DNA of 64,000 bases from a bacterium (GCA_963676395.1 OY781066.1:1-64000), one strand, 5' to 3'; shown: positions 1-64,000, numbered from the stretch's first letter. The notes: generated from the letters alone by a model not told the origin. Made by a program: numbers and translations.

Positions 1-1
1 G

Positions 2-547
2 GTTAAAATTCTGTAATTTTAGCTCGTTTACATAATACTTTAATAGCTGTTCTTTTATCAGGTACATTGGCCTGATAATATAATAATTTTCATTAAAGAG
101 GCTTTGTTTTGGTTGCATTGTGCTAAATTCTCGTGAATATATCTGGTTTAAAAGTAAGGTTTCAACCACGTCGTTTTTATGATGACCTAATATTACTTTA
201 TTTACACCCAAGTCTCTGGCAGTTTCAAGTAAAAGTCTTCTTCTTTGTCGAGAGCATGAAAAACAAATATTCTTTTTTTGATAGTAATTACTTAGCACAT
301 CACTTTTAACATGCTTATAATCAGCAATATTAGATATATACTCCTCAAGTAATGGATCATGCTTATCATGGAGGTCTATATAGACAGCGTAAAGATTGAT
401 ATTAAAATGTTTTAGTAGATTTATACAGGCAATTGAATCTTTTCCACCGGATATTCCGATTACATAGCTCTCCCCTTCTGTAAACAAATTCCATCGTTCA
501 TTGGCTTGAGCGATAAGGTCGAGTAATTGTGATTCTAGTTTAGACAT
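2..547 (-). CDS. ttcA: TtcA/PP-loop family tRNA thiolation ATPase (3' end runs off window)
   Basis: Manual translation from ATG at 547: MSKLESQLL...VIGISGGKDS...NICFSCSRQRR...LGHHKNDVVETLLLN; PP-loop SGGKDS, CxxC and GHHxxD motifs; not in ORF track because truncated. Confidence 0.8.
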   Translation of the reverse strand, partial: MSKLESQLLDLIAQANERWNLFTEGESYVIGISGGKDSIACINLLKHFNINLYAVYIDLHDKHDPLLEEYISNIADYKHVKSDVLSNYYQKKNICFSCSRQRRRLLLETARDLGVNKVILGHHKNDVVETLLLNQIYSREFSTMQPKQSLFNENYYIIRPMYLIKEQLLKYYVNELKLQNFN

Positions 548-676
548 AAATTATATGAGAGCGATATGAGAATCGCCCGTACATCCTCGTTAAATAATAT
601 TACGCGTGAAATTTACATTCATTATTGCCATATAATCAATTATTTCCTTATAATTAGTCTCGAAATAGGAGAATAT

Positions 677-1354
677 ATGAGCACATTTATACAGATCATG
701 TTATTATCAATATTACCGGGTATTATATGGGTTATCTTTATCTATCGTACCGACAGATATGAACCTGAACCCACCAAGCAGATCATAAAAGCGTTTATTA
801 TCGGTATATTGTGTGTTTTCCCGGCCGTTCTCTTTGAAAGCCTATTCGATATCGGCTCAGAGTTTGCAATGGCTGTCGTTGTAGCTCCCGTTGTTGAGGA
901 AACAATAAAAATTCTCATGTTTATGGTTTTCTTTTATCATGCAAAAGATTTTGATGAGCCTCTAGATGGTATCATATATGCTTGTTCGATCGCATTGGGG
1001 TTTGCCACTATTGAGAATATATTTTATATCTTTTCGGCCTTGCAATATGATAAAGTCTTTCAGGTTGCCTCCATGCGTGCTTTATTATCTATTCCCGGGC
1101 ACTTTTTATTCTCTGCTCTCTGGGGTTACGCTGCCGGAACGGTTAAATTTAGGCTAAGGAAAGGTGTGACCTTGGGTGCCGGACTTATAACGGCGATTCT
1201 TTTGCATGCCGGTTTTAATTTTACTGCTACATTATCGGCACTTGGAACAATAATTTTCATTATCATCTTTTCAATTTATGCATGGGTATTATTCTCTAAA
1301 AGATTACGTATACTACAGTTTGATAGTAAAAATCGTTCACAAAACATTGAATGA
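677..1354 (+). CDS. prsW: PrsW family intramembrane metalloprotease
   Basis: DRYEPEP, APVVEETIK, DGIIY, GFATIENIFY, H-containing TM motifs; start moved to ATG 677 behind AGGAG. Confidence 0.85.
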   Translation: MSTFIQIMLLSILPGIIWVIFIYRTDRYEPEPTKQIIKAFIIGILCVFPAVLFESLFDIGSEFAMAVVVAPVVEETIKILMFMVFFYHAKDFDEPLDGIIYACSIALGFATIENIFYIFSALQYDKVFQVASMRALLSIPGHFLFSALWGYAAGTVKFRLRKGVTLGAGLITAILLHAGFNFTATLSALGTIIFIIIFSIYAWVLFSKRLRILQFDSKNRSQNIE

Positions 1355-1400
1355 TAATGTGTAGAAAGGCAGAATATTGCGTCTTTAAGTTATTGAAAGT

Positions 1401-2093
1401 TTAATTATTAAATTTTAGATAGGGGTTTAATTTTTCCCAGGAAACAAAAATTTCAATAGAGCCGAATACGTAGGCAGCGATCTCGTAGGGATCGTATTGA
1501 AAAACGATACCTTTATCGAGCATATAAATATCTTTTGATACCGGATAATCTATATCAAATAAGATGTCTTCAATATCCTCATCAGGAAAACTTTGCTGAA
1601 GCGCAATATTATTAAGTTCGTGAAGCTTATCTTCACAACCTGCAAAAAAAATATCTTCAAAATCTAACACTTCCCCGCTCTTTCGGTCAATTATCCAATG
1701 TTTTGTAAACCAATTTCCATGCGCACCGCCTTCATACATATACATAGTATAACTTAATGAAAGGTATTTTTTACTCTTGTATCGTATCTCAGCTTCTTCA
1801 TCGTAGACAAAATTTAAGGTTGGCGTATTTCCAAATTCCTCGTAAAATCCTTCCATTTCTGCATAGGTCGACACAAAATAGGCAAAACGATCTTTGGCAT
1901 ATAGCCGTGGTTTGGAAAACATTCCCAACTCATCGTTTTTAAGCCCCCTGACCTTGGTAGAACTAAAACTGTATTCCATTATTGGACTTAATGTATCATT
2001 TGCGATCAGTGCATAGCTGTTTTCAATGTTGATATCTTTGGCTTGTAGTAAAATAGCTACGAGCAGTAAGGTTATGATCTTAAATGATTTCAT
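1401..2093 (-). CDS. Secreted DUF3298/DUF4163 (RsiV/PdaC-like) protein
   Basis: Signal peptide; YEGGAHGN and FQYDPYEIAAYVFG motifs; start overlaps lepA stop. Confidence 0.75.
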   Translation of the reverse strand: MKSFKIITLLLVAILLQAKDINIENSYALIANDTLSPIMEYSFSSTKVRGLKNDELGMFSKPRLYAKDRFAYFVSTYAEMEGFYEEFGNTPTLNFVYDEEAEIRYKSKKYLSLSYTMYMYEGGAHGNWFTKHWIIDRKSGEVLDFEDIFFAGCEDKLHELNNIALQQSFPDEDIEDILFDIDYPVSKDIYMLDKGIVFQYDPYEIAAYVFGSIEIFVSWEKLNPYLKFNN

Positions 2094-3895
2094 TATGAGT
2101 TCTTTTTTTCTATCTGCAATACGGCTAAAAACGCTTCTTGAGGGACTTCGACAGCTCCCACCTGTTTCATACGTTTTTTACCTTTTTTCTGAGCTTCAAG
2201 CAATTTTCGTTTACGGGAAATATCGCCACCGTAACATTTTGCTGTTACATTCTTGCGAAGAGCTTTTACATTTTCTCTGGCAAGAATTTTGGAACCTACT
2301 GCAGCCTGAATGGGGACCTCGAACTGGTGACGAGGTATAAGACTGCGCAGTTTAACCACCAATTCACGCCCAATATATTGACTGTCGGTACGATTTGTGA
2401 TGACTGAAAGTGCATCGACGGACTCTCCATTGATCAGGATGTCCAGTTTTACAAGGTCGCCCGGCCTATAACCGATATATTCATAATCAAATGAGGCATA
2501 ACCTCTACTCACTGTTTTAAGTTTATCATAAAAGTCAAAAACAATTTCAGCCAGAGGTATTTCGTACATAAGCTGAACTTTGGTTTTATCTAAATAATGG
2601 GTATTTTTATAAATGGCTCGTTTTTCTTGAGTTAATTTCATTAGACTGCCAATATATTCCGGCGGAGTGATAATCTCAGCTTTAACGTAGGGTTCATCAA
2701 CGCGATCCACATCACCTTGTGGCATTTTAGCGGGAGTATCAACGCGAATTTCTTTTCCATTTCTTAAGAATGCATGATATTCGACGTTGGGTACTGTTGT
2801 GACGATATCCTGGTCAAATTCCCTTTCCAAGCGTTCCTGAATGATCTCAAGATGAAGCATGCCAAGGAAACCACAGCGAAAACCAAAGCCAAGAGCGTCT
2901 GATGTTTCAGGTTCAAATTGTAAAGATGCGTCATTAAGTTGTAATTTTTCCAAGGACTGTCGCAATTCTTCATAATCTTCATTTCTAGCGGGATAGATAC
3001 CCGAAAAAACCATCGGTTTCATCTCTTTGTAACCCGAAAGAGCTTCCTGAGCTGGATTATCCGTTGTTGTTATCGTATCCCCAACGCGAAGATCTTTAAT
3101 ATTCTTGATTTGTGCAACGATATAACCAACATCACCGGCTGCCAGTGATGTGCTTTTTTCTCGTTTAAGCAAAAAATGGCCGACTTCAGTGATCTCATAT
3201 TCATTTTTGGTGGCAAAGGAACGCAGTTTTTGTCCCGGCTTGATCTCACCTTCCATCACTCTGATATAAGGAATAGCCCCACGATAAGAATCAAAGATAG
3301 AATCAAAGATTAAAGCTTTTGCGGGTACATCATTTTTGGTTTCCGGAGCTGGAATGCGTGCAATAATCGCTTCAAGTAATTCCTCAATACCAATACCTGT
3401 CTTAGCAGACGTTTTAATAATATCATCTTCATCGCAACCGATTAAATCAACGATCTGTTCGGTTGCAGATTCTATTTGAGCTCCCGGAAGATCAACCTTA
3501 TTGATAACGGGAATAATCTCAAGATCATTATCGAAAGCAAGAAAAGTGTTCGATACGGTTTGAGCTTCGATCCCCTGTGAAGCATCTACAAGCAATAAAG
3601 CACCTTCGCAAGCCGCAAGGGAACGTGACACTTCGTAGGAAAAATCCACATGCCCCGGAGTATCAATAAGATTTAGTATGTATGTCTTCCCATCCTTGGC
3701 TTTATATTGTAGTCGAATCGGATGTGATTTAATGGTAATTCCACGTTCACGCTCTAGATCCATATCGTCCAAGATCTGCGCTTTCATCTGAAACTTTTGT
3801 AATGTTCCTGTAAACTCAAGCAGACGGTCCGCTAAAGTTGACTTCCCATGATCGATATGGGCAATAATACTGAAATTTCTAATATTGTCGTTCAT
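2093..3895 (-). CDS. lepA: Elongation factor 4 (LepA)
   Basis: [29 protein letters not shown]-terminal [14 protein letters not shown]. Confidence 0.98.
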
Positions 3896-4096
3896 GGCGG
3901 GAATATAATTAGTTAAAGGGTAAATTACAAAAGAAATGCCTTAAGCTTAAAACCAGACTCTTTTGATGAATTGGGTGTAATCGAATGCTATTGACTTTAG
4001 CTTCAAGTGAATCTCAGTAAGATTTTCCACTTCCATAATTCAATGATTTAATTTATATTCATTTCGCCAAATAAAATACCATATCAAGGAATTTGA

Positions 4097-6175
4097 ATGA
4101 AAAAATTAACTATTGTATTGATACTTGCATTATTACTATTAAGCTCATGTACATTGAATATGTTTAAAAACCTAGCTTCACCTGACCATAAAATTAAAAT
4201 ATCAGTTGATACGAACAACAGAGGTGAGCTGATATATTCCGTTAAATATCAGAATGATATCGTTATCCATCCTTCGAAATTAGCTGATTTTGATTTTAAT
4301 GATAGTATCCCAAAAATCGGAAAAATGGAGATATATAAACGGAAGTATTTTTTACAAAGAGACGAAAAATGGGAAATGCCTTGGGGTGAACAGCGATGGG
4401 TAAGAGATGATTACAATGCCATGACAATATACCTAAGAGAAATTGATGCACCCTATAGACATTTAGAGGTCGAATTTAAAGCATTTAACGATGGTTTGGG
4501 GTTTAGGTATGTATTCCCGGAAGATTTTACAAATTATCAACTGACGATTTTAGATGAAAATACCGAATTTAACCTAAATGAGGATCACGAGGTATGGTGG
4601 ATCCCCGGTGATTGGGATATTTATGAACATTTGTACAAACACACGAACCTGTCTGATATAAATGCCTTGCAATACCGGAATCATAGCAGTTTAGCGCAAA
4701 CCTATATTCCTTATAATGCGGTCAATACGCCGGTAACCATGAAAACCGGCAATGGAAAATATTTATCATTTCATGAAGCAAATTTAACTAATTATCCGGG
4801 GATGACATTGAAAATTGATACACTTAATTTATCTATGACATCCGAATTGGTGGGAAATTCTCAGGATATAAAGGCCGTGATAGAAACACCTTTTAAAACT
4901 CCCTGGAGGACGATACAGATAGCAGACAGGGCCGGTGATCTCATTGAATCTACCATGATCCTGAATTTAAATGAGCCGGCTAAATTTGAAGTACCTTGGT
5001 TTAAGCCAACGAAATACATGGGTATTTGGTGGGATATGCATATTGGAACCAAAACCTGGGATTATGCCAGCGGTCGTCATGGCGCAACCACGGAATATGC
5101 TAAAAAATACATTAATTTTTGTGCCCGAAATGGTATTGGGGCACTACTCGTGGAAGGCTGGAATACGGGATGGGAACATTGGTTTGGAGATTTTAATAGA
5201 GAAGGTGTTTTTGACTTTGTAACTCCTTATCCCGATTACGACTTGGAAGAAGTGGTTCTATATGGTAAAGGTAAGGGTGTAGAGATCATTATGCATCATG
5301 AGACTTCTGCAGCTCCCCGTACGTATGCTCAGCAAATGGATACAGCTTATACTTTAATGAATGATCTTGGTATTTCAGCTGTAAAAACAGGTTATGTGGG
5401 GAAAATAATTCCTAAAGGTGAATATCATCACGGACAGTGGATGGTAAATCAATATCGTTTAGCCCTTGAAAAAGCGGCAGAACACAATATTGCTATCAAT
5501 GCACATGAACCGATTAAAGCAACAGGCATACGTCGGACCTATCCCAATGCAATTTCTCGCGAAGGATTACGCGGACAAGAATTTAATGCCTGGTCACCGG
5601 ATGGAGGCAATCCCCCCTCCCACCTACCTACTGTGGCTTTTACACGAATGTTGGCAGGGCCGATAGATTTCACTCCGGGTATTTTTAACATATCATTAGA
5701 GCCCTATAAGCCAAATAATCAGGTTAATACTACCCTGGCGCATCAATTGGCTTTATATGTCGTAATTTATTCACCAATTCAAATGGTCCCCGATCTCATA
5801 GAAAATTATGAAGGTCAACCTGCTTTTCAGTTTATTCGAGACGTGCCGGTTGATTGGAATAAAAGCATCGTACTTGATGGTGAGGTGGGTGAATTTGTAA
5901 CAATAGCTAGGCAAGAAAGGCACGAAAAAAGACAAAATTGGTTCCTGGGTAGCATTACAAATGAAGAGCCCCGAACAATAAACATCAAGTGTAATTTCTT
6001 GGGAAAAGGGAAAAAATATACTGCAACAATATATTCAGATACAGAAGACGCACACTGGAAAGATAATCCTACCGCTTATAAGATTGAAAAAAGAAGAGTA
6101 AATCATAATTCTACTTTAGAAGTTGATCTGGCCGCGGGAGGTGGCGTTGCAATATCTTTTATTATGGACAAATAA
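4097..6175 (+). CDS. Glycoside hydrolase family 97 (SusB-like alpha-glucosidase), lipoprotein
   Basis: Lipobox LSSC; KYMGIWW, LVEGWN, MHHETS, SREGLRGQE, FTRMLAGPIDFTPG. Confidence 0.92.
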   Translation: MKKLTIVLILALLLLSSCTLNMFKNLASPDHKIKISVDTNNRGELIYSVKYQNDIVIHPSKLADFDFNDSIPKIGKMEIYKRKYFLQRDEKWEMPWGEQRWVRDDYNAMTIYLREIDAPYRHLEVEFKAFNDGLGFRYVFPEDFTNYQLTILDENTEFNLNEDHEVWWIPGDWDIYEHLYKHTNLSDINALQYRNHSSLAQTYIPYNAVNTPVTMKTGNGKYLSFHEANLTNYPGMTLKIDTLNLSMTSELVGNSQDIKAVIETPFKTPWRTIQIADRAGDLIESTMILNLNEPAKFEVPWFKPTKYMGIWWDMHIGTKTWDYASGRHGATTEYAKKYINFCARNGIGALLVEGWNTGWEHWFGDFNREGVFDFVTPYPDYDLEEVVLYGKGKGVEIIMHHETSAAPRTYAQQMDTAYTLMNDLGISAVKTGYVGKIIPKGEYHHGQWMVNQYRLALEKAAEHNIAINAHEPIKATGIRRTYPNAISREGLRGQEFNAWSPDGGNPPSHLPTVAFTRMLAGPIDFTPGIFNISLEPYKPNNQVNTTLAHQLALYVVIYSPIQMVPDLIENYEGQPAFQFIRDVPVDWNKSIVLDGEVGEFVTIARQERHEKRQNWFLGSITNEEPRTINIKCNFLGKGKKYTATIYSDTEDAHWKDNPTAYKIEKRRVNHNSTLEVDLAAGGGVAISFIMDK

Positions 6176-6295
6176 TTTTACAATAGTAATTTGAACTCTA
6201 AAAATTAAACTTGTAATAAATACTAATAATATCTTGTATCAAGAGGGTTACGCTTTGTAGAGTTGATCTCTTAGGGACCCTTTTTTCTATATATT

Positions 6296-6338
6296 GAAAA
6301 AGTGCCGATGATACCATTAGATCTCATCGGCACTTTTC
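6296..6338. terminator. Bidirectional intrinsic terminator
   Basis: GAAAAAGTGCCGATGA...TCATCGGCACTTTTC inverted repeat between convergent genes. Confidence 0.75.
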
Positions 6339-6447
6339 ATACTTTTCTTCAAAACCTAAAGACTTATACCACTCACAGACAACATCATTGTATTGTTTGG
6401 GCATAAAATAACAATGTAGCTTGACTGGTAACTCGTTATTCTAGTTA

Positions 6448-7011
6448 CTATTGTAAAATTTCCTTCTCATACATTTCTTCTTCGAGTTCCATATCGCCAT
6501 ATGTTTTTGACGTGACAAAACGTTCATATATCTCAGGTTGAAGTTCACGAAGTTTTTTCATGAGCTTTGTATTGACTGAGCGAGGTGTGATAGCGTATAA
6601 CATGAAGGCATGATAAACCCCATCTTTATCCAATAAGATAGTTTCATCTACAGCAAAAATACCTTGAATAGTTGTATTGATTACAACTTTTGAACTTTTT
6701 TCGAATATATCTTCAATTTCAGATGCGTTTTCGTCACCAACTTCTTTAACGTAAAGTGATGAAACTCCATCAATTCTCGATTGAATGGCTTGTCCAATTT
6801 TAATATACGCATCGGTACGAGCTTTATCGCGGGCAATGTCTTCACGTTTACTTATAGCCTCACCAATTTCGGCTACGCCGCCAAAAGTCTTATAACGCTT
6901 AGCTTTTTTCTGCAATTTATCACGATGCTTATTGTTTACAACTTGCATGGTTGAGCAAGAGGAAACAAGCAAAGCAAGCGCCAAAAATAATACGATAACA
7001 GTTCTTTTCAT
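6448..7011 (-). CDS. LPP20-like lipoprotein
   Basis: Lipobox VSSC; 'ARDKARTDAYIKIGQAIQSRI' resembles the LPP20 helix. Confidence 0.6.
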   Translation of the reverse strand: MKRTVIVLFLALALLVSSCSTMQVVNNKHRDKLQKKAKRYKTFGGVAEIGEAISKREDIARDKARTDAYIKIGQAIQSRIDGVSSLYVKEVGDENASEIEDIFEKSSKVVINTTIQGIFAVDETILLDKDGVYHAFMLYAITPRSVNTKLMKKLRELQPEIYERFVTSKTYGDMELEEEMYEKEILQ

Positions 7012-7157
7012 TTAAACCCTTTCTTGATATCCGTGTCTTTTTGAATTCAAAACAATAATACATACTATTTAGGACTATTTCAAGTTCCAATAAATGTAAT
7101 GAATTTTTGGTATCTTGAATTTTATTGTGTATTATCGGCGGTAAAATAAGGAAAACT

Positions 7158-8051
7158 ATGCATATCGACTTGATTTATAACCCTAAGTCCGGGGGTGGAC
7201 GCGGAGAAAATTTAACTCCTATAATCATTAAAGCTCTCGAAGAAAAAGGACATACTCTAAATATACATCGAACAGAATACCACGATCATGCAACAGAGAT
7301 CACTCGACATTTAGATTTATCACAAAGTGATGTTGTTGCCAGTGTGGGTGGTGACGGAACAATGTATGAGGTATTAAACGGTTTATTAAAAAATAAAAAT
7401 AAAAAAAAGCCTGTTTTTGCCGTAATACCGGTTGGCACGGGAAATTCATTTTCACAAGATCTAAACATGCATCAGTGGAGAGATGGAGTTGTTGCTATTC
7501 TAGAGGCTAAAACCCGCCCGGTAGATGTCATGAAATTCACAACCGAAGGCGAGGATTATTATTCCATTAATTCCATATCGATCGGTCTGCCGACGGATGT
7601 TGGTATTAGCGGTAAAAAATATAAAAAACTTATGGGAAAGCATTCATATACTTTCTCGGCATTGATTGAGATCATGCGTTACAAACCACATCATACCATA
7701 CTGGAAGTTGACGGTGTAAAGCACGAGTACATGGGTGCGTTTACAAATTTTGCCAATACACGTTTATTTGGCGGTAATATGATCATTTCTCCCGATTCTG
7801 TTATGGATGATGGTGAAATAGAAGCTATTGTATTGACTGATGCGCCGAAAAAAGAAATTATAAAAGCCTTTCCCACCTTGTACAAAGGTGAGCATATTTC
7901 CAATCCTTATGTTAGAATCTACAAAGGCAAACATTTCAAAATTTCGGCCGATCCCATTAAAACAAGTAGCCCCGAAGGTGAAATATTTGGTGTAACGCCG
8001 CTAGAATTATTAGTTATGCCTAAGGCAGTTACGATGTTTTATAAGACTTAA
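7158..8051 (+). CDS. Diacylglycerol/lipid kinase (YegS/BmrU family)
   Basis: YNPKSG, GGDGT, PVGTGNSF motifs; start at ATG 7158. Confidence 0.9.
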   Translation: MHIDLIYNPKSGGGRGENLTPIIIKALEEKGHTLNIHRTEYHDHATEITRHLDLSQSDVVASVGGDGTMYEVLNGLLKNKNKKKPVFAVIPVGTGNSFSQDLNMHQWRDGVVAILEAKTRPVDVMKFTTEGEDYYSINSISIGLPTDVGISGKKYKKLMGKHSYTFSALIEIMRYKPHHTILEVDGVKHEYMGAFTNFANTRLFGGNMIISPDSVMDDGEIEAIVLTDAPKKEIIKAFPTLYKGEHISNPYVRIYKGKHFKISADPIKTSSPEGEIFGVTPLELLVMPKAVTMFYKT

Positions 8052-8172
8052 TAGATACATTATTAACTAGCATGGGATAAATTTGAACAATGTTCAATCT
8101 CTTCTCCCGATTCCTTAATAAATCTCTTCGAAATATAACAATATAAATTAAGTCATTCAATTAAAGTCAGTT

Positions 8173-9348
8173 TTAAGCAAAGCCAGACTGATGATCTTCT
8201 ATGATTTTTCCGGATTTTATTACCTTTAATAAACGATCATTTTGATCAATAATGATCAAGTCTGCATCATATGTTTCTTTTATAAAGCCTTTTTTATTAT
8301 CTATACCCAACAGTCTGGCAGGATTTTCACTGGCGGTGCGAATACATTGCTCTAAACTTGCTCCGGAAAACTTTTTTAATCTTATCATAATCTCAAATAG
8401 CGACAATGTTGTCCCAATAAGACCCGAGCCATCGGAATAAAAGGCTGCACCATCTTTTGAGTGATATTTTTTCTTTCCAAAATCATATTCACCATCCGGT
8501 AAACCAATGCCTGAGATCCCATCGGTGATGGAGATAAGTCGCTCAATACCAAATACTTGATAAAAGTACTTAATCTCCTCTTCTTTTAAATGTACGCCAT
8601 CTGGAATGATCTGAACAAAAACATCCGAATCAATAATTGAATCAAGAGGATGGTCTTTATCTCTATTATATTTTCTCATTGCATTATTTAAATGAGTAAC
8701 GCATGTAATCCCCTCTTTAATCCCTTCTTGGGTAAATATAGGGTCAGCATCACTATGCCCCATTGATGATATATATTCTAAATCATATCCCATATCAATT
8801 ACATTATTTATCCAGGGAATTTCGGGCGCTAGGGTCAATAGTTTCAGTTTGCCTTTACATGCCAAAAGTATATTGTTTAGGTTTTCTTTGTTTGCTTCGG
8901 CAATGCACTCTGCGGGTATTCCACCTTTACGGATCAAATTGATGAACGGTCCTTCCAAGTGGATTCCAAGATTTTCCGCTTCATTTTCTCCGGGGATATG
9001 ATACGCAATACTTTTGAGATGTTCATTGTTATCGTTTTTATTGTAAAATGTTGTTGTGAGAAAGGAAGTCGTTCCCTTGAGACAAAGTGTCTCGGCCATA
9101 GTTTTCATGTCACCGTCTTTATTATCTGTCGGATTTGCACCACCGGCACCATGAACATGGATATCTATTAAGCCGGGCGCGACAATTGCACCTTTGGCGT
9201 CAAACAATAATTGACCTTCTTTTGGCACGAATGGTGTTATCTCAAGAATTTTTTCATTCCTAATAATAATATTGAACAAATCGTCGGGTTTATTATAGAG
9301 TCGGCAGTTTAAAATATAAGATTGCATATTAAAGTCCAATTCCTTCAC
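8173..9348 (-). CDS. nagA: N-acetylglucosamine-6-phosphate deacetylase
   Basis: PGLIDIHVHG, GIHLEGPF, TLAPE, GHSDA, THLNNAM, DGVH. Confidence 0.88.
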   Translation of the reverse strand: MKELDFNMQSYILNCRLYNKPDDLFNIIIRNEKILEITPFVPKEGQLLFDAKGAIVAPGLIDIHVHGAGGANPTDNKDGDMKTMAETLCLKGTTSFLTTTFYNKNDNNEHLKSIAYHIPGENEAENLGIHLEGPFINLIRKGGIPAECIAEANKENLNNILLACKGKLKLLTLAPEIPWINNVIDMGYDLEYISSMGHSDADPIFTQEGIKEGITCVTHLNNAMRKYNRDKDHPLDSIIDSDVFVQIIPDGVHLKEEEIKYFYQVFGIERLISITDGISGIGLPDGEYDFGKKKYHSKDGAAFYSDGSGLIGTTLSLFEIMIRLKKFSGASLEQCIRTASENPARLLGIDNKKGFIKETYDADLIIIDQNDRLLKVIKSGKIIEDHQSGFA

Positions 9349-9588
9349 TGTTAATCAAGAAAATTTAGAGAAATTATTTTCAAGATTCATTAACTATTTA
9401 CACCTTTGATGAATATATTTTCCCCAAAAGATAAAATAAACTGATGGATCATATAGTTTTATCATGCTTCAGGAGGAAAAAACAGGATACTTTCCTGCAT
9501 TCAGGCGAATTTTGTCACAATTTTCTCTTGATTTATAACTAATAATTCCTCAATATATTAGGACTCACTAAACAAGCTAAGGGATAAT

Positions 9589-10704
9589 ATGAACAAAAGA
9601 ATCATTGCTTTAGGGTTCTTCGTACTTGCGACATTGTTTTCATTCGCAATGGCAGATACGGATCAAGTGATATTTACTATTACAGTAGAGCAGAATACGC
9701 CAGACTGGTGTAACGTACAGTTCCCGACCGATACAATTGTCTCTGTTGGAGATTCAACGATCTTTTATGCGCAAGTATGGGAAGATGGCAAAACAAACGG
9801 TGAAGGTGAATTTACTGATATTAACGCTTGGATAGGATACAGCTCTTCAAACACAAATCCTTCAGGAAGCGGTTGGACCTGGGTTCCGGCCGACTATAAT
9901 GCTTCGGCCAGCTCGGAGTCTACCAATGGATACGCTAACGATGAATATATGGCCGAAATAGGCGTTTTGCTATCGGCGGGTACTTATTATGTCGCATCAA
10001 AATTCGCATTTGAAGGCGATACGTCAAATGTTGTTTACGGTGGATATAAATCCGGTGCAGGTCAAGAACATGGCTTATGGGACGGTGATTCCGTCGTATC
10101 TGCTCAAATAACAGTCAATGCCGTCAATCACGCTCCCGTATTAGCGGCGATCACCAATAAAAGTGTAGATGAAGACGGCTCACTTTTATTTACCGTATCA
10201 GCAAGCGATTCGGATGACGACACCCTTACATATTCTATTTTCTCAAATGACCAATCCGATGATATTAGCGTTACGATTTCCAACGACACGCTTACAATTG
10301 TTCCGAACCCTAACTTTTTTACAAGCATAGATGCAAATATTATCGTCAAAGTGATAGACGGGCATGGCGGTGAAGATACCACCTCATTTAAGTTGAAAAT
10401 CAATTCAGTCAATGACGCTCCCGTAATTACGGCGGTAGGAACTCAAAGCGTTACTGAAGGTAACGAATTGACCGTAAACTTTACCGCTACCGATATTGAT
10501 CATAGCGGTGCTTCATTATCCTGGTCCGAAAATGGCAAGCCGGTTGGTTCGGTATTTACCGATAACGGTGACGGTACCGCAAAGTTGGTATGGACACCCG
10601 ATTACACTCAATCGGGAAATTATGAAGATATTGAGATCACCGTTGATGATGGAGTATCCGTTGCAAAAATGGTGATAAAAACCGGAAAGAACTCAAATCG
10701 ATAA
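9589..10704 (+). CDS. Secreted protein: N-terminal orphan beta-strand, amylopullulanase-associated-like beta domain, one complete and one C-terminally atypical cadherin-like domain
   Basis: Signal peptide ending AMA; YAQVW..G.T / WTWVPADY / NDEY domain; NHAP and NDAP cadherin-like repeat starts. Confidence 0.75.
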   Translation: MNKRIIALGFFVLATLFSFAMADTDQVIFTITVEQNTPDWCNVQFPTDTIVSVGDSTIFYAQVWEDGKTNGEGEFTDINAWIGYSSSNTNPSGSGWTWVPADYNASASSESTNGYANDEYMAEIGVLLSAGTYYVASKFAFEGDTSNVVYGGYKSGAGQEHGLWDGDSVVSAQITVNAVNHAPVLAAITNKSVDEDGSLLFTVSASDSDDDTLTYSIFSNDQSDDISVTISNDTLTIVPNPNFFTSIDANIIVKVIDGHGGEDTTSFKLKINSVNDAPVITAVGTQSVTEGNELTVNFTATDIDHSGASLSWSENGKPVGSVFTDNGDGTAKLVWTPDYTQSGNYEDIEITVDDGVSVAKMVIKTGKNSNR

Positions 10705-10717
10705 TATTCGGTGATCT

Positions 10718-11512
10718 ATGCTAAGAAAGAAAAATAAAATATTCATCATCCTTTGCTTTGTTTTCGGGTCACTTTGGGCCGAAACGGATATGATTAGCTT
10801 CAATATCATTGTGAATAATAATCCTATTGATCATTGCGCTTTGCTAAATGTAAAAGATAGCATCATTGCAAGTGATAATCCCGTGATCGTCAAGTGTTTG
10901 GTAAAAGATATCGGTGTCACAGACCAAAACGGTGCAAATTCATTAATATCAGCAGAATTAGGGATAAATCTAAATAACGCTTCTCCTAATGAGTCAGGTT
11001 GGTTGTGGTATCCGGCGACATATTTATCTGAAGATAATGGTGGTGAAACATATTCAATGACCGTTCCGCTTGATCAGATACCCGAAAACGGTCAATTTTA
11101 TCTGCTATCACGTTTTTCTTTGCCTGATAGCCAGTATGTATACGGTGCTTGGGATTCAAATCGTAATTTTGGTGGCAAGTGGGATGGCAATTATTTTACA
11201 GCGCCATTAATTCATTATGTACGTGAAAGCGCTATCGAAGAGATACCAACAGATTTTGCATTGCATGCACCCTACCCTAATCCATTTAATCCCGGAACGA
11301 CCATAAACTTTGACATTGCCGAGAATACTCAGTTAGTCTTGAATGTTTATGATCTTAATGGTAAAAAAGTGCGCGAACTTTGGAATGGCCCCTGTGAAGC
11401 AGGATATCAGAGTCAATACATTGATATGTCCAGTTTTGCTTCCGGCATTTATATTGTGCAAATGATCACCCCTAATTACCGCAATGTTCACAAAATATTG
11501 CTTGTGAAGTAA
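10718..11512 (+). CDS. Secreted protein with N-terminal orphan beta-strand, paralogous beta domain and T9SS-type/FlgD-Ig C-terminal domain
   Basis: Signal peptide ending LWA; GWLWYPATY and YVYGAW...GKWDG match the domain of the 9589 protein; PYPNPFNP...SGIYIV...KILLVK tail. Confidence 0.8.
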   Translation: MLRKKNKIFIILCFVFGSLWAETDMISFNIIVNNNPIDHCALLNVKDSIIASDNPVIVKCLVKDIGVTDQNGANSLISAELGINLNNASPNESGWLWYPATYLSEDNGGETYSMTVPLDQIPENGQFYLLSRFSLPDSQYVYGAWDSNRNFGGKWDGNYFTAPLIHYVRESAIEEIPTDFALHAPYPNPFNPGTTINFDIAENTQLVLNVYDLNGKKVRELWNGPCEAGYQSQYIDMSSFASGIYIVQMITPNYRNVHKILLVK

Positions 11513-11522
11513 GGAGGCTATA

Positions 11523-12548
11523 ATGAAAAAGATATTTATAATGCTTTTTATTGTACTTTCCTTTGCTTTATCTGCCTTCGGCGAAAGCTATTACGTGCGC
11601 GGAACACACAATGGATGGGGTACCGACGGTGGTGAATTAAGGGCTAAAAACATTGGTGGAAGCGCTTATTATGGCTTGACAATGGCAGTCAGCGATTCGG
11701 GTACATTTAAAATTGCCGATAGTGTCTGGGCAAATCAATGGTCAACATCTGTAAGCTCCTATGATGCCATTACAAGCATGAGTTGGAACAGCGAAAATGC
11801 CTACTGGCTTTCACCTACTCAAGATTATGTTCATATATCAGTTCATGATCCCGATTTACATACGGGTTCAAGCTTATCAGTAGGTGTCATGGCTTTAAGT
11901 TCCGATACCCTAAGTATAATAGACTCGCTCAAAGATAACAGCTCAGAGAGCGCCGTAGAGAATGATACGGTTACTGTAACACTGTATACCTCTCAAACAC
12001 TGTTAGGTGAAGAAAATTTATATATTCGTTATACCGAAGACAATTGGAGTACATCCAAAGCCGTTAAAGCAAGTGGTACGGGAACGACATACACGGCAGA
12101 TATCGTATCTGAAATTCGCGATACGCTGATGTATTATGCATTTACGTCAACTTTAGATTGGGAAACTTCTGCTGACTTACGCAATAACACGGATCTATTG
12201 ACTTTGAAAGCTAATACTAATGGCGGAGATAATTACTCCTATGTAATAAATGGAAATACCGCTCCTGTTATTGCGCCTGTCGAAGATCAGACGATCAAAG
12301 AAGGAAATACGCTCGATCTGACCATTACGGCCACCGATGTCGATGATGATGCTTTATCATGGTCCGCCACAGGATTTGGTACAGGGATCGATACGGCAAC
12401 GGTCGATGGAAACTTTACGATAAGTTTCACTCCCGATTACGATGAAGCCGGGCGAGTTGATACGATAACGGTTAGCGTTTCCGATGGCAGAAGCGAAACG
12501 ACGAGCGCTATTGCGGTTGGTCGGATGAAAATAAACCTAAATCGATAA
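11523..12548 (+). CDS. Secreted protein with putative starch-binding-like modules and a C-terminal cadherin-like domain
   Basis: Signal peptide; YYVRGTHNGW (SusE/F-like CBM start); LYIRYTEDNW (CBM-like); NTAP...EGNTL...ATDVDDD...PDYDEAG...VSDG. Confidence 0.7.
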   Translation: MKKIFIMLFIVLSFALSAFGESYYVRGTHNGWGTDGGELRAKNIGGSAYYGLTMAVSDSGTFKIADSVWANQWSTSVSSYDAITSMSWNSENAYWLSPTQDYVHISVHDPDLHTGSSLSVGVMALSSDTLSIIDSLKDNSSESAVENDTVTVTLYTSQTLLGEENLYIRYTEDNWSTSKAVKASGTGTTYTADIVSEIRDTLMYYAFTSTLDWETSADLRNNTDLLTLKANTNGGDNYSYVINGNTAPVIAPVEDQTIKEGNTLDLTITATDVDDDALSWSATGFGTGIDTATVDGNFTISFTPDYDEAGRVDTITVSVSDGRSETTSAIAVGRMKINLNR

Positions 12549-12720
12549 TACATAATCAATGAATATTCCGAGTCATCCTTATATAAGCTAAACAGCAATA
12601 TCATTCGCTAATTATAATTATTCTTGCATTTTCACCAAATTTTATCAAATAATTATCGATTATCACTTGCAATTAGAAATTAACCACTGTATTTTTACCT
12701 AACATTTGACAAGATGAGCT

Positions 12721-12792
12721 ATGAAGAAAAATTTAACTAACATCGTGGTCAACATTATTATTCTTATTCTTGGATGCTATAGCGTGCAATAG
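12721..12792 (+). CDS. ilv operon leader peptide (MKKNLTNIVVNIIILILGCYSVQ)
   Basis: 23-aa ORF with the run IVVNIIILIL immediately upstream of the attenuator and ilvD. Confidence 0.85.
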   Translation: MKKNLTNIVVNIIILILGCYSVQ

Positions 12793-12852
12793 GACAAGAT
12801 AAAAAAGATAAAAAATCGACCTCCATTGCACGCCGCGAAGGAGGTTTTTTTT
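12755..12852 (+). promoter_or_regulatory. Transcription attenuator of the ilv operon
   Basis: Terminator ACCTCC...GGAGGT plus T-run (12819-12852); antiterminator GCGTGCAAT (12782-12790) is exactly complementary to ATTGCACGC (12825-12833). Confidence 0.85.
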
Positions 12853-12964
12853 AAGACAGCGGTTTTTTGATATCCGGACAAGGAACGCCCTCATTTGAAA
12901 CTCGTAATGAAATCGAATATCACATATCGTTAATCCTTGTTCAATTTTCAAAAAGGAGAAAAAA

Positions 12965-14632
12965 TTGAGATCAGACAACGTTAAAAAAGGTTTCGAAAGA
13001 GCACCTCACAGATCCTTACTCCATGCTTGTGGCGTAAAGCATGAAGACATGCATAAGCCCTTTATTGTGGTAGTATCTTCGCATACCGATATTGTACCCG
13101 GTCATGTAAATCTTGATAAAACTGCCGAATTGGTAAAAGAAGAGATCATTAAAGCAGGTGGCGTCCCTTTTGTTTTTAACTCTATTGCGGTTTGCGATGG
13201 TATTGCTATGGGGCATAACGGTATGCGCTATTCACTACTTTCCCGTGAAATTATTGCTGATTCTGTAGAAACTATGATACGCGCTCATCAGTTTGACGGT
13301 ATGGTGTGTATTCCCAACTGCGATAAGATCGTTCCGGGTATGTTGATGGCATCGGTCAGACTTAATATCCCCACCATTTTTGTTTCCGGTGGTCCTATGA
13401 AAGCCGGAAAAATGAAAGATGGCTCAGTTTCGGATCTTATTACGGTTTTTGAAGGTGTGGGAGCTTATAAAGAAGGTAATATTACCGAAGAAGAGCTTAC
13501 GGAAATAGAACAGTGCTCTTGTCCCTCTTGGGGCTCTTGCTCAGGCATGTTCACCGCTAATTCCATGAATTGCCTCTGCGAAGCTATTGGCATCGCGCTT
13601 CCCGGTAATGGAAGCATTCTTGCAATAGATCCAAAACGTGAAGAACTCTTTAAAACAGCCGCTAAACGCATTCTTGAAATGGTAGATGAAGATCTTAAGG
13701 CAAAAGATATCATCACGAAAGAAGCCATAGATAATGCCATGGCACTTGATATGGCAATGGGCGGTTCAAGCAATACCGTACTTCATACTCTGGCGATTTG
13801 CTCCGAAGCAAAGATCGATTATGATATGTCACGTATGGATGAAATTTCAAAAAAAACACCGAACATTTGCAAGGTCTCCCCTTCTTCTGCGTATCATATG
13901 GAAGACGTGGATGCTGCAGGTGGTATCTCGGCCATTCTCAAAGAGATATCGAAATTGGGTGTTATCAATACAAACTGTAAAACTGTCACTGGAAAAACGC
14001 TAGGCGAAAATATTGCGAATGCCGATGTAAAGGATGATGCGGTTATCCATTCTTGTGATAATGCATATTCGCAATCCGGAGGATTGAGCGTGCTTAAGGG
14101 TAACCTGGCACTCGAAGGCTCTGTGGTCAAATCGGCCGGAGTAGCTCCCTCAATGATGGTATTTGAAGGACCGGCTGTGATCTTTGAATCTCAAGAAGAT
14201 GCCTGTGACGGTATTCTTGAAGGAAAGGTTAAAGCCGGAGATGTTGTTGTGATCCGCTACGAAGGGCCTAAAGGTGGTCCGGGTATGCAGGAAATGCTCT
14301 CCCCCACATCCTATATTATGGGACGTGGTCTGGGTGAATCGGTTGCATTGATCACTGACGGTCGCTTTTCGGGTGGAACCCGCGGCGCTTGTATAGGCCA
14401 CATAGCTCCCGAAGCAGCAGCAGGAGGAACGATTGGAATACTCAAGGACGGTGACATTATCTCCATTGATATTCCGGCAAACAAACTAGAGGTTAAGCTC
14501 AGCGATGAAGAGATCGCAAGCCGTAAGGTCGGCTGGACGCCGAATCCTCCACGTATTGACTATGGAGCGCTCGGTCGCTATGCTGTAATGGCACAGTCGG
14601 CATCTAAAGGTGCGGTTACAAATATTAAATAA
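12965..14632 (+). CDS. ilvD: Dihydroxy-acid dehydratase
   Basis: [42 protein letters not shown] start after AGGAG. Confidence 0.97.
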
Positions 14633-14676
14633 ATGTATGTTGTTAAGACGGATCATTATAAAGACAAGGATTTAAA

Positions 14677-16422
14677 ATGAACGGCTCACAAATAGTAGTA
14701 GACGCATTAAAGAAAGAAGGAGTTGATACACTTTTCGGGTATCCCGGTGGTGTTGTAATCCCTATCTTTGATACGCTATTTAAAGAGAGAGAATTGAATG
14801 TAATATTAAATAGACATGAACAGGCTGCTGTGCACGCTGCTGACGGTTATGCGCGTTCCACAGGTAAGGTTGGTGTTGCGCTGGTGACATCCGGCCCAGG
14901 TGCTACCAATGCTATTACCGGAATTGCGACCGCTAAATTGGACTCTGTGCCTATTGTGGTTATTTCCGGTCAGGTACATAATAATTTTATCGGTACCGAT
15001 GGTTTTCAGGAAGTGGATATGAATGGAATGACTCGAACCATTTCCAAGCACAATTATCTGGTTACCAAGGTCGAAGATCTGCCTAAAGCAATGAAAGAAG
15101 CTTTTTATATCGCCAGAACCGGTCGACCCGGTCCCGTTTCGATCGATATCCCTGTTGATGTATTAAACTCAATTTTAGATACTTATGAGTATCCCAAGAA
15201 AGTTGATCTTCCCGGGTATAAACCTACGATCAAAGGTAATCCCAAGCAGATCAAGAAACTTGCAGAGACTATTCAAAAAGCCGAATGTCCTCTATTTTAC
15301 ACCGGAGGTGGTATTGTGGCGGCCGGTGCAGAAAAAGAACTACTGTCAATTGTTGAAAAAACCAATATTCCCTTTGTTACTACGCTTATGGGACTTGGAA
15401 CTTCAGCTTCTACTCACCCCTTATTTCTTGGCATGCCCGGGATGCATGGACGTTACGCGGCCAATCATGCTATTATGCAATGTGATTTATTGATCGCTGT
15501 GGGTTCACGCTTTGATGATCGCGTAACCGGAGATATTAAGCGTTTTGCTCCCAATGCAAAGACAATAGCGCATATTGATATCGATCCCGCTGAGATCGGT
15601 AAGAATATACATACGGAAATACCGGTTGTCGGCGACGCAAAAGAGGTACTTAGAGAGCTAAACAAGCTTCTAAAAGATCGTCCGGCTAACGGATGGTGCA
15701 AAAAAGTTACGGCATGGCGCGAAGAAAATCCTCTGCATTACAAAGCGGATAATGAAAAAGGAATGGCGCCACAATACGTATTGGAAAAGCTTTCCGAAAT
15801 GACAAAAGATAATGCTATTATTGTAACTGATGTCGGACAACATCAAATGTTTTCAGCATTATTCTATGAACATAAAAACCCACGCTGTTTCATATCGTCC
15901 GGTGGTCTTGGTACCATGGGTTTTGGTTTGCCGGCAGCAATGGGAGCTACATTGGCTAATCCCGGTCGTGAAGTCGTGGCCGTATGTGGAGACGGCGGTT
16001 TTCAGATGAGTATTCAGGAATTAGCTACCTGCGCGATCAATAAAATCCCCGTTAAAGCACTGGTTATCAATAATCAATATTTAGGTATGGTTCGTCAGTG
16101 GCAGGAGCTGTTTTGGGATAAAAAATACTCAAAAGTTTGTTTAAAACAAACACCTGATTGTCCCCCCGAATGCAAGGGGCCCAATCCCTTATGTCCGGAG
16201 GTCTATCTTCCTGATTTTGTGAAAGTTGCAGAAGCTAATGGCGTTATGGGTTTAAGAGCTGAAAACGCCCGGGAATTGGAAGCCATGCTTGAGAAAGGAT
16301 TAGCTCACAACGGACCTGTTGTTATGGAGTGTATCGTCCGTAAAGAAGAGAATGTTTATCCCATGGTTCCCGGCGGAAAAGCTATCGATGAAATGTTGCT
16401 TCACCCCGAGGAGGATGCTTAA
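14677..16422 (+). CDS. ilvB: Acetolactate synthase large subunit
   Basis: FGYPGG, RHEQAAVHAADGYAR, GDGGFQM, LGMVRQWQ. Confidence 0.97.
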   Translation: MNGSQIVVDALKKEGVDTLFGYPGGVVIPIFDTLFKERELNVILNRHEQAAVHAADGYARSTGKVGVALVTSGPGATNAITGIATAKLDSVPIVVISGQVHNNFIGTDGFQEVDMNGMTRTISKHNYLVTKVEDLPKAMKEAFYIARTGRPGPVSIDIPVDVLNSILDTYEYPKKVDLPGYKPTIKGNPKQIKKLAETIQKAECPLFYTGGGIVAAGAEKELLSIVEKTNIPFVTTLMGLGTSASTHPLFLGMPGMHGRYAANHAIMQCDLLIAVGSRFDDRVTGDIKRFAPNAKTIAHIDIDPAEIGKNIHTEIPVVGDAKEVLRELNKLLKDRPANGWCKKVTAWREENPLHYKADNEKGMAPQYVLEKLSEMTKDNAIIVTDVGQHQMFSALFYEHKNPRCFISSGGLGTMGFGLPAAMGATLANPGREVVAVCGDGGFQMSIQELATCAINKIPVKALVINNQYLGMVRQWQELFWDKKYSKVCLKQTPDCPPECKGPNPLCPEVYLPDFVKVAEANGVMGLRAENARELEAMLEKGLAHNGPVVMECIVRKEENVYPMVPGGKAIDEMLLHPEEDA

Positions 16423-16902
16423 ATGAAAACAAAACATACCATTAGATTGCAAGTATTGAATACGGTTGGTGTTATGGCACGTATTACCGGCTTGATTTCA
16501 CAGCGAGGTTACAATATAGATAGCATTATCGCCACACCGAATGAAACGGATGAGATTTATACCGTTCATCTGGTTTTGACCGAAACCGAAGAAAAAATAG
16601 AGCAGATATCAAAACAATTGAATAAATTGATCGACGTACTGAAAGTCACCGATATTTCTCATGACAAGAATTACATCGTACGTGAATTTATTATGGCTAA
16701 AGTGTCAACGGCTAAAAACCGGTCGGATCTTTTGCAGATCATTGACCTGTTCAGAGCAAAGGTCCTAGATCTTACACCCAATTATGTAGTTGTAAGCATT
16801 ACGGGGTCACCCAGAAAATTGCAACGCTTTCTTGAAGCCATTCATCCTTTTGGAGTTCAAGAACTTGACAGAAGTGGTGAATTTGCGGTATTAGATGTAT
16901 AG
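16423..16902 (+). CDS. ilvN: Acetolactate synthase regulatory subunit
   Basis: ACT domain RGYNIDSI...QLNKLIDV; directly follows ilvB. Confidence 0.93.
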   Translation: MKTKHTIRLQVLNTVGVMARITGLISQRGYNIDSIIATPNETDEIYTVHLVLTETEEKIEQISKQLNKLIDVLKVTDISHDKNYIVREFIMAKVSTAKNRSDLLQIIDLFRAKVLDLTPNYVVVSITGSPRKLQRFLEAIHPFGVQELDRSGEFAVLDV

Positions 16903-16976
16903 GAATAATTAATTAGTGAATGTAAGGGTACAAATCTTGTGCCCACTTAAATAATAAGACTTAGGAGAAATTTAAA

Positions 16977-17972
16977 ATGTCCATCAAAATGTATTACGAC
17001 AAAGATGCAAAACCCGAATTGCTCAAAGATAAAACCATTGCCATTATCGGTTACGGTTCACAGGGGCATGCCCAAGGCCAAAACCTTCGTGATAGCGGCT
17101 ATAATGTAATTATTGGCGAATTGGAAGGTACCGATAACTTTAAACTTGCTCAAGAGCACGGCTTTAAACCCATGAGCGCCAAAGAAGCTTCTGCAAAAGC
17201 GGATATTGTTCAGATCCTTCTTCCGGATGAACTTCAAAAGAAAGTTTACGAAGCAGAGATAGAAGAAAACATGACTTCAGGTAAAGCGCTTGTATTTTCA
17301 CATGGTTTCAATATCCATTATAAGCAAATCGTCCCTCCTGCTGATGTTGATGTTTATATGGTTGCCCCCAAAGGTCCCGGTCATCTTGTTCGTCGTCAGT
17401 TTGAAGAAGGCGGCGGTGTCCCCGCTTTAATTGCTGTTTTCCAAGATGCAACAGGTAAGGCCAGAGATATGGCTCTAACGCAAGCTTGCGGTACCGGTGC
17501 AGGTCGTGCAGGAATTATCGAAAGCACATTTAAAGATGAAACCGAAACAGACCTTTTTGGAGAACAAGCCGTACTTTGTGGCGGTCTTACCGAATTGATC
17601 CGTGCAGGATTTGATACGCTGGTTGAAGCAGGTTATAAACCCGAAATGGCATACTTTGAATGTCTGCATGAAGTTAAATTGATCACTGACCTTATATTTG
17701 AAGGCGGTATTGCCAATATGCGCTCATCAATCTCAGATACAGCTGAATATGGTGATTTAACCCGTGGTCGTCGCGTGATAACAGATGAAACACGCAAAGA
17801 AATGAAAAATATTCTTGGAGAGATCCAGGATGGTACATTTGCCAAGGAATGGATCAATGAAAATGCTACAGGTCGTCCTGTTTACACCAAAGTAAAAGAA
17901 GCAGATGAAAAGCATCTGATTGAGACTGTAGGTGCAAAGCTTCGCGGTATGATGAGTTGGCTAAAAAAATAA
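16977..17972 (+). CDS. ilvC: Ketol-acid reductoisomerase
   Basis: [32 protein letters not shown]. Confidence 0.97.
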
Positions 17973-17981
17973 TAAAGGATT

Positions 17982-18011
17982 TGTAAGGAACGGCCACAGC
18001 CGTTCCTTACA
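17982..18011 (+). repeat. REP-like palindrome / intra-operon hairpin
   Basis: TGTAAGGAACGG-CCACAG-CCGTTCCTTACA perfect 12-bp stem; related weaker TGTAAGG-initiated hairpin at 16921-16947. Confidence 0.55.
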
Positions 18012-18022
18012 TTTTTATAATA

Positions 18023-19606
18023 ATGAGCAATAAAATCCAAATCTTTGATACTCTATTACGCGATGGCACGCAATCTGCAGCGGTTTCATTCTCATTAGAG
18101 GATAAACTGCGGATTGCTCAGGAATTGGATGCATTCGGGATCGATTATATCGAAGGCGGCTGGCCGGGATCCAATCCCAAAGATCAGCTTTTCTTTGAAA
18201 AAGCGGCCTCCCTCCCTTTTAAGCATGCTAAGCTCGTGGCATTCGGTTCCACACGTAGAGCAAAATACTCAGCCGAAGATGATCCAAATCTAAAAGCTCT
18301 TTTACAGGCTAATACACCCGCAGTAGCGATCTTTGGGAAATCCTGGACGTTACACGTTAAAAAAGCCCTAAAGATCTCTTTGAACGAAAATATTAAAATG
18401 ATCGCCGAGTCCGTCCAATTTATGAAAAAAAACGGACGTGAAGTTATATACGATGCGGAACATTTCTTTGACGGCTACAAGGATGACCCGGATTATGCGC
18501 TTAAAACGCTTCAGGCGGCCGAAAAAGCCGGGGCCGACACATTGGTTCTGTGTGATACCAACGGTGGCACACAAACCCTGGAATTACTTTATATAATTAA
18601 AGAAGTTCTTCAGCAAGTATCAGCACGAGTGGGTGTTCATCTGCATAATGATGCAGATATGGCGGTTGCCAATACGGTTGCAGCCGTTGAAGCCGGTTGT
18701 CAGCATGTTCAAGGTACCATAAATGGTTATGGAGAACGATGCGGTAATGCCAATTTATGCTCCGTAATCCCTAATCTTCAGTTGAAACGCGATTATGAGT
18801 GCATACCTTCTGATCAGATACCAAAGATCACGCGTATTTCAAAATTGATCTCAGAGTTGGCTAATTTGTCTCCGGTAAACAATATGCCTTTTGTAGGTTC
18901 TTCTGCGTTCGCCCACAAGGGCGGCATACATGTATCAGCCGTATTGAAAGACGCCAGTACTTACGAGCATATTAAACCGGAAAGTATTGGTAATAAACGA
19001 GAAGTGCTACTTTCGGATCTATCGGGACGCTCAAATTTGGTATATAAAGCCGATGAATTGGGTTTGGATATTTCCAAACATGATAAAGAGATCCCCGAGA
19101 TCATTAAAGTGTTAAAACAGAAAGAGCATGAAGGTTACCAGTATGAGGGAGCCGAAGATTCGCTTAAACTGCTTATCAGGAAGGTCACCGGTGAATGGAA
19201 ATCTTACTTTGATCTTGAAGGATTTCGTGTACTGGTTGAAAAAGACGCAACGGATGGCACACGCTCTGAGGCGACTGTCCGTATGCTTGTAAATAATAAA
19301 AAAGAACATACCGCGGCAGAAGGTGATGGTCCGATCCATGCGCTTGATCGCGCGCTACGACAAGCTTTACGACCTTTTTACCCCGAAATAAAACTTTTAC
19401 GCTTGGTCGATTACAAGGTTCGTGTTATTAACGGCAAAGAAGCAACAGCATCAAAAGTTCGTGTATTGATCGAATCCGCTTATGGTAATAATCGCATCAA
19501 CACTGTTGGAGTTTCGGAAAATATCGATGAAGCATCCTGGGAAGCCCTTACTGATTCGGTTTCTTGCTTTTTGCATGAAATGGATCCGGAAAAAATAGGC
19601 GATTAA
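18023..19606 (+). CDS. cimA: Citramalate synthase (CimA, LeuA-like family)
   Basis: DTLLRDG, YIEGGWPGSNPKD, IFGKSW, YDAEHFFDG, AHKGGIH. Confidence 0.88.
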   Translation: MSNKIQIFDTLLRDGTQSAAVSFSLEDKLRIAQELDAFGIDYIEGGWPGSNPKDQLFFEKAASLPFKHAKLVAFGSTRRAKYSAEDDPNLKALLQANTPAVAIFGKSWTLHVKKALKISLNENIKMIAESVQFMKKNGREVIYDAEHFFDGYKDDPDYALKTLQAAEKAGADTLVLCDTNGGTQTLELLYIIKEVLQQVSARVGVHLHNDADMAVANTVAAVEAGCQHVQGTINGYGERCGNANLCSVIPNLQLKRDYECIPSDQIPKITRISKLISELANLSPVNNMPFVGSSAFAHKGGIHVSAVLKDASTYEHIKPESIGNKREVLLSDLSGRSNLVYKADELGLDISKHDKEIPEIIKVLKQKEHEGYQYEGAEDSLKLLIRKVTGEWKSYFDLEGFRVLVEKDATDGTRSEATVRMLVNNKKEHTAAEGDGPIHALDRALRQALRPFYPEIKLLRLVDYKVRVINGKEATASKVRVLIESAYGNNRINTVGVSENIDEASWEALTDSVSCFLHEMDPEKIGD

Positions 19607-19801
19607 ACAAACAGAGATAAACTTGATAACTGATTTTTGATAATATATTTCATCATTGAGAGCATGGAGCTTAGAAATAAGGTTTAAGGATATTAACGCA
19701 TTCCAGTCCTTGTTTATTTTATTGTTTTCCATTTCCCTACTTCTCCCTTCTCATGCATTAAACGAAGAAAAATCAAATATAAATTAAAGGATAAAAGCAT
19801 A

Positions 19802-20881
19802 ATGAAACATAAGATAGCTGTATTACCTGGCGACGGAATTGGTCCTGAGGTCATGGATGAGGCTTTAAAGGTCTTGGCCTGTGTACAAGAAAAGTATGAT
19901 GTTGAATTTGAATATAAACATGCACTTGTTGGCGGTGCCGCTTGGGATGACCATAAATGTCACCTTCCAAAAGAGACACTGGAAATTTGTCATAATTCGG
20001 ACGCCATATTATTTGGTTCAGTAGGTGGACCTGTAGCGGAACAGCATTTAGAGCGTTGGTCACGTGTTGAGGTAAATTCACTTTTGGGCTTGCGCAAAGA
20101 ATTTAAGCTTTATGCTAATCTCCGTCCCGCTAAGCTCTACCCTGCTCTCGCTGCCGCTTCTCCCCTTCGTGCCGATACGGCCGAAAAAGGCTTTGATATC
20201 TTAGTGGTTCGTGAGCTAACCGGTGGCATTTATTTCGGTGAACCGAAGGGACGTGCCGGTGAAGGTGAAAATGAATATGCTTTTGATACCTTGGTTTATG
20301 CCAAGAACGAGATCCGTCGTATTGCGCATGTAGCTTTTAAAGCTGCGCAGTCTCGCGGAAAAAAATTGACATCTATCGATAAGGCGAATGTATTGACAAG
20401 CATGGTCTTTTGGCGTGAAATCGTAGAAGAAGTGGCAAAGGAATATCCTGACGTTGCATATGAACCCATGTACGTGGATAATGCGGCTCAGCAATTGACC
20501 GTTAGACCGTCACAGTTCGACGTTATGCTCTGTGGTAATATGTTTGGTGACATTTTATCGGACGAAGCCGCAGCGATCACCGGATCACTTGGTATGCTTC
20601 CATCGGCCTCACTTGCGGATGGGACTTTTGGCATGTTTGAACCCGGTGGCGGATCCGCCCCCGATATTGCAGGACAAGGTATTGCCAACCCCATTGCTCA
20701 AATCATGAGTGCTGCTATGATGCTAAAATATTCTTTTGCTATGAATGAAGCTTATGATGATATTGCACAAGCTGTTGAAGCTGTGCTGAACGACGGCTAC
20801 CGAACCGGCGATATCAAGAATCCGGGGTGTAAGTTGGTTGGTACCAAGGAAATGGGTGATTTGATCACCGGGAAACTGTAA
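19802..20881 (+). CDS. leuB: 3-isopropylmalate dehydrogenase
   Basis: [38 protein letters not shown]. Confidence 0.96.
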
Positions 20882-20950
20882 GCACTATGCAGTAAGCAGT
20901 AAACTGTAAAAAGTGAACAGTAAACGGTCGTAAACAGTTTTAAAGTAAAT
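20876..20950 (+). repeat. Degenerate heptamer tandem repeat (CAGTAAR-like)
   Basis: ctgtaag cactatg cagtaag cagtaaa ctgtaaa aagtgaa cagtaaa. Confidence 0.6.
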
Positions 20951-20953
20951 AGA

Positions 20954-21281
20954 ATATAAAAAGGCGCGTCATTCGCGCCTTTTTATATTCTATATTTCAA
21001 TAAATAATTTAATCGTATAATAATCTATCATACTGTATACAATGTGTTTACATCAATATTGGTCTATTATAATATAATTAAATTATTCTTGTAATTATTA
21101 TAAATACTATTTATGTTATCTTAACAAAATAATAAATATGGTCTTACCTATAAGGAATACTGCATTAACAGCATATAGCAAATTGCATTATAAACATTAA
21201 GTACTTACCTGTTAACTGTGAAGTATTTTTCCCTTGATTTAAATATTGCATTGCAATTAATTAAAACAAATGTGAAAGGAA
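20954..21281 (+). repeat. ~328-bp non-coding direct repeat, copy 1 (terminator + promoter region + RBS)
   Basis: Manual alignment to 24443-24769 gives about 21 substitutions and 1 indel; begins with GGCGCG..CGCGCC terminator, ends TGAAAGGAA. Confidence 0.95.
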
Positions 21282-21286
21282 ATGTC

Positions 21287-24200
21287 ATGATTAAACGAAT
21301 AACAATACTAATATTTCTATTTTTAGTTACTATTACGGTTCTACTAGCCGATGTGACTGAAAATGAGTTTTATAATGCTTTGAATAGTTCAACTAATAAT
21401 GAAATTGTTTTTGATAGCACAACTACGGCAGTTCATTATTTTACACGTTCAGATTCAATTCATATGTCAACGTCTGGGTTGACACTTACACTGAATTTCG
21501 ACTTATCATCTACAGTAGCAACGGAGCTGCATATTGAGAATCTCAAATTATCGGGATATAATAAAGTAATATTCAATATTAATCGAAAAACTAAAATTGT
21601 ATTAGATAATTGTAAATTCAAACTAAAATATGGGGTTTTATTCAACTTTAACGATAGAGAATATCTCTACCCTGCTAATCTGGAAGAAACTCAAATATCA
21701 ATTGAAAATTGTGATTTTATTTGGGATGAAACTCTATATACCGGATTAAATGCAAAACAACTTTATTTCGAAGTAGAGTCAGGTATTGCAAATTCGGGTG
21801 ATTATCGTTTAAGAAATGTTATAATTGATAGTTGTAATTTTGAGTATACTAATACCACGAATTCACTGACACAATGGCTAAATGCTATTACATTTTTTAG
21901 AGCAAATGAAAATGTATCGTTTTCAAATATTACAATTTCAAATAATAGTATTACTTACGCAGGTATAGACAGAGCCAGAACAAGAGCAATTGCGATCTTT
22001 AATATTGATGGCAGTGCAGATGCTAGTGATTTTATTGATGAAAGCGCTTCCAACCACTATTATAATATTAATCATGATATTAATATTTTGAATAATTATC
22101 TGGAAACAGATTCTGAATGCCCTGAACAAGCAGTTTTCGTTCAAGGGCCTTACAAAGATGTTAATGTTAACGGGAATGAAATGTATGGCTTTGGACGTTT
22201 TATGCCCGATAACCCAAGTAGTCCAACTAAATACTATAACTCATTTCCAGTTTGTATGTATGGTGCAAGATCTTATGATGATTATTCAGATAATGTAAAC
22301 AATGTTGAAATTAAAAATAATATTTTAACAACGATATCATCTGGTATTATTGCAAATTCTTCAAATATTTGCGTGGATTCTAATGAAGTTAGGTTTCTAC
22401 CACTTACAAATTATTGGGAAAACGTTCAAACAATTCCGATAACCAGAAATAGAGTTGCTATATCTGTTAGAACAGGCGATGAATTACATCCAGAACAGCA
22501 AATTGAAAATATGAATATTAGATGTAATGAAATTTATTGTAATGAAATTTCCGGAGCAACTGGGATAATGGTAACAGGAAAGGATTTCAATGTAAGTCAT
22601 AATACAATTTTCGGGCCAAATAGTTGGGGAATAATGTATTGGGGAAATGGCGGAAATATTAACCAAGGTATCGGTTCATCTTCTATTTGTAATAACTCAG
22701 TTGATTTTGGAAACCAAGCTTATAATGTATTAAATAATAATTCAGAAGGGTTTGATTATTTTTTAGATAACAATTTTTTAACATTTTCCGGTATCAACTT
22801 TTACAGATCATCTCATACGCCAATTATTCCTTATAGTAATGAAATTTTAACAATATCTGATAATGCCGTTTATTGTGATGGGACAATTGATCCGGTAGTA
22901 TTTTTTAATTCTTCTACGAATCCGCAGATTACATGTAATATTACCAATAATATTTCCGGTGTCCTCCCCTACGATACCAGCACGACACAATTAAATGCCA
23001 GCTATATCCATGACGAGCTTGAAACGACCGGCGATGTGGATGGTGACGGATTATCCGATATGATTTATATTTATCGATATAATACAACCTTGTATGTCCT
23101 AACCAAGTTCAATAATGGTGATGGCACCTGGACGGATGTAAACGTCAGCACCCCTTATGGCACCATTGTGGACAGTTACCCGATCAATACAGGTGATTTC
23201 AACGGAGATGGGAAGATGGATATCGTCTTTACCTATTATTCGTCATCCAGAGTTTATATCTCCATGCTATTGTCGGATGGTGACGGGACATGGACGCGTT
23301 ATTATAAATACTATACCGGTTATGGCTCGGAGATATTTGACGGGTCCATTGTGATCGGTGATGCATCGAACGATGGATGTGATGATATTATATTTATCTA
23401 CAGCTATATGGGTGATTTTTCCATCGCTACCACCGTTTCGAGAACAAGTGGCGGGACATGGAGTAAGTATGAAGAAATGATCATGGATGCACCCGATCCG
23501 GAAGTATATGATGCCATTCCCGGTGATTTCAACGGAGATGGTGATATTGATTTTGCTTTTGCTCATGATCATAATAGTAAATTGAACATCACGCTTTTCA
23601 CATCTAATGGAGACAGGACTTGGTCGTGGACTTATCATGAATTTAGCAGTTATGGTTCATATGCCTATGGTGATAGGTTGGTTGTCGGGGATGTCTCCGG
23701 TGACGGTTGGGACGATTTGGTATTTATATATCGTTTAAGCGGCGAGTTAAAGATCTTGTCGATCTGGAAAGCCAGCACCGGCTGGGGGTCTTGTTTACAG
23801 ACACATACTGATGGAACAAATGTGGATGTTAATCCTGTCTTATCCGGTGATTTCAATGGCGATGATTTATTGGATTTTGCGTTCTGGGGTTATGATTGGA
23901 GTGAAAACGGATTGAATGTCCGTTGGAGAAATTCTAATGGAGACGGTACCTGGGGTGCCTTATATCAAATCTTCCCCAATGATCCTGAAGTAAGCTATGT
24001 ACCGTATGCTGCTAATTTTGATTCAGACGATAGAGCGGATATCTTGTTTACATACCAGAATAGCAGCAACATGATGAATTACAACTTAAAGACATCTTCG
24101 GCAATGGTAGCTTCATTCAGTAAACGACTATCCAATGAGAGTGAAGAAACACACATCGCCAAAAGCTATGAGTTAAGCCAGAATTATCCCAATCCATTCA

Positions 24201-24424
24201 ATCCGAGTACAACAATACGCTATTCATTGAAAGAAAACGGTAAAGTCAAACTATCAGTTTTTAATTTACAAGGTCGTAAAGTTGCACAATTGGTGAATGC
24301 AGCACAATCCATGGGAACCTATGAGCTAACATGGGATGCTTCCTCTTTGCCTTCGGGTATTTATATCTATCGACTGCAGGCCGGTGAGTTTGTGGATACA
24401 AAGAAGATGACACTATTGAAATAA
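21287..24424 (+). CDS. Secreted modular protein: parallel beta-helix domain, FG-GAP/VCBS propeller, T9SS-type C-terminal domain
   Basis: Start MIKRITIL after AAAGGA; Asn-rich I.I.NN repeats; multiple GDFNGDG..D repeats; QNYPNPFNP...SGIYIY...KKMTLLK. Confidence 0.85.
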   Translation: MIKRITILIFLFLVTITVLLADVTENEFYNALNSSTNNEIVFDSTTTAVHYFTRSDSIHMSTSGLTLTLNFDLSSTVATELHIENLKLSGYNKVIFNINRKTKIVLDNCKFKLKYGVLFNFNDREYLYPANLEETQISIENCDFIWDETLYTGLNAKQLYFEVESGIANSGDYRLRNVIIDSCNFEYTNTTNSLTQWLNAITFFRANENVSFSNITISNNSITYAGIDRARTRAIAIFNIDGSADASDFIDESASNHYYNINHDINILNNYLETDSECPEQAVFVQGPYKDVNVNGNEMYGFGRFMPDNPSSPTKYYNSFPVCMYGARSYDDYSDNVNNVEIKNNILTTISSGIIANSSNICVDSNEVRFLPLTNYWENVQTIPITRNRVAISVRTGDELHPEQQIENMNIRCNEIYCNEISGATGIMVTGKDFNVSHNTIFGPNSWGIMYWGNGGNINQGIGSSSICNNSVDFGNQAYNVLNNNSEGFDYFLDNNFLTFSGINFYRSSHTPIIPYSNEILTISDNAVYCDGTIDPVVFFNSSTNPQITCNITNNISGVLPYDTSTTQLNASYIHDELETTGDVDGDGLSDMIYIYRYNTTLYVLTKFNNGDGTWTDVNVSTPYGTIVDSYPINTGDFNGDGKMDIVFTYYSSSRVYISMLLSDGDGTWTRYYKYYTGYGSEIFDGSIVIGDASNDGCDDIIFIYSYMGDFSIATTVSRTSGGTWSKYEEMIMDAPDPEVYDAIPGDFNGDGDIDFAFAHDHNSKLNITLFTSNGDRTWSWTYHEFSSYGSYAYGDRLVVGDVSGDGWDDLVFIYRLSGELKILSIWKASTGWGSCLQTHTDGTNVDVNPVLSGDFNGDDLLDFAFWGYDWSENGLNVRWRNSNGDGTWGALYQIFPNDPEVSYVPYAANFDSDDRADILFTYQNSSNMMNYNLKTSSAMVASFSKRLSNESEETHIAKSYELSQNYPNPFNPSTTIRYSLKENGKVKLSVFNLQGRKVAQLVNAAQSMGTYELTWDASSLPSGIYIYRLQAGEFVDTKKMTLLK

Positions 24425-24442
24425 GTAAATATTATAAAAATG

Positions 24443-24769
24443 ATATAAAAAGGCGCGAAATTCGCGCCTTTTATACTTTATATTTCAATAATTAATTTAA
24501 TCGCATAATAATCTATCATACTGTATACAATGTGTTTACATCAATATTAGTCTATTATAATATAATTAAATTATTCTTGTATGTATTATAAATACTATTT
24601 ATGTTATTTTAACAAAATAATAAATATGGTCTTACCAATGAGAAATACTGCATTAACAGAAGATAGCAAATTGCATTATAAACATTAAGCACTTACCTGT
24701 TAACAGTAAAGTATTTTTCCCTTGATTTAAATATTGCATTGTAATTAATTAAAACAAACATGAAAGGAA
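24443..24769 (+). repeat. ~327-bp non-coding direct repeat, copy 2
   Basis: About 93% identical to 20954-21281 by manual count. Confidence 0.95.
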
Positions 24770-24774
24770 TTTTA

Positions 24775-27700
24775 ATGAAACGTCTTCAACGATTGAGTAC
24801 AGTTGCATTTACTATTTTAGTATTATTTACCTCAATACTCTTAGGTGCTAACGTTGTAAATTATGAAGTAGAAGCAAACACCGATAGCACAAAGCATTTT
24901 TTATTAAATGGTGATCCATTCTTCCCAATTGGGTGGTATGGGGGGCCTGGATATGAAAACAATTTCAATAGAAATGATCGTATCGATCATAAATATGATC
25001 CAATTGACGATAAAGACGATATTATAGGTGACGAAAATTTTCTTTTTAGCTTAATTAATTTTAAAAATTTTGGTTCAAATACAATCTTTCTTTATGAATG
25101 TAATAGAGGAATGAATTCTAAAAGACTCGGAAACATGACAGAAAATTTTAGTGATATCACTAATTGTGAGCCAACAGGCTGGCAAAGAGCACTTGAAATT
25201 ATTGATGATGCCGGTTTAAAAGCAATTGTCGAAATTGGTTTTAATACTGTAAGAAGAAATTATTGGAGAGAATGGATGGGAAGTGCAAGTAGCGCCATAT
25301 ATAGAAATATATGGCTTGATCCAGCTGAAACCCGAGTCAATACTTATGACCAAGTTATAGATTATGATTCATCGACAGATACAGAGATTCAAATACTAAT
25401 TGATGAATTAGATGTAGTTATTGGTGATACTCTAATCCCACATTCTTACGAAGACTCTGATAGAAGCGCAGCAATTAATAAATACTTGCAATACTTATCA
25501 ACTGATCCAGCCGTATTTTTATGGAGCACCTATGATGAACCGTCCGATACAGTTGGCTATAGTGTTTTCAGTGATAATTCAAGATTTACATTTGAAGCTA
25601 TAAAAAACAGAATGATAAAAGCAAACACAGCAATTGAAAACTATTACACCAACCCAGCAACTAATTACATTCCAGTTATGCCAGTTTTTAGAGTTTACCC
25701 AGATGATTCCGACCCAATTAAATACATTTATGAAAGCATAGAGGAAGGTGCTTGTAAATATATTTCTCTTGACTGGTACCCTGTTTGGTCTCATGAAGAT
25801 AAATCGGCGGAACTTATACCCAATCAAGTCTTACCGGCAATAGAAATTGCAAAGCATTTCTCCAATGCTGGTCCATTTATTTATGTTGCTCAAGGGCATG
25901 AGAACGAACCATCTGACTCTACACATTATCTAACACTACCATCTGAGAAAAATTTAAGATATATGACGTATTCCCCAATTATTCATGGAGCCAGAGGAAT
26001 AATGTTTTATAAATACTACAACAATACTTTAAGATGTAGAGATAGAGTTCACGCTATGATTGCTGAAATTACGGGAACTAGATACAGCTCCTACAACAAC
26101 AATAACATAAATTTAACAAGTGTAATTATAAACGGACAGACCCCCAATGATCCGGATTTTTTGCAGGTAGTTAATCGGGATACCGTTAAGGATAATAATG
26201 ATATTATTAATTTTATGAATAATACCAATAACTATCCCCAGATACCTGTTATAACACTATTTGATATTAATTATTTAGTGAAAGAAAGAAATGGTTATTA
26301 CTATCTGTTTATTTCAAATGACTCTAAATATAGTAAAACAGCAAAACTATTTTCAAAAGAAATTTCATACGGAAATTTTAAGGAAATTACCAAAAGTGGA
26401 CTTGGTAGTGAAAAAAAAATCAACCATGGTAAATTTTCAATAACTTTGGAAAGTTGTGAAGCAAAAGTATTTAAAATTGAAAAACTTGATATAACAAATG
26501 CCTACGATATAGCATGTTTAACTGCTGAAGATGACTCCCCAAATTATAACAATGTCCATATTATGAGGCCATGTAGCACATCAACTCCTTCGCTAAAGGA
26601 CAAAAACAACTCAACTGTCTCAAATCCGTATAATTCAAGTTCAATATGGACAAATTGGAATGATCTCGCTGATGATAATTTAGGTTTTAATGATGAGGTA
26701 GATTTTGCATCAAGTGGTGATTTTAATAATGATGGACTTGATGATATAGCTCTATTTGCTAACAATAGATTATATCTACTTAACAATGATGATGATTATT
26801 TTAATATTGACAATTCTAACGAAATTGAAATCACAGAAGACATTCTAGTAAGTAATTCATATATTTCATTTTGCGCTGAAATTGACATGATATCTGGAGA
26901 TTTCGATGCAGATGGAATAGATGAAGTATGTATTATCGAAAATGCCACATTAGGGTTTGATATAAAATTAATAAATATTGATGAATATTCTTGCAGTAAA
27001 ATAGCTAGCAGAACTTCAGAGCGAGGTTTATTTTGTAATTTATATTTTTCAGCTAGTGGAGATTTTGATGCTAACGGACAAGATGATATTATTTTATTTT
27101 ATAAAAAAGGATCTACTAATTATGTGAAAGTATTTTCATTAAATGAAAATGACATCTTCGAAGAAATTAGCACATTTAACAAAACAACAACAATAAATTA
27201 CGATGCCATTGAATATTTAGAAGCCGGTGATATGAATAACGATGGTTACTCTGATTTTGTTTTATTGTACGATCAAGGAAATTCAGATGACTGGCAAAGA
27301 GTTCTAGTCTTTGAATCCGATGGTGATAATTTCCCTCTACTAAATTCTCCAAATATTTTAGTTGATGCGAATTGGCATGTTGTATCTAGTACAACTTTTA
27401 ATTTTGATGATGTTACTTCAATGGTTGTAGCAGATTTAACTGGAGATGCCAATGATGATATCCTAGTAACCTATAACTACAATGGTAATAATCAAAAATT
27501 CATTGTATACGAAAACGATAGCACTGGAACTTGTTTTAGATATGGCTCAACATTTGATCCAAATACTAAATGTTGGGGTAATTATTATAGCAGTACTTAT
27601 GATTTATCTAATCAGTATTTCGTTCTCCCAGGTCGCTTTATGTATAAACCAACTCAGGGATTATATAAAGATATATCCAACGATGAAGAAATTGATGTAT

Positions 27701-27966
27701 CCTATAAATTTAATTTAAAACAGAATTACCCTAATCCATTCAACCCAAGCACAACATTCGAATATGAGATACCAAACAGCTCTCATGTCATGTTGAATGT
27801 GTATGACATGAACGGGCGCTTAGTAGAAAAACTAGTTAATAAACATCAACAGGCTGGACAATATCAGGTAAAATGGGATGCTTCACACTTAAGCTCTGGC
27901 ATGTACATTTATAGAATTATCTCCGGTGACAATACCGATGTAAAAAAATGTATGCTCATTAAATAA
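24775..27966 (+). CDS. Secreted modular protein: glycoside-hydrolase-like TIM barrel, FG-GAP repeats, T9SS-type C-terminal domain
   Basis: NGDPFFPIGWY, WSTYDEP, LDWYPV, IIHGARGIMFY; SGDFNNDG repeats; QNYPNPFNP. Confidence 0.8.
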   Translation: MKRLQRLSTVAFTILVLFTSILLGANVVNYEVEANTDSTKHFLLNGDPFFPIGWYGGPGYENNFNRNDRIDHKYDPIDDKDDIIGDENFLFSLINFKNFGSNTIFLYECNRGMNSKRLGNMTENFSDITNCEPTGWQRALEIIDDAGLKAIVEIGFNTVRRNYWREWMGSASSAIYRNIWLDPAETRVNTYDQVIDYDSSTDTEIQILIDELDVVIGDTLIPHSYEDSDRSAAINKYLQYLSTDPAVFLWSTYDEPSDTVGYSVFSDNSRFTFEAIKNRMIKANTAIENYYTNPATNYIPVMPVFRVYPDDSDPIKYIYESIEEGACKYISLDWYPVWSHEDKSAELIPNQVLPAIEIAKHFSNAGPFIYVAQGHENEPSDSTHYLTLPSEKNLRYMTYSPIIHGARGIMFYKYYNNTLRCRDRVHAMIAEITGTRYSSYNNNNINLTSVIINGQTPNDPDFLQVVNRDTVKDNNDIINFMNNTNNYPQIPVITLFDINYLVKERNGYYYLFISNDSKYSKTAKLFSKEISYGNFKEITKSGLGSEKKINHGKFSITLESCEAKVFKIEKLDITNAYDIACLTAEDDSPNYNNVHIMRPCSTSTPSLKDKNNSTVSNPYNSSSIWTNWNDLADDNLGFNDEVDFASSGDFNNDGLDDIALFANNRLYLLNNDDDYFNIDNSNEIEITEDILVSNSYISFCAEIDMISGDFDADGIDEVCIIENATLGFDIKLINIDEYSCSKIASRTSERGLFCNLYFSASGDFDANGQDDIILFYKKGSTNYVKVFSLNENDIFEEISTFNKTTTINYDAIEYLEAGDMNNDGYSDFVLLYDQGNSDDWQRVLVFESDGDNFPLLNSPNILVDANWHVVSSTTFNFDDVTSMVVADLTGDANDDILVTYNYNGNNQKFIVYENDSTGTCFRYGSTFDPNTKCWGNYYSSTYDLSNQYFVLPGRFMYKPTQGLYKDISNDEEIDVSYKFNLKQNYPNPFNPSTTFEYEIPNSSHVMLNVYDMNGRLVEKLVNKHQQAGQYQVKWDASHLSSGMYIYRIISGDNTDVKKCMLIK

Positions 27967-27982
27967 TAACCCTGACAAATCG

Positions 27983-28013
27983 TAATAAACCGGCAAATCA
28001 TGCCGGTTTATTA
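27983..28013 (+). terminator. Intrinsic terminator
   Basis: TAATAAACCGGCA...TGCCGGTTTATTA plus T-rich tail. Confidence 0.8.
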
Positions 28014-28521
28014 TTTTATTGCTTATATTTAGAAACCACCTCTAGCTAACATTAGAATTAATTACAATTTTAATAAGTACAAACAACTTAGTAAGAAACA
28101 ATTGAAAAGCAGATTGTTATGGAATAATGCCGGTACGGTTGAATCCGCGATCCTAAGCTCCGGGGGCGCTGTCGCTGTTTGTAATACTGTGTAGAGGCCG
28201 GAATACTTGCGATATGCTAATACTTAGCGGCCCTACTCAAGATATGTTAGAGGTACTGGTGTGGACAGCTCTTGTTTGTAATTCTGCTACAGGATTCGGA
28301 TTAGCTCTTCTGTGTTATACAGCGATCAGATTTTTCATTGATACAATCGGAGATTTAAATCTAAATAAACGCATGATAAGGATTGAACTCAGACAATTCC
28401 AACCTGTATCGCACAAGGATTCCCTGGACATCGGAATAAGCATACCGTTAAGCTGAAACTAGCATTAAAATGAATTTACCAGACCGGGAATTATAAAGTT
28501 TTTATTTCACATAGAGACAAT

Positions 28522-28698
28522 ATGAAAAAGAGCATCGCAATCCTAAACATTGAGGAGGAATAAACACATTATACAAATAATGATCATGTACACGCCATCG
28601 TTTCCGATAAGCTGAATATCTATTTCGGTACCTCCGGCAGTTTGGTTATTATGGATAAAACAACGGAAGCGATCAAGATAGGGCATAAAAGCCTCTAA
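28522..28698 (+). pseudogene. Remnant of a secreted beta-propeller (two-component-regulator-propeller/PorZ-like) gene
   Basis: In-frame MKKSIAILNIEEE*THYTNNDHVHAIVSDKLNIYFGTSGSLVIMDKTTE; stop where W of W..YTN is expected. Confidence 0.5.
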
Positions 28699-28924
28699 AT
28701 CTATCCCTCAACTATTTTGAGTAGCCAAAAATAGGATATCAAAGCAGGCTTCCCCTTAATCTTTGTTTTCAATCATATTATTTGTTGAAGTCTACATTTT
28801 TTGTTAAGAATTATTTATATAATTATCTTGTTCTTAATTATTTCTTGAGTAAAAATTAATTATTGCAAATGACTTTATTGTATAGTACTTTTATATAATG
28901 ATTATATACTAATAAAGGGGTATT

Positions 28925-30220
28925 ATGAAGAAAGTATCAGTATTTTTTGTATTGCTTTTATTGACCTTGTCTCTATGTTTTGCCGCAGCAAATTCAAAAG
29001 TTCTTGATGTCCGCGGCGCCTCCGTATATTACAAAGTGGATAATAATGCAAATGGTGATTTGAATCTAGGTACTGACTATACAATTGAAGCTTGGATCTA
29101 TGTAGAGCCCGGTGAAAGAACAAGCAATGAAAGAATTTTATACTCTAATGATTGGCAAATTTATATACCCTCGGGTTCTGGGGGTACGGGTACCGTCATT
29201 GTTAGAACAAGCGGAGCTTTTATGCCCGCCGGTCAAATAGATATGACGGTTAACGAAGATGAATGGACACATATTTGCATCATGGGAAATAGTGCCGGGT
29301 GGACAAATAACTATGTAAATGGTGCATCAGTTGGCAATGGTGGAACTTCGTCCATTGTATCTTCGGACTATTTATCAATAGGCTCAATCGTTTGGTCCGG
29401 CACATATAATTTCAATGGTGCAATCGATGAAATTCGTCTTTCAAATGTAAATCGATACGGTAGATGGAGTTTTTCTATTGACAAGAATGATCCTCCGCAC
29501 ACGAATGATGCGAATACAATGCTATTATATGATTTTGATGATAGCGCTGTCCCTCCTGCAAATAAATCCAGCAAAGTTTATACCACTACGAACTATGGTG
29601 TAAGTGCTGCTAATTACAAAGATTGGAATGATGCATCTTTTAGCGGGGAATTACCATTACCCATAGAGCTGGCTCAGTTCACTGCCAAATCAATTGACGG
29701 CTTAGTCCATTTAAATTGGGAAACAGCATCAGAAAAGAATAACGCTCAATTTATAGTTTATCGAAATGGTATTGCATTGGTAAGTATTGAAGGTGCCGGA
29801 ACCAGTACTGAAACAAATTTATATTCATATATTGACGATACTGTTGTTCCGGGAGTTACATACACTTATGTACTGGCTGATATCAATTATGCCAACCAAG
29901 AAACCCGCCATGAATCTAAAGCCGTACAGGTTTTGGTGGATGCGCCTGCAATAGAAGCAAACTATGTATTGGGAGACGCCTACCCTAACCCGTTTAATCC
30001 TATAACTATCGTACCTTTGGAATTAAAAGAATCAGCTCAGGTACATGTAAGTCTGTTTGATATGAATGGTAAAAGGGTTAAGGAAATATTAAATTCTAAT
30101 CTTAATAAGGGTTCGTACGATCTTCATGTAAATTCCGATAACTTATCAAGTGGCATTTATTTAATAAAAGCTGTCATCAATCATTCTGTTGTAGTTCAGA
30201 AGATAACATTTAAAAAATAG
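28925..30220 (+). CDS. Secreted LamG-like jellyroll protein with LPIEL linker and T9SS-type C-terminal domain
   Basis: YTIEAWIY, WTHI, FNGAIDEIRLSN..RY, LPIELAQF, WETASEKNN, AYPNPFNP. Confidence 0.85.
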   Translation: MKKVSVFFVLLLLTLSLCFAAANSKVLDVRGASVYYKVDNNANGDLNLGTDYTIEAWIYVEPGERTSNERILYSNDWQIYIPSGSGGTGTVIVRTSGAFMPAGQIDMTVNEDEWTHICIMGNSAGWTNNYVNGASVGNGGTSSIVSSDYLSIGSIVWSGTYNFNGAIDEIRLSNVNRYGRWSFSIDKNDPPHTNDANTMLLYDFDDSAVPPANKSSKVYTTTNYGVSAANYKDWNDASFSGELPLPIELAQFTAKSIDGLVHLNWETASEKNNAQFIVYRNGIALVSIEGAGTSTETNLYSYIDDTVVPGVTYTYVLADINYANQETRHESKAVQVLVDAPAIEANYVLGDAYPNPFNPITIVPLELKESAQVHVSLFDMNGKRVKEILNSNLNKGSYDLHVNSDNLSSGIYLIKAVINHSVVVQKITFKK

Positions 30221-30225
30221 AAAAA

Positions 30226-30369
30226 ATGCACATAGACTATGAAAATGATCAGCGGGAGATCCCCCAAGGGATGCTTACGAAACTATTGAAAATGAGCTAT
30301 AGTATTCCCGGGCTACTCACCGAAGAAGGTGAAATGAAGATTTCTAAACAAAATCCATCAAGAAGCTGA
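30226..30369 (+). pseudogene. 5'-truncated XRE/CI-like phage repressor remnant
   Basis: MHIDYENDQREIPQGMLTKLLKMSYSIPGLLTEEGEM resembles the YE...REIP...S..WLLTGEGEM end of CI-type HTH domains. Confidence 0.55.
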
Positions 30370-30436
30370 GTCCTGAAAAAGCTCTTTCACCGCCCACCGG
30401 GGAAGATCGGCGAGCAGCTAAGAATAGAGGAATAAT

Positions 30437-31012
30437 ATGATCTGTTTCTTAAAACCAATTGCTATATACATTTTTGATAATTTATATTGGATAATTCCTA
30501 CTGCAGCAACTCTTGTAATGATTTATTATGTAAAAAAAACATCAAGAGAGCAAATAGAAAGTTCAAGAAAGGCATTATTAGAGCAGATAAATATTGAAAA
30601 AATAGAAAATCATAGACCCTGTATTACAGTTATAAAATTTGGAGGCACTATTGAAAGCCCTGATTTTGTAATGAATCACAAAACGATTCCAGAACACGGA
30701 AAAGGTGTAAGTAAATTAATTGTATTAAAGAATATTGGTTATGGAATTGCTAATAATATTAGGTTCTATTCACTTATAGATGATGTTGAAATAAAATCAA
30801 ATGATGGTGGTATTTTTATTTCAACAGGTGTAGAAGATACATATAAACTAAAAATCAGCATAAGAGATAATGTAAAAGAAAAGGATATTCCATTTAAAAT
30901 AATTTATAATGATCTTTACGGTAATAAATACTCTTCTGAAGTAATTTTAAAAACATCCAGTGGTACACATTCATGTAAGTACAAAATAGAAAATGAAAAC
31001 CCGCCCACCTGA
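30437..31012 (+). CDS. Hypothetical protein, N-terminal TM helix plus Ig-like domain
   Basis: GAGG RBS; TM segment; RP...LKNIGYGIANNI...IIYNDLYGNKY pattern. Confidence 0.65.
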   Translation: MICFLKPIAIYIFDNLYWIIPTAATLVMIYYVKKTSREQIESSRKALLEQINIEKIENHRPCITVIKFGGTIESPDFVMNHKTIPEHGKGVSKLIVLKNIGYGIANNIRFYSLIDDVEIKSNDGGIFISTGVEDTYKLKISIRDNVKEKDIPFKIIYNDLYGNKYSSEVILKTSSGTHSCKYKIENENPPT

Positions 31013-31137
31013 TCGATTAACAGCCAGAGGTTTCTCTATTGTAAAGGCTTGCCAGAGTGATAGTAATTTAATGAATTTTTGATATGAATGCAGCAGCTAG
31101 TTTGAAAGTGTGATGTACATCACATAAAGGATATCTT

Positions 31138-31410
31138 ATGAAAAGGCTTACAAAGAAAAAATCTATTTTTATTGCCATTATGTATACTGCAATTGCTTTT
31201 GGGGTAATTGGATATTTTAATCTATTCCCTCCGGAAGTTTGGGAAAATGCAAGAAATTCTATGGGTGGAATGACTCTCGCCGGATATTATCCGAATTACA
31301 CACCATATTATTGGAGTATTTTACTTTTTGGTATAGGAGCCATTATACTTTTTGGGATATTATTCTATTATACCGAATGGAAGAAGAAGCCACCTACCAA
31401 AGATGAATAA
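31138..31410 (+). CDS. Hypothetical 2-TM membrane protein
   Basis: AAGGA RBS; two hydrophobic segments. Confidence 0.65.
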   Translation: MKRLTKKKSIFIAIMYTAIAFGVIGYFNLFPPEVWENARNSMGGMTLAGYYPNYTPYYWSILLFGIGAIILFGILFYYTEWKKKPPTKDE

Positions 31411-31450
31411 AAATTGTAGTTAGTGTGAAAGTGTGATGGAGGTCACAGAT

Positions 31451-31882
31451 ATGAATGCAATAACGTTTTGGATAAAAAAAAGAAATATCTTAAAAAAACA
31501 AAGAAAAAATTATTATATAATGAGCAAAAATATAGATAAATCAAAAATAGAAATAGAACCCAAGGATAAGGTAAAATTTCTTTCCATTGTGAGAGAAAAT
31601 AACATATACAATATGGAATTAAAAATGTTATTCTCTCGCAGGTATAGTTATTTGTGTGGTAAACTCCAACTTCCAGAATACTATGAAGACGAAGGAATAT
31701 GGGGACCATCAAACATGCCAAACGAAAAGGTATTAACAGATAAAGGATTAACAAAACTTAAATCTGCAATACGGAGTGAACGCCGAGAGAGAGCAAAATG
31801 GATATTTTCTTTTGGTTCACTTATTGTAGGTTTCATAGCGGCCTTAACCGGTTTAATTGCTGTAATTGGAAGTCTAGAATAA
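31451..31882 (+). CDS. Hypothetical protein with C-terminal TM helix
   Basis: GGAGG upstream of ATG 31451; LTDKG motif; hydrophobic C-terminus. Confidence 0.6.
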   Translation: MNAITFWIKKRNILKKQRKNYYIMSKNIDKSKIEIEPKDKVKFLSIVRENNIYNMELKMLFSRRYSYLCGKLQLPEYYEDEGIWGPSNMPNEKVLTDKGLTKLKSAIRSERRERAKWIFSFGSLIVGFIAALTGLIAVIGSLE

Positions 31883-31960
31883 AACCGTAAAGTTAAACTA
31901 TTTGTAATATTATTATTATTTTATAATATTACAAAGTAATCGCAATAAATAGAGAATAAC

Positions 31961-32791
31961 ATGTCAAAATTCAACTTCGCACGGTTCCACCTACATACTT
32001 CAAAAGATTTAAGTGATAAAAATGCTTTCATTTTAAAAGGATTAAGTATAGAAGGGAAAAAGGAAGATAGAGGTCACCTTTACTCTTTTAGCAATATTAA
32101 ACAACAGAATGAAAACGGTGTCACATTTATTTTCGGTCAATTATTAAAGTATGACCCCCATTCTGACGAAGAAACATACGATGAATCTAAAAGTGTGATT
32201 ATAAACACTCAAATAAAAAACAGGGTTCTTGGAAAAGCTTCTTTTATTATCAATTCGGATAGTAGTATTATTGCATTTTCACCTGCACCAAATATAATTA
32301 CACAAGAAAGATTTATTAAAACCTTCAGGGATCTATTTAAAGAAAATCATGAAAACATGTTTACCGATATTTCATTATCATTGATTAAGGAGCAGTATAC
32401 CTTCATAGAAAAAGTAAGAACACTAAAAACAATAAAGAGAATTAAAATAACGCTCTATCCATCTAATCCAAATAATAGAGATCGTTGGAAAGACATTGAC
32501 GAAAGATTGCAAAAAAATGATATTACAAAATATACCGAAACACTTGAGAACAATAAAGATGAATCCGGAATAATCATTGATGATGAAACAGAAAATAAAT
32601 TTCTTATGTCAGAAGATGGATATGGTGATTGCATGGCTGTAGGCAGTGATGAAAATGATGGAGAGAAAAAAATAACCACAAAAGAAAAAAATCGAACAAT
32701 CACCTTTGATGTTGACAATGCCGAATCTTTATCCTTGTTAATAGAAATATTTCGAAGTAAAATTAAACAAATAACTGAAAGAATGAAATGA
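31961..32791 (+). CDS. DUF4747-like hypothetical protein
   Basis: 276-aa soluble ORF with 'IKRIKITLYPSNP' and 'SEDGYG' motifs recalled from DUF4747-type proteins; overlaps next gene (ATGA). Confidence 0.5.
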   Translation: MSKFNFARFHLHTSKDLSDKNAFILKGLSIEGKKEDRGHLYSFSNIKQQNENGVTFIFGQLLKYDPHSDEETYDESKSVIINTQIKNRVLGKASFIINSDSSIIAFSPAPNIITQERFIKTFRDLFKENHENMFTDISLSLIKEQYTFIEKVRTLKTIKRIKITLYPSNPNNRDRWKDIDERLQKNDITKYTETLENNKDESGIIIDDETENKFLMSEDGYGDCMAVGSDENDGEKKITTKEKNRTITFDVDNAESLSLLIEIFRSKIKQITERMK

Positions 32792-33303
32792 GATTAAAGG
32801 ATATCATAATAAGTTGGGACACTGGAATATCGTTGGTTCTATCTACTATTTTATTCTTTTTATTACCCAAAGATTTAAACATTAATTTTAGTATTTCATT
32901 TTTTAATATTGGAATAACAGTTCTATCAATCGTGTTTCCTTTGTTTTTTGCAGCATTAGCAATGATAATATCATCATCAGATAATGACTTTATTCTCTTT
33001 TTAGAAGAAGAGAATGATTTTACAGATCTAATTCAAACTTTTAAATTCACCCTATATTCTTTAATGATTAGTTTAATTTATGCCATTTCATTGTCAGTCA
33101 TTTCAAATTATGGACTCCTCCAAATTGAATGTAAAAAAAACGAAATTATATATCAGAACAAATGGTTTTTTGTTATTTTTGTTTTTCTTTTTACTTATAG
33201 TTTCTTCGCAACAATTCTAAGTATTAAAGATATTATTATGTATTCTCAAATGAGAAATAAATTTCTTTCAAAGAATAATAGTAAAAAAGATTCCCAATCA
33301 TAA
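32788..33303 (+). CDS. 4-TM membrane protein translationally coupled to the DUF4747-like gene
   Basis: Four hydrophobic segments; ATGA overlap. Confidence 0.7.
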   Translation: MRLKDIIISWDTGISLVLSTILFFLLPKDLNINFSISFFNIGITVLSIVFPLFFAALAMIISSSDNDFILFLEEENDFTDLIQTFKFTLYSLMISLIYAISLSVISNYGLLQIECKKNEIIYQNKWFFVIFVFLFTYSFFATILSIKDIIMYSQMRNKFLSKNNSKKDSQS

Positions 33304-33355
33304 TTTTATCATCAAATTCTCAAGAAATTGAAGGACAGATTTTTTATCTTCTTTC

Positions 33356-33661
33356 ATGTCGTCATTAAAACCATATCCAAGATCCAAGAAACAACCTGCC
33401 TGGCTATTCCAGTATACCGATCTTATAACCGGCAAATGGACTCAACGGGTTCTCCATTGCAGCAGAGAACAAGCTAATGGATATAAAAAATCCTTTGATG
33501 CTGACTACAACTATTTGAAGATGCATCCGGATGAAATTGAGATGAACCCGACAGACTACACCATCAAATATGCAACAGTAAGGTTTATCAAAACAAAAGC
33601 CGTTGATAAAGCTCATACTACATTCAAACGCTATCATAATGTACTTGATCATCTTATTTAA
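33356..33661 (+). pseudogene. Truncated tyrosine integrase (arm-binding and start of core-binding domain only)
   Basis: W.FQY.D..TGK...R and T...A...F......A.TT.KRY...L; no catalytic domain; points toward the tRNA 3' end. Confidence 0.65.
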
Positions 33662-33676
33662 ACACTTCCTAAAAAC

Positions 33677-33730
33677 TGTCATTATTTTGTCATTATTTTT
33701 TAGCGGGAAATGTCGCTTTTTGTCGTGGTA
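33677..33730 (+). repeat. Arm-type integrase-binding-like direct repeats
   Basis: TGTCATTATTT twice in tandem (33677-33698), then TGTCGCTTTT/TGTCGTGGTA (33711-33730). Confidence 0.6.
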
Positions 33731-33736
33731 TAAGCA

Positions 33737-33763
33737 AAGAGACCCACTCTAACAGGGTCTCTT
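33737..33763 (-). terminator. Terminator downstream of the tRNA pair
   Basis: AAGAGACCC...GGGTCTCTT inverted repeat. Confidence 0.65.
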
Positions 33764-33814
33764 CGAATGACTTATAGTCTTGTTTCCGCCTGTGTTTAAC
33801 AGGTCTTTGGAGTG

Positions 33815-33888
<74 letters not shown>

Positions 33889-33950
33889 AAATACCACAAA
33901 TCACTCCATTAGCTTCGTCAAGATAACTTCATGATTTGCATGGTATTCTG

Positions 33951-34024
33951 TGGGTAGTACAAGATTCGAACTTGTGACCTCCTGCGTGTCGAGCAGGCGC
34001 TCTAACCAGCTGAGCTAACCACCC
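33951..34024 (-). tRNA. tRNA-Val (GAC); CCA not encoded
   Basis: GGGTGGTTAGCTCAGCTGGTTAGAGCGCCTGC-TCGACAC-GCAGG...GTTCGAATC; A73; short variable loop. Confidence 0.9.
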
Positions 34025-34148
34025 ATTGTAAAAAAGCCATGAAATGTAAATGAATTATCAGGGATTATCAATAGATTTTTTTATTAATATCAAGATTGTA
34101 AATGTGCTAATGACTTAAAAGCTCTCCACATGATCAAAAACATCTATA

Positions 34149-35561
34149 TCACCAAAGTAAAACCTCTTTTACCGGGAAAACCACCTCCAAATTATGCTCC
34201 TGCAATCCTCTCCAAAGATCCAAATATCTAAAGTTATCGTAGGCTTTACCAGTAAGATATAAAAAGGTAAAACGCCCTTTATAATGCTCCCCCCTATCAA
34301 TTCGATTATTCAGTAAAGCGGAATAAATATAATTGACAAGATCACCCGGTCTGCGTCCGTATTTATCAGTGATATTCCATGCGTCATAGTCTTTTTCATT
34401 AAGCACTGTTGCTATCACGGATAAATAGTCAGCATGAATCAATATATCGTTTACAAGCATCATATTTGCTGGCGTTTTATAAAATGCTGCGTTAGCCGAC
34501 AGAATATATGGAATGGTGATCTGTTCATAATAATCCCAACATGACTTTAACAGTAAATCATCGTCTAAATAATCGGATATAATGACCATTTGAGCAAGCC
34601 ACGCCATCCCATAAATATTCTTTTTAGCTCTCATACTAACACCAAATTTATCATAGATCAGAAATTTACTGTACTCTTTCAGCCAATATGTCAGTTCTTC
34701 CTTTTCGGCATTATTGAAAAATTTGCTCAGGACTTTAGCCGACCTGACAATCTCAATCAGGGGAGCCGCTTCATAAATTCCGGTAAATCTTCCCGTATTC
34801 CTATTAGGTATTGTTTGTGCATGGCGCATATGTGGAGACATACGCGTTTCTTTATCAATAAACCATGCTTTTATATGATCTACCGCTTTATTAGCGTAAA
34901 GCTTATTGTCTGTTATCAAATATAAGCTTGTCAAGCTTGAAATAATATCGCCAGTCTTGATCAATATGTTTTTATGATCAAGAAAAGCTTGAGGATTCTT
35001 TTTGTTTTCACTGATTCGATATGGATCATTCGGCTTACCGGGAACAGGCCACCAGCTTTGCCCCTCAGAATAATAATCGTTTACTTTTCCGGGAGACCTA
35101 TCGCTAATAAATTCTTCCAAAACGATAACATCTTCTTCTAAGTAACTTTCTGCCTTTGACATTAAACGCCTATCTTCGATTTTAACAATATCGATCTCTT
35201 TGTTAATAGTAAATGAAATGGGAATAGCTACGCGAACCGGCGATTTTACTCCATTAAGATAATAAGGATAAAAACGTTGTTGTTTCAATGCGGCTATAGC
35301 GGCGTCATTCAAGTAATCATTACCCTGTAAAACCTCGCAATCTATAACATTGCCAGCGGTGTCGACATACGCCATTAACAAAATTTGGCCTTCAATACCT
35401 TTTCGAAGGGCAAAATCAGGATAAATGATGGCATCAAGCAGAGCTTCTTTACCACCGATCATCTGTAGTTTGTAGTCATTCTCAGATATTTGAGGAGCGG
35501 TTGTAGCGCAGGATAAGAGGAACAATAAGGATATAAACATACAAAGGATGAGTTTTTTCAT
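34149..35561 (-). CDS. Lipoprotein: TonB C-terminal domain fused to an alginate-lyase-fold domain
   Basis: Lipobox LLSC; YPDFALRKGIEGQI...VDTAGNV...IPISF; SPG..NDYYSEG..WWP, WFIDKETRMSPHMRHAQ. Confidence 0.8.
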   Translation of the reverse strand: MKKLILCMFISLLFLLSCATTAPQISENDYKLQMIGGKEALLDAIIYPDFALRKGIEGQILLMAYVDTAGNVIDCEVLQGNDYLNDAAIAALKQQRFYPYYLNGVKSPVRVAIPISFTINKEIDIVKIEDRRLMSKAESYLEEDVIVLEEFISDRSPGKVNDYYSEGQSWWPVPGKPNDPYRISENKKNPQAFLDHKNILIKTGDIISSLTSLYLITDNKLYANKAVDHIKAWFIDKETRMSPHMRHAQTIPNRNTGRFTGIYEAAPLIEIVRSAKVLSKFFNNAEKEELTYWLKEYSKFLIYDKFGVSMRAKKNIYGMAWLAQMVIISDYLDDDLLLKSCWDYYEQITIPYILSANAAFYKTPANMMLVNDILIHADYLSVIATVLNEKDYDAWNITDKYGRRPGDLVNYIYSALLNNRIDRGEHYKGRFTFLYLTGKAYDNFRYLDLWRGLQEHNLEVVFPVKEVLLW

Positions 35562-35715
35562 TTTTCTCTCCTTTTTCTTGTTTGTTTAATTTTAGGGGAA
35601 ATAATCACATATTTCAAGAATAAATTTCCATATTAGTATTTAAAGACGTCAAATTTTGCCTCTATACAATTCCTTTTTTCTTTTCACTGTTTACTTTTTC
35701 CTTTATCTTAGACAC

Positions 35716-37146
35716 ATGAATAATGACAATAAACAAATTCGCGTCCGATTTGCTCCCTCACCTACCGGACATTTGCACATCGGAGGGGTTAGAACAGCGC
35801 TTTTCAATTATTTATATGCTCGACAAAGAAACGGCGTATTCTGTCTTCGCATCGAAGATACCGATAAAGAAAGATCAACGGAAGAAAACATGAATGAGAT
35901 CCTAAGCGCTCTTGAATGGCTGGGATTGTCTGCCGATGAAACACCTGTGATCCAATCTCAGCATGCTGAAGCTCATTTGGACGCCGCTCAAGACCTTCTT
36001 GCAAGAAATAAAGCCTACCGTTGTTTTTGTTCAAAAGAAGAACTTGACGCCGATAAAGCAAAATGTGAAGCCGAAAAACAAGCATATCGATACAGTGGTC
36101 GTTGCAAACACCTGAGTCCGGAAGAAATTCAATCAAAATTGGATGCCGGTCTCCCCTATACGGTAAGGTTTCGGGTACCCGAAGGCGTAACACGCTTTAA
36201 AGATATGGTGTATAAAGATATTGCTGTAAATAACGAAGAAATTGACGACTTCATTATTATCCGATCAGATGGTAGCCCTATCTATCAACTCTCAGTTGTT
36301 GTGGATGATGCAAACATGAATATCACGCATGTTATTCGCGGTGAAGATCACCTATCAAACACACCAAAGCAAATCTTGCTGTATTTAGCCTTAGATAAGA
36401 AAGTACCAAAATTCGGACATTTACCTCTAATTCTTGCAAGTGACGGAAAACGCTTATCAAAACGGCATGGAGCCACCTCTGTTGACGAATTTAAAGAGAT
36501 GGGATTCCTGCCTGAGGGCTTACTTAACGGCCTTGCACTACTTGGTTGGGGTGACGTCACGAAACCCATATTTAAGCTTACAGAGCTTGAAAAGCGCTTT
36601 GATATAAGCAAAGTAAACAAAAAAGGCGCTATTTTTGATCTTGATAAACTAGGTTGGATAAATGGTAAGCATCTTTCACGTTGTGATGCGAAAGATATAT
36701 GGCCTTTTGTTAAAGAGCTTTGGTTAAAAGAAAAGTGGATCGACGGGAGTTTCCCTGAGTCTACAGGTATTGAATATACCAAGCTTTTAAAAGCAAGAAT
36801 GCGTTTATTGCAAGAATTTGTGGCATACGGTGAATATCTGTTCAAAGATCCGGTCACATATGATAAAGCAGCAGTAGAAAAACATTTAATAAGTAAGGAC
36901 AGTAAATTACATATTAAAGCTTTAATAGCCGATTTTGAAAATTGCAATATGTTTAGTCTGGAGAATAGTGAAAATACTCTTCGAAATACTGCTGAAAAAT
37001 TAGACATTAAAGCAGCTGATTTAATCCATCCCTTGCGTATTGCCGTAACCGGTTTTGGTGTAAGTCCCGGTATTTTCGAGATTTGTGTTATTCTTGGTAA
37101 AGATGTGGTAATCAGACGTTTAAACAATTTAATAACATTTTTATAA
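35716..37146 (+). CDS. gltX: Glutamate--tRNA ligase
   Basis: RFAPSPTGHLHIGG, LRIEDTD, HVIRGEDH, RLSKR. Confidence 0.97.
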   Translation: MNNDNKQIRVRFAPSPTGHLHIGGVRTALFNYLYARQRNGVFCLRIEDTDKERSTEENMNEILSALEWLGLSADETPVIQSQHAEAHLDAAQDLLARNKAYRCFCSKEELDADKAKCEAEKQAYRYSGRCKHLSPEEIQSKLDAGLPYTVRFRVPEGVTRFKDMVYKDIAVNNEEIDDFIIIRSDGSPIYQLSVVVDDANMNITHVIRGEDHLSNTPKQILLYLALDKKVPKFGHLPLILASDGKRLSKRHGATSVDEFKEMGFLPEGLLNGLALLGWGDVTKPIFKLTELEKRFDISKVNKKGAIFDLDKLGWINGKHLSRCDAKDIWPFVKELWLKEKWIDGSFPESTGIEYTKLLKARMRLLQEFVAYGEYLFKDPVTYDKAAVEKHLISKDSKLHIKALIADFENCNMFSLENSENTLRNTAEKLDIKAADLIHPLRIAVTGFGVSPGIFEICVILGKDVVIRRLNNLITFL

Positions 37147-37168
37147 TATTTTTTAGCAATTAGAAAAA

Positions 37169-37184
37169 TGTGACCTAGGTCACA
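37169..37184. promoter_or_regulatory. CRP/FNR-family operator-like palindrome
   Basis: TGTGA-CCTAGG-TCACA, preceded by AA. Confidence 0.6.
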
Positions 37185-37252
37185 CATTAAATTTCGCCCT
37201 CGACAAGCCCCTTTATTTATTGTATTTTTAATCAAAATTGAGGGGCGACGAA

Positions 37253-38335
37253 ATGAAAGGGACGATCATTTTCTTCATGTGCGTTTGCGCACTTTTTGCT
37301 CATGCTTTACCTATAGCTTGGATCAACGAGATCCACTATGAGAACATTGGCACCGATAAAAACGAATTCGTAGAGGTTGTGGTATTAAATCCTGAGGATT
37401 ACTACCTGGATGACCTCGCTTTATACCTTGTAAACGGATACAATGGTGTATGTTATTCGCTTGATACTGTTCAAGAATTTGAATTGGGAGAACGCGTAGG
37501 CAATTATCAATTTTATATTTGGTATAAACGGGGATTGCAAAATGATACGGAAGGCATGCATCTTGTTTTTCGAGATACAACTTTAGATATCATAGCCTAC
37601 GAAGGATCGTTTACGGGCTGTAGTGAACCTTCGACCGGATTAGTTTTTCCCGATATCTGTGTTTGTGAAAATAACGCCTCCCCCGATACGTGCTCGGTTT
37701 ACAGATGTGCTGGGCGCGATTCGGAATGGATGTTTGGTGTTGCTACACCCGGTTCTTGTAATGTGGGACAAAATTTTAATGAACGCAGTTCTAAATTAAT
37801 TCTAAATGAATTTAAAATTAAATTGATCGATACTGATCCATTGATCATTTGGTCTTGTAGTCAGGAAGATGATATTTGCAAATATAAATTGTATAAAAAC
37901 AGACATTTGATCTATGAAGTTGAAAAATCTTTCAATAATGACCAAAATACTTATCATTACCATGATCATGCAAAATTTAAAATAAACAACAGCGAATACA
38001 TTCTTTCACAACTTCATCTTAACGGTAATGAGACCTTTCTTGACACACTCATTTGCTCATTACCCACTCACAGGGATATTGGGTTGGGAATTCCCTTTCC
38101 CAACCCTTTTAATCCCATTATTTCTTTACCTTATACGCTTGAAAACACCGGAGATATTGATATTTCAGTCAATGATCTCTTCGGAAAACAAGTGTATCAT
38201 ATACATAAGCATATTCATGCTAAAGGTGCATATTTACATCAAATTGATATGAGCGATTTTGCAAGTGGAGAGTATATTCTACAATTTAAAAAAGATCAGA
38301 AGGTCATTAGCCATAAAATATCACTTATAAAGTAG
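37253..38335 (+). CDS. Secreted lamin-tail-like domain protein with T9SS-type C-terminal domain
   Basis: WINEIHYEN.GTD.NEFVEV, GLQN, ATPG; PFPNPFNP. Confidence 0.75.
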   Translation: MKGTIIFFMCVCALFAHALPIAWINEIHYENIGTDKNEFVEVVVLNPEDYYLDDLALYLVNGYNGVCYSLDTVQEFELGERVGNYQFYIWYKRGLQNDTEGMHLVFRDTTLDIIAYEGSFTGCSEPSTGLVFPDICVCENNASPDTCSVYRCAGRDSEWMFGVATPGSCNVGQNFNERSSKLILNEFKIKLIDTDPLIIWSCSQEDDICKYKLYKNRHLIYEVEKSFNNDQNTYHYHDHAKFKINNSEYILSQLHLNGNETFLDTLICSLPTHRDIGLGIPFPNPFNPIISLPYTLENTGDIDISVNDLFGKQVYHIHKHIHAKGAYLHQIDMSDFASGEYILQFKKDQKVISHKISLIK

Positions 38336-38515
38336 CTCTTAGCTCATAAAAAAGTCGATAAAATTAAACGCGGTTAAATGAAAGACAACAGTATTTTGAT
38401 TTTCTCCGCTTCTGGAATACACAACTCATTTTATCTCACTATATATCATTTGATTATTCCTTAATCGATTTATCATTATACTTCCACTTTTTCATTGGAA
38501 CACTTATATTTAAAG

Positions 38516-39811
38516 ATGAGAAAAAAACGCTTTTATATCGAAACATATGGATGCCAAATGAATGAGTATGATTCTGAGTTACTCTCTGGTATCCTGCAAG
38601 ATCACGAATACGAACTATGCGCTTCTGCCGAAGAAGCCGATGTAATTCTATTGAATACGTGTTCGGTACGGGATCACGCTGAACAAAAGATCCATTCAAG
38701 ATTAGGTGAGTTAAAACATATTAAAGACCGCAAACCCGAATTAAAGCTTGGTGTTGTAGGATGTATGGCTCAAAATCTTAAGAAAGATCTGATCAAAAAT
38801 AAACCCTACGTTAATGTTATCCTTGGTCCCGATTCATATCGAAATATTTTCGATATTCTTGGAGCTGAGGAAAAACATACGATAGACACAAAACTTTCAA
38901 AATATGAAGTGTATGACGGCTTATTTCCAGCCCGCCGTGAGGGTATCAATGCCTGGATTTCCATTATGCGCGGTTGTAATAAATTTTGCACCTATTGTAT
39001 TGTCCCTTATACACGTGGTCGTGAAAGAAGCCGTAGTATAGAAAGTATTGTGGAAGAAGCAAAGCGATGCGTTAGCGATGGTTTTGTAGAAATCACATTA
39101 TTAGGGCAAAACGTTAATTCTTTTGACCATAACAATCGCAAATTTCCCAAATTATTAGAGGCTATGGCAAAAATTGATGGTTTAAAACGCTTGCGCTATA
39201 CCTCACCTCATCCTCAGGATGTTGATGAGGATCTTCTTCGTGTACATGCAGATTACAAACCTTTAATAGCCAATCATATTCATCTACCTCTGCAAGCCGG
39301 CTCAGATTCGGTTTTAAAAGCAATGAATAGAACGTATTCCCAAGAACACTATTTAAAGCTGGTCGATATGATCAGAAAATTCGTTCCCGATATGGGAATT
39401 ACCACTGATATTATTGTCGGTTTCCCGGGAGAAACCGAAGCCGATTACAGAGAAACACTTAAAGTAATGGAATATGTTAAATACGATTCGGCTTATACCT
39501 TTAAGTATTCACCCAGACCCTATACAAAAGCGTATAAAATGGAAGATGATGTAAGTGAAGCGGAAAAATCTGCTCGTTTAACAGAACTGATCAATTTACA
39601 AAAAGCACATACTTTAGAACGATATAAAGCAATGATTGGTAAAGAGGTCGATGTTTTGGTAGAGACACGAAGTAAAAAGCGAGCTGATGAGATGCGTGGT
39701 AGAACAGCGTGCAACAAAATAGTTATCTTTCCAAAAGAAGATCATAAACCCAAAGATCTTATAAAGCTTAAGATCAATGATGCCCAAGGTGTGACACTTT
39801 TTTCAAAGTAA
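38516..39811 (+). CDS. miaB: tRNA-2-methylthio-N6-dimethylallyladenosine synthase
   Basis: TYGCQMNEYDS, NTCSVR, GCNKFCTYCIVP, TRAM domain. Confidence 0.96.
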   Translation: MRKKRFYIETYGCQMNEYDSELLSGILQDHEYELCASAEEADVILLNTCSVRDHAEQKIHSRLGELKHIKDRKPELKLGVVGCMAQNLKKDLIKNKPYVNVILGPDSYRNIFDILGAEEKHTIDTKLSKYEVYDGLFPARREGINAWISIMRGCNKFCTYCIVPYTRGRERSRSIESIVEEAKRCVSDGFVEITLLGQNVNSFDHNNRKFPKLLEAMAKIDGLKRLRYTSPHPQDVDEDLLRVHADYKPLIANHIHLPLQAGSDSVLKAMNRTYSQEHYLKLVDMIRKFVPDMGITTDIIVGFPGETEADYRETLKVMEYVKYDSAYTFKYSPRPYTKAYKMEDDVSEAEKSARLTELINLQKAHTLERYKAMIGKEVDVLVETRSKKRADEMRGRTACNKIVIFPKEDHKPKDLIKLKINDAQGVTLFSK

Positions 39812-39817
39812 AATTTT

Positions 39818-40711
39818 ATGGTAGTCAGAATCTATAGAAAAAAATACGACTTGGCTTTTCGCCACATGGCAACTCAGGAATTTCAGCATCAAAGTCAGTT
39901 TTCACTGACAGAAGATGATATTGTCAGTGATGGTGTTTTTAATCATAAAAAATCACTTTTTCTCGGTGTTTATTCCACATCAGTGATTGAAGGTATGATC
40001 GTTAAATATAAGGTGCGGGAATATTTTGCTAAAAAAGGGATACATAATCTCTCCTGGCATATTAATATGAACGACCCCTATGTTCACAGATTTGTGTTAA
40101 TGACAGAAAATGAGAGCGGAAAGCATAAACTGATTGAGTTGGTTTTGCAAAGAAAAAACTTAAAGTTGCCTTTAGAAAAAGGCAATTATATGAATTTGGA
40201 GTTTCTTCATGTAGAGTGGTTAATGATGCAAAATCCCTATAAAGCCTTTGCCACAAACAGGCCTCCCCTTCCTGGGCAAAAAGCACCCGGATTAGGCGTT
40301 GGTTTACATATGCTGCAAATTCTATTCCATCTTGCTAAAAAAGCAAATACCCATGGACTGATTAATTCACCAAATTACTTGCACACGGCAATCTTCTTTT
40401 CCCGCGCCTTTCATTTTCTCGATCCTAAGGTTGAAGCTTTTATGCAAGTCATTAAATATCAAAAACTTCCACACTATAATCCCTACACTCTCTCCTGGGC
40501 AGATGAATATGGCGCCTTGCAACATAAACGAAGTTCTCGCTCGGTAACTTGGCGTCCTTCGACCATGGTAGCCCCCATTACACCCGAAGCCAAGCGTTAT
40601 TTTTATTCCAGATACTATCGTTTACAAGTCAGAAAAACCCGTCAAAAACTCAAACTGCACGTCAATATGAAAAAATTAACAAAGAAATTGAGAGAAAACG
40701 GACAAATCTAA
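39818..40711 (+). CDS. Hypothetical protein resembling the C-terminal domain of deltaproteobacterial deacetylase fusions
   Basis: EWLMMQNP...RPPLPGQKAPGLG motif; family recalled from memory. Confidence 0.55.
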   Translation: MVVRIYRKKYDLAFRHMATQEFQHQSQFSLTEDDIVSDGVFNHKKSLFLGVYSTSVIEGMIVKYKVREYFAKKGIHNLSWHINMNDPYVHRFVLMTENESGKHKLIELVLQRKNLKLPLEKGNYMNLEFLHVEWLMMQNPYKAFATNRPPLPGQKAPGLGVGLHMLQILFHLAKKANTHGLINSPNYLHTAIFFSRAFHFLDPKVEAFMQVIKYQKLPHYNPYTLSWADEYGALQHKRSSRSVTWRPSTMVAPITPEAKRYFYSRYYRLQVRKTRQKLKLHVNMKKLTKKLRENGQI

Positions 40712-40926
40712 TCATTAATTGCAAAGACGATATAATGGTTTTATTGCATGAGACAGTTATGTTTATCTTCCATAAAGTAAAACGAATTAATTAATAAACG
40801 ACATTTCGATAATTATCCTATATCATTTGATTATCAGCAAATTATTTTTGTTTTTTATTGAATTTTATTTGATTTCTGATGTTATTTTGGATATATTTCT
40901 TGCCATTAAAAATGAGGAGAAATAAA

Positions 40927-42108
40927 ATGGACAAAAAGAAAATCATCCTGGCTTACAGTGGCGGTTTAGATACCACCTGTGCCATCCCATGGTTGAAAGA
41001 GAACGGATACGATGAGGTGATCTGTTTTTCAGCTAATTTGGGCAGCGAATTCTCACCGGAGGACCTTAAAGAAAGGGGCATTCAGACGGGGGCTTCTCAA
41101 GTCATCGTCAAAGATCTCCGAGAGGAATTAGCGCGAGATTTTCTTATTCCGGGTTTAAAAGCTAACTTAATTTATGAAGGTAAATATTTATTGGCAACAG
41201 CCTATGGTCGTCCTCTTATCGCCAAATATCTTGTGGATTGTGCTCACGAAATGGGCGTTGATACTGTAGGGCACGGTTGCTCTGCAAAAGGAAACGATCA
41301 GGTAAGGCTTGATGTAACCGTCAAAATGCTTGATTCAAATCTTAAAATTGTTGCTCCATTACGTTATTGGGAGTTATCTTCCCGTGAATCTGAAATTGAA
41401 TATGCGGAAAAAAAAAATCTTCCTATTAAGCTGACAAAAGAAAAAATTTACAGTATAGATCAAAACATTTGGGGTATTGCCGTTGAATGTGGCGCATTGG
41501 AAGATCTAAGAAATTCAACTCCCGAAGATTCATATGTTATGTGTAATCGTCTAGAAGACACACCCGATGAAGCTGAATATGTCACCATCGAGTTCGAAAA
41601 AGGTGTTCCTATCGCCATGAATGGTAAAAATATGGAATTCCTTGATATGATCGAAGAATTAAATGAAATTGCCGGTAAGCATGGTATTGGTCGTACCGAT
41701 CTTGTAGAAGATCGTATCGTTGGTATTAAATCACGCGAAATCTACGAAGCACCGGCAGGTTGGACCTTAATCCAAGCTCACAAAGAACTTGAAGCTGTTG
41801 TTCTTGATAGAGAAACACTTGCATTTAAAGAACAAATTGCTCTTAAATATGCTCAAATGTTATATCAGGGCTTGTGGTATACTCGCCTTCGCGAAAGTTT
41901 GGCTGCATTTGTCGATAAAACACAAGAACATGTCACCGGTAAAGTTACCATGAAGATGTATAAAGGCAATTTGGTTGTCACTTCGCGCGAAACCCCCTAC
42001 TCTATGTATAGAATGAGTATGGCTACCTACGGTGATGAAGACGAATATGTACGCGAAAATGCTGAAGCATTTATTGATCTATTCGCAATGCCCTTCCTTG
42101 AAAAATAA
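40927..42108 (+). CDS. argG: Argininosuccinate synthase
   Basis: LAYSGGLDT, HGCSAKGNDQVR, GIKSREIYEAP. Confidence 0.97.
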   Translation: MDKKKIILAYSGGLDTTCAIPWLKENGYDEVICFSANLGSEFSPEDLKERGIQTGASQVIVKDLREELARDFLIPGLKANLIYEGKYLLATAYGRPLIAKYLVDCAHEMGVDTVGHGCSAKGNDQVRLDVTVKMLDSNLKIVAPLRYWELSSRESEIEYAEKKNLPIKLTKEKIYSIDQNIWGIAVECGALEDLRNSTPEDSYVMCNRLEDTPDEAEYVTIEFEKGVPIAMNGKNMEFLDMIEELNEIAGKHGIGRTDLVEDRIVGIKSREIYEAPAGWTLIQAHKELEAVVLDRETLAFKEQIALKYAQMLYQGLWYTRLRESLAAFVDKTQEHVTGKVTMKMYKGNLVVTSRETPYSMYRMSMATYGDEDEYVRENAEAFIDLFAMPFLEK

Positions 42109-42205
42109 TTAGGGTTTTGAATAACATAAAATAAGAAAAGGGCAAAGTAATTTTTGCCTTTTTCTTTTTAGAATGGTACTTTTACCATCATACAAAGGAG
42201 CTATC

Positions 42206-43546
42206 ATGGCCAAGAAACTCTGGGGCGGTCGTTTTACAAAACCAATAGACCCTAAATTCGAAACATTTTCACAATCCATACAATATGATGCCGTCTTGGC
42301 AGAATATGATGTTTTACATTCAATTCTACATGTTAAAGCCTTAAATAAAGCTGACTTGCTTACAAACGATGAAACCGAATCCTTATTAACTGCTCTATAC
42401 GAATTAATTAAGGAAGTCAAAAATGGAGACTTTTCACCCAATGCAGATGAAGAAGATATACATTCTGCCGTTCAGAACATTCTTGAAGAACGTATTGGTA
42501 AATTAGCATTAAAATTACACACTCTAAGATCAAGAAATGATCAAATAGCATTCGATGTAAAAGCCTATTCATTTTCTTCAGCTTTAAATCTTTGGGATTC
42601 TTTAAGTAAGTTAGTTAAAGCTTATTTGCAACTTGCCGAAAAAACGAAAAACGAACCATTTATTGGATATACACATACTCAAAGAGCTCAAATCATTCTT
42701 TTTTCGGATTATTGTCGCGCATACGCTTCAATGTTTGATCGGGATCGTGAACGACTGGAAGATTACCTAAAGCATACTAAAGTAAGAATAGGCGCAGGAG
42801 CTCTTGCGGGATCTTCAATTCCACATGAAGCCTATACAGAGGCCATTAAAGATGAAGATCCGAAGGATAGTCTTCGTATGCGCGTAGTAGAGAATTCACT
42901 TGAACATGTCGCAGACCGTGATTTTGCTATTGAATTATTATCCCATGCATCACTTATTCAAATGCATTTATCTCGTTTTGCAGAAGATATGGTATTATAT
43001 ACGACCGCAGAATTCGATTATATTGATCTTCCTGAAGAATTTTGTACAGGTTCATCTCTAATGCCGCATAAAAAGAACGCAGATCTAATGGAGCTTGTTA
43101 GAGGTCATAGCGGCAGTGTTATAGGCAACCTCATGGCTTTGCACGTTACCATGAAAGGCTTGCCCCTAACGTACAATCGTGATATGCAGTTGGATAAAGA
43201 ACCATTATTTAGATCTGTTAATATTTTAATGGACGAACTGGATATGCTGGCAAGAATGGTACCTGGAATAGAGTTAAAAGGGAAAAAGATCGCTAAGGCT
43301 CTGGAAGATGAACACCTATATGGTGTTGAAATCGCGGAATATCTTGTAGGACAAGGTGTTGCATTTAAAAAAGCTCATGATATCGTTGGGAAACTTGTGC
43401 GATATTCCGAAGATAATCTTGTGATGATCAAAAGTATTGATGATACAGTACTTAAGGGTTTTCATCCTTCACTGAGCCAAAAGGAATTAGCTGCAATTAT
43501 GACACCCGATTATGCCGTTAAACAAAAGCGATCGATAAAAAGATAG
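42206..43546 (+). CDS. argH: Argininosuccinate lyase
   Basis: KLWGGRF, RSRNDQ, TGSSLMPHKKN, YNRDMQ.DKE. Confidence 0.96.
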   Translation: MAKKLWGGRFTKPIDPKFETFSQSIQYDAVLAEYDVLHSILHVKALNKADLLTNDETESLLTALYELIKEVKNGDFSPNADEEDIHSAVQNILEERIGKLALKLHTLRSRNDQIAFDVKAYSFSSALNLWDSLSKLVKAYLQLAEKTKNEPFIGYTHTQRAQIILFSDYCRAYASMFDRDRERLEDYLKHTKVRIGAGALAGSSIPHEAYTEAIKDEDPKDSLRMRVVENSLEHVADRDFAIELLSHASLIQMHLSRFAEDMVLYTTAEFDYIDLPEEFCTGSSLMPHKKNADLMELVRGHSGSVIGNLMALHVTMKGLPLTYNRDMQLDKEPLFRSVNILMDELDMLARMVPGIELKGKKIAKALEDEHLYGVEIAEYLVGQGVAFKKAHDIVGKLVRYSEDNLVMIKSIDDTVLKGFHPSLSQKELAAIMTPDYAVKQKRSIKR

Positions 43547-43595
43547 CAATAGCAAAGAACCGCAGCAGCGCTACGGTTAAAATATATCAAATCAC

Positions 43596-43622
43596 AAGGC
43601 CACTGCATTGTAGTGGCTTTTT
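43596..43622. terminator. Terminator between convergent argH and TPR operon
   Basis: AAGGCCACTGCA-T-TGTAGTGGCTTTT. Confidence 0.65.
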
Positions 43623-43628
43623 ATTTAG

Positions 43629-44432
43629 CTATCGATTCCCTAGAAACTCCAGTAATTCTCGATTTATTCCATCTTCAACCTTTGCATTGTATTCATCAAC
43701 TGACAATTCGGCATTCTGAATATTTCCTCTATGGTAACGTTGCCAAGGCCACATTAAAACAAGTAATGCCGAGTAATAATCTTTTTGAATTAAATCATAA
43801 ACAAACCATCCACCCCAGAAAGCTGCAATACCTACAGCTCCTATAGCTCCTTTGGCATTTTTTGCGTAGATTTGTCCAGAACCCGGTATAAATGTAGACA
43901 TCCATTTAGCCTTATCGCGATTTTTACGTTTCTTAGCGTCTGCTAAAATACTATCGAGTGTCTTTTCTATTCCAGGCGTCAACTCCCCGTTTAATGTTAA
44001 ACTTTCAATTAAATATTTTCTAGAATCGGTATATTTTCCTTTTAAAGCATTTAGTATTCCCAATAAATAAGCTGCTCGCATTCTTTGTGCTATATCTTCA
44101 TTATAGAAATAAATTGAAATCAGTCCCGATTCTGCTTTATCAAAATCACTTTCAATCATATATATCCGGTATAGATTGAGCTTGATATCAGTTAAAACGG
44201 GTTCTTCAGCATTTACGATAGCATTTTCAAGAAAGACGCGCGCTTGTGCATATTTTCGTTGATTTAGATAGCTTTCGGCAAGCTTACTATCAATTTGAAC
44301 AAGAGCGGGAATGTTAAGAGCTTGTTCGGCTTCCATTCTTGCTCTATATAATTCGATCAGCTCATCTTGCGCAGAAACTAAAACAAATGAAAAGCACAGA
44401 ACTAGTAAAAATATTCGGAGTTTATATGTCAT
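43629..44432 (-). CDS. Exported TPR protein with C-terminal TM2-like membrane hairpin
   Basis: Signal peptide, TPR-like helices, 'MSTFIPGSGQIYA' plus two TM segments. Confidence 0.7.
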   Translation of the reverse strand: MTYKLRIFLLVLCFSFVLVSAQDELIELYRARMEAEQALNIPALVQIDSKLAESYLNQRKYAQARVFLENAIVNAEEPVLTDIKLNLYRIYMIESDFDKAESGLISIYFYNEDIAQRMRAAYLLGILNALKGKYTDSRKYLIESLTLNGELTPGIEKTLDSILADAKKRKNRDKAKWMSTFIPGSGQIYAKNAKGAIGAVGIAAFWGGWFVYDLIQKDYYSALLVLMWPWQRYHRGNIQNAELSVDEYNAKVEDGINRELLEFLGNR

Positions 44433-45181
44433 AATTTTTCAATGACCTTATATTTTTGGGTATCATTATATTCTTGAACTGCTTTAATAGAGCCATAGAT
44501 ATCCGAAAGATAAAACCAGGATGTTACAGCTGTCCATAACCACCCCTGAAAACTCTTTACACCGGTTTTATTGAAGTGATAATAGGCATTGTATGCGGGC
44601 GCTACAGTCATTGAGAAGGCTTGTAAGCCATCCCAGAACCTTCCTGCATACATTTTACCGCTTCCAGGTATAATAGCTGACATAGCGCCTCCAAGAAATG
44701 CCGAACGAGGTTTCAATTCTAGTCCCTCAAAAGATAAAGATACCAATTTATGACCTACTTCACTATCAAGTTCACGAGCAAAGGTTAGTGAGGTATCAAA
44801 TTTTCCTTCGTAAAAGTAAGTTTTGGCTATAAGATCTTTACTCCATGTCTCTTCTGGATAAAACCTTGAGGCTGTATATCTTATTTGCTTATATGCACCA
44901 ATATCTAAAAGAAGATTCATATAGTCTTTATAATGCTCTTTACTTACCTCTTTTTTGCTCAATAAATGTCGATAAGAGTCTGCGGCCAGACCGATTTTAC
45001 CAACATCTTTATAGAGTCCGGCCAGTTTAGCTAGTATATTGGGGTTTTCCCCCTGACTCTCTAAGGATTTTTCAAATAAGTCAATGGCTAAATCCTTATC
45101 AAATTGCGAAATATAATCTGCTAAAGGGTCTGCAATGAGGATGGAAAGCATACTTAAAATGATCATGATGGCTTTTTTCAT
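44429..45181 (-). CDS. Exported TPR protein with C-terminal TM2-like membrane hairpin (paralogue)
   Basis: Signal peptide, TPR, 'MSAIIPGSGKMYAGR..DG'. Confidence 0.7.
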   Translation of the reverse strand: MKKAIMIILSMLSILIADPLADYISQFDKDLAIDLFEKSLESQGENPNILAKLAGLYKDVGKIGLAADSYRHLLSKKEVSKEHYKDYMNLLLDIGAYKQIRYTASRFYPEETWSKDLIAKTYFYEGKFDTSLTFARELDSEVGHKLVSLSFEGLELKPRSAFLGGAMSAIIPGSGKMYAGRFWDGLQAFSMTVAPAYNAYYHFNKTGVKSFQGWLWTAVTSWFYLSDIYGSIKAVQEYNDTQKYKVIEKL

Positions 45182-45243
45182 ATACTTACTTTCAGTTTGT
45201 CATATAAACGCAATGTTTTACATTTAATATTTTTGATAGTTTT

Positions 45244-45711
45244 TTACTTCTTTTTACCATTTACGACGGTTTGTCGTTTATTACTTTTCTTTAATGTATC
45301 CGGATAATTCTCGTTTAATTTCGTTATAGGATCTTTGGAATAATATATATGGTTTCCAGAGTAGCAACGCATTAACCTATCCCCGCTATTCAGTACAGCT
45401 TCGGGAAATGATTGATGCTTTAAACAAAGAAAAGCATATTCCGAACAAGAGGGGTGAAACGTACACATATCCATATCTTGAGGAGAAATATAATCTTTGT
45501 AAACATGAACGCCTTCCATTAAAACATTTGCGATAAAAGAGCGTTTCTCCTCGCCTTTTTCAAGTTTTGTTGTAATTTTTCTATTAGAAAACTTCTTTTC
45601 ATACTGCGCTGTCTCAAAAAAGTGATCAGAAATGAGCGCTGCGTCTGGCTCTGCCGATAAAAAGCCGGCCAAACATACAATTAATGACAGAATTTTATAA
45701 TTTGTATTCAT
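45244..45711 (-). CDS. YidD-like (haemolytic-domain) protein with a signal peptide
   Basis: YKDYISPQD..CTFHPSCSEY...DRLMRC; N-terminal ILSLIVCLAGFLSA. Confidence 0.8.
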   Translation of the reverse strand: MNTNYKILSLIVCLAGFLSAEPDAALISDHFFETAQYEKKFSNRKITTKLEKGEEKRSFIANVLMEGVHVYKDYISPQDMDMCTFHPSCSEYAFLCLKHQSFPEAVLNSGDRLMRCYSGNHIYYSKDPITKLNENYPDTLKKSNKRQTVVNGKKK

Positions 45712-46375
45712 ATATCACGCAATCTTTAGGAATAGTGAATTTCGCTTTTACTGAATCGGGAATATCCTTTAAAATATATAAATCCTGAAAATTATAATGA
45801 CTTTTTCTCTCTTCCTCCATAATGATTAATTGCATGGGATAAGAGTAATTATTCAATTCTTGCCATTCCTTAAATTCTACAAGCTTCATTAGGTCATTAT
45901 TACTATTATAAGACATCGTTTTTAAAAGATGGTCTTTTGAATGGAAGGCTTCAATACGAAGATATTCCTGCTTTTTTTCACCTTTTAGCTCCCAAATCTT
46001 AACAAGAGTATCGGATTTTAAGTAATGTTCTTTTAACTCGAAACCTAAACCCGAAATTCCCATATCTTCTGAACCAGCATATAAAAACAGCTGCAAGGGT
46101 GCGGAGGCTAACACACCATCACGATTGTTCATAATCATAGCCATATTCTCTTGAGGATAAAAATAGATATATTCCTCAGGATTCATACGTACATTTTGCA
46201 CAATAGGATCACTAATCATTAAATACATGCCATATAAAGGATCGAAGAATACTTCTGCCATTTTGTTCGCTGTATTTTTTTGCGTTTCAATGTATTTTAC
46301 ATGAACACAGTTGTCTTTAGCAATTAGTATACTTGCTATGAATAAAAGTAATATGAGTGTTTTTTTATTTTTCAT
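45695..46375 (-). CDS. Secreted LolA-like/outer-membrane sorting-fold protein
   Basis: Signal peptide; beta-rich; ends YP..I....F.IP pattern typical of LolA-like folds. Confidence 0.5.
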   Translation of the reverse strand: MKNKKTLILLLFIASILIAKDNCVHVKYIETQKNTANKMAEVFFDPLYGMYLMISDPIVQNVRMNPEEYIYFYPQENMAMIMNNRDGVLASAPLQLFLYAGSEDMGISGLGFELKEHYLKSDTLVKIWELKGEKKQEYLRIEAFHSKDHLLKTMSYNSNNDLMKLVEFKEWQELNNYSYPMQLIIMEEERKSHYNFQDLYILKDIPDSVKAKFTIPKDCVIYEYKL

Positions 46376-46394
46376 AAAAATAATATATAAAAAA

Positions 46395-46420
46395 GAATGT
46401 CCACTGAAAAGTGGACATTC
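46395..46420 (-). terminator. Intrinsic terminator after the small secreted gene
   Basis: GAATGTCCACT/AGTGGACATTC stem followed by T-run on the minus strand. Confidence 0.75.
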
Positions 46421-46441
46421 AATTATTTTACATCAATATTA

Positions 46442-46804
46442 CTAGCCCAGCGTTGAAGCGCCTGCACCTGCAATCATAGAGTTAATGACCATACCAATGG
46501 CAGCCCACAAAACCTGATGCCAACGTTTTGCTTTAATGTAGGCGTCTGCATAGCCACGAGCATAATTAGGGTCCTGACCAATGATCATTTCAGTAGGGAC
46601 ATCACCAGGTACAAAGTAAGCCACAGCTGTACCAACGCAACCACAACCTAAACCGGCAAAAGCCCATAGCCAAGATGCATCCTGACGTCCGTCTCGTCTA
46701 CCATTAGCAAGACCAACATCATAAGATGATGCCGGGTTAAACTCAGCGCCAATAGCAAAAACAAGTGAAAGAACCAATAACACACTAACAACTTTTTTCA
46801 ACAT
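46442..46804 (-). CDS. Small secreted Gly/Ala-rich membrane-active protein
   Basis: AAGGAG RBS; signal peptide; two hydrophobic helices (WLWAFAGLGCGCVGTAVAYF; VLWAAIGMVINSMIAGAG). Confidence 0.75.
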   Translation of the reverse strand: MLKKVVSVLLVLSLVFAIGAEFNPASSYDVGLANGRRDGRQDASWLWAFAGLGCGCVGTAVAYFVPGDVPTEMIIGQDPNYARGYADAYIKAKRWHQVLWAAIGMVINSMIAGAGASTLG

Positions 46805-47085
46805 TTCTTTCTCCTTTTAAATTACTCGTCTATTGTTAAATTTATCAATGAAATGCGTCATTCCAAAACGTTTTTTCTAATAATATGTAAATATATAATG
46901 TTCCCTATAATATCAAGAAATACAAAAACAATTAATATTTACCCAAATTTCTAAGAGTGATTTTAACTCTATTTGAGGATATACTTGATTTTAAACTCTC
47001 GATCATCAACTTTTAAGCTATATTTCTATGGAATTTAGCGAGGGATTTTATTATACTTCACGCTGAATAGGAACTAAGGAATAAT

Positions 47086-47874
47086 ATGAACATTCGAGTC
47101 TGCATCAAACAGGTTCCGGGCACCGCGGAAGTCGAGATCGACGAAAAAACTGGTGTATTAAAACGAGATGGTATCGATTCTAAAATGAATCCATATGATT
47201 TGTATGCAATTGAAACGGCTGTATGTATAAAAGAAAATCATGATGCGGAAGTATCTGTGATCACCATGGGGCCGCCTCAAGCTGAAGCCGTTATCAAAGA
47301 AGCCTATATGATGGGTGCCGATAAAGGTTGCTTGCTAACCGATAGAAAGTTCGCGGGCGCTGATGTTTTGGCAACTGCTTACGCTCTCTCCCAGGGTATT
47401 GCCCAAATGGGTCCATATGATTTGATCATTTGCGGTAAAATGACAACCGATGGTGATACCGCTCAAGTTGGCCCTGAGATTGCAGAATATTTGCAAATAC
47501 CTCATGTGGCAAATGTGAGAAAAATCCATGAAATACGTCAAGACGCGATCGTCGTTGAAATGAATATGGCAGAATCGGTTGAAATACAAGAGGTACAACT
47601 CCCCTGTCTTATTACAGTTGAAAAAGATATCTGTCAACCACGGTTACCATCCTTTAAGTTAAAATTAAAAACGTCAGATAGAAAGATCCCCCGAATTACA
47701 TTTAACGATCTGGAAGACAAAAATGAGATGCATTATGGTCTTAACGGTTCACCGACTCAGGTTCTGAAGATCTTTCCTCCTCCTGCAAACACTACAAATG
47801 AAACTTGGGAAGGAAGTTCCGAGGAACTTAGCAAGAAGTTAGCCGATAAATTACATGAACTGAAATACATATAG
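47086..47874 (+). CDS. etfB: Electron transfer flavoprotein beta subunit (LctB-like)
   Basis: VCIKQVP, MNPYD, FAGADVLAT, DGDTAQVGP. Confidence 0.93.
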   Translation: MNIRVCIKQVPGTAEVEIDEKTGVLKRDGIDSKMNPYDLYAIETAVCIKENHDAEVSVITMGPPQAEAVIKEAYMMGADKGCLLTDRKFAGADVLATAYALSQGIAQMGPYDLIICGKMTTDGDTAQVGPEIAEYLQIPHVANVRKIHEIRQDAIVVEMNMAESVEIQEVQLPCLITVEKDICQPRLPSFKLKLKTSDRKIPRITFNDLEDKNEMHYGLNGSPTQVLKIFPPPANTTNETWEGSSEELSKKLADKLHELKYI

Positions 47875-47885
47875 GTTATAGTAGA

Positions 47886-49079
47886 ATGGCAAAGATCGTT
47901 GTACATCAAAATAAAATAGAAGATCGCGAAGCGGTAGTCGCAATATGCCCTTTTAAAGCGCTGGAATTCGATTCAAAAGATGAACTATTTCTTAATGCAG
48001 CCTGCAAAATGTGTAAAATCTGTGTTAAGCGTTTTCCCGAAATATTTGAATATGTTGAAGATAAGCTCCCATCGGTCAACAAAGATGATTGGAAGGGGGT
48101 TACCGTATACATAGATCATATTGAAGGGGATATCCACCCCGTATCGTTTGAGTTGATTGGCAAAGCGCGTGAAATGGCTGATAAAGTTGGCCATCCGGTT
48201 CAATGTTTGATCATGGGTGATAATATCACTAAAATTGCTGAAGAAGTTTTACATTATGGCGTTGATGAGGTATTTGTTTATGATAAACCTCAGCTCCATG
48301 ATTTTAGGATTGAACCGTATACAGCAGTTTTTGAAGATTTCATCAGTAAAAACAAGCCCAGCATCATTTTAGTGGGAGGAACAACGGTTGGACGTTCCTT
48401 AGCTCCACGTGTTGCTGCTCGTTTTAGAACCGGCCTAACAGCTGATTGTACCATTCTTGATGTGCAAGATAATACGGACCTTGATCAGATTCGTCCTGCG
48501 TATGGCGGTAATATCATGGCTCATATTTATACCCCTAATCATCGACCACAATTTGCGACGGTACGATACAAAATTTTTGATGCGCCAACACGTAATGACA
48601 ATAAAACAGGAAAGCTTACTGAATGTAAGATTTTAGATGAAAAACTTGAATCAAAGATCAAAGTGATTGAGGTCAAGAAGAAGGAAAAAGTTAAAAGTAT
48701 TGAAGACGCCGATGTTATTGTTGTTGCCGGACGTGCTTTCAAAAAAGAAGAAGATCTGAAAATAATCTACGAGCTTGCCGATGAACTGGGTGCTATGGTA
48801 GCCACCACTCGCCCGCTTATAGAAGCTGGTTGGATGGATGCTAGACTTCAGATTGGGCTAAGTGGTAGAACCGTTAAACCCAAACTGATCATCACCTGTG
48901 GTGTTTCCGGTGCTATCCAATTTGTTGCAGGCATGAACAATGCCGATATGATCATCTCAATTAATGAAGATCCAAATGCTCAGATTTTCGATGTCGCACA
49001 TTATGCCATCGTTGGCGATATTTATGAAATTCTGCCTCAACTTATTAGGCAAATCAAAGAAATGAAAAAAGCTCAATAG
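47886..49079 (+). CDS. etfA: Electron transfer flavoprotein alpha subunit with N-terminal ferredoxin (LctC-like)
   Basis: [38 protein letters not shown]. Confidence 0.93.
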
Positions 49080-49087
49080 GAGTTATT

Positions 49088-50482
49088 ATGCAATACACAC
49101 CTCTAAGTCCCAAAGATATTGAGAAATTAATAGATATTTGTGGTAAGGAAAACGTACTTACCGGAGATAGTATACATGAAGATTACAGTCGTGATGAGCT
49201 TGCTGGTATTCGTGAATACCCGGAAGTTGTTGTCCTGCCGACAACAACAATACAAGTATCTGAAGTGATGAAACTGGCAAATGAAGGTAATATTGCGGTA
49301 ACACCCCGAGGTCAAGGAACCGGTTTGGTTGGCGCTTCAATTGCCATTCATAAAGGTATAATGCTCTCTACTGAGCGAATGAATAATATTCTTGAGCTAG
49401 ATGAAGCAAATCTAACCCTCACTGTTGAACCGGGTGTCCTCTTGATGGAAATCTCTAAATATGTCGAAGAACATGATCTCTTTTATCCTCCCGATCCGGG
49501 CGAAAAATCTGCTTCTATCGGTGGCAATATTTCTACCAATGCAGGTGGTATGCGCGCTGTTAAGTACGGTGTAACAAGAGATTACGTACGTGAACTTGAG
49601 ATTGTATTGGCAAACGGTGAAATTCTCACTGTAGGCGGAAAAATCGTTAAAGATAGCTCAGGCTATAGTCTTAAAGATCTTATTGTTGGTTCGGAAGGCA
49701 CTTTAGCAGTCGTAACAAAAGCCGTTTTAAAATTATTGCCACTACCAAAAGTCGCTATTTCTCTCTTGGTACCCTACCCTAATATCGATGCCGCAATTTC
49801 GGCGGTACCGGTTATCATTAAATCAAAAGCCATCCCTACGGCTATAGAATATATGGAACGCAATGTTATCCTTTCTGCAGAGAATTATCTTGGCAAAAAA
49901 TTTCCGGATAACTCCGCCGATGCATATTTATTGCTAACTTTTGATGGAAATTCTAAAGAAGAAGTGGAAGCTATCTATGAAAAAGTTGCACATGTTTGCT
50001 TGGATACAGGTGCAATGGATGTATTTATTTCAGATACAGATGAACGGAATGATTCTATCTGGTCCGCTCGTGGTGCATTTTTAGAAGCTATCAAAGCATC
50101 TACAAGTGAAATGGACGAGTGTGATGTTGTTGTACCGCGCAATCATGTTGCGGACTTTATTAAATACACCAAAGTTGTTGAAAAAGAACAAGATGTCCGC
50201 ATCGCATCATTTGGTCATGCCGGTGATGGCAATTTACATGTTTATGTGTTAAAAGACGACATGACGGATGAAGAATTCGCAAAAAAACTCAATGTAGCTT
50301 TTGATCTACTATATAGTAAAGGTGATGAACTTGGCGGCCATGTTTCCGGTGAACATGGTATCGGTTTTGCTAAAAAAACCTACCTGGAACGTACGGCCGG
50401 TGAAGTTTATATGGGCTTACTCAAGAGTATAAAAAAATCATTTGATCCAAATTTAATTTTGAATCCCGGGAAAGTCTGTTAA
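49088..50482 (+). CDS. FAD-linked D-lactate/glycolate dehydrogenase (LctD/GlcD-like)
   Basis: [33 protein letters not shown]. Confidence 0.9.
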
Positions 50483-50678
50483 GAACGACAGGATAACATA
50501 GAATTTGGGTTGAAAGCTATTATAAAGATTAAATAACTCTAATTTATCCATAGTTTGACAAAACTATCAGAAACTTGATGATTTAATGATCAAAAGTCTT
50601 AATCAGCTACTTATCGATCCCAAAAATATTTTATCTAATAAAAGTGTGATATCCAGTGATACTAACATCACCTTATTT

Positions 50679-52217
50679 TTACTCATTCACTAATAATTCT
50701 TTTCTCTTATCATAATACTTAATTGTCATATCATGTTTTACATGAGCGTATTCATCGTCATCATATACATTATTCAGCTCATGCGGATCATTTTCAAGAT
50801 CGAATAATTCCCACACATTGATCTCATAATAATGTATTAATTTGTATTTTTTATTTCTAATACCATCATGCTTAGGTACATCGTGCCAGGCGGGATAAGC
50901 ATAATAATGATAATATACACTTTGTCGCCAATTTTCATCCTTTTCTTCAAATATTGACCTTAGTGATGAGCCTTGAACATCCTCTGGAATTTCCACACCG
51001 GCATAATCAAGAAAAGTAGGAGCAAAATCAAGGTTCATAACAAACTTATCTTCGACTCTGGCACCTTTAATCTTTTTAGGATAACGAATCAATAAGGGGC
51101 TTTTAAAAGACTCTTCATACATAAAACGCTTATCAAACCATCCATGTTCTCCTAAGTAAAAACCCTGATCCGATGTATATACTACAATAGTATTTTCATC
51201 CAAGTGATTTTTATCCAAATAATCTAGAACACGACCAATATTTTCATCAACAGCTACAATACAAGCCAAATAATCTTCCATGTATCGTTGGTATTTCCAT
51301 TCTTCCAATTCTTTACCGCTAAGATCTGAATTTCTAAATTCTTCATTTACTTTGTCATAATATGAATCAAAGACTTCTTTTTGTTCAGGTGTTAAGGCAT
51401 TATAAACGTTTTTCCAGCTGTTTGTCCCATCAAAATTTCTGCTCTTTCCACCTCCACTATAGGGTTCTCGCTCACCTTCTAAGAAATGGATTTTCATATC
51501 ATAACCCTGATACATATTTTTAACTTCCATATCCTGAGTACCGGCTGTTAATTCACGTGTTTTATAATCATCATAAAATGTTTCGGGTAAGACAAATTTT
51601 CTATCCTTAAACATACCGATATGCCTTGGAGCTGGCATCCAGTTCCTGTGCGGTGCTTTGTGATGGAATAATAGGCAAAAAGGTCTATCTTTATCTCGTT
51701 TATCAAGAAAATCAAGTGCTAAGTCGGTAATAATGTCTGTTGTATATCCCTCATATGTGACCGTATCGCCCTGTTCATAGAATACAGGATTGTAATACCT
51801 GCCTTGTCCTTTTAAAACCTTCCATAGGTCAAATCCTTGAGGTAATGATTTTAAATGCCATTTTCCTATGACAGCGGTTTGATATCCGACTTCTTGTAAT
51901 AATTTTGGAAATGTCATTTGATCGGGATTAAAAACATCGCGATTATCGCGTTTGCCATTAATATGGCTATATTTGCCTGTTAATAATACAGCTCTTGAAG
52001 GCGCACAAATTGAATTAGTAACATATGAGTTCTCGAAACGTATACCCTCATTAGCTAATCTGTCAATATTTGGTGTCATTACCAACGTACTGTCATATGA
52101 TGAAATAGCTCTTTCCGCATGATCATCGGACATAATGAAAATAATATTTGGTTGCGTTCGTTTCTGGCACGAGAATAACATTATAAGTGATATTGCCAGC
52201 AGGATTATCTTCTTCAT
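50679..52217 (-). CDS. Cys-type sulfatase, lipoprotein
   Basis: Lipobox LFSC; PNIIFIMSDDH; CAPSR; GKWHL. Confidence 0.92.
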   Translation of the reverse strand: MKKIILLAISLIMLFSCQKRTQPNIIFIMSDDHAERAISSYDSTLVMTPNIDRLANEGIRFENSYVTNSICAPSRAVLLTGKYSHINGKRDNRDVFNPDQMTFPKLLQEVGYQTAVIGKWHLKSLPQGFDLWKVLKGQGRYYNPVFYEQGDTVTYEGYTTDIITDLALDFLDKRDKDRPFCLLFHHKAPHRNWMPAPRHIGMFKDRKFVLPETFYDDYKTRELTAGTQDMEVKNMYQGYDMKIHFLEGEREPYSGGGKSRNFDGTNSWKNVYNALTPEQKEVFDSYYDKVNEEFRNSDLSGKELEEWKYQRYMEDYLACIVAVDENIGRVLDYLDKNHLDENTIVVYTSDQGFYLGEHGWFDKRFMYEESFKSPLLIRYPKKIKGARVEDKFVMNLDFAPTFLDYAGVEIPEDVQGSSLRSIFEEKDENWRQSVYYHYYAYPAWHDVPKHDGIRNKKYKLIHYYEINVWELFDLENDPHELNNVYDDDEYAHVKHDMTIKYYDKRKELLVNE

Positions 52218-52359
52218 TTTAAACCTCGAATACTTATTTATATTTACTGCGTAATGTATGGATTATGAGCGAATTATACAACCTAAATGAAAGGCGCAAC
52301 AATGCTATGCTTATCAACTATTTATCGATTCAATGTCTCGAATCGATACCCTTTGCTCA

Positions 52360-53151
52360 TTATTTCTTATTAAATTTTCGTCTCTGGAATGCTTCCACCC
52401 ATCTGACGGGCAATAATCTGCTCAATAATGCATTCAATGGGGCGTCACCACCTACCGGATAAGTCGGTTTGGGATTTTTTTGATTGATTACATACAAAAC
52501 TTTTTTAGCAACTTCCTTAGGATTGGCACCAGTCTCAATATGATGATCTCGTATCGCCTTAAACCTTGTAACATTCTCGTAATATTCCGAGTTTGTATTC
52601 ATATAGCGGTCCTGCTCGAATCCTGTAGCAATATATCCAGGCTGTATTTGAACCACATGTATGCCAAAGGGATAAACTTCTTGCCTCAAGGAGCGAAACA
52701 TTCCCTCAATTGCGTGTTTGGTAGCACAATAAACGGAAGTAAAACCCACACCAAAAATGCCAGACATTGATGAAGTATTAATGATAAGACCTTTTCTTTT
52801 TTTGCGCATTCCAGGAAGAATAGCTTGAGTAAGTTCAACCGATGCAAAAAAATTCACATCAAATAATGATCGTACTTTTTCCATTGGCACTTCTTCAAAT
52901 GGACCAACCTGCCCTTGACCGGCATTATTAATCAGAATATCAATCTCTCCAACTTTCTCCGCCAATTCCTTAATGCTTTTTGATGATTGTAGATCCAATT
53001 GAAGATATATTACTCCCGGGATCTTTTCTTTTACAGTTTTAGGATTACGAGAAGTGCCATAAACCTCAAAACCTTTTGCAAGTAATAATTGGGCAATACA
53101 TTTTCCGATACCCGAAGAAGCTCCGGTTATAAGAACGCGTTGTTTTATCAT
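52360..53151 (-). CDS. SDR family oxidoreductase
   Basis: TGASSGIG, NNAG, YCATK. Confidence 0.92.
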   Translation of the reverse strand: MIKQRVLITGASSGIGKCIAQLLLAKGFEVYGTSRNPKTVKEKIPGVIYLQLDLQSSKSIKELAEKVGEIDILINNAGQGQVGPFEEVPMEKVRSLFDVNFFASVELTQAILPGMRKKRKGLIINTSSMSGIFGVGFTSVYCATKHAIEGMFRSLRQEVYPFGIHVVQIQPGYIATGFEQDRYMNTNSEYYENVTRFKAIRDHHIETGANPKEVAKKVLYVINQKNPKPTYPVGGDAPLNALLSRLLPVRWVEAFQRRKFNKK

Positions 53152-53163
53152 GAATATCCCGAC

Positions 53164-53376
53164 CTAATCCAATTCTTTGTAATCAGCATCTTCGACTTTT
53201 GACATGTCGATCTTCTTTTCCACATCTTCTTTTTCATTTACATGATTTTCTGTGTGGATGTCATCCTCATTTTTACCTTTATATGGATCTGAGGGTGTAA
53301 ATAATCTTCTGATAAATAATTGATAAATCAGATAAAAAAATATTAAAACAAGAATAAAATTAAATAATGAACCCAT
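53164..53376 (-). CDS. Small single-pass membrane protein
   Basis: N-terminal TM; ends VEDADYKEL; overlaps dNK stop. Confidence 0.65.
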   Translation of the reverse strand: MGSLFNFILVLIFFYLIYQLFIRRLFTPSDPYKGKNEDDIHTENHVNEKEDVEKKIDMSKVEDADYKELD

Positions 53377-54017
53377 TATTGAGTACCTGCCTTATAGTAT
53401 TTTGTGCCCAGAGGAGGTTGCTGAATATACTTCATAATCTCCTCAAGATCACTTTTATTGTTTACAAAATCAATTTCTGTGGTATTGATAATCAAAAGTG
53501 GTGTCTCATTATAATGAAAAAAGAATTGATTATAAAATTGATTTAATGATTCTATATAATCCCTATCCATGCCTTTTTCGTATGAACGCCCTCGATGGTC
53601 AATATTCTTAAGTAAGCGTTCAGTATCGGCTTGTAAATAGATCACGAGATCGGGTTTATTTATTTCTTTAGCAAGAATGGAATACAATTGATCATATAAA
53701 TGGAGCTCTTTTTCGTCTAGGTTGATATATGCAAACAGACGATCTTTTGCAAAAATATAATCTGTGACGATTGAGCGGTGAAAAACATCGGTTTGTCCAA
53801 ACTCCAATTGCTGGCGATACCTACTCAACAGGAAAAACAACTGAGTTTGAAACGCATACCGTTGCCGATCCCCGTAAAAATCGGATAAGAATGGATTTTC
53901 TTCGAATTTTTCAAGAATTAAACGGCTGTTCAACTTGTTGGACAATATTTTAGCCAAGCTAGTTTTGCCTACACCGATAACTCCTTCTATGGCAATATAA
54001 TATGCCGGTCCCGTCAT
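53376..54017 (-). CDS. Deoxynucleoside kinase
   Basis: IAIEGVIGVGKT, ENPFL, FQTQLFFLLSRY, RGRSYE. Confidence 0.92.
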   Translation of the reverse strand: MTGPAYYIAIEGVIGVGKTSLAKILSNKLNSRLILEKFEENPFLSDFYGDRQRYAFQTQLFFLLSRYRQQLEFGQTDVFHRSIVTDYIFAKDRLFAYINLDEKELHLYDQLYSILAKEINKPDLVIYLQADTERLLKNIDHRGRSYEKGMDRDYIESLNQFYNQFFFHYNETPLLIINTTEIDFVNNKSDLEEIMKYIQQPPLGTKYYKAGTQ

Positions 54018-54517
54018 ATCTTCTCCAGCTTTGATTTATCCGGACACCGTTGAATATAGTCTTCAATACTTAGTGATGTTCCGGGAACTTGATAATTTAC
54101 ATCAATTTCACTCATAGGTAAAAGAATAAATTTCCTTTCCTCAAAATGTGTATGAGGAATAGTAAGTTTTTCTTCTTTCATAATCAAATTTCCGTAAAAT
54201 AAAATGTCAATATCTAAAGTTCTGGGGCCCATTGGACGTTTAGGATCTCGAACTCTAAAAAAACGACTTTCTATTGATAGAACATATTTAAGAATTTCAT
54301 AAGGTAATAGATCAGATCGATATTTTACCACAGCATTAACAAAATCCGGTTGTTCCTTATCATACAAAGCTTCCGTTCTCCATAATGAGCTTTGTTCTAT
54401 AAATTCTATATGCGAATTTGATGCGACTTCTTTAATCGCTCTCGTGATCAAATGTCCCGAATCGCCTAAATTGGATCCAAAACCCAAATATAGGTCCATA
54501 GCTTTTTCTCTATCCAT
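54014..54517 (-). CDS. folK: HPPK (6-hydroxymethyl-dihydropterin pyrophosphokinase)
   Basis: LGFGSNLGD, QPDFVN, GPRTLDIDIL, IPH. Confidence 0.93.
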   Translation of the reverse strand: MDREKAMDLYLGFGSNLGDSGHLITRAIKEVASNSHIEFIEQSSLWRTEALYDKEQPDFVNAVVKYRSDLLPYEILKYVLSIESRFFRVRDPKRPMGPRTLDIDILFYGNLIMKEEKLTIPHTHFEERKFILLPMSEIDVNYQVPGTSLSIEDYIQRCPDKSKLEKI

Positions 54518-55760
54518 CTAACACCTCAATACATAATTCTTTGGCATTAGTTAAAGCTTCTGTAGAGATTTTAATGCTTTCCATTTCTCCGGGAGCCATA
54601 TGACGTTTCTTGACTGTTTTTATAACGTTATCATCAACTTTTAATCTTAAGTTCACTTGATCATAGACTTTTTTAACTCTAAAATAAAGTTCAATATCAC
54701 CTGTACAGTTTACAGGTCTGATTTTTTGAGGGACAATGTAAGATACACCCTCTCCCGGCAAACTTTCTATCGCAACTTGATCTTTAATATTTTCTTTCGC
54801 ATACTCCGCCGCAAAAAAACCAGCCTTTTTGCTCTCTTTACTAACATAATCAACGAGATCATGGACATGAGCGACATTTCCACAGGCAAATATTCCGGAT
54901 AGAGTAGTTTCCATGGCCTCGTTGACAATAGGGCCACGTGTACGTTTATCTAATTCGATGCCTACAGCGTACGGAAGTTCAATTTCAGGTAGTAACCCAA
55001 CCGATAATAATAATGCGTCGCATTCAAAACGTTTTTCACTGCCGGGTACGGGGTTAAAGTGATCATCGACTTCACTAATAAGCACTGCCTCCACTCTATC
55101 TTTACCGATAATATCCGTTACCGTATGCTGCAGCATTAACGGGATACTGTAATCTTCAAGACACTGAACAATATTTCGGGTAAGACCGCTTGAATAAGGC
55201 ATGATTTCTGCCACAGCTAAAACTTTTGCACCCTCTAGTGTCATCCTTCTTGCCATGATCAAACCAATATCGCCCGAACCAAGAATAACTACTTTCTTGC
55301 CTACCATGTACCCATCAATATTAATGAGTTTTTGGGCAGTTCCTGCCGTAATAACTCCGGCTGGCCGTGTTCCGGGTATGGCCAATGCACCACGGGTTCT
55401 TTCCCGACAGCCCATTGTTAAAACAATTGCCTTCGCATTTAATTTTTTATATCCATCTTGCGGATTTAAAGTATATACCTTTTTATCTTCGGTTATTTCA
55501 AGAACCATCGTGTCAGTTTTAATCTCAATATCTGTTTTTTTTACAAGATCAATATATTTTTGTGCATATTCAGGTCCACTCAGATCTTCTTTGAATGTAT
55601 GTAGACCAAAACCATTATGAATACACTGCTGAAGAATACCTCCCAATTCCTTTTCTCGTTCAACAATACAGACCTTTTCGGCACCATTTTCTTTCGCGGC
55701 AAGTGCAGCAGCCAATCCTGCGGGGCCGCCACCAATACAAATAACATCATAATCAATCAT
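54510..55760 (-). CDS. FAD-dependent pyridine nucleotide-disulfide oxidoreductase
   Basis: GGGPAG, GGILQQCIHNGFG, GCRERTRG, GSGDIGLIMARR; start at MIDYDV. Confidence 0.88.
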   Translation of the reverse strand: MIDYDVICIGGGPAGLAAALAAKENGAEKVCIVEREKELGGILQQCIHNGFGLHTFKEDLSGPEYAQKYIDLVKKTDIEIKTDTMVLEITEDKKVYTLNPQDGYKKLNAKAIVLTMGCRERTRGALAIPGTRPAGVITAGTAQKLINIDGYMVGKKVVILGSGDIGLIMARRMTLEGAKVLAVAEIMPYSSGLTRNIVQCLEDYSIPLMLQHTVTDIIGKDRVEAVLISEVDDHFNPVPGSEKRFECDALLLSVGLLPEIELPYAVGIELDKRTRGPIVNEAMETTLSGIFACGNVAHVHDLVDYVSKESKKAGFFAAEYAKENIKDQVAIESLPGEGVSYIVPQKIRPVNCTGDIELYFRVKKVYDQVNLRLKVDDNVIKTVKKRHMAPGEMESIKISTEALTNAKELCIEVLDG

Positions 55761-57213
55761 CTGCAGCCTCTTTTTTGGTTTGGTCAATTATAATTGTAGA
55801 TAAAGAGGAGTCCTTTAACACCTCTTCCCTTGAAATACCTAATTCTCTTGCTAATATCTCAATGATCTTCGGCGAACAAAAACCACCCTGACAACGACCT
55901 CCCCCGCTTCGCGTTCTTCTTTTAATAGCGTCAAGCGTACGAGCTCCCGCATTGCGGTGGATCATATCAATTATCTCAGCTTCGGTTATTCCTTCACATC
56001 GGCATATAATCCGCCCATAATTATCATCTTTCTTTACACACTCAGCTCTTTCTTCGTGGGATAATTCTTGGAAACGAACAATTTTCCGGCGGGCAAACCG
56101 ATAGTTATCACGTTTATCTACTTTTTTATATTTAAGCACAAGATCGCAAACATATTCAGCAATGGCCGGCGCTGCCGTTAAACCCGGGGATTTAATACCG
56201 GCAACATCGATAAAACCGGGACACTCATTATAATCTTGAACAATAAAATCACCTGTATCAGCTTGAGCTCTGATACCTGAAAAAGTTGTGATCGCCATAC
56301 TTTTATCAAGCTCAGGTAATGTTTTTAATGCTTTATTCCATACCTCATCAAGTCCTTTTTGAGTTGTCTCATTAGCTTCAGGCAGATCAATATCTTCTGC
56401 ATTTGGACCAACTATCAGATTTTTATGAGCCGTTGGAGCTATTAACACACCTTTTCCCATTTTGTTTGGACACTGAAAAATTACGTGTTTTACGCTATCT
56501 CCAATATATTTATCCATCAAAAAATATTCCCCTCGCCTTGGATGGATCGAAAATGATGGTTCTAATAACATATTATGAATTTTATCGGCATATACCCCCG
56601 CTGCGTTGATCACAACGCCGGCACTAAAATCCCCTTTTGATGTTTTTATAATAAAGTTCTTGGCACTCTTTTTTATCTCAATGACTTCATGCTCATATTT
56701 TAGGTCAGCACCATGATCCATTGCATGCTCCATAAAGGCAATACAAAGCTCATAAGGGCTTACAACACCGGCGGTGGGTGAATATAGTGCCCCTTTCACT
56801 TCGGAGCTTAAATTCACTTCATTCTTTTTAATTTCCTCTGCAGAAAGTATTTCAAGTCCGGGAACCCCGTTTTTTTCTCCTCTTACACGCAAATCATTCA
56901 GTTTTTCTATTTCTTCATCGTTGAAAGCGATTACATATGAACCACAAGGAGTAAAAGGAACATCCAGTTTATTACAAATATCGGGATATATTTCATTTCC
57001 TCGAACATTAAACTTTGCCATCAAAGTACCGGGTTCCGCATCGTATCCACCGTGAACGATCCCGCTGTTTGCTTTTGTTGCCCCGTTCGAGAGATCATTT
57101 GTTTTTTCAAGAAGACAAATTGATAATTTATACTCAGATAGCGCAGATGCGATGGCAGTACCGCTTATTCCGCCTCCAATAATTATGACATCATAAGTGC
57201 TTAGTGTTTTCAT
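55753..57213 (-). CDS. FAD-dependent oxidoreductase with BFD-like [2Fe-2S] domain (GlpA/L2HGDH-like)
   Basis: IIGGG, TKANSGIVHGG, SPGLTAAPA, ICRCE...GRCQGGFC. Confidence 0.88.
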   Translation of the reverse strand: MKTLSTYDVIIIGGGISGTAIASALSEYKLSICLLEKTNDLSNGATKANSGIVHGGYDAEPGTLMAKFNVRGNEIYPDICNKLDVPFTPCGSYVIAFNDEEIEKLNDLRVRGEKNGVPGLEILSAEEIKKNEVNLSSEVKGALYSPTAGVVSPYELCIAFMEHAMDHGADLKYEHEVIEIKKSAKNFIIKTSKGDFSAGVVINAAGVYADKIHNMLLEPSFSIHPRRGEYFLMDKYIGDSVKHVIFQCPNKMGKGVLIAPTAHKNLIVGPNAEDIDLPEANETTQKGLDEVWNKALKTLPELDKSMAITTFSGIRAQADTGDFIVQDYNECPGFIDVAGIKSPGLTAAPAIAEYVCDLVLKYKKVDKRDNYRFARRKIVRFQELSHEERAECVKKDDNYGRIICRCEGITEAEIIDMIHRNAGARTLDAIKRRTRSGGGRCQGGFCSPKIIEILARELGISREEVLKDSSLSTIIIDQTKKEAADD

Positions 57214-60032
57214 TACAATATCTTCTTTAAAAATTCTCCGGTATAAGAGCCATTATGTGCTGCGACATCTTCAGGTGTACCCGAAACAAGAATATTACCC
57301 CCCTTATTTCCACCTTCGGGTCCCAAATCTATTACCCAATCGGCACTCTTGATCATATCCATATTATGTTCAATGATCAAAACCGTATTACCTTTATCGA
57401 CTAATTTATTTAAAACTTCCAATAGCATGTGAACATCAGAAAAATGCAGACCAGTTGTCGGTTCATCAAGCACATACAGTGTTTTACCGGTACCCATACG
57501 ACTTAGTTCAGTTGCGAGCTTTACACGCTGTGCTTCACCCCCGGACAATGTTGTAGCCTGCTGACCTAAATGTATATATCCTAGACCAACATCATACAAA
57601 GTTTGTAGCTTTTTTTGAATTTTTGGATGATTTTTAAAGAATTCAAGAGCTTCTTCAACAGTCATATCCAGTACTTCGCTAATATTCTTACCACGATATT
57701 TGATCTCAAGAGTTTCTCGATTATATCGCTTACCCTTACAGACTTCGCACGTAACATATACATCTGATAAAAAGTGCATTTCTATCTTTTTAACGCCATC
57801 ACCGCTACAGGATTCACAACGACCACCTTTTACGTTAAATGAAAAGCGTCCGGGTTGATAACCACGCAGCTTCGACTCTTGTAAAGATGAAAATAATTCA
57901 CGAATGTAAGTAAATACGCCTGTGTATGTGGCAGGGTTCGATCGTGGCGTTCGCCCTATCGGTGACTGATTGATATTAATGATCTTGTCAAGCTGGTCTT
58001 TCCCCGTCATACGCTCGTATTTTAAGGGAGTACCCTTTGCATGCATTAAATCTCTATTTAGTATTTGCACCAATGTTTCGTTGATCAGAGTGCTTTTACC
58101 GGATCCGCTGACTCCCGTAACACAAGTCATTGTTCCTAATGGAATTTCGACATTAACTTTCTTTAAATTATTACCTTCAGCTCCATACAACTTAATTTTT
58201 TTACCATTTCCCTTACGTCGTTCATCAGGTATTTTGATTTTCTTCTTACCTGAAAGATACAGACCGGTAGAAGACTTATCACAAGCCATCACCTGCTGAG
58301 GTGTCCCTTCACAAACAACTTCACCACCATGGATTCCTGCTCCGGGGCCAATATCTATAAGCCAATCAGCTTCTTCCATAGTTTCCTGGTCATGCTCTAT
58401 CACAATGATTGTATTTCCAAGATCGCGCAAACCTTTAAGCGTTTGTAACAATTTTGTGTTATCACGTTGATGAAGTCCAATACTTGGTTCATCCAAAATA
58501 TACATTACACCCATCAATTGTGAACCGATCTGTGTTGCTAATCTTATACGTTGAGCCTCTCCACCCGATAGTGTGCCGGCCGAACGATTCAGAGTAAGAT
58601 AATCAAGTCCGACATTTTGCAAAAAACCTAATCTTTGCTTCATTTCTTTAGTTATCTGTTCGGATATAACTTTTTCTGTATCAGTAAGTTCTAACCCATT
58701 AATAAAAGCAAGTGCTTCATGAATTGACATGCGTTCAAGATCATCAATACTACACTTATTTATAAGGACTGAAGTTGAAATTCGTTTTAAACGGGATCCA
58801 TTACATACCCTACAGGTTTGCTGTGAAATATACTTTTCAATCGTTTCCCGCATGTAGGCTGAGCTGGTCTGATGATACCGTCTTTTTAAGTTCGGGATCA
58901 CACCTTCCCAGCCCCCGGTATATTGACCACTCCAGTTTTTACCTTGATAATCAATTACCAGTCTTTTGCCTTTGGTGCCATAAAGAAGAATATCCTGAAC
59001 TTCTTTACTTAATTTATACCAAGGTGTAGAAAATTTAAAATTAAATTTCTCAGACAGACCCTTTAATACATTTCCATAATACGTACCTTTAGGCTGCTCA
59101 CCAATAGGAGCCAAAGCGCCTTGCAATAGTGATTTATTTTTATCAGGAACTACGAGGTCGGGGGAAAACTCCATCTGATAACCAAGTCCATTACAGGCAG
59201 GACAAGCGCCAATAGGATTATTAAAAGAAAACATCCTGGGGGTAAGTTCTTCTAAATTGACTTCCGGATGATCCGTACAAATGAAATTTTCACTATATTT
59301 ATGTTCTACCTTGGCTGATTCATATATGATAACATTACCATTGCCATGCTTTAAAGCTAATTCTACACTCTCAGTTAAACGTTGTTGAACATCTTGGTTG
59401 ATTACCAATCGATCTATCACGACATCAACATCATGTTTATTATTTCTTTCAGGTGTTTCAACATCACTTAATTGAAAAATTTTTCCGTCAACTCTTACAC
59501 GAAGAAATCCTTCTTTTTTTAGTTGATTAAAGTATTCGCGAAACTCACCTTTTCTCTGGCGATAAGCAGGAGCTAACACTTGAATTTTTGCCCCCTCGGG
59601 CATTTCCATCACCCTATCAACTATTTCCTGAACGGTCATCTTTGAGATTGGCTTTCCGCATATAAAACAATGAGGTTTTCCAATGCGTGCAAATAATAGA
59701 CGCATATAATCATGGATTTCGGTAATCGTTGCGACCGTAGAACGAGGATTTCTATGGGTAGTCTTCTGTTCAATTGAAATGGCCGGCGAAAGACCTTCAA
59801 TTTTATCAATATCGGGTTTTTCCATTATACCCAAAAATTGACGAGCATACGACGATAAAGATTCAACATAACGTCGTTGACCTTCAGCATACAGTGTATC
59901 GAAGGCCAAAGAAGATTTACCACTTCCACTTAACCCTGTGATTACCACTAACTTATCTCTTGGTATCTCAAGATGAATATCTTTAAGATTGTGTTCTCTG
60001 GCACCTGAAATTATAATCTTATCGTGGGACAT
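57213..60032 (-). CDS. uvrA: Excinuclease ABC subunit A
   Basis: [22 protein letters not shown], two [11 protein letters not shown] signatures, zinc fingers. Confidence 0.98.
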
Positions 60033-60138
60033 TTTTCCTCTAATATTTATCATTAAAGATAAGGATTTTAATGAATTTTAGGAAGCATAATTTACGTTTC
60101 TATAGAGTATTTTTTATTTTAAAAGAATGTAAGTGCTT

Positions 60139-61191
60139 TTAATTTTCTATTAATATTTTATTTAGCAACAGCTCAAAGTCCTTATTATCAGGGTCAATCG
60201 ATAAAGCTTTTTTGCAAGCATTAATAGCACTTACGGTCATTCCTTGTTCTTTATATGCGGTAGCTAAAAATTTCCATGCGGGTAAATAGGTGCTATCGAT
60301 TTCTACCGCAGCCGTATAGGACTCAATTTCCTTTTTCACATAAGAAAGATTATGATACGCATGTCCCAGAGCAAGGTAAAGCTCAGGATCATGATTCAAA
60401 ACCAAGGCTTGCTTATATAATTGAAGCGCAAGATCGTATTTTTCGGTAGCTAAATAATAAGCCGAAAGATTTAATACACCTTTTTTATGTCCCGGACAAC
60501 GTTTTACAAGATCTTTATACTCCGCGATCATTAAAGAATTTAAACCCTGCCCCCTATATGCTAAGGCAAGATTGTATCTCGCATCACAAAATCCCGGATC
60601 TAGGTGTAATGACTTTTTATAATAAACAATAGCAGAAGCATAAGCTTCCTTTTCGAGATAGATATTAGCGAGATTGTACATAATTAAAGACGAATTTGGA
60701 TCATATTGGGCCGCATCTTTGAGGTAAGAATATGCCTTACCCCGATTCCCCATTACCAAATAAAGATTTGCTAGATTATTGTAAAGAAAAGCCTCTGTAG
60801 GAGCAAATTTTATACTTTTCAATAAAATTGTTTCCGCTTCTTTAAGTTTATTTTGTCCTATTAGCGAATTGGCAAGACCGTTATAGGCAAAAGCATAGGT
60901 GGAATCGTAATCAATAGCATGTTGAAAATATTCAATAGCCTTTTCATATTCCTTGTTCTTCGCAAAAACATGCCCTTCTTTTACATAGATGATCACATTA
61001 TCGTAATATTCAACCGGGACAAGATCATACGATGTAAAGGCTTCCTCAAAATTTAAAGGATCATGCTCACCGTATTCAATATTGATTGATGTTTCAGGCT
61101 TTCCCTCGGCAAAAAGTAAAATGCATGAACATAGTAAAACACATATACTTTTAAAGTATTTCGTAGAATTTCGATCTTTCAACATTTTCAC
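60139..61191 (-). CDS. Exported tetratricopeptide repeat protein
   Basis: Multiple canonical TPR motifs (AYNGLA, LYNNLA, YNLA, ALSIDP). Confidence 0.85.
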   Translation of the reverse strand: MKMLKDRNSTKYFKSICVLLCSCILLFAEGKPETSINIEYGEHDPLNFEEAFTSYDLVPVEYYDNVIIYVKEGHVFAKNKEYEKAIEYFQHAIDYDSTYAFAYNGLANSLIGQNKLKEAETILLKSIKFAPTEAFLYNNLANLYLVMGNRGKAYSYLKDAAQYDPNSSLIMYNLANIYLEKEAYASAIVYYKKSLHLDPGFCDARYNLALAYRGQGLNSLMIAEYKDLVKRCPGHKKGVLNLSAYYLATEKYDLALQLYKQALVLNHDPELYLALGHAYHNLSYVKKEIESYTAAVEIDSTYLPAWKFLATAYKEQGMTVSAINACKKALSIDPDNKDFELLLNKILIEN

Positions 61192-62455
61192 CTCCGCTTA
61201 TACTAAAACGCTTTTCAATGGAGTTTGCAAGTTCTTCGATCTCTTTTTTCTTATCGCTTTTAAGTGTTATAAGCGCTTCATTCTTTTCAATATTTTCGCC
61301 AATATGTTTATGTACTATCAAACCGGCTTTGGGATCAATCATATCCGTAAGGGCTTTACGACCCGCTCCTAACGTTATTGCATCCAACCCTAGTTGGTAG
61401 TTGTTTATTGATGCGATCGTGCCGCCATGAGACGCTTTGACGGTAATTACGTGACTTGATTTGTCATATTTAGATGGATTCTCGAGATATGATATATCTG
61501 CACCTTGTATCTCGGCTATCTTAAGAAATGCTTCAAAAGCTTTTCCGTTATCAAGAAGTGTTTCAAGCTCTTTCGTTATATCTTCAATATTACGCTTTGG
61601 TTCAGTCATCGCGATCATTTGTGCAGTCAAAACAATTGATAATTCTCGTACTTTTGACGGTCCACCACCCTTTAATACGTCCAGTGATTCTTCAACTTCC
61701 AGCCAGTTACCGATCTTATCTCCCAAAGGTTCATTCATATCAGAGATAACCGGACGTACCGACAAGCCATAAGCTTCACCGAAATATTTTAACTGTTGAG
61801 CCAGATGCTTGGTTTGCTCATATTCGGGTATAAAAGCTCCATTTCCCGTTTTAACATCCAAAACGAGTCCCTGTATACCTTCGGCGATCTTTTTACTTAA
61901 AATTGAACCGCAAATTAGTGGGATAGAGCGCACCGTAGCTGTGACATCACGCAGGGCATATAATACTTTGTCGGCAGGACAAAGATCGCCCGTTTGACCG
62001 ATAAGAGCACATCCAATCTTATCAGTTTGCTTTCTAAAAGCCTCTAAAGTCATTTGAGTTGAGAAGCCAGGTATACTTTCGAGCTTATCAAGTGTTCCAC
62101 CGGAATGACCTAAGCCTCTTCCTGAAATCATAGGAACCTTAACTTTTCCGCTAGCCATTGCCAATGGCGCGAGGATAAGTGATATTTTATCACCCACACC
62201 ACCGGTACTATGTTTATCAGCATAGAATGTGTTTTTATCTTCAAATTGTACTCGTCGCCCGCTGTTAAGGATCACATCAATATATCCATTAATCTCATTT
62301 GAGTTCATACCTTTAAAATAGACTGCCATTAATAAAGCAGCCATTTGATAATCAGGAATTGATTTATTCACATATCCATTTACAAAAAATGATATTTCGT
62401 CTTTTGTCAGCTCTTTACCCGCTTGTTTCTTTTCTATTAAGGTATAAGGTATCAT
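61151..62455 (-). CDS. pdp: Pyrimidine-nucleoside/thymidine phosphorylase
   Basis: DKHSTGGVGDK, SGRGLGHSGGTLDKLE, SILSKK, DVKTGNGAF. Confidence 0.93.
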   Translation of the reverse strand: MIPYTLIEKKQAGKELTKDEISFFVNGYVNKSIPDYQMAALLMAVYFKGMNSNEINGYIDVILNSGRRVQFEDKNTFYADKHSTGGVGDKISLILAPLAMASGKVKVPMISGRGLGHSGGTLDKLESIPGFSTQMTLEAFRKQTDKIGCALIGQTGDLCPADKVLYALRDVTATVRSIPLICGSILSKKIAEGIQGLVLDVKTGNGAFIPEYEQTKHLAQQLKYFGEAYGLSVRPVISDMNEPLGDKIGNWLEVEESLDVLKGGGPSKVRELSIVLTAQMIAMTEPKRNIEDITKELETLLDNGKAFEAFLKIAEIQGADISYLENPSKYDKSSHVITVKASHGGTIASINNYQLGLDAITLGAGRKALTDMIDPKAGLIVHKHIGENIEKNEALITLKSDKKKEIEELANSIEKRFSISGGENVERSKFYEIL

Positions 62456-63867
62456 GTTTTTTCTCTGTTATTTTTCTTGTTAAACTTTTTAATTAATTTA
62501 TTAATAAATCTTGGTATTCTAATACTAATACGCTCTCTGATGGCATATCGTACCAATACAACACCCAGTAAGGCAAAAAGGATATTTCCACCCCACATTG
62601 CCAGCCAGGGAGTCATAAGCAATCTGTCTGCCAAACGTTCACCGGTCATTAAAAGCCCCCAATATATCAAGAAGAATACCAATGAAATTCCACCGGAAAT
62701 ACCCAAGCCTCCGCGTCTTACGATCATTCCCAAGGGTGCACCGATCAAAACAAAGATCACTGCCGATAATGGCATGGCTATCTTCTTATGCATTTCTACG
62801 AGGTAACGACTTTCGCTTTGTTTATATCTCCGTGACATATCGCGAAAAGAACGAATTCGCATTTTAGCATTCTCCATAACCCTTAAGGAGTCGCGCCATG
62901 CTTTTTTTTCGCCTGCTTTTAATCCCGCAAGCGCAGAAGAATCCTTTATATTTTGAATGGTTTGAGTTATAATGCTTAAACTTTCTTTTGAAGCAACACC
63001 AGTCGTATCAAATCCCGCTTCATAAAGGTTTTTAACCATGTTTCGCTTTGACTTAACTTGAAGATCACGATACTCCAATATTTTTTTATGCATATCCGTA
63101 ATTGACATCTCTCTATCGGATCTAAACTTTGAATCTCTTCTTCTTAGCTCCAAATTTCGTACCGCAACCACCATTCTGAATTTATCAAAGGATGAAAGGC
63201 GATATTCCTGTGATTTATTTTGCAAGAATTCATGATATTCGCCATCATACAAATTTAAAATAACCTTATCGCCTACAACTTCCAATTTTCCGCTCTTTGC
63301 CCAAATTGTTTCTTGAATTTTGGCGGCATCATGATAAACAAGAATATCAAATAACATATCATCATGTTTTTCACGAATAAGGATACGATAATCGGGTATG
63401 TCTTCTAAAAAATAGCCGGCATCAAAATTTATATCAGGATGTTTATAGGCAATATCCTGACTTAGAAGCTTATATTTATGATTGGCATCGGGTAACACAT
63501 TATTATTGTAATACAGCATACCGCTTGCAATGATCGTAGCAAAAAGTAACGATGGCAATAATATTTGTATAAAGTTTATTCCCGAAGCACGCCAGGCTGT
63601 GATCTCATTATCTTCTCCAAATCGACCGAATGCCATTAAAACTGCAATAAATACCGCAACCGGAACAACTTCAGCAAAAATAGGAGCCAAGCTTAAGACC
63701 ATGAATTCGGAAATAACCATAAAACCTAGATCTTTTCCCACCAATTTATCAATTTGGGAGATAAGATATTGTACAAGAAAAATAAAGGAAAAGACAAAAA
63801 GAGCACCTAAAAATGGAAATAAGTGTTCTTTAAAGACGTAACTGTATATTTTCTTCATACCAAGCAT
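62452..63867 (-). CDS. lptF: LptF/LptG family LPS export permease
   Basis: GRFGEDNEITAWRASGI; periplasmic domain; VEMHKK.A.P; six TMs. Confidence 0.85.
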   Translation of the reverse strand: MLGMKKIYSYVFKEHLFPFLGALFVFSFIFLVQYLISQIDKLVGKDLGFMVISEFMVLSLAPIFAEVVPVAVFIAVLMAFGRFGEDNEITAWRASGINFIQILLPSLLFATIIASGMLYYNNNVLPDANHKYKLLSQDIAYKHPDINFDAGYFLEDIPDYRILIREKHDDMLFDILVYHDAAKIQETIWAKSGKLEVVGDKVILNLYDGEYHEFLQNKSQEYRLSSFDKFRMVVAVRNLELRRRDSKFRSDREMSITDMHKKILEYRDLQVKSKRNMVKNLYEAGFDTTGVASKESLSIITQTIQNIKDSSALAGLKAGEKKAWRDSLRVMENAKMRIRSFRDMSRRYKQSESRYLVEMHKKIAMPLSAVIFVLIGAPLGMIVRRGGLGISGGISLVFFLIYWGLLMTGERLADRLLMTPWLAMWGGNILFALLGVVLVRYAIRERISIRIPRFINKLIKKFNKKNNREKT

Positions 63868-63879
63868 TGATTCTTTTCT

Positions 63880-63999
63880 CTATGAGTAAGAGTGCAAACC
63901 ACTCAATAAATATGTTACTCCAAAATATGTAAATAATACCGTTAGAGCCGTAATTAGCACGATCCATGACTGAGTTTTTCTATCTACTTTATAAAAATA
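63880..63999 (-). CDS. ccsA: Cytochrome c biogenesis protein CcsA/ResC, 3' end only
   Basis: Manual translation ...VLFTYFGVTYLLSGLHSYS* matches the CcsA C-terminal YFGV...GLHSY motif. Confidence 0.75.
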   Translation of the reverse strand, partial: YFYKVDRKTQSWIVLITALTVLFTYFGVTYLLSGLHSYS

Positions 64000-64000
64000 C

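Follow-up and report, generated by a model that had tools for sequence, protein, structure and literature searches.

Three adjoining genes, here called A, B and C, probably encode the pieces of a split adhesin, which are held together on a T9SS anchor by strand complementation. They lie in the window, by which we mean the whole analysed stretch of 64,000 nucleotides, and a C-A-B chain of their products is likely. As a whole, the explanation we lean towards as the best one is a split surface adhesin in which the N-terminal strand of B enters A, that of A enters C or another A, and B forms the base via T9SS. Computed support covers the B-to-A contact and the free-standing nature of the strand. 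The donor-strand chain proposed by the first-pass annotation is partly supported, and its word "filament" may be too strong, since the assembly could be a chain of three pieces.

Gene layout and genomic context

The three adjoining secreted proteins that had been proposed were confirmed as tandem ORFs on the + strand of the window, with intergenic gaps of 13 nt (A-B) and 10 nt (B-C). All three products have a hydrophobic, signal-peptide-like stretch at the N-terminus. The host genome is that of an uncultured marine bacterium of the Marinimicrobia type.

9589..10704, + strand: gene A, 371 aa, candidate connector or shaft subunit with donor strand plus acceptor domain
10718..11512, + strand: gene B, 264 aa, candidate anchor subunit (ORF call and position after A in relatives)
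11523..12548, + strand: gene C, 341 aa, candidate distal tip subunit, acceptor only (ORF call)
4097..6175, + strand: GH97 glycoside hydrolase gene, upstream context (Pfam Glyco_hydro_97, 322 bits)

A functional link of the upstream GH97 gene to A, B and C is possible; in relatives, a GH13 alpha-amylase-type T9SS cargo is encoded directly upstream of A. A scan for promoters and terminators returned sites no more numerous than in shuffled sequence.

Domains of protein A

Protein A was divided into the following parts.

9589..9654, + strand: signal peptide, residues 1-22, hydrophobic, with an Ala-x-Ala-type end site read from the sequence
9655..9696, + strand: putative N-terminal donor strand, residues 23-36 (conservation, monomer models, homology to B 22-35)
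9703..10122, + strand: N-domain, residues 39-178, a beta-sandwich repeat domain without a Pfam family
10126..10404, + strand: complete internal domain of the cadherin-like type, residues 180-272, whose G strand is long
10417..10656, + strand: terminal cadherin-like domain as far as the V.DG turn, residues 277-356, predicted acceptor (Cadherin_4)
10657..10701, + strand: C-terminal tail, residues 357-371, with a short strand that caps its own domain, a polar end and a terminal basic residue

Pfam placed Big_9/Cadherin_5 at residues 180-267 and Cadherin_4 at 268-330, all above the Pfam cut-off (Big_9 62.4, Cadherin_4 52.1 and Cadherin_5 45.9 bits). The internal domain is matched over its whole length by the Big_9 and Cadherin_5 profiles and has its strand at 262-272 in the model. 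No sorting domain was found in A with Pfam, including Por_Secre_tail, or with TIGR04183. The N-domain shares 28% identity with that of B (E 2e-15) and also occurs, repeated in tandem, in giant T9SS proteins from Bacteroidota and Ignavibacteria; its look-alikes in the ESM Atlas are unnamed clusters. We collected 36 full-length homologues as the A family, which belong to Marinimicrobia according to the source records. Two AlphaFold2 monomer models were made, one with and one without the signal peptide, and each reached a mean pLDDT of 87.1; the N-domain is mostly above 85, and the signal peptide residues are modelled as a helix. In a Foldseek search the whole A model retrieved generic cadherin and Ig chains only, topped by protocadherin ectodomains with a probability of 1.00.

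The N-terminal strand is a separate module

The N-terminal stretches quoted in the first-pass annotation correspond exactly to residues 23-36 of A and 22-35 of B. They are homologous, amphipathic and built on a common motif right behind the signal peptide. In A the strand is kept in 36/36 family members, opening with Thr/Ser-Asp and continuing with alternating hydrophobic residues, and its motif recurs in 19 short B-type proteins. The putative donor strands are conserved in homologues. A genome-wide regex search for a signal peptide followed by the strand motif gave 5 matches, among which only A and B are credible.

Since A and B have the N-domain in common, we first expected the strand to be integral to it. 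A role as the first strand of its own domain was rejected in view of the monomer models, the boundaries of the tandem repeats and the short B proteins. First, residues 21-39 of A show no strand pairing in both monomer models, with a block pLDDT of 61-81. Second, tandem copies of the N-domain in other phyla start at a conserved Asp-Trp-Cys-Asn motif, and the first copies in two proteins (P0126 and P0150) have no such strand in front of them, which indicates that the domain has no need of it. Third, in 19 of 22 loci the B-type protein is only 129-144 aa long and consists of a signal peptide, the strand motif, a linker of about 15 residues and Por_Secre_tail, and nothing else; the strand is therefore a stand-alone module. 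These results bear out the proposal of a donor module that is separate, conserved and trans-acting, unpaired in two monomer models and kept in domain-poor B-type proteins.

It had also been claimed that the N-terminal strand resembles the last strand of the internal repeat of A. In a profile comparison over the 36-sequence A family, the best match elsewhere in A was indeed the G strand of the internal repeat (263-276; score 16.8, z 3.7), and the runner-up was an ordinary F strand (15.3). The likeness is real and top-ranked, but it lies only modestly above generic beta-strand likeness.

Protein B and conservation of the locus

B is the only one of the three proteins that qualifies as T9SS type A CTD cargo by curated cut-offs. 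The surface-sorting CTD ascribed to it was recovered by both Por_Secre_tail (PF18962; residues 186-261, 43.8 bits, cut-off 27) and TIGR04183 (39.2 bits, cut-off 23).

10781..10822, + strand: putative N-terminal donor strand of B, residues 22-35 (predicted A interface; motif in relatives)
10826..11227, + strand: N-domain of B, about residues 37-170, homologous to the A N-domain
11273..11509, + strand: T9SS type A C-terminal sorting domain of B, residues 186-264 (PF18962, TIGR04183)

The N-domain is missing from most relatives of B. The gene right after the A homologue is of the B type in 12/12 more distant loci (L002-L013), and in a 401-genome sample of the phylum, a collection that overlaps with the former, a B-type gene stands directly downstream of A in 22/22 distinct A-like places with downstream DNA. 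Homologous operons keep the proposed donor/acceptor pattern, with A-B gaps of 3-14 nt in most loci. In one short B the Pfam CTD takes up positions 53-127 of 131. The short B of L006, from the start of its putative donor strand through to the C-terminus, aligns with the last 114 residues of P0079, a single-chain cadherin-like T9SS cargo (E 6e-22). On this ground it corresponds to the final strand, the linker and the CTD of a protein that has not been split.

MAFFT aligned the strand found in the short B proteins with the final strand of the long-B N-domain. Judged by its motif, it fits the N-terminal strand better, and this short-B/long-B alignment was left out of the folding.

The acceptor domain and the predicted B-A complex

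The terminal domain of A had been described as having an atypical tail in place of its last strand, with a groove into which a donor strand might insert. With hhalign, the terminal and internal domains of A match at a probability of 98.2 over columns 1-84 only, and the match ends at the V.DG turn before the G strand, in agreement with an atypical tail. The monomer models qualify this: in both, the tail folds as a short G strand (358-363, block pLDDT 86-89), and the strand at the N-terminus stays unpaired. An open groove has to be given up, since A completes its fold with its own tail without a donated strand in two monomer models; the terminal domain is not obligatorily incomplete, and exchange would have to displace the tail. 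The last 6-7 residues of the tail have pLDDT below 50 in these models. Arg or Lys is the final residue of most tails in the 36-member family. The terminal domain of A would at best be a self-capped acceptor, as in type V pilins.

We then predicted the complex of A 178-371 with B 22-185 in three runs, together with 3 controls that included B against an unrelated protein. The ipSAE values of A-B were 0.66, 0.66 and 0.68, against 0.01 for the best of the 3 controls, and such a passed score supports binding and is no demonstration of it. The mark is reached by 116/157 solved complexes and 2/215 mismatched pairs, counts that are only rough here because the alignments for A-B were our own. Part of the score may reflect the program's prior exposure to contacts of this type, since donor-strand pilin complexes are present in the PDB. 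The prediction concerns a single pair and a single program, with A-family rows also included in the B alignment. The runs have at least 96% of contacts in common, with a partner pLDDT of at least 80.

In the predicted complex, B 22-35 sits in the canonical G-strand slot of the last domain of A, parallel to A' and antiparallel to F. The parallel register with A' (285-290) pairs residue 286 with 30 and 289 with 33; on the antiparallel side, A 341-348 contacts the strand at 345 with 29-32, 348 with 29-30 and 341 with 32, the F strand being taken as 341-356. The strand also touches the core residues 294, 296 and 335 of A. All 14 residues of B 22-35 are predicted inside the confident interface with the terminal domain, which on the side of A comprises residues 275-280, 282-292, 294, 296, 300, 318, 335, 337-339 and 341-356, and the tail (357-371) lies outside it. 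In this model B places a terminal strand in the sandwich slot of its neighbour, as a donor strand would, and the multimer check proposed earlier for A and B came out in favour of insertion.

The sequences of the two strands were also compared between species. Likeness of A and B strands from the same species was not above random pairing, as 1868/20000 shuffles reached the observed value in 21 loci and 1857/20000 did so in 9 representatives. A size swap between strand residue 29 (Phe) and the pocket formed by 296, 333 and 350 is found in the clade of the window and L091 and is absent from L101-L104.

The three proteins might instead be ordinary, independent secreted glycan-binding proteins, whose N-terminal strand would serve as an edge strand or a linker within the same chain, or in short B simply as a spacer ahead of the CTD; the predicted complex would then be a false positive. 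The completeness of the A terminal domain by itself in the monomer models fits this explanation, as do the missing co-evolution signal between the A and B strands and the mismatched pairs (2/215) that pass the complex test. In addition, multi-domain relatives always have a strand of the previous domain before the N-domain, and the strand could therefore be a harmless remnant. However, the strand is unpaired in both monomer models, and all three complex controls stayed at or below 0.01, including B against an unrelated protein. A protein made of signal peptide, strand, linker and CTD would be functionless alone, yet it stands directly behind A in 19/22 loci. Finally, A and C would stay periplasmic, having no CTD in a genome without a secretin. 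We consider independent proteins unlikely, and prefer the split adhesin.

Protein C and the partner of the A strand

11583..12242, + strand: N-terminal region of C, residues 21-240, starch/glycogen-binding-module-like
12255..12545, + strand: terminal cadherin-like domain and tail of C, residues 245-341, homologous to the acceptor domain and tail of A

In C, Pfam found Big_9 at 245-329 (39.9 bits) and no sorting domain, and gave a weak CBM53 match below the cut-off (E 0.0015). Among the ESM Atlas look-alike clusters of C, with scores of 0.91-0.92, CBM_20, CBM_48 or AMPK1_CBM occur on 12-39% of members, which serves as a lead only. C opens directly with this CBM-like domain and has no comparable N-terminal strand, in line with the earlier claim that it carries no donor. 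We found seven full-length relatives of C, and some of the related loci have a C-like gene after B. The division of roles that had been claimed, with C as tip (acceptor only), A as connector (both) and B as anchor (donor and CTD), fits every locus examined.

The terminal region of C is 34% identical to A 211-371. Among the A interface positions, 20/41 aligned ones are identical in C, against 14/38 elsewhere; the same skew appears against the non-acceptor internal domain of A (16/39 interface positions, 8/40 elsewhere), and interface conservation between A and C is therefore not discriminating.

Five genomes without an adjacent C keep the A strand, and in 5/5 of them (86-95% complete) no C-like gene was found elsewhere, which points to A-A contacts there.

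These genomes also bear on a one-to-one tether or export adaptor, in which the B strand would bind A solely to take it out of the cell or keep it at the surface, the A strand would bind C, and the three would form a fixed chain in which A does not polymerise; without C there would be an A-B pair, with the A strand idle or bound elsewhere. Its advocates could note that B-A is the only pair with support, that the tight A-then-B order, with the short gaps given above, suggests fixed stoichiometry and that a split-adhesin origin requires no polymer. Against it stand the retention of the A strand in the absence of C, where another A is the only acceptor of that kind left, and the common motif of the A and B strands. 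We regard such a tether as somewhat unlikely.

Secretion machinery and export

The genome of the window, a single contig with an estimated completeness of 95%, encodes a T9SS translocon and sortase (SprA family 562 bits, PorU family 613 bits, both above cut-off) and 77 ORFs with a CTD. In the same genome we found no secretin, no FimA family match (PF06321) and no usher (PF00577) or PapD-like chaperone (PF00345), the latter two with positive E. coli controls. A, B and C likewise gave no FimA-type Pfam match and have no lipobox Cys at the end of the signal peptide. No known route takes the CTD-less A and C across the outer membrane, and a literature search on piggyback, hitch-hiking or co-secretion by T9SS yielded nothing relevant among the matches listed. 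According to PMC10202324, PorU removes the CTD and attaches the protein to anionic LPS.

One way out would be that the terminal cadherin-like domain and tail of A and C are themselves a divergent T9SS signal by which each protein is exported independently. The N-terminal strand would then have another role, for example to be recognised by a periplasmic factor. As PMC4804311 describes, T9SS signals are Ig-like sandwiches; like CTDs, most of the tails have a basic last residue, and MAFFT aligned the last CTD strand under the A tail. That coincidence had led us to consider a cryptic CTD in A and C, which was rejected on the basis of hhalign: the terminal domain of A aligns with the CTD at a probability of 3.3%, against 98.2% with the internal cadherin-like domain. 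Moreover, neither A nor C has a Por_Secre_tail or CHU_C match, and the short B proteins would be left unexplained. A divergent signal is accordingly very improbable.

Proposed mechanism

The split adhesin might work as follows. The pieces would belong to the surface of a Marinimicrobia-type cell and would probably bind alpha-glucan. The base would be B, composed of a signal peptide, a 14-residue amphipathic strand, a spacer domain (in this clade) and a T9SS sorting domain; the PorU sortase would cut off the CTD and join B to surface lipopolysaccharide. In keeping with the predicted complex, the B strand would enter the last cadherin-like domain of A at its G-strand slot, parallel to A' and antiparallel to F, and would replace the short C-terminal tail that had capped the domain until then. 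The N-terminal strand of A may likewise insert into the homologous domain at the end of C or, alternatively, into the last domain of another A. C, which has starch-binding-like modules but lacks such a strand, would form the tip of a C-A-B or C-(A)n-B chain. Although A and C have no CTD, they would be exported together with B through T9SS.

A bolder version, which we put forward only tentatively and hold doubtful, is a new class of fibre: signal-less subunits strung by N-terminal donor strands would ride T9SS on a CTD subunit, A would polymerise to variable length and C would cap the fibre with glucan-binding modules. In most species the base after sortase action would be an LPS-linked peptide of about 20-25 residues, that is, the donor strand itself.

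Comparison with known systems

We searched articles for related systems. Literature joining T9SS and donor strand concerned only type V pili or consisted of reviews; donor strand complementation with cadherin-like gave no match; nothing related was found on T9SS in Marinimicrobia; and T9SS with strand complementation, exchange, swap or augmentation gave no such system among the matches listed. We could not find a description of a surface assembly by lent strands with an export-and-anchor signal on the base piece only. If true, ours would be the first case found of CTD-less proteins that depend on a T9SS cargo for surface display, and T9SS would be able to display, perhaps also export, non-covalent complexes. 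A strand of about 14 residues and its acceptor domain would amount to a natural "split domain" tag, which, to judge from the short B proteins, would work as a minimal surface anchor. The arrangement would further account for the display of polysaccharide-binding proteins on the surface of streamlined marine Marinimicrobia.

Single-chain T9SS surface adhesins with tandem cadherin-like/Ig-like domains (P0072, P0075, P0079, P0084 and P0096) have the same domains as A, B and C in one chain, together with a type A CTD, whereas here the chain is divided over three genes. Each cut lies immediately ahead of a domain's final strand, which therefore travels with the downstream piece.

In chaperone-usher pili (type 1, P, Caf1/Saf), an N-terminal extension fills the Ig-like G-strand slot of the next subunit, antiparallel to F, and the subunits comprise a tip adhesin (acceptor only), a shaft (both) and a terminator (donor only). 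A, B and C resemble them in the N-terminal donor, the slot antiparallel to F and the division of subunits. However, those pili need an usher and a PapD-like chaperone, and the genome of the window has neither; the acceptor here is a cadherin-like/Big_9 domain capped by its own tail and not by a chaperone strand, and the base is a T9SS cargo and not an usher-bound terminator.

Classical cadherins form strand-swap dimers through the A* strand of EC1, their sandwich taking up the N-terminal strand of the partner. A and B are alike in that a cadherin-type sandwich would bind the N-terminal strand of its partner, but cadherins swap an A strand symmetrically between like domains, and here a G-type strand would pass one way to a different protein.

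Chaperone-free donor-strand fibres include TasA of Bacillus, archaeal threads, bundling pili and cannulae. Self-assembly of this kind by N-terminal donor strands is described in bioRxiv 10.1101/2024.12.30.630787. Like A, B and C, these fibres employ N-terminal donor strands without a dedicated chaperone. They are one-subunit homopolymers of other folds and none is known to be linked to T9SS, in contrast to the three specialised subunits and the covalently anchorable base proposed here.

Type V pili of Bacteroidota (FimA/Mfa1, with the anchors FimB/Mfa2) exchange strands after a self-capping strand leaves and have a dedicated anchor (PMC8512630, PMC4789730). The self-capped strand exchange, the dedicated anchor and the wider bacterial group are shared with A, B and C. 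Type V pilins are lipoproteins with a capping strand cut by gingipain and a C-terminal donor strand, whereas A, B and C have no lipobox Cys and no FimA family match, a donor that is N-terminal and an anchor with a T9SS CTD. If true, the split adhesin would represent a third bacterial donor-strand route beside chaperone-usher and type V pili, one that uses cadherin-like domains and a built-in capping tail.

Gene organization and domain content

Three genes lie in tandem, with spacings of 13 nt (A-B) and 10 nt (B-C), in the window that forms the start of a single-contig genome of 2.34 Mb. By the source names of homologues the bacterium belongs to Marinimicrobia/Neomarinimicrobiota.

Genes A, B and C and their domains (Pfam, NCBIfam)
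9589-10704, + strand: gene A, 371 aa, signal-peptide-like start; N-terminal region without family, complete cadherin-like/Big_9 domain at 180-272, a second one from 268/277 to the C-terminus
10718-11512, + strand: gene B, 264 aa, signal-peptide-like start; N-terminal region without family, T9SS type A sorting domain (CTD) at 186-261 (43.8 bits against a cut-off of 27)
11523-12548, + strand: gene C, 341 aa, signal-peptide-like start; N-terminal two thirds without family except a weak CBM53 match (E 0.0015), single terminal cadherin-like domain at 245-329

Homology links A to B through their N-terminal regions (28% identity over 165 residues, E 2e-15) and A to C through their terminal domains (34% identity over 166 residues, E 2e-14). 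The first-pass annotation had read these proteins as a candidate donor-strand-exchange filament with C as tip, A as shaft and B as anchor, and all its sequence statements on them were borne out on re-reading. Between C and an ilvD-like gene (12965-14632) we noted a GC-rich inverted repeat and, after it, a run of eight T (12818-12852), which is not among the consensus-scan sites, perhaps owing to its long loop, and could be the end of the A-B-C operon or part of an ilv leader. Upstream, judged by eye, are an N-acetylglucosamine-6-phosphate deacetylase-like amidohydrolase (8173-9348, - strand) and a diacylglycerol/lipid kinase-like protein (7125-8051).

Pairing of A with B in related loci

All 12 more distant Neomarinimicrobiota loci examined (L002-L013) have, right behind the A homologue, a gene for a protein of 130-136 residues. 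This protein is made up of a signal peptide, the strand motif that also follows the signal peptides of A (residues 23-36) and B (22-35), a linker of about 15 residues and a T9SS CTD (positions 53-127 of 131 by Pfam in one of them). The motif opens with a small or acidic residue, followed by Asp-Thr or Thr-Asp and by alternating hydrophobic residues. We further analyzed 401 genomes evenly drawn from the phylum, 22 of which contain an A-like gene. The 24 loci returned, less one cut inside A and one repeat, gave 22 distinct places, and a B-type gene is directly downstream of A in every one: three are long, with the N-terminal domain (the window and two others), and 19 are short, including one found only by raw translation, as it offers the ORF caller no start codon, and another cut by a contig end. 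Because the two samples share genome collections in part, they do not count as independent. Short B, being strand plus T9SS signal only, has no evident function by itself; that it is strictly paired with A indicates that the strand would be its functional part, and A the partner of that strand.

In five genomes without an adjacent C, a search for a C-like gene elsewhere found none, and A keeps its strand there, which is the only hint so far that A might polymerise with itself. In seven loci without a C-like gene (L002, L004, L005, L007-L009 and L013), short B is followed by a T9SS cargo of 390-690 aa (third gene after A), with a variable N-terminal region without family and, ahead of the CTD, a conserved middle part common to these cargoes; such a cargo may take the role of C as functional partner. 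The A-B locus is patchy: 22 of the 401 sampled genomes of the phylum have it, and among 21 other members of the genus to which the window belongs only one does, which suggests an accessory, possibly mobile, surface locus.

The N-terminal strand

Because A and B have their whole N-terminal region in common, the strand was first expected to be the first strand of the domain that follows it, a reading that was then dropped. The first-pass annotation had named such an integral strand as fatal to its model; repeat boundaries, relatives and monomer models all speak against it. The N-terminal domain recurs widely as a repeat in giant T9SS proteins from Bacteroidota and Ignavibacteria, with 28 matched stretches in one protein of 4592 aa. 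In tandem arrays each unit begins with a conserved Asp-Trp-Cys-Asn motif and closes with a strand, and first units (proteins P0126 and P0150) begin at this motif with nothing preceding. The strand of A and B sits upstream of it, in the position of the preceding domain's last strand in multi-domain relatives. AlphaFold2 models of full and mature A (36-sequence alignment and mean pLDDT 87.1 each) leave residues 21-39 without strand pairing (block pLDDT 61-81), while the remainder of the domain is mostly above 85. The claimed likeness to the G strand of the internal cadherin-like domain holds: this G strand is the top match of the N-terminal strand's family profile elsewhere in A (16.8, z 3.7), but the likeness is modest, with an F strand next at 15.3.

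The domain has no Pfam family (window 9703-10122 and 10826-11227; related loci L014-L079; related proteins P0122-P0270). It starts with Asp-Trp-Cys-Asn-x-Gln-x-Pro, and ends with Gly-Gly-Phe-Trp-Asp-Gly plus a strand. Giant T9SS proteins (Bacteroidota, Ignavibacteria and others) carry as many as 28 copies of it in a row, in many cases immediately ahead of the CTD.

The terminal domain of A and the predicted A-B complex

The "atypical tail" ascribed to A is real in that profile homology between its terminal and internal domains (probability 98.2) stops at the V.DG turn, but in monomer models the tail folds as a short G strand (358-363, block pLDDT 86-89). In these models the terminal domain is a complete, self-capped fold rather than an incomplete acceptor, and the tail would have to be displaced for exchange to occur. 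In this A is closer to type V pilins than to chaperone-usher pilins.

Since the comparative evidence points to the A-B pair, we folded A 178-371 (both cadherin-like domains and tail) with B 22-185 (strand and N-terminal domain, without CTD), with an alignment for each. The insertion proposed earlier is indeed predicted for A and B, with ipSAE of 0.66, 0.66 and 0.68 against 0.00, 0.01 and 0.00 in three controls (B swapped for two unrelated proteins, A for one). Of 157 solved complexes 116 attain the ipSAE mark, as do 2 among 215 mismatched pairs, counts that are only rough here because our own alignments were used. At least 96% of contacts agree between runs, with partner pLDDT of at least 80. 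On the B side the confident interface comprises all of 22-35 and few others (67, 76, 135-138); on the A side, 275-292 (linker, A and A' strands), the inward-facing 294, 296 and 300 of strand B, and 318, 335, 337-339 and 341-356 (E-F loop and entire F strand). The closest pairs run parallel along A' (286 with 30, 289 with 33) and antiparallel along F (348 with 29-30, 345 with 29-32, 341 with 32), so that in the model B 22-35 lies where a canonical G strand would and runs the same way. The A tail (357-371) is outside the confident interface; residues that the tool leaves out of it count as uncertain rather than absent. Thus computation shows the B strand as a predicted binder of the last domain of A in its G slot; the model supports binding and does not show it, and some of its score may stem from donor-strand complexes of known structure. 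Co-evolution tests on sequences (A/B strands, strand-pocket, A-C interface) were negative or without clear signal.

Proposed origin, assembly and function

Judged from sequence, A-B-C looks like a single-chain T9SS adhesin split just before a domain's last strand. Cadherin-like domains in tandem also occur together with a CTD in single-chain proteins, and short B of L006, from its first donor residue to its end, aligns with the last 114 residues of one such protein (E 6e-22), namely the preceding domain's last strand, linker and CTD; in a second such pair the alignment covers only the linker onward. Such a split would explain why the strand resembles a G strand plus inter-domain linker, and why the upstream piece stops at the turn.

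In the mechanism we propose, the tail would cap A and C in the periplasm, the B strand would displace the tail of A, and the homologous strand of A would do likewise to C or another A. The CTD of B would bring the assembly to the T9SS, where PorU would cut it off and join B to anionic lipopolysaccharide (as described in PMC10202324). The mature anchor in most species would then be little beyond a donor strand on a lipid-linked sugar chain. As A and C have no sorting domain (Pfam, NCBIfam and profile comparison with the CTD) and the 2.34 Mb genome has no secretin, no way for them to cross the outer membrane is evident other than in company with B. T9SS cargo moves in a folded state, according to PMC9251779, and among the papers listed by our literature search none reports proteins hitch-hiking through the T9SS. 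By our own HMM, the genome has 77 ORFs with a T9SS CTD in all. Besides B, four of these lie in the window (21218-24424, 24760-27966, 28925-30220 and 37238-38335), two of them adjacent, both of 1068 aa and possibly tandem paralogues.

The N-terminal region of C weakly resembles starch/glycogen-binding modules. Directly upstream of A in four related loci (L006, L008, L010, L013) is a protein of about 770-960 aa with a T9SS CTD; those of L006 and L010, the two run against Pfam, combine an alpha-amylase catalytic domain with the CTD. The window itself has a GH97 gene at a distance of 3.4 kb upstream of A. From this likeness and these neighbours we infer that the assembly may be a surface stalk for alpha-glucan capture.

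Comparison with known systems

The mechanism would be donor-strand complementation, as in chaperone-usher pili, type V pili, TasA and archaeal fibres. The A-B-C system is nevertheless outside these families, since neither the usher nor the PapD-like chaperone of chaperone-usher pili was found in this genome, nor was the FimA family of type V pili, and A, B and C are not lipoprotein precursors as type V pilins are. It differs from the known donor-strand systems in its cadherin-like acceptor with a built-in cap, its T9SS-borne anchor and its specialised pieces of a putative split adhesin.
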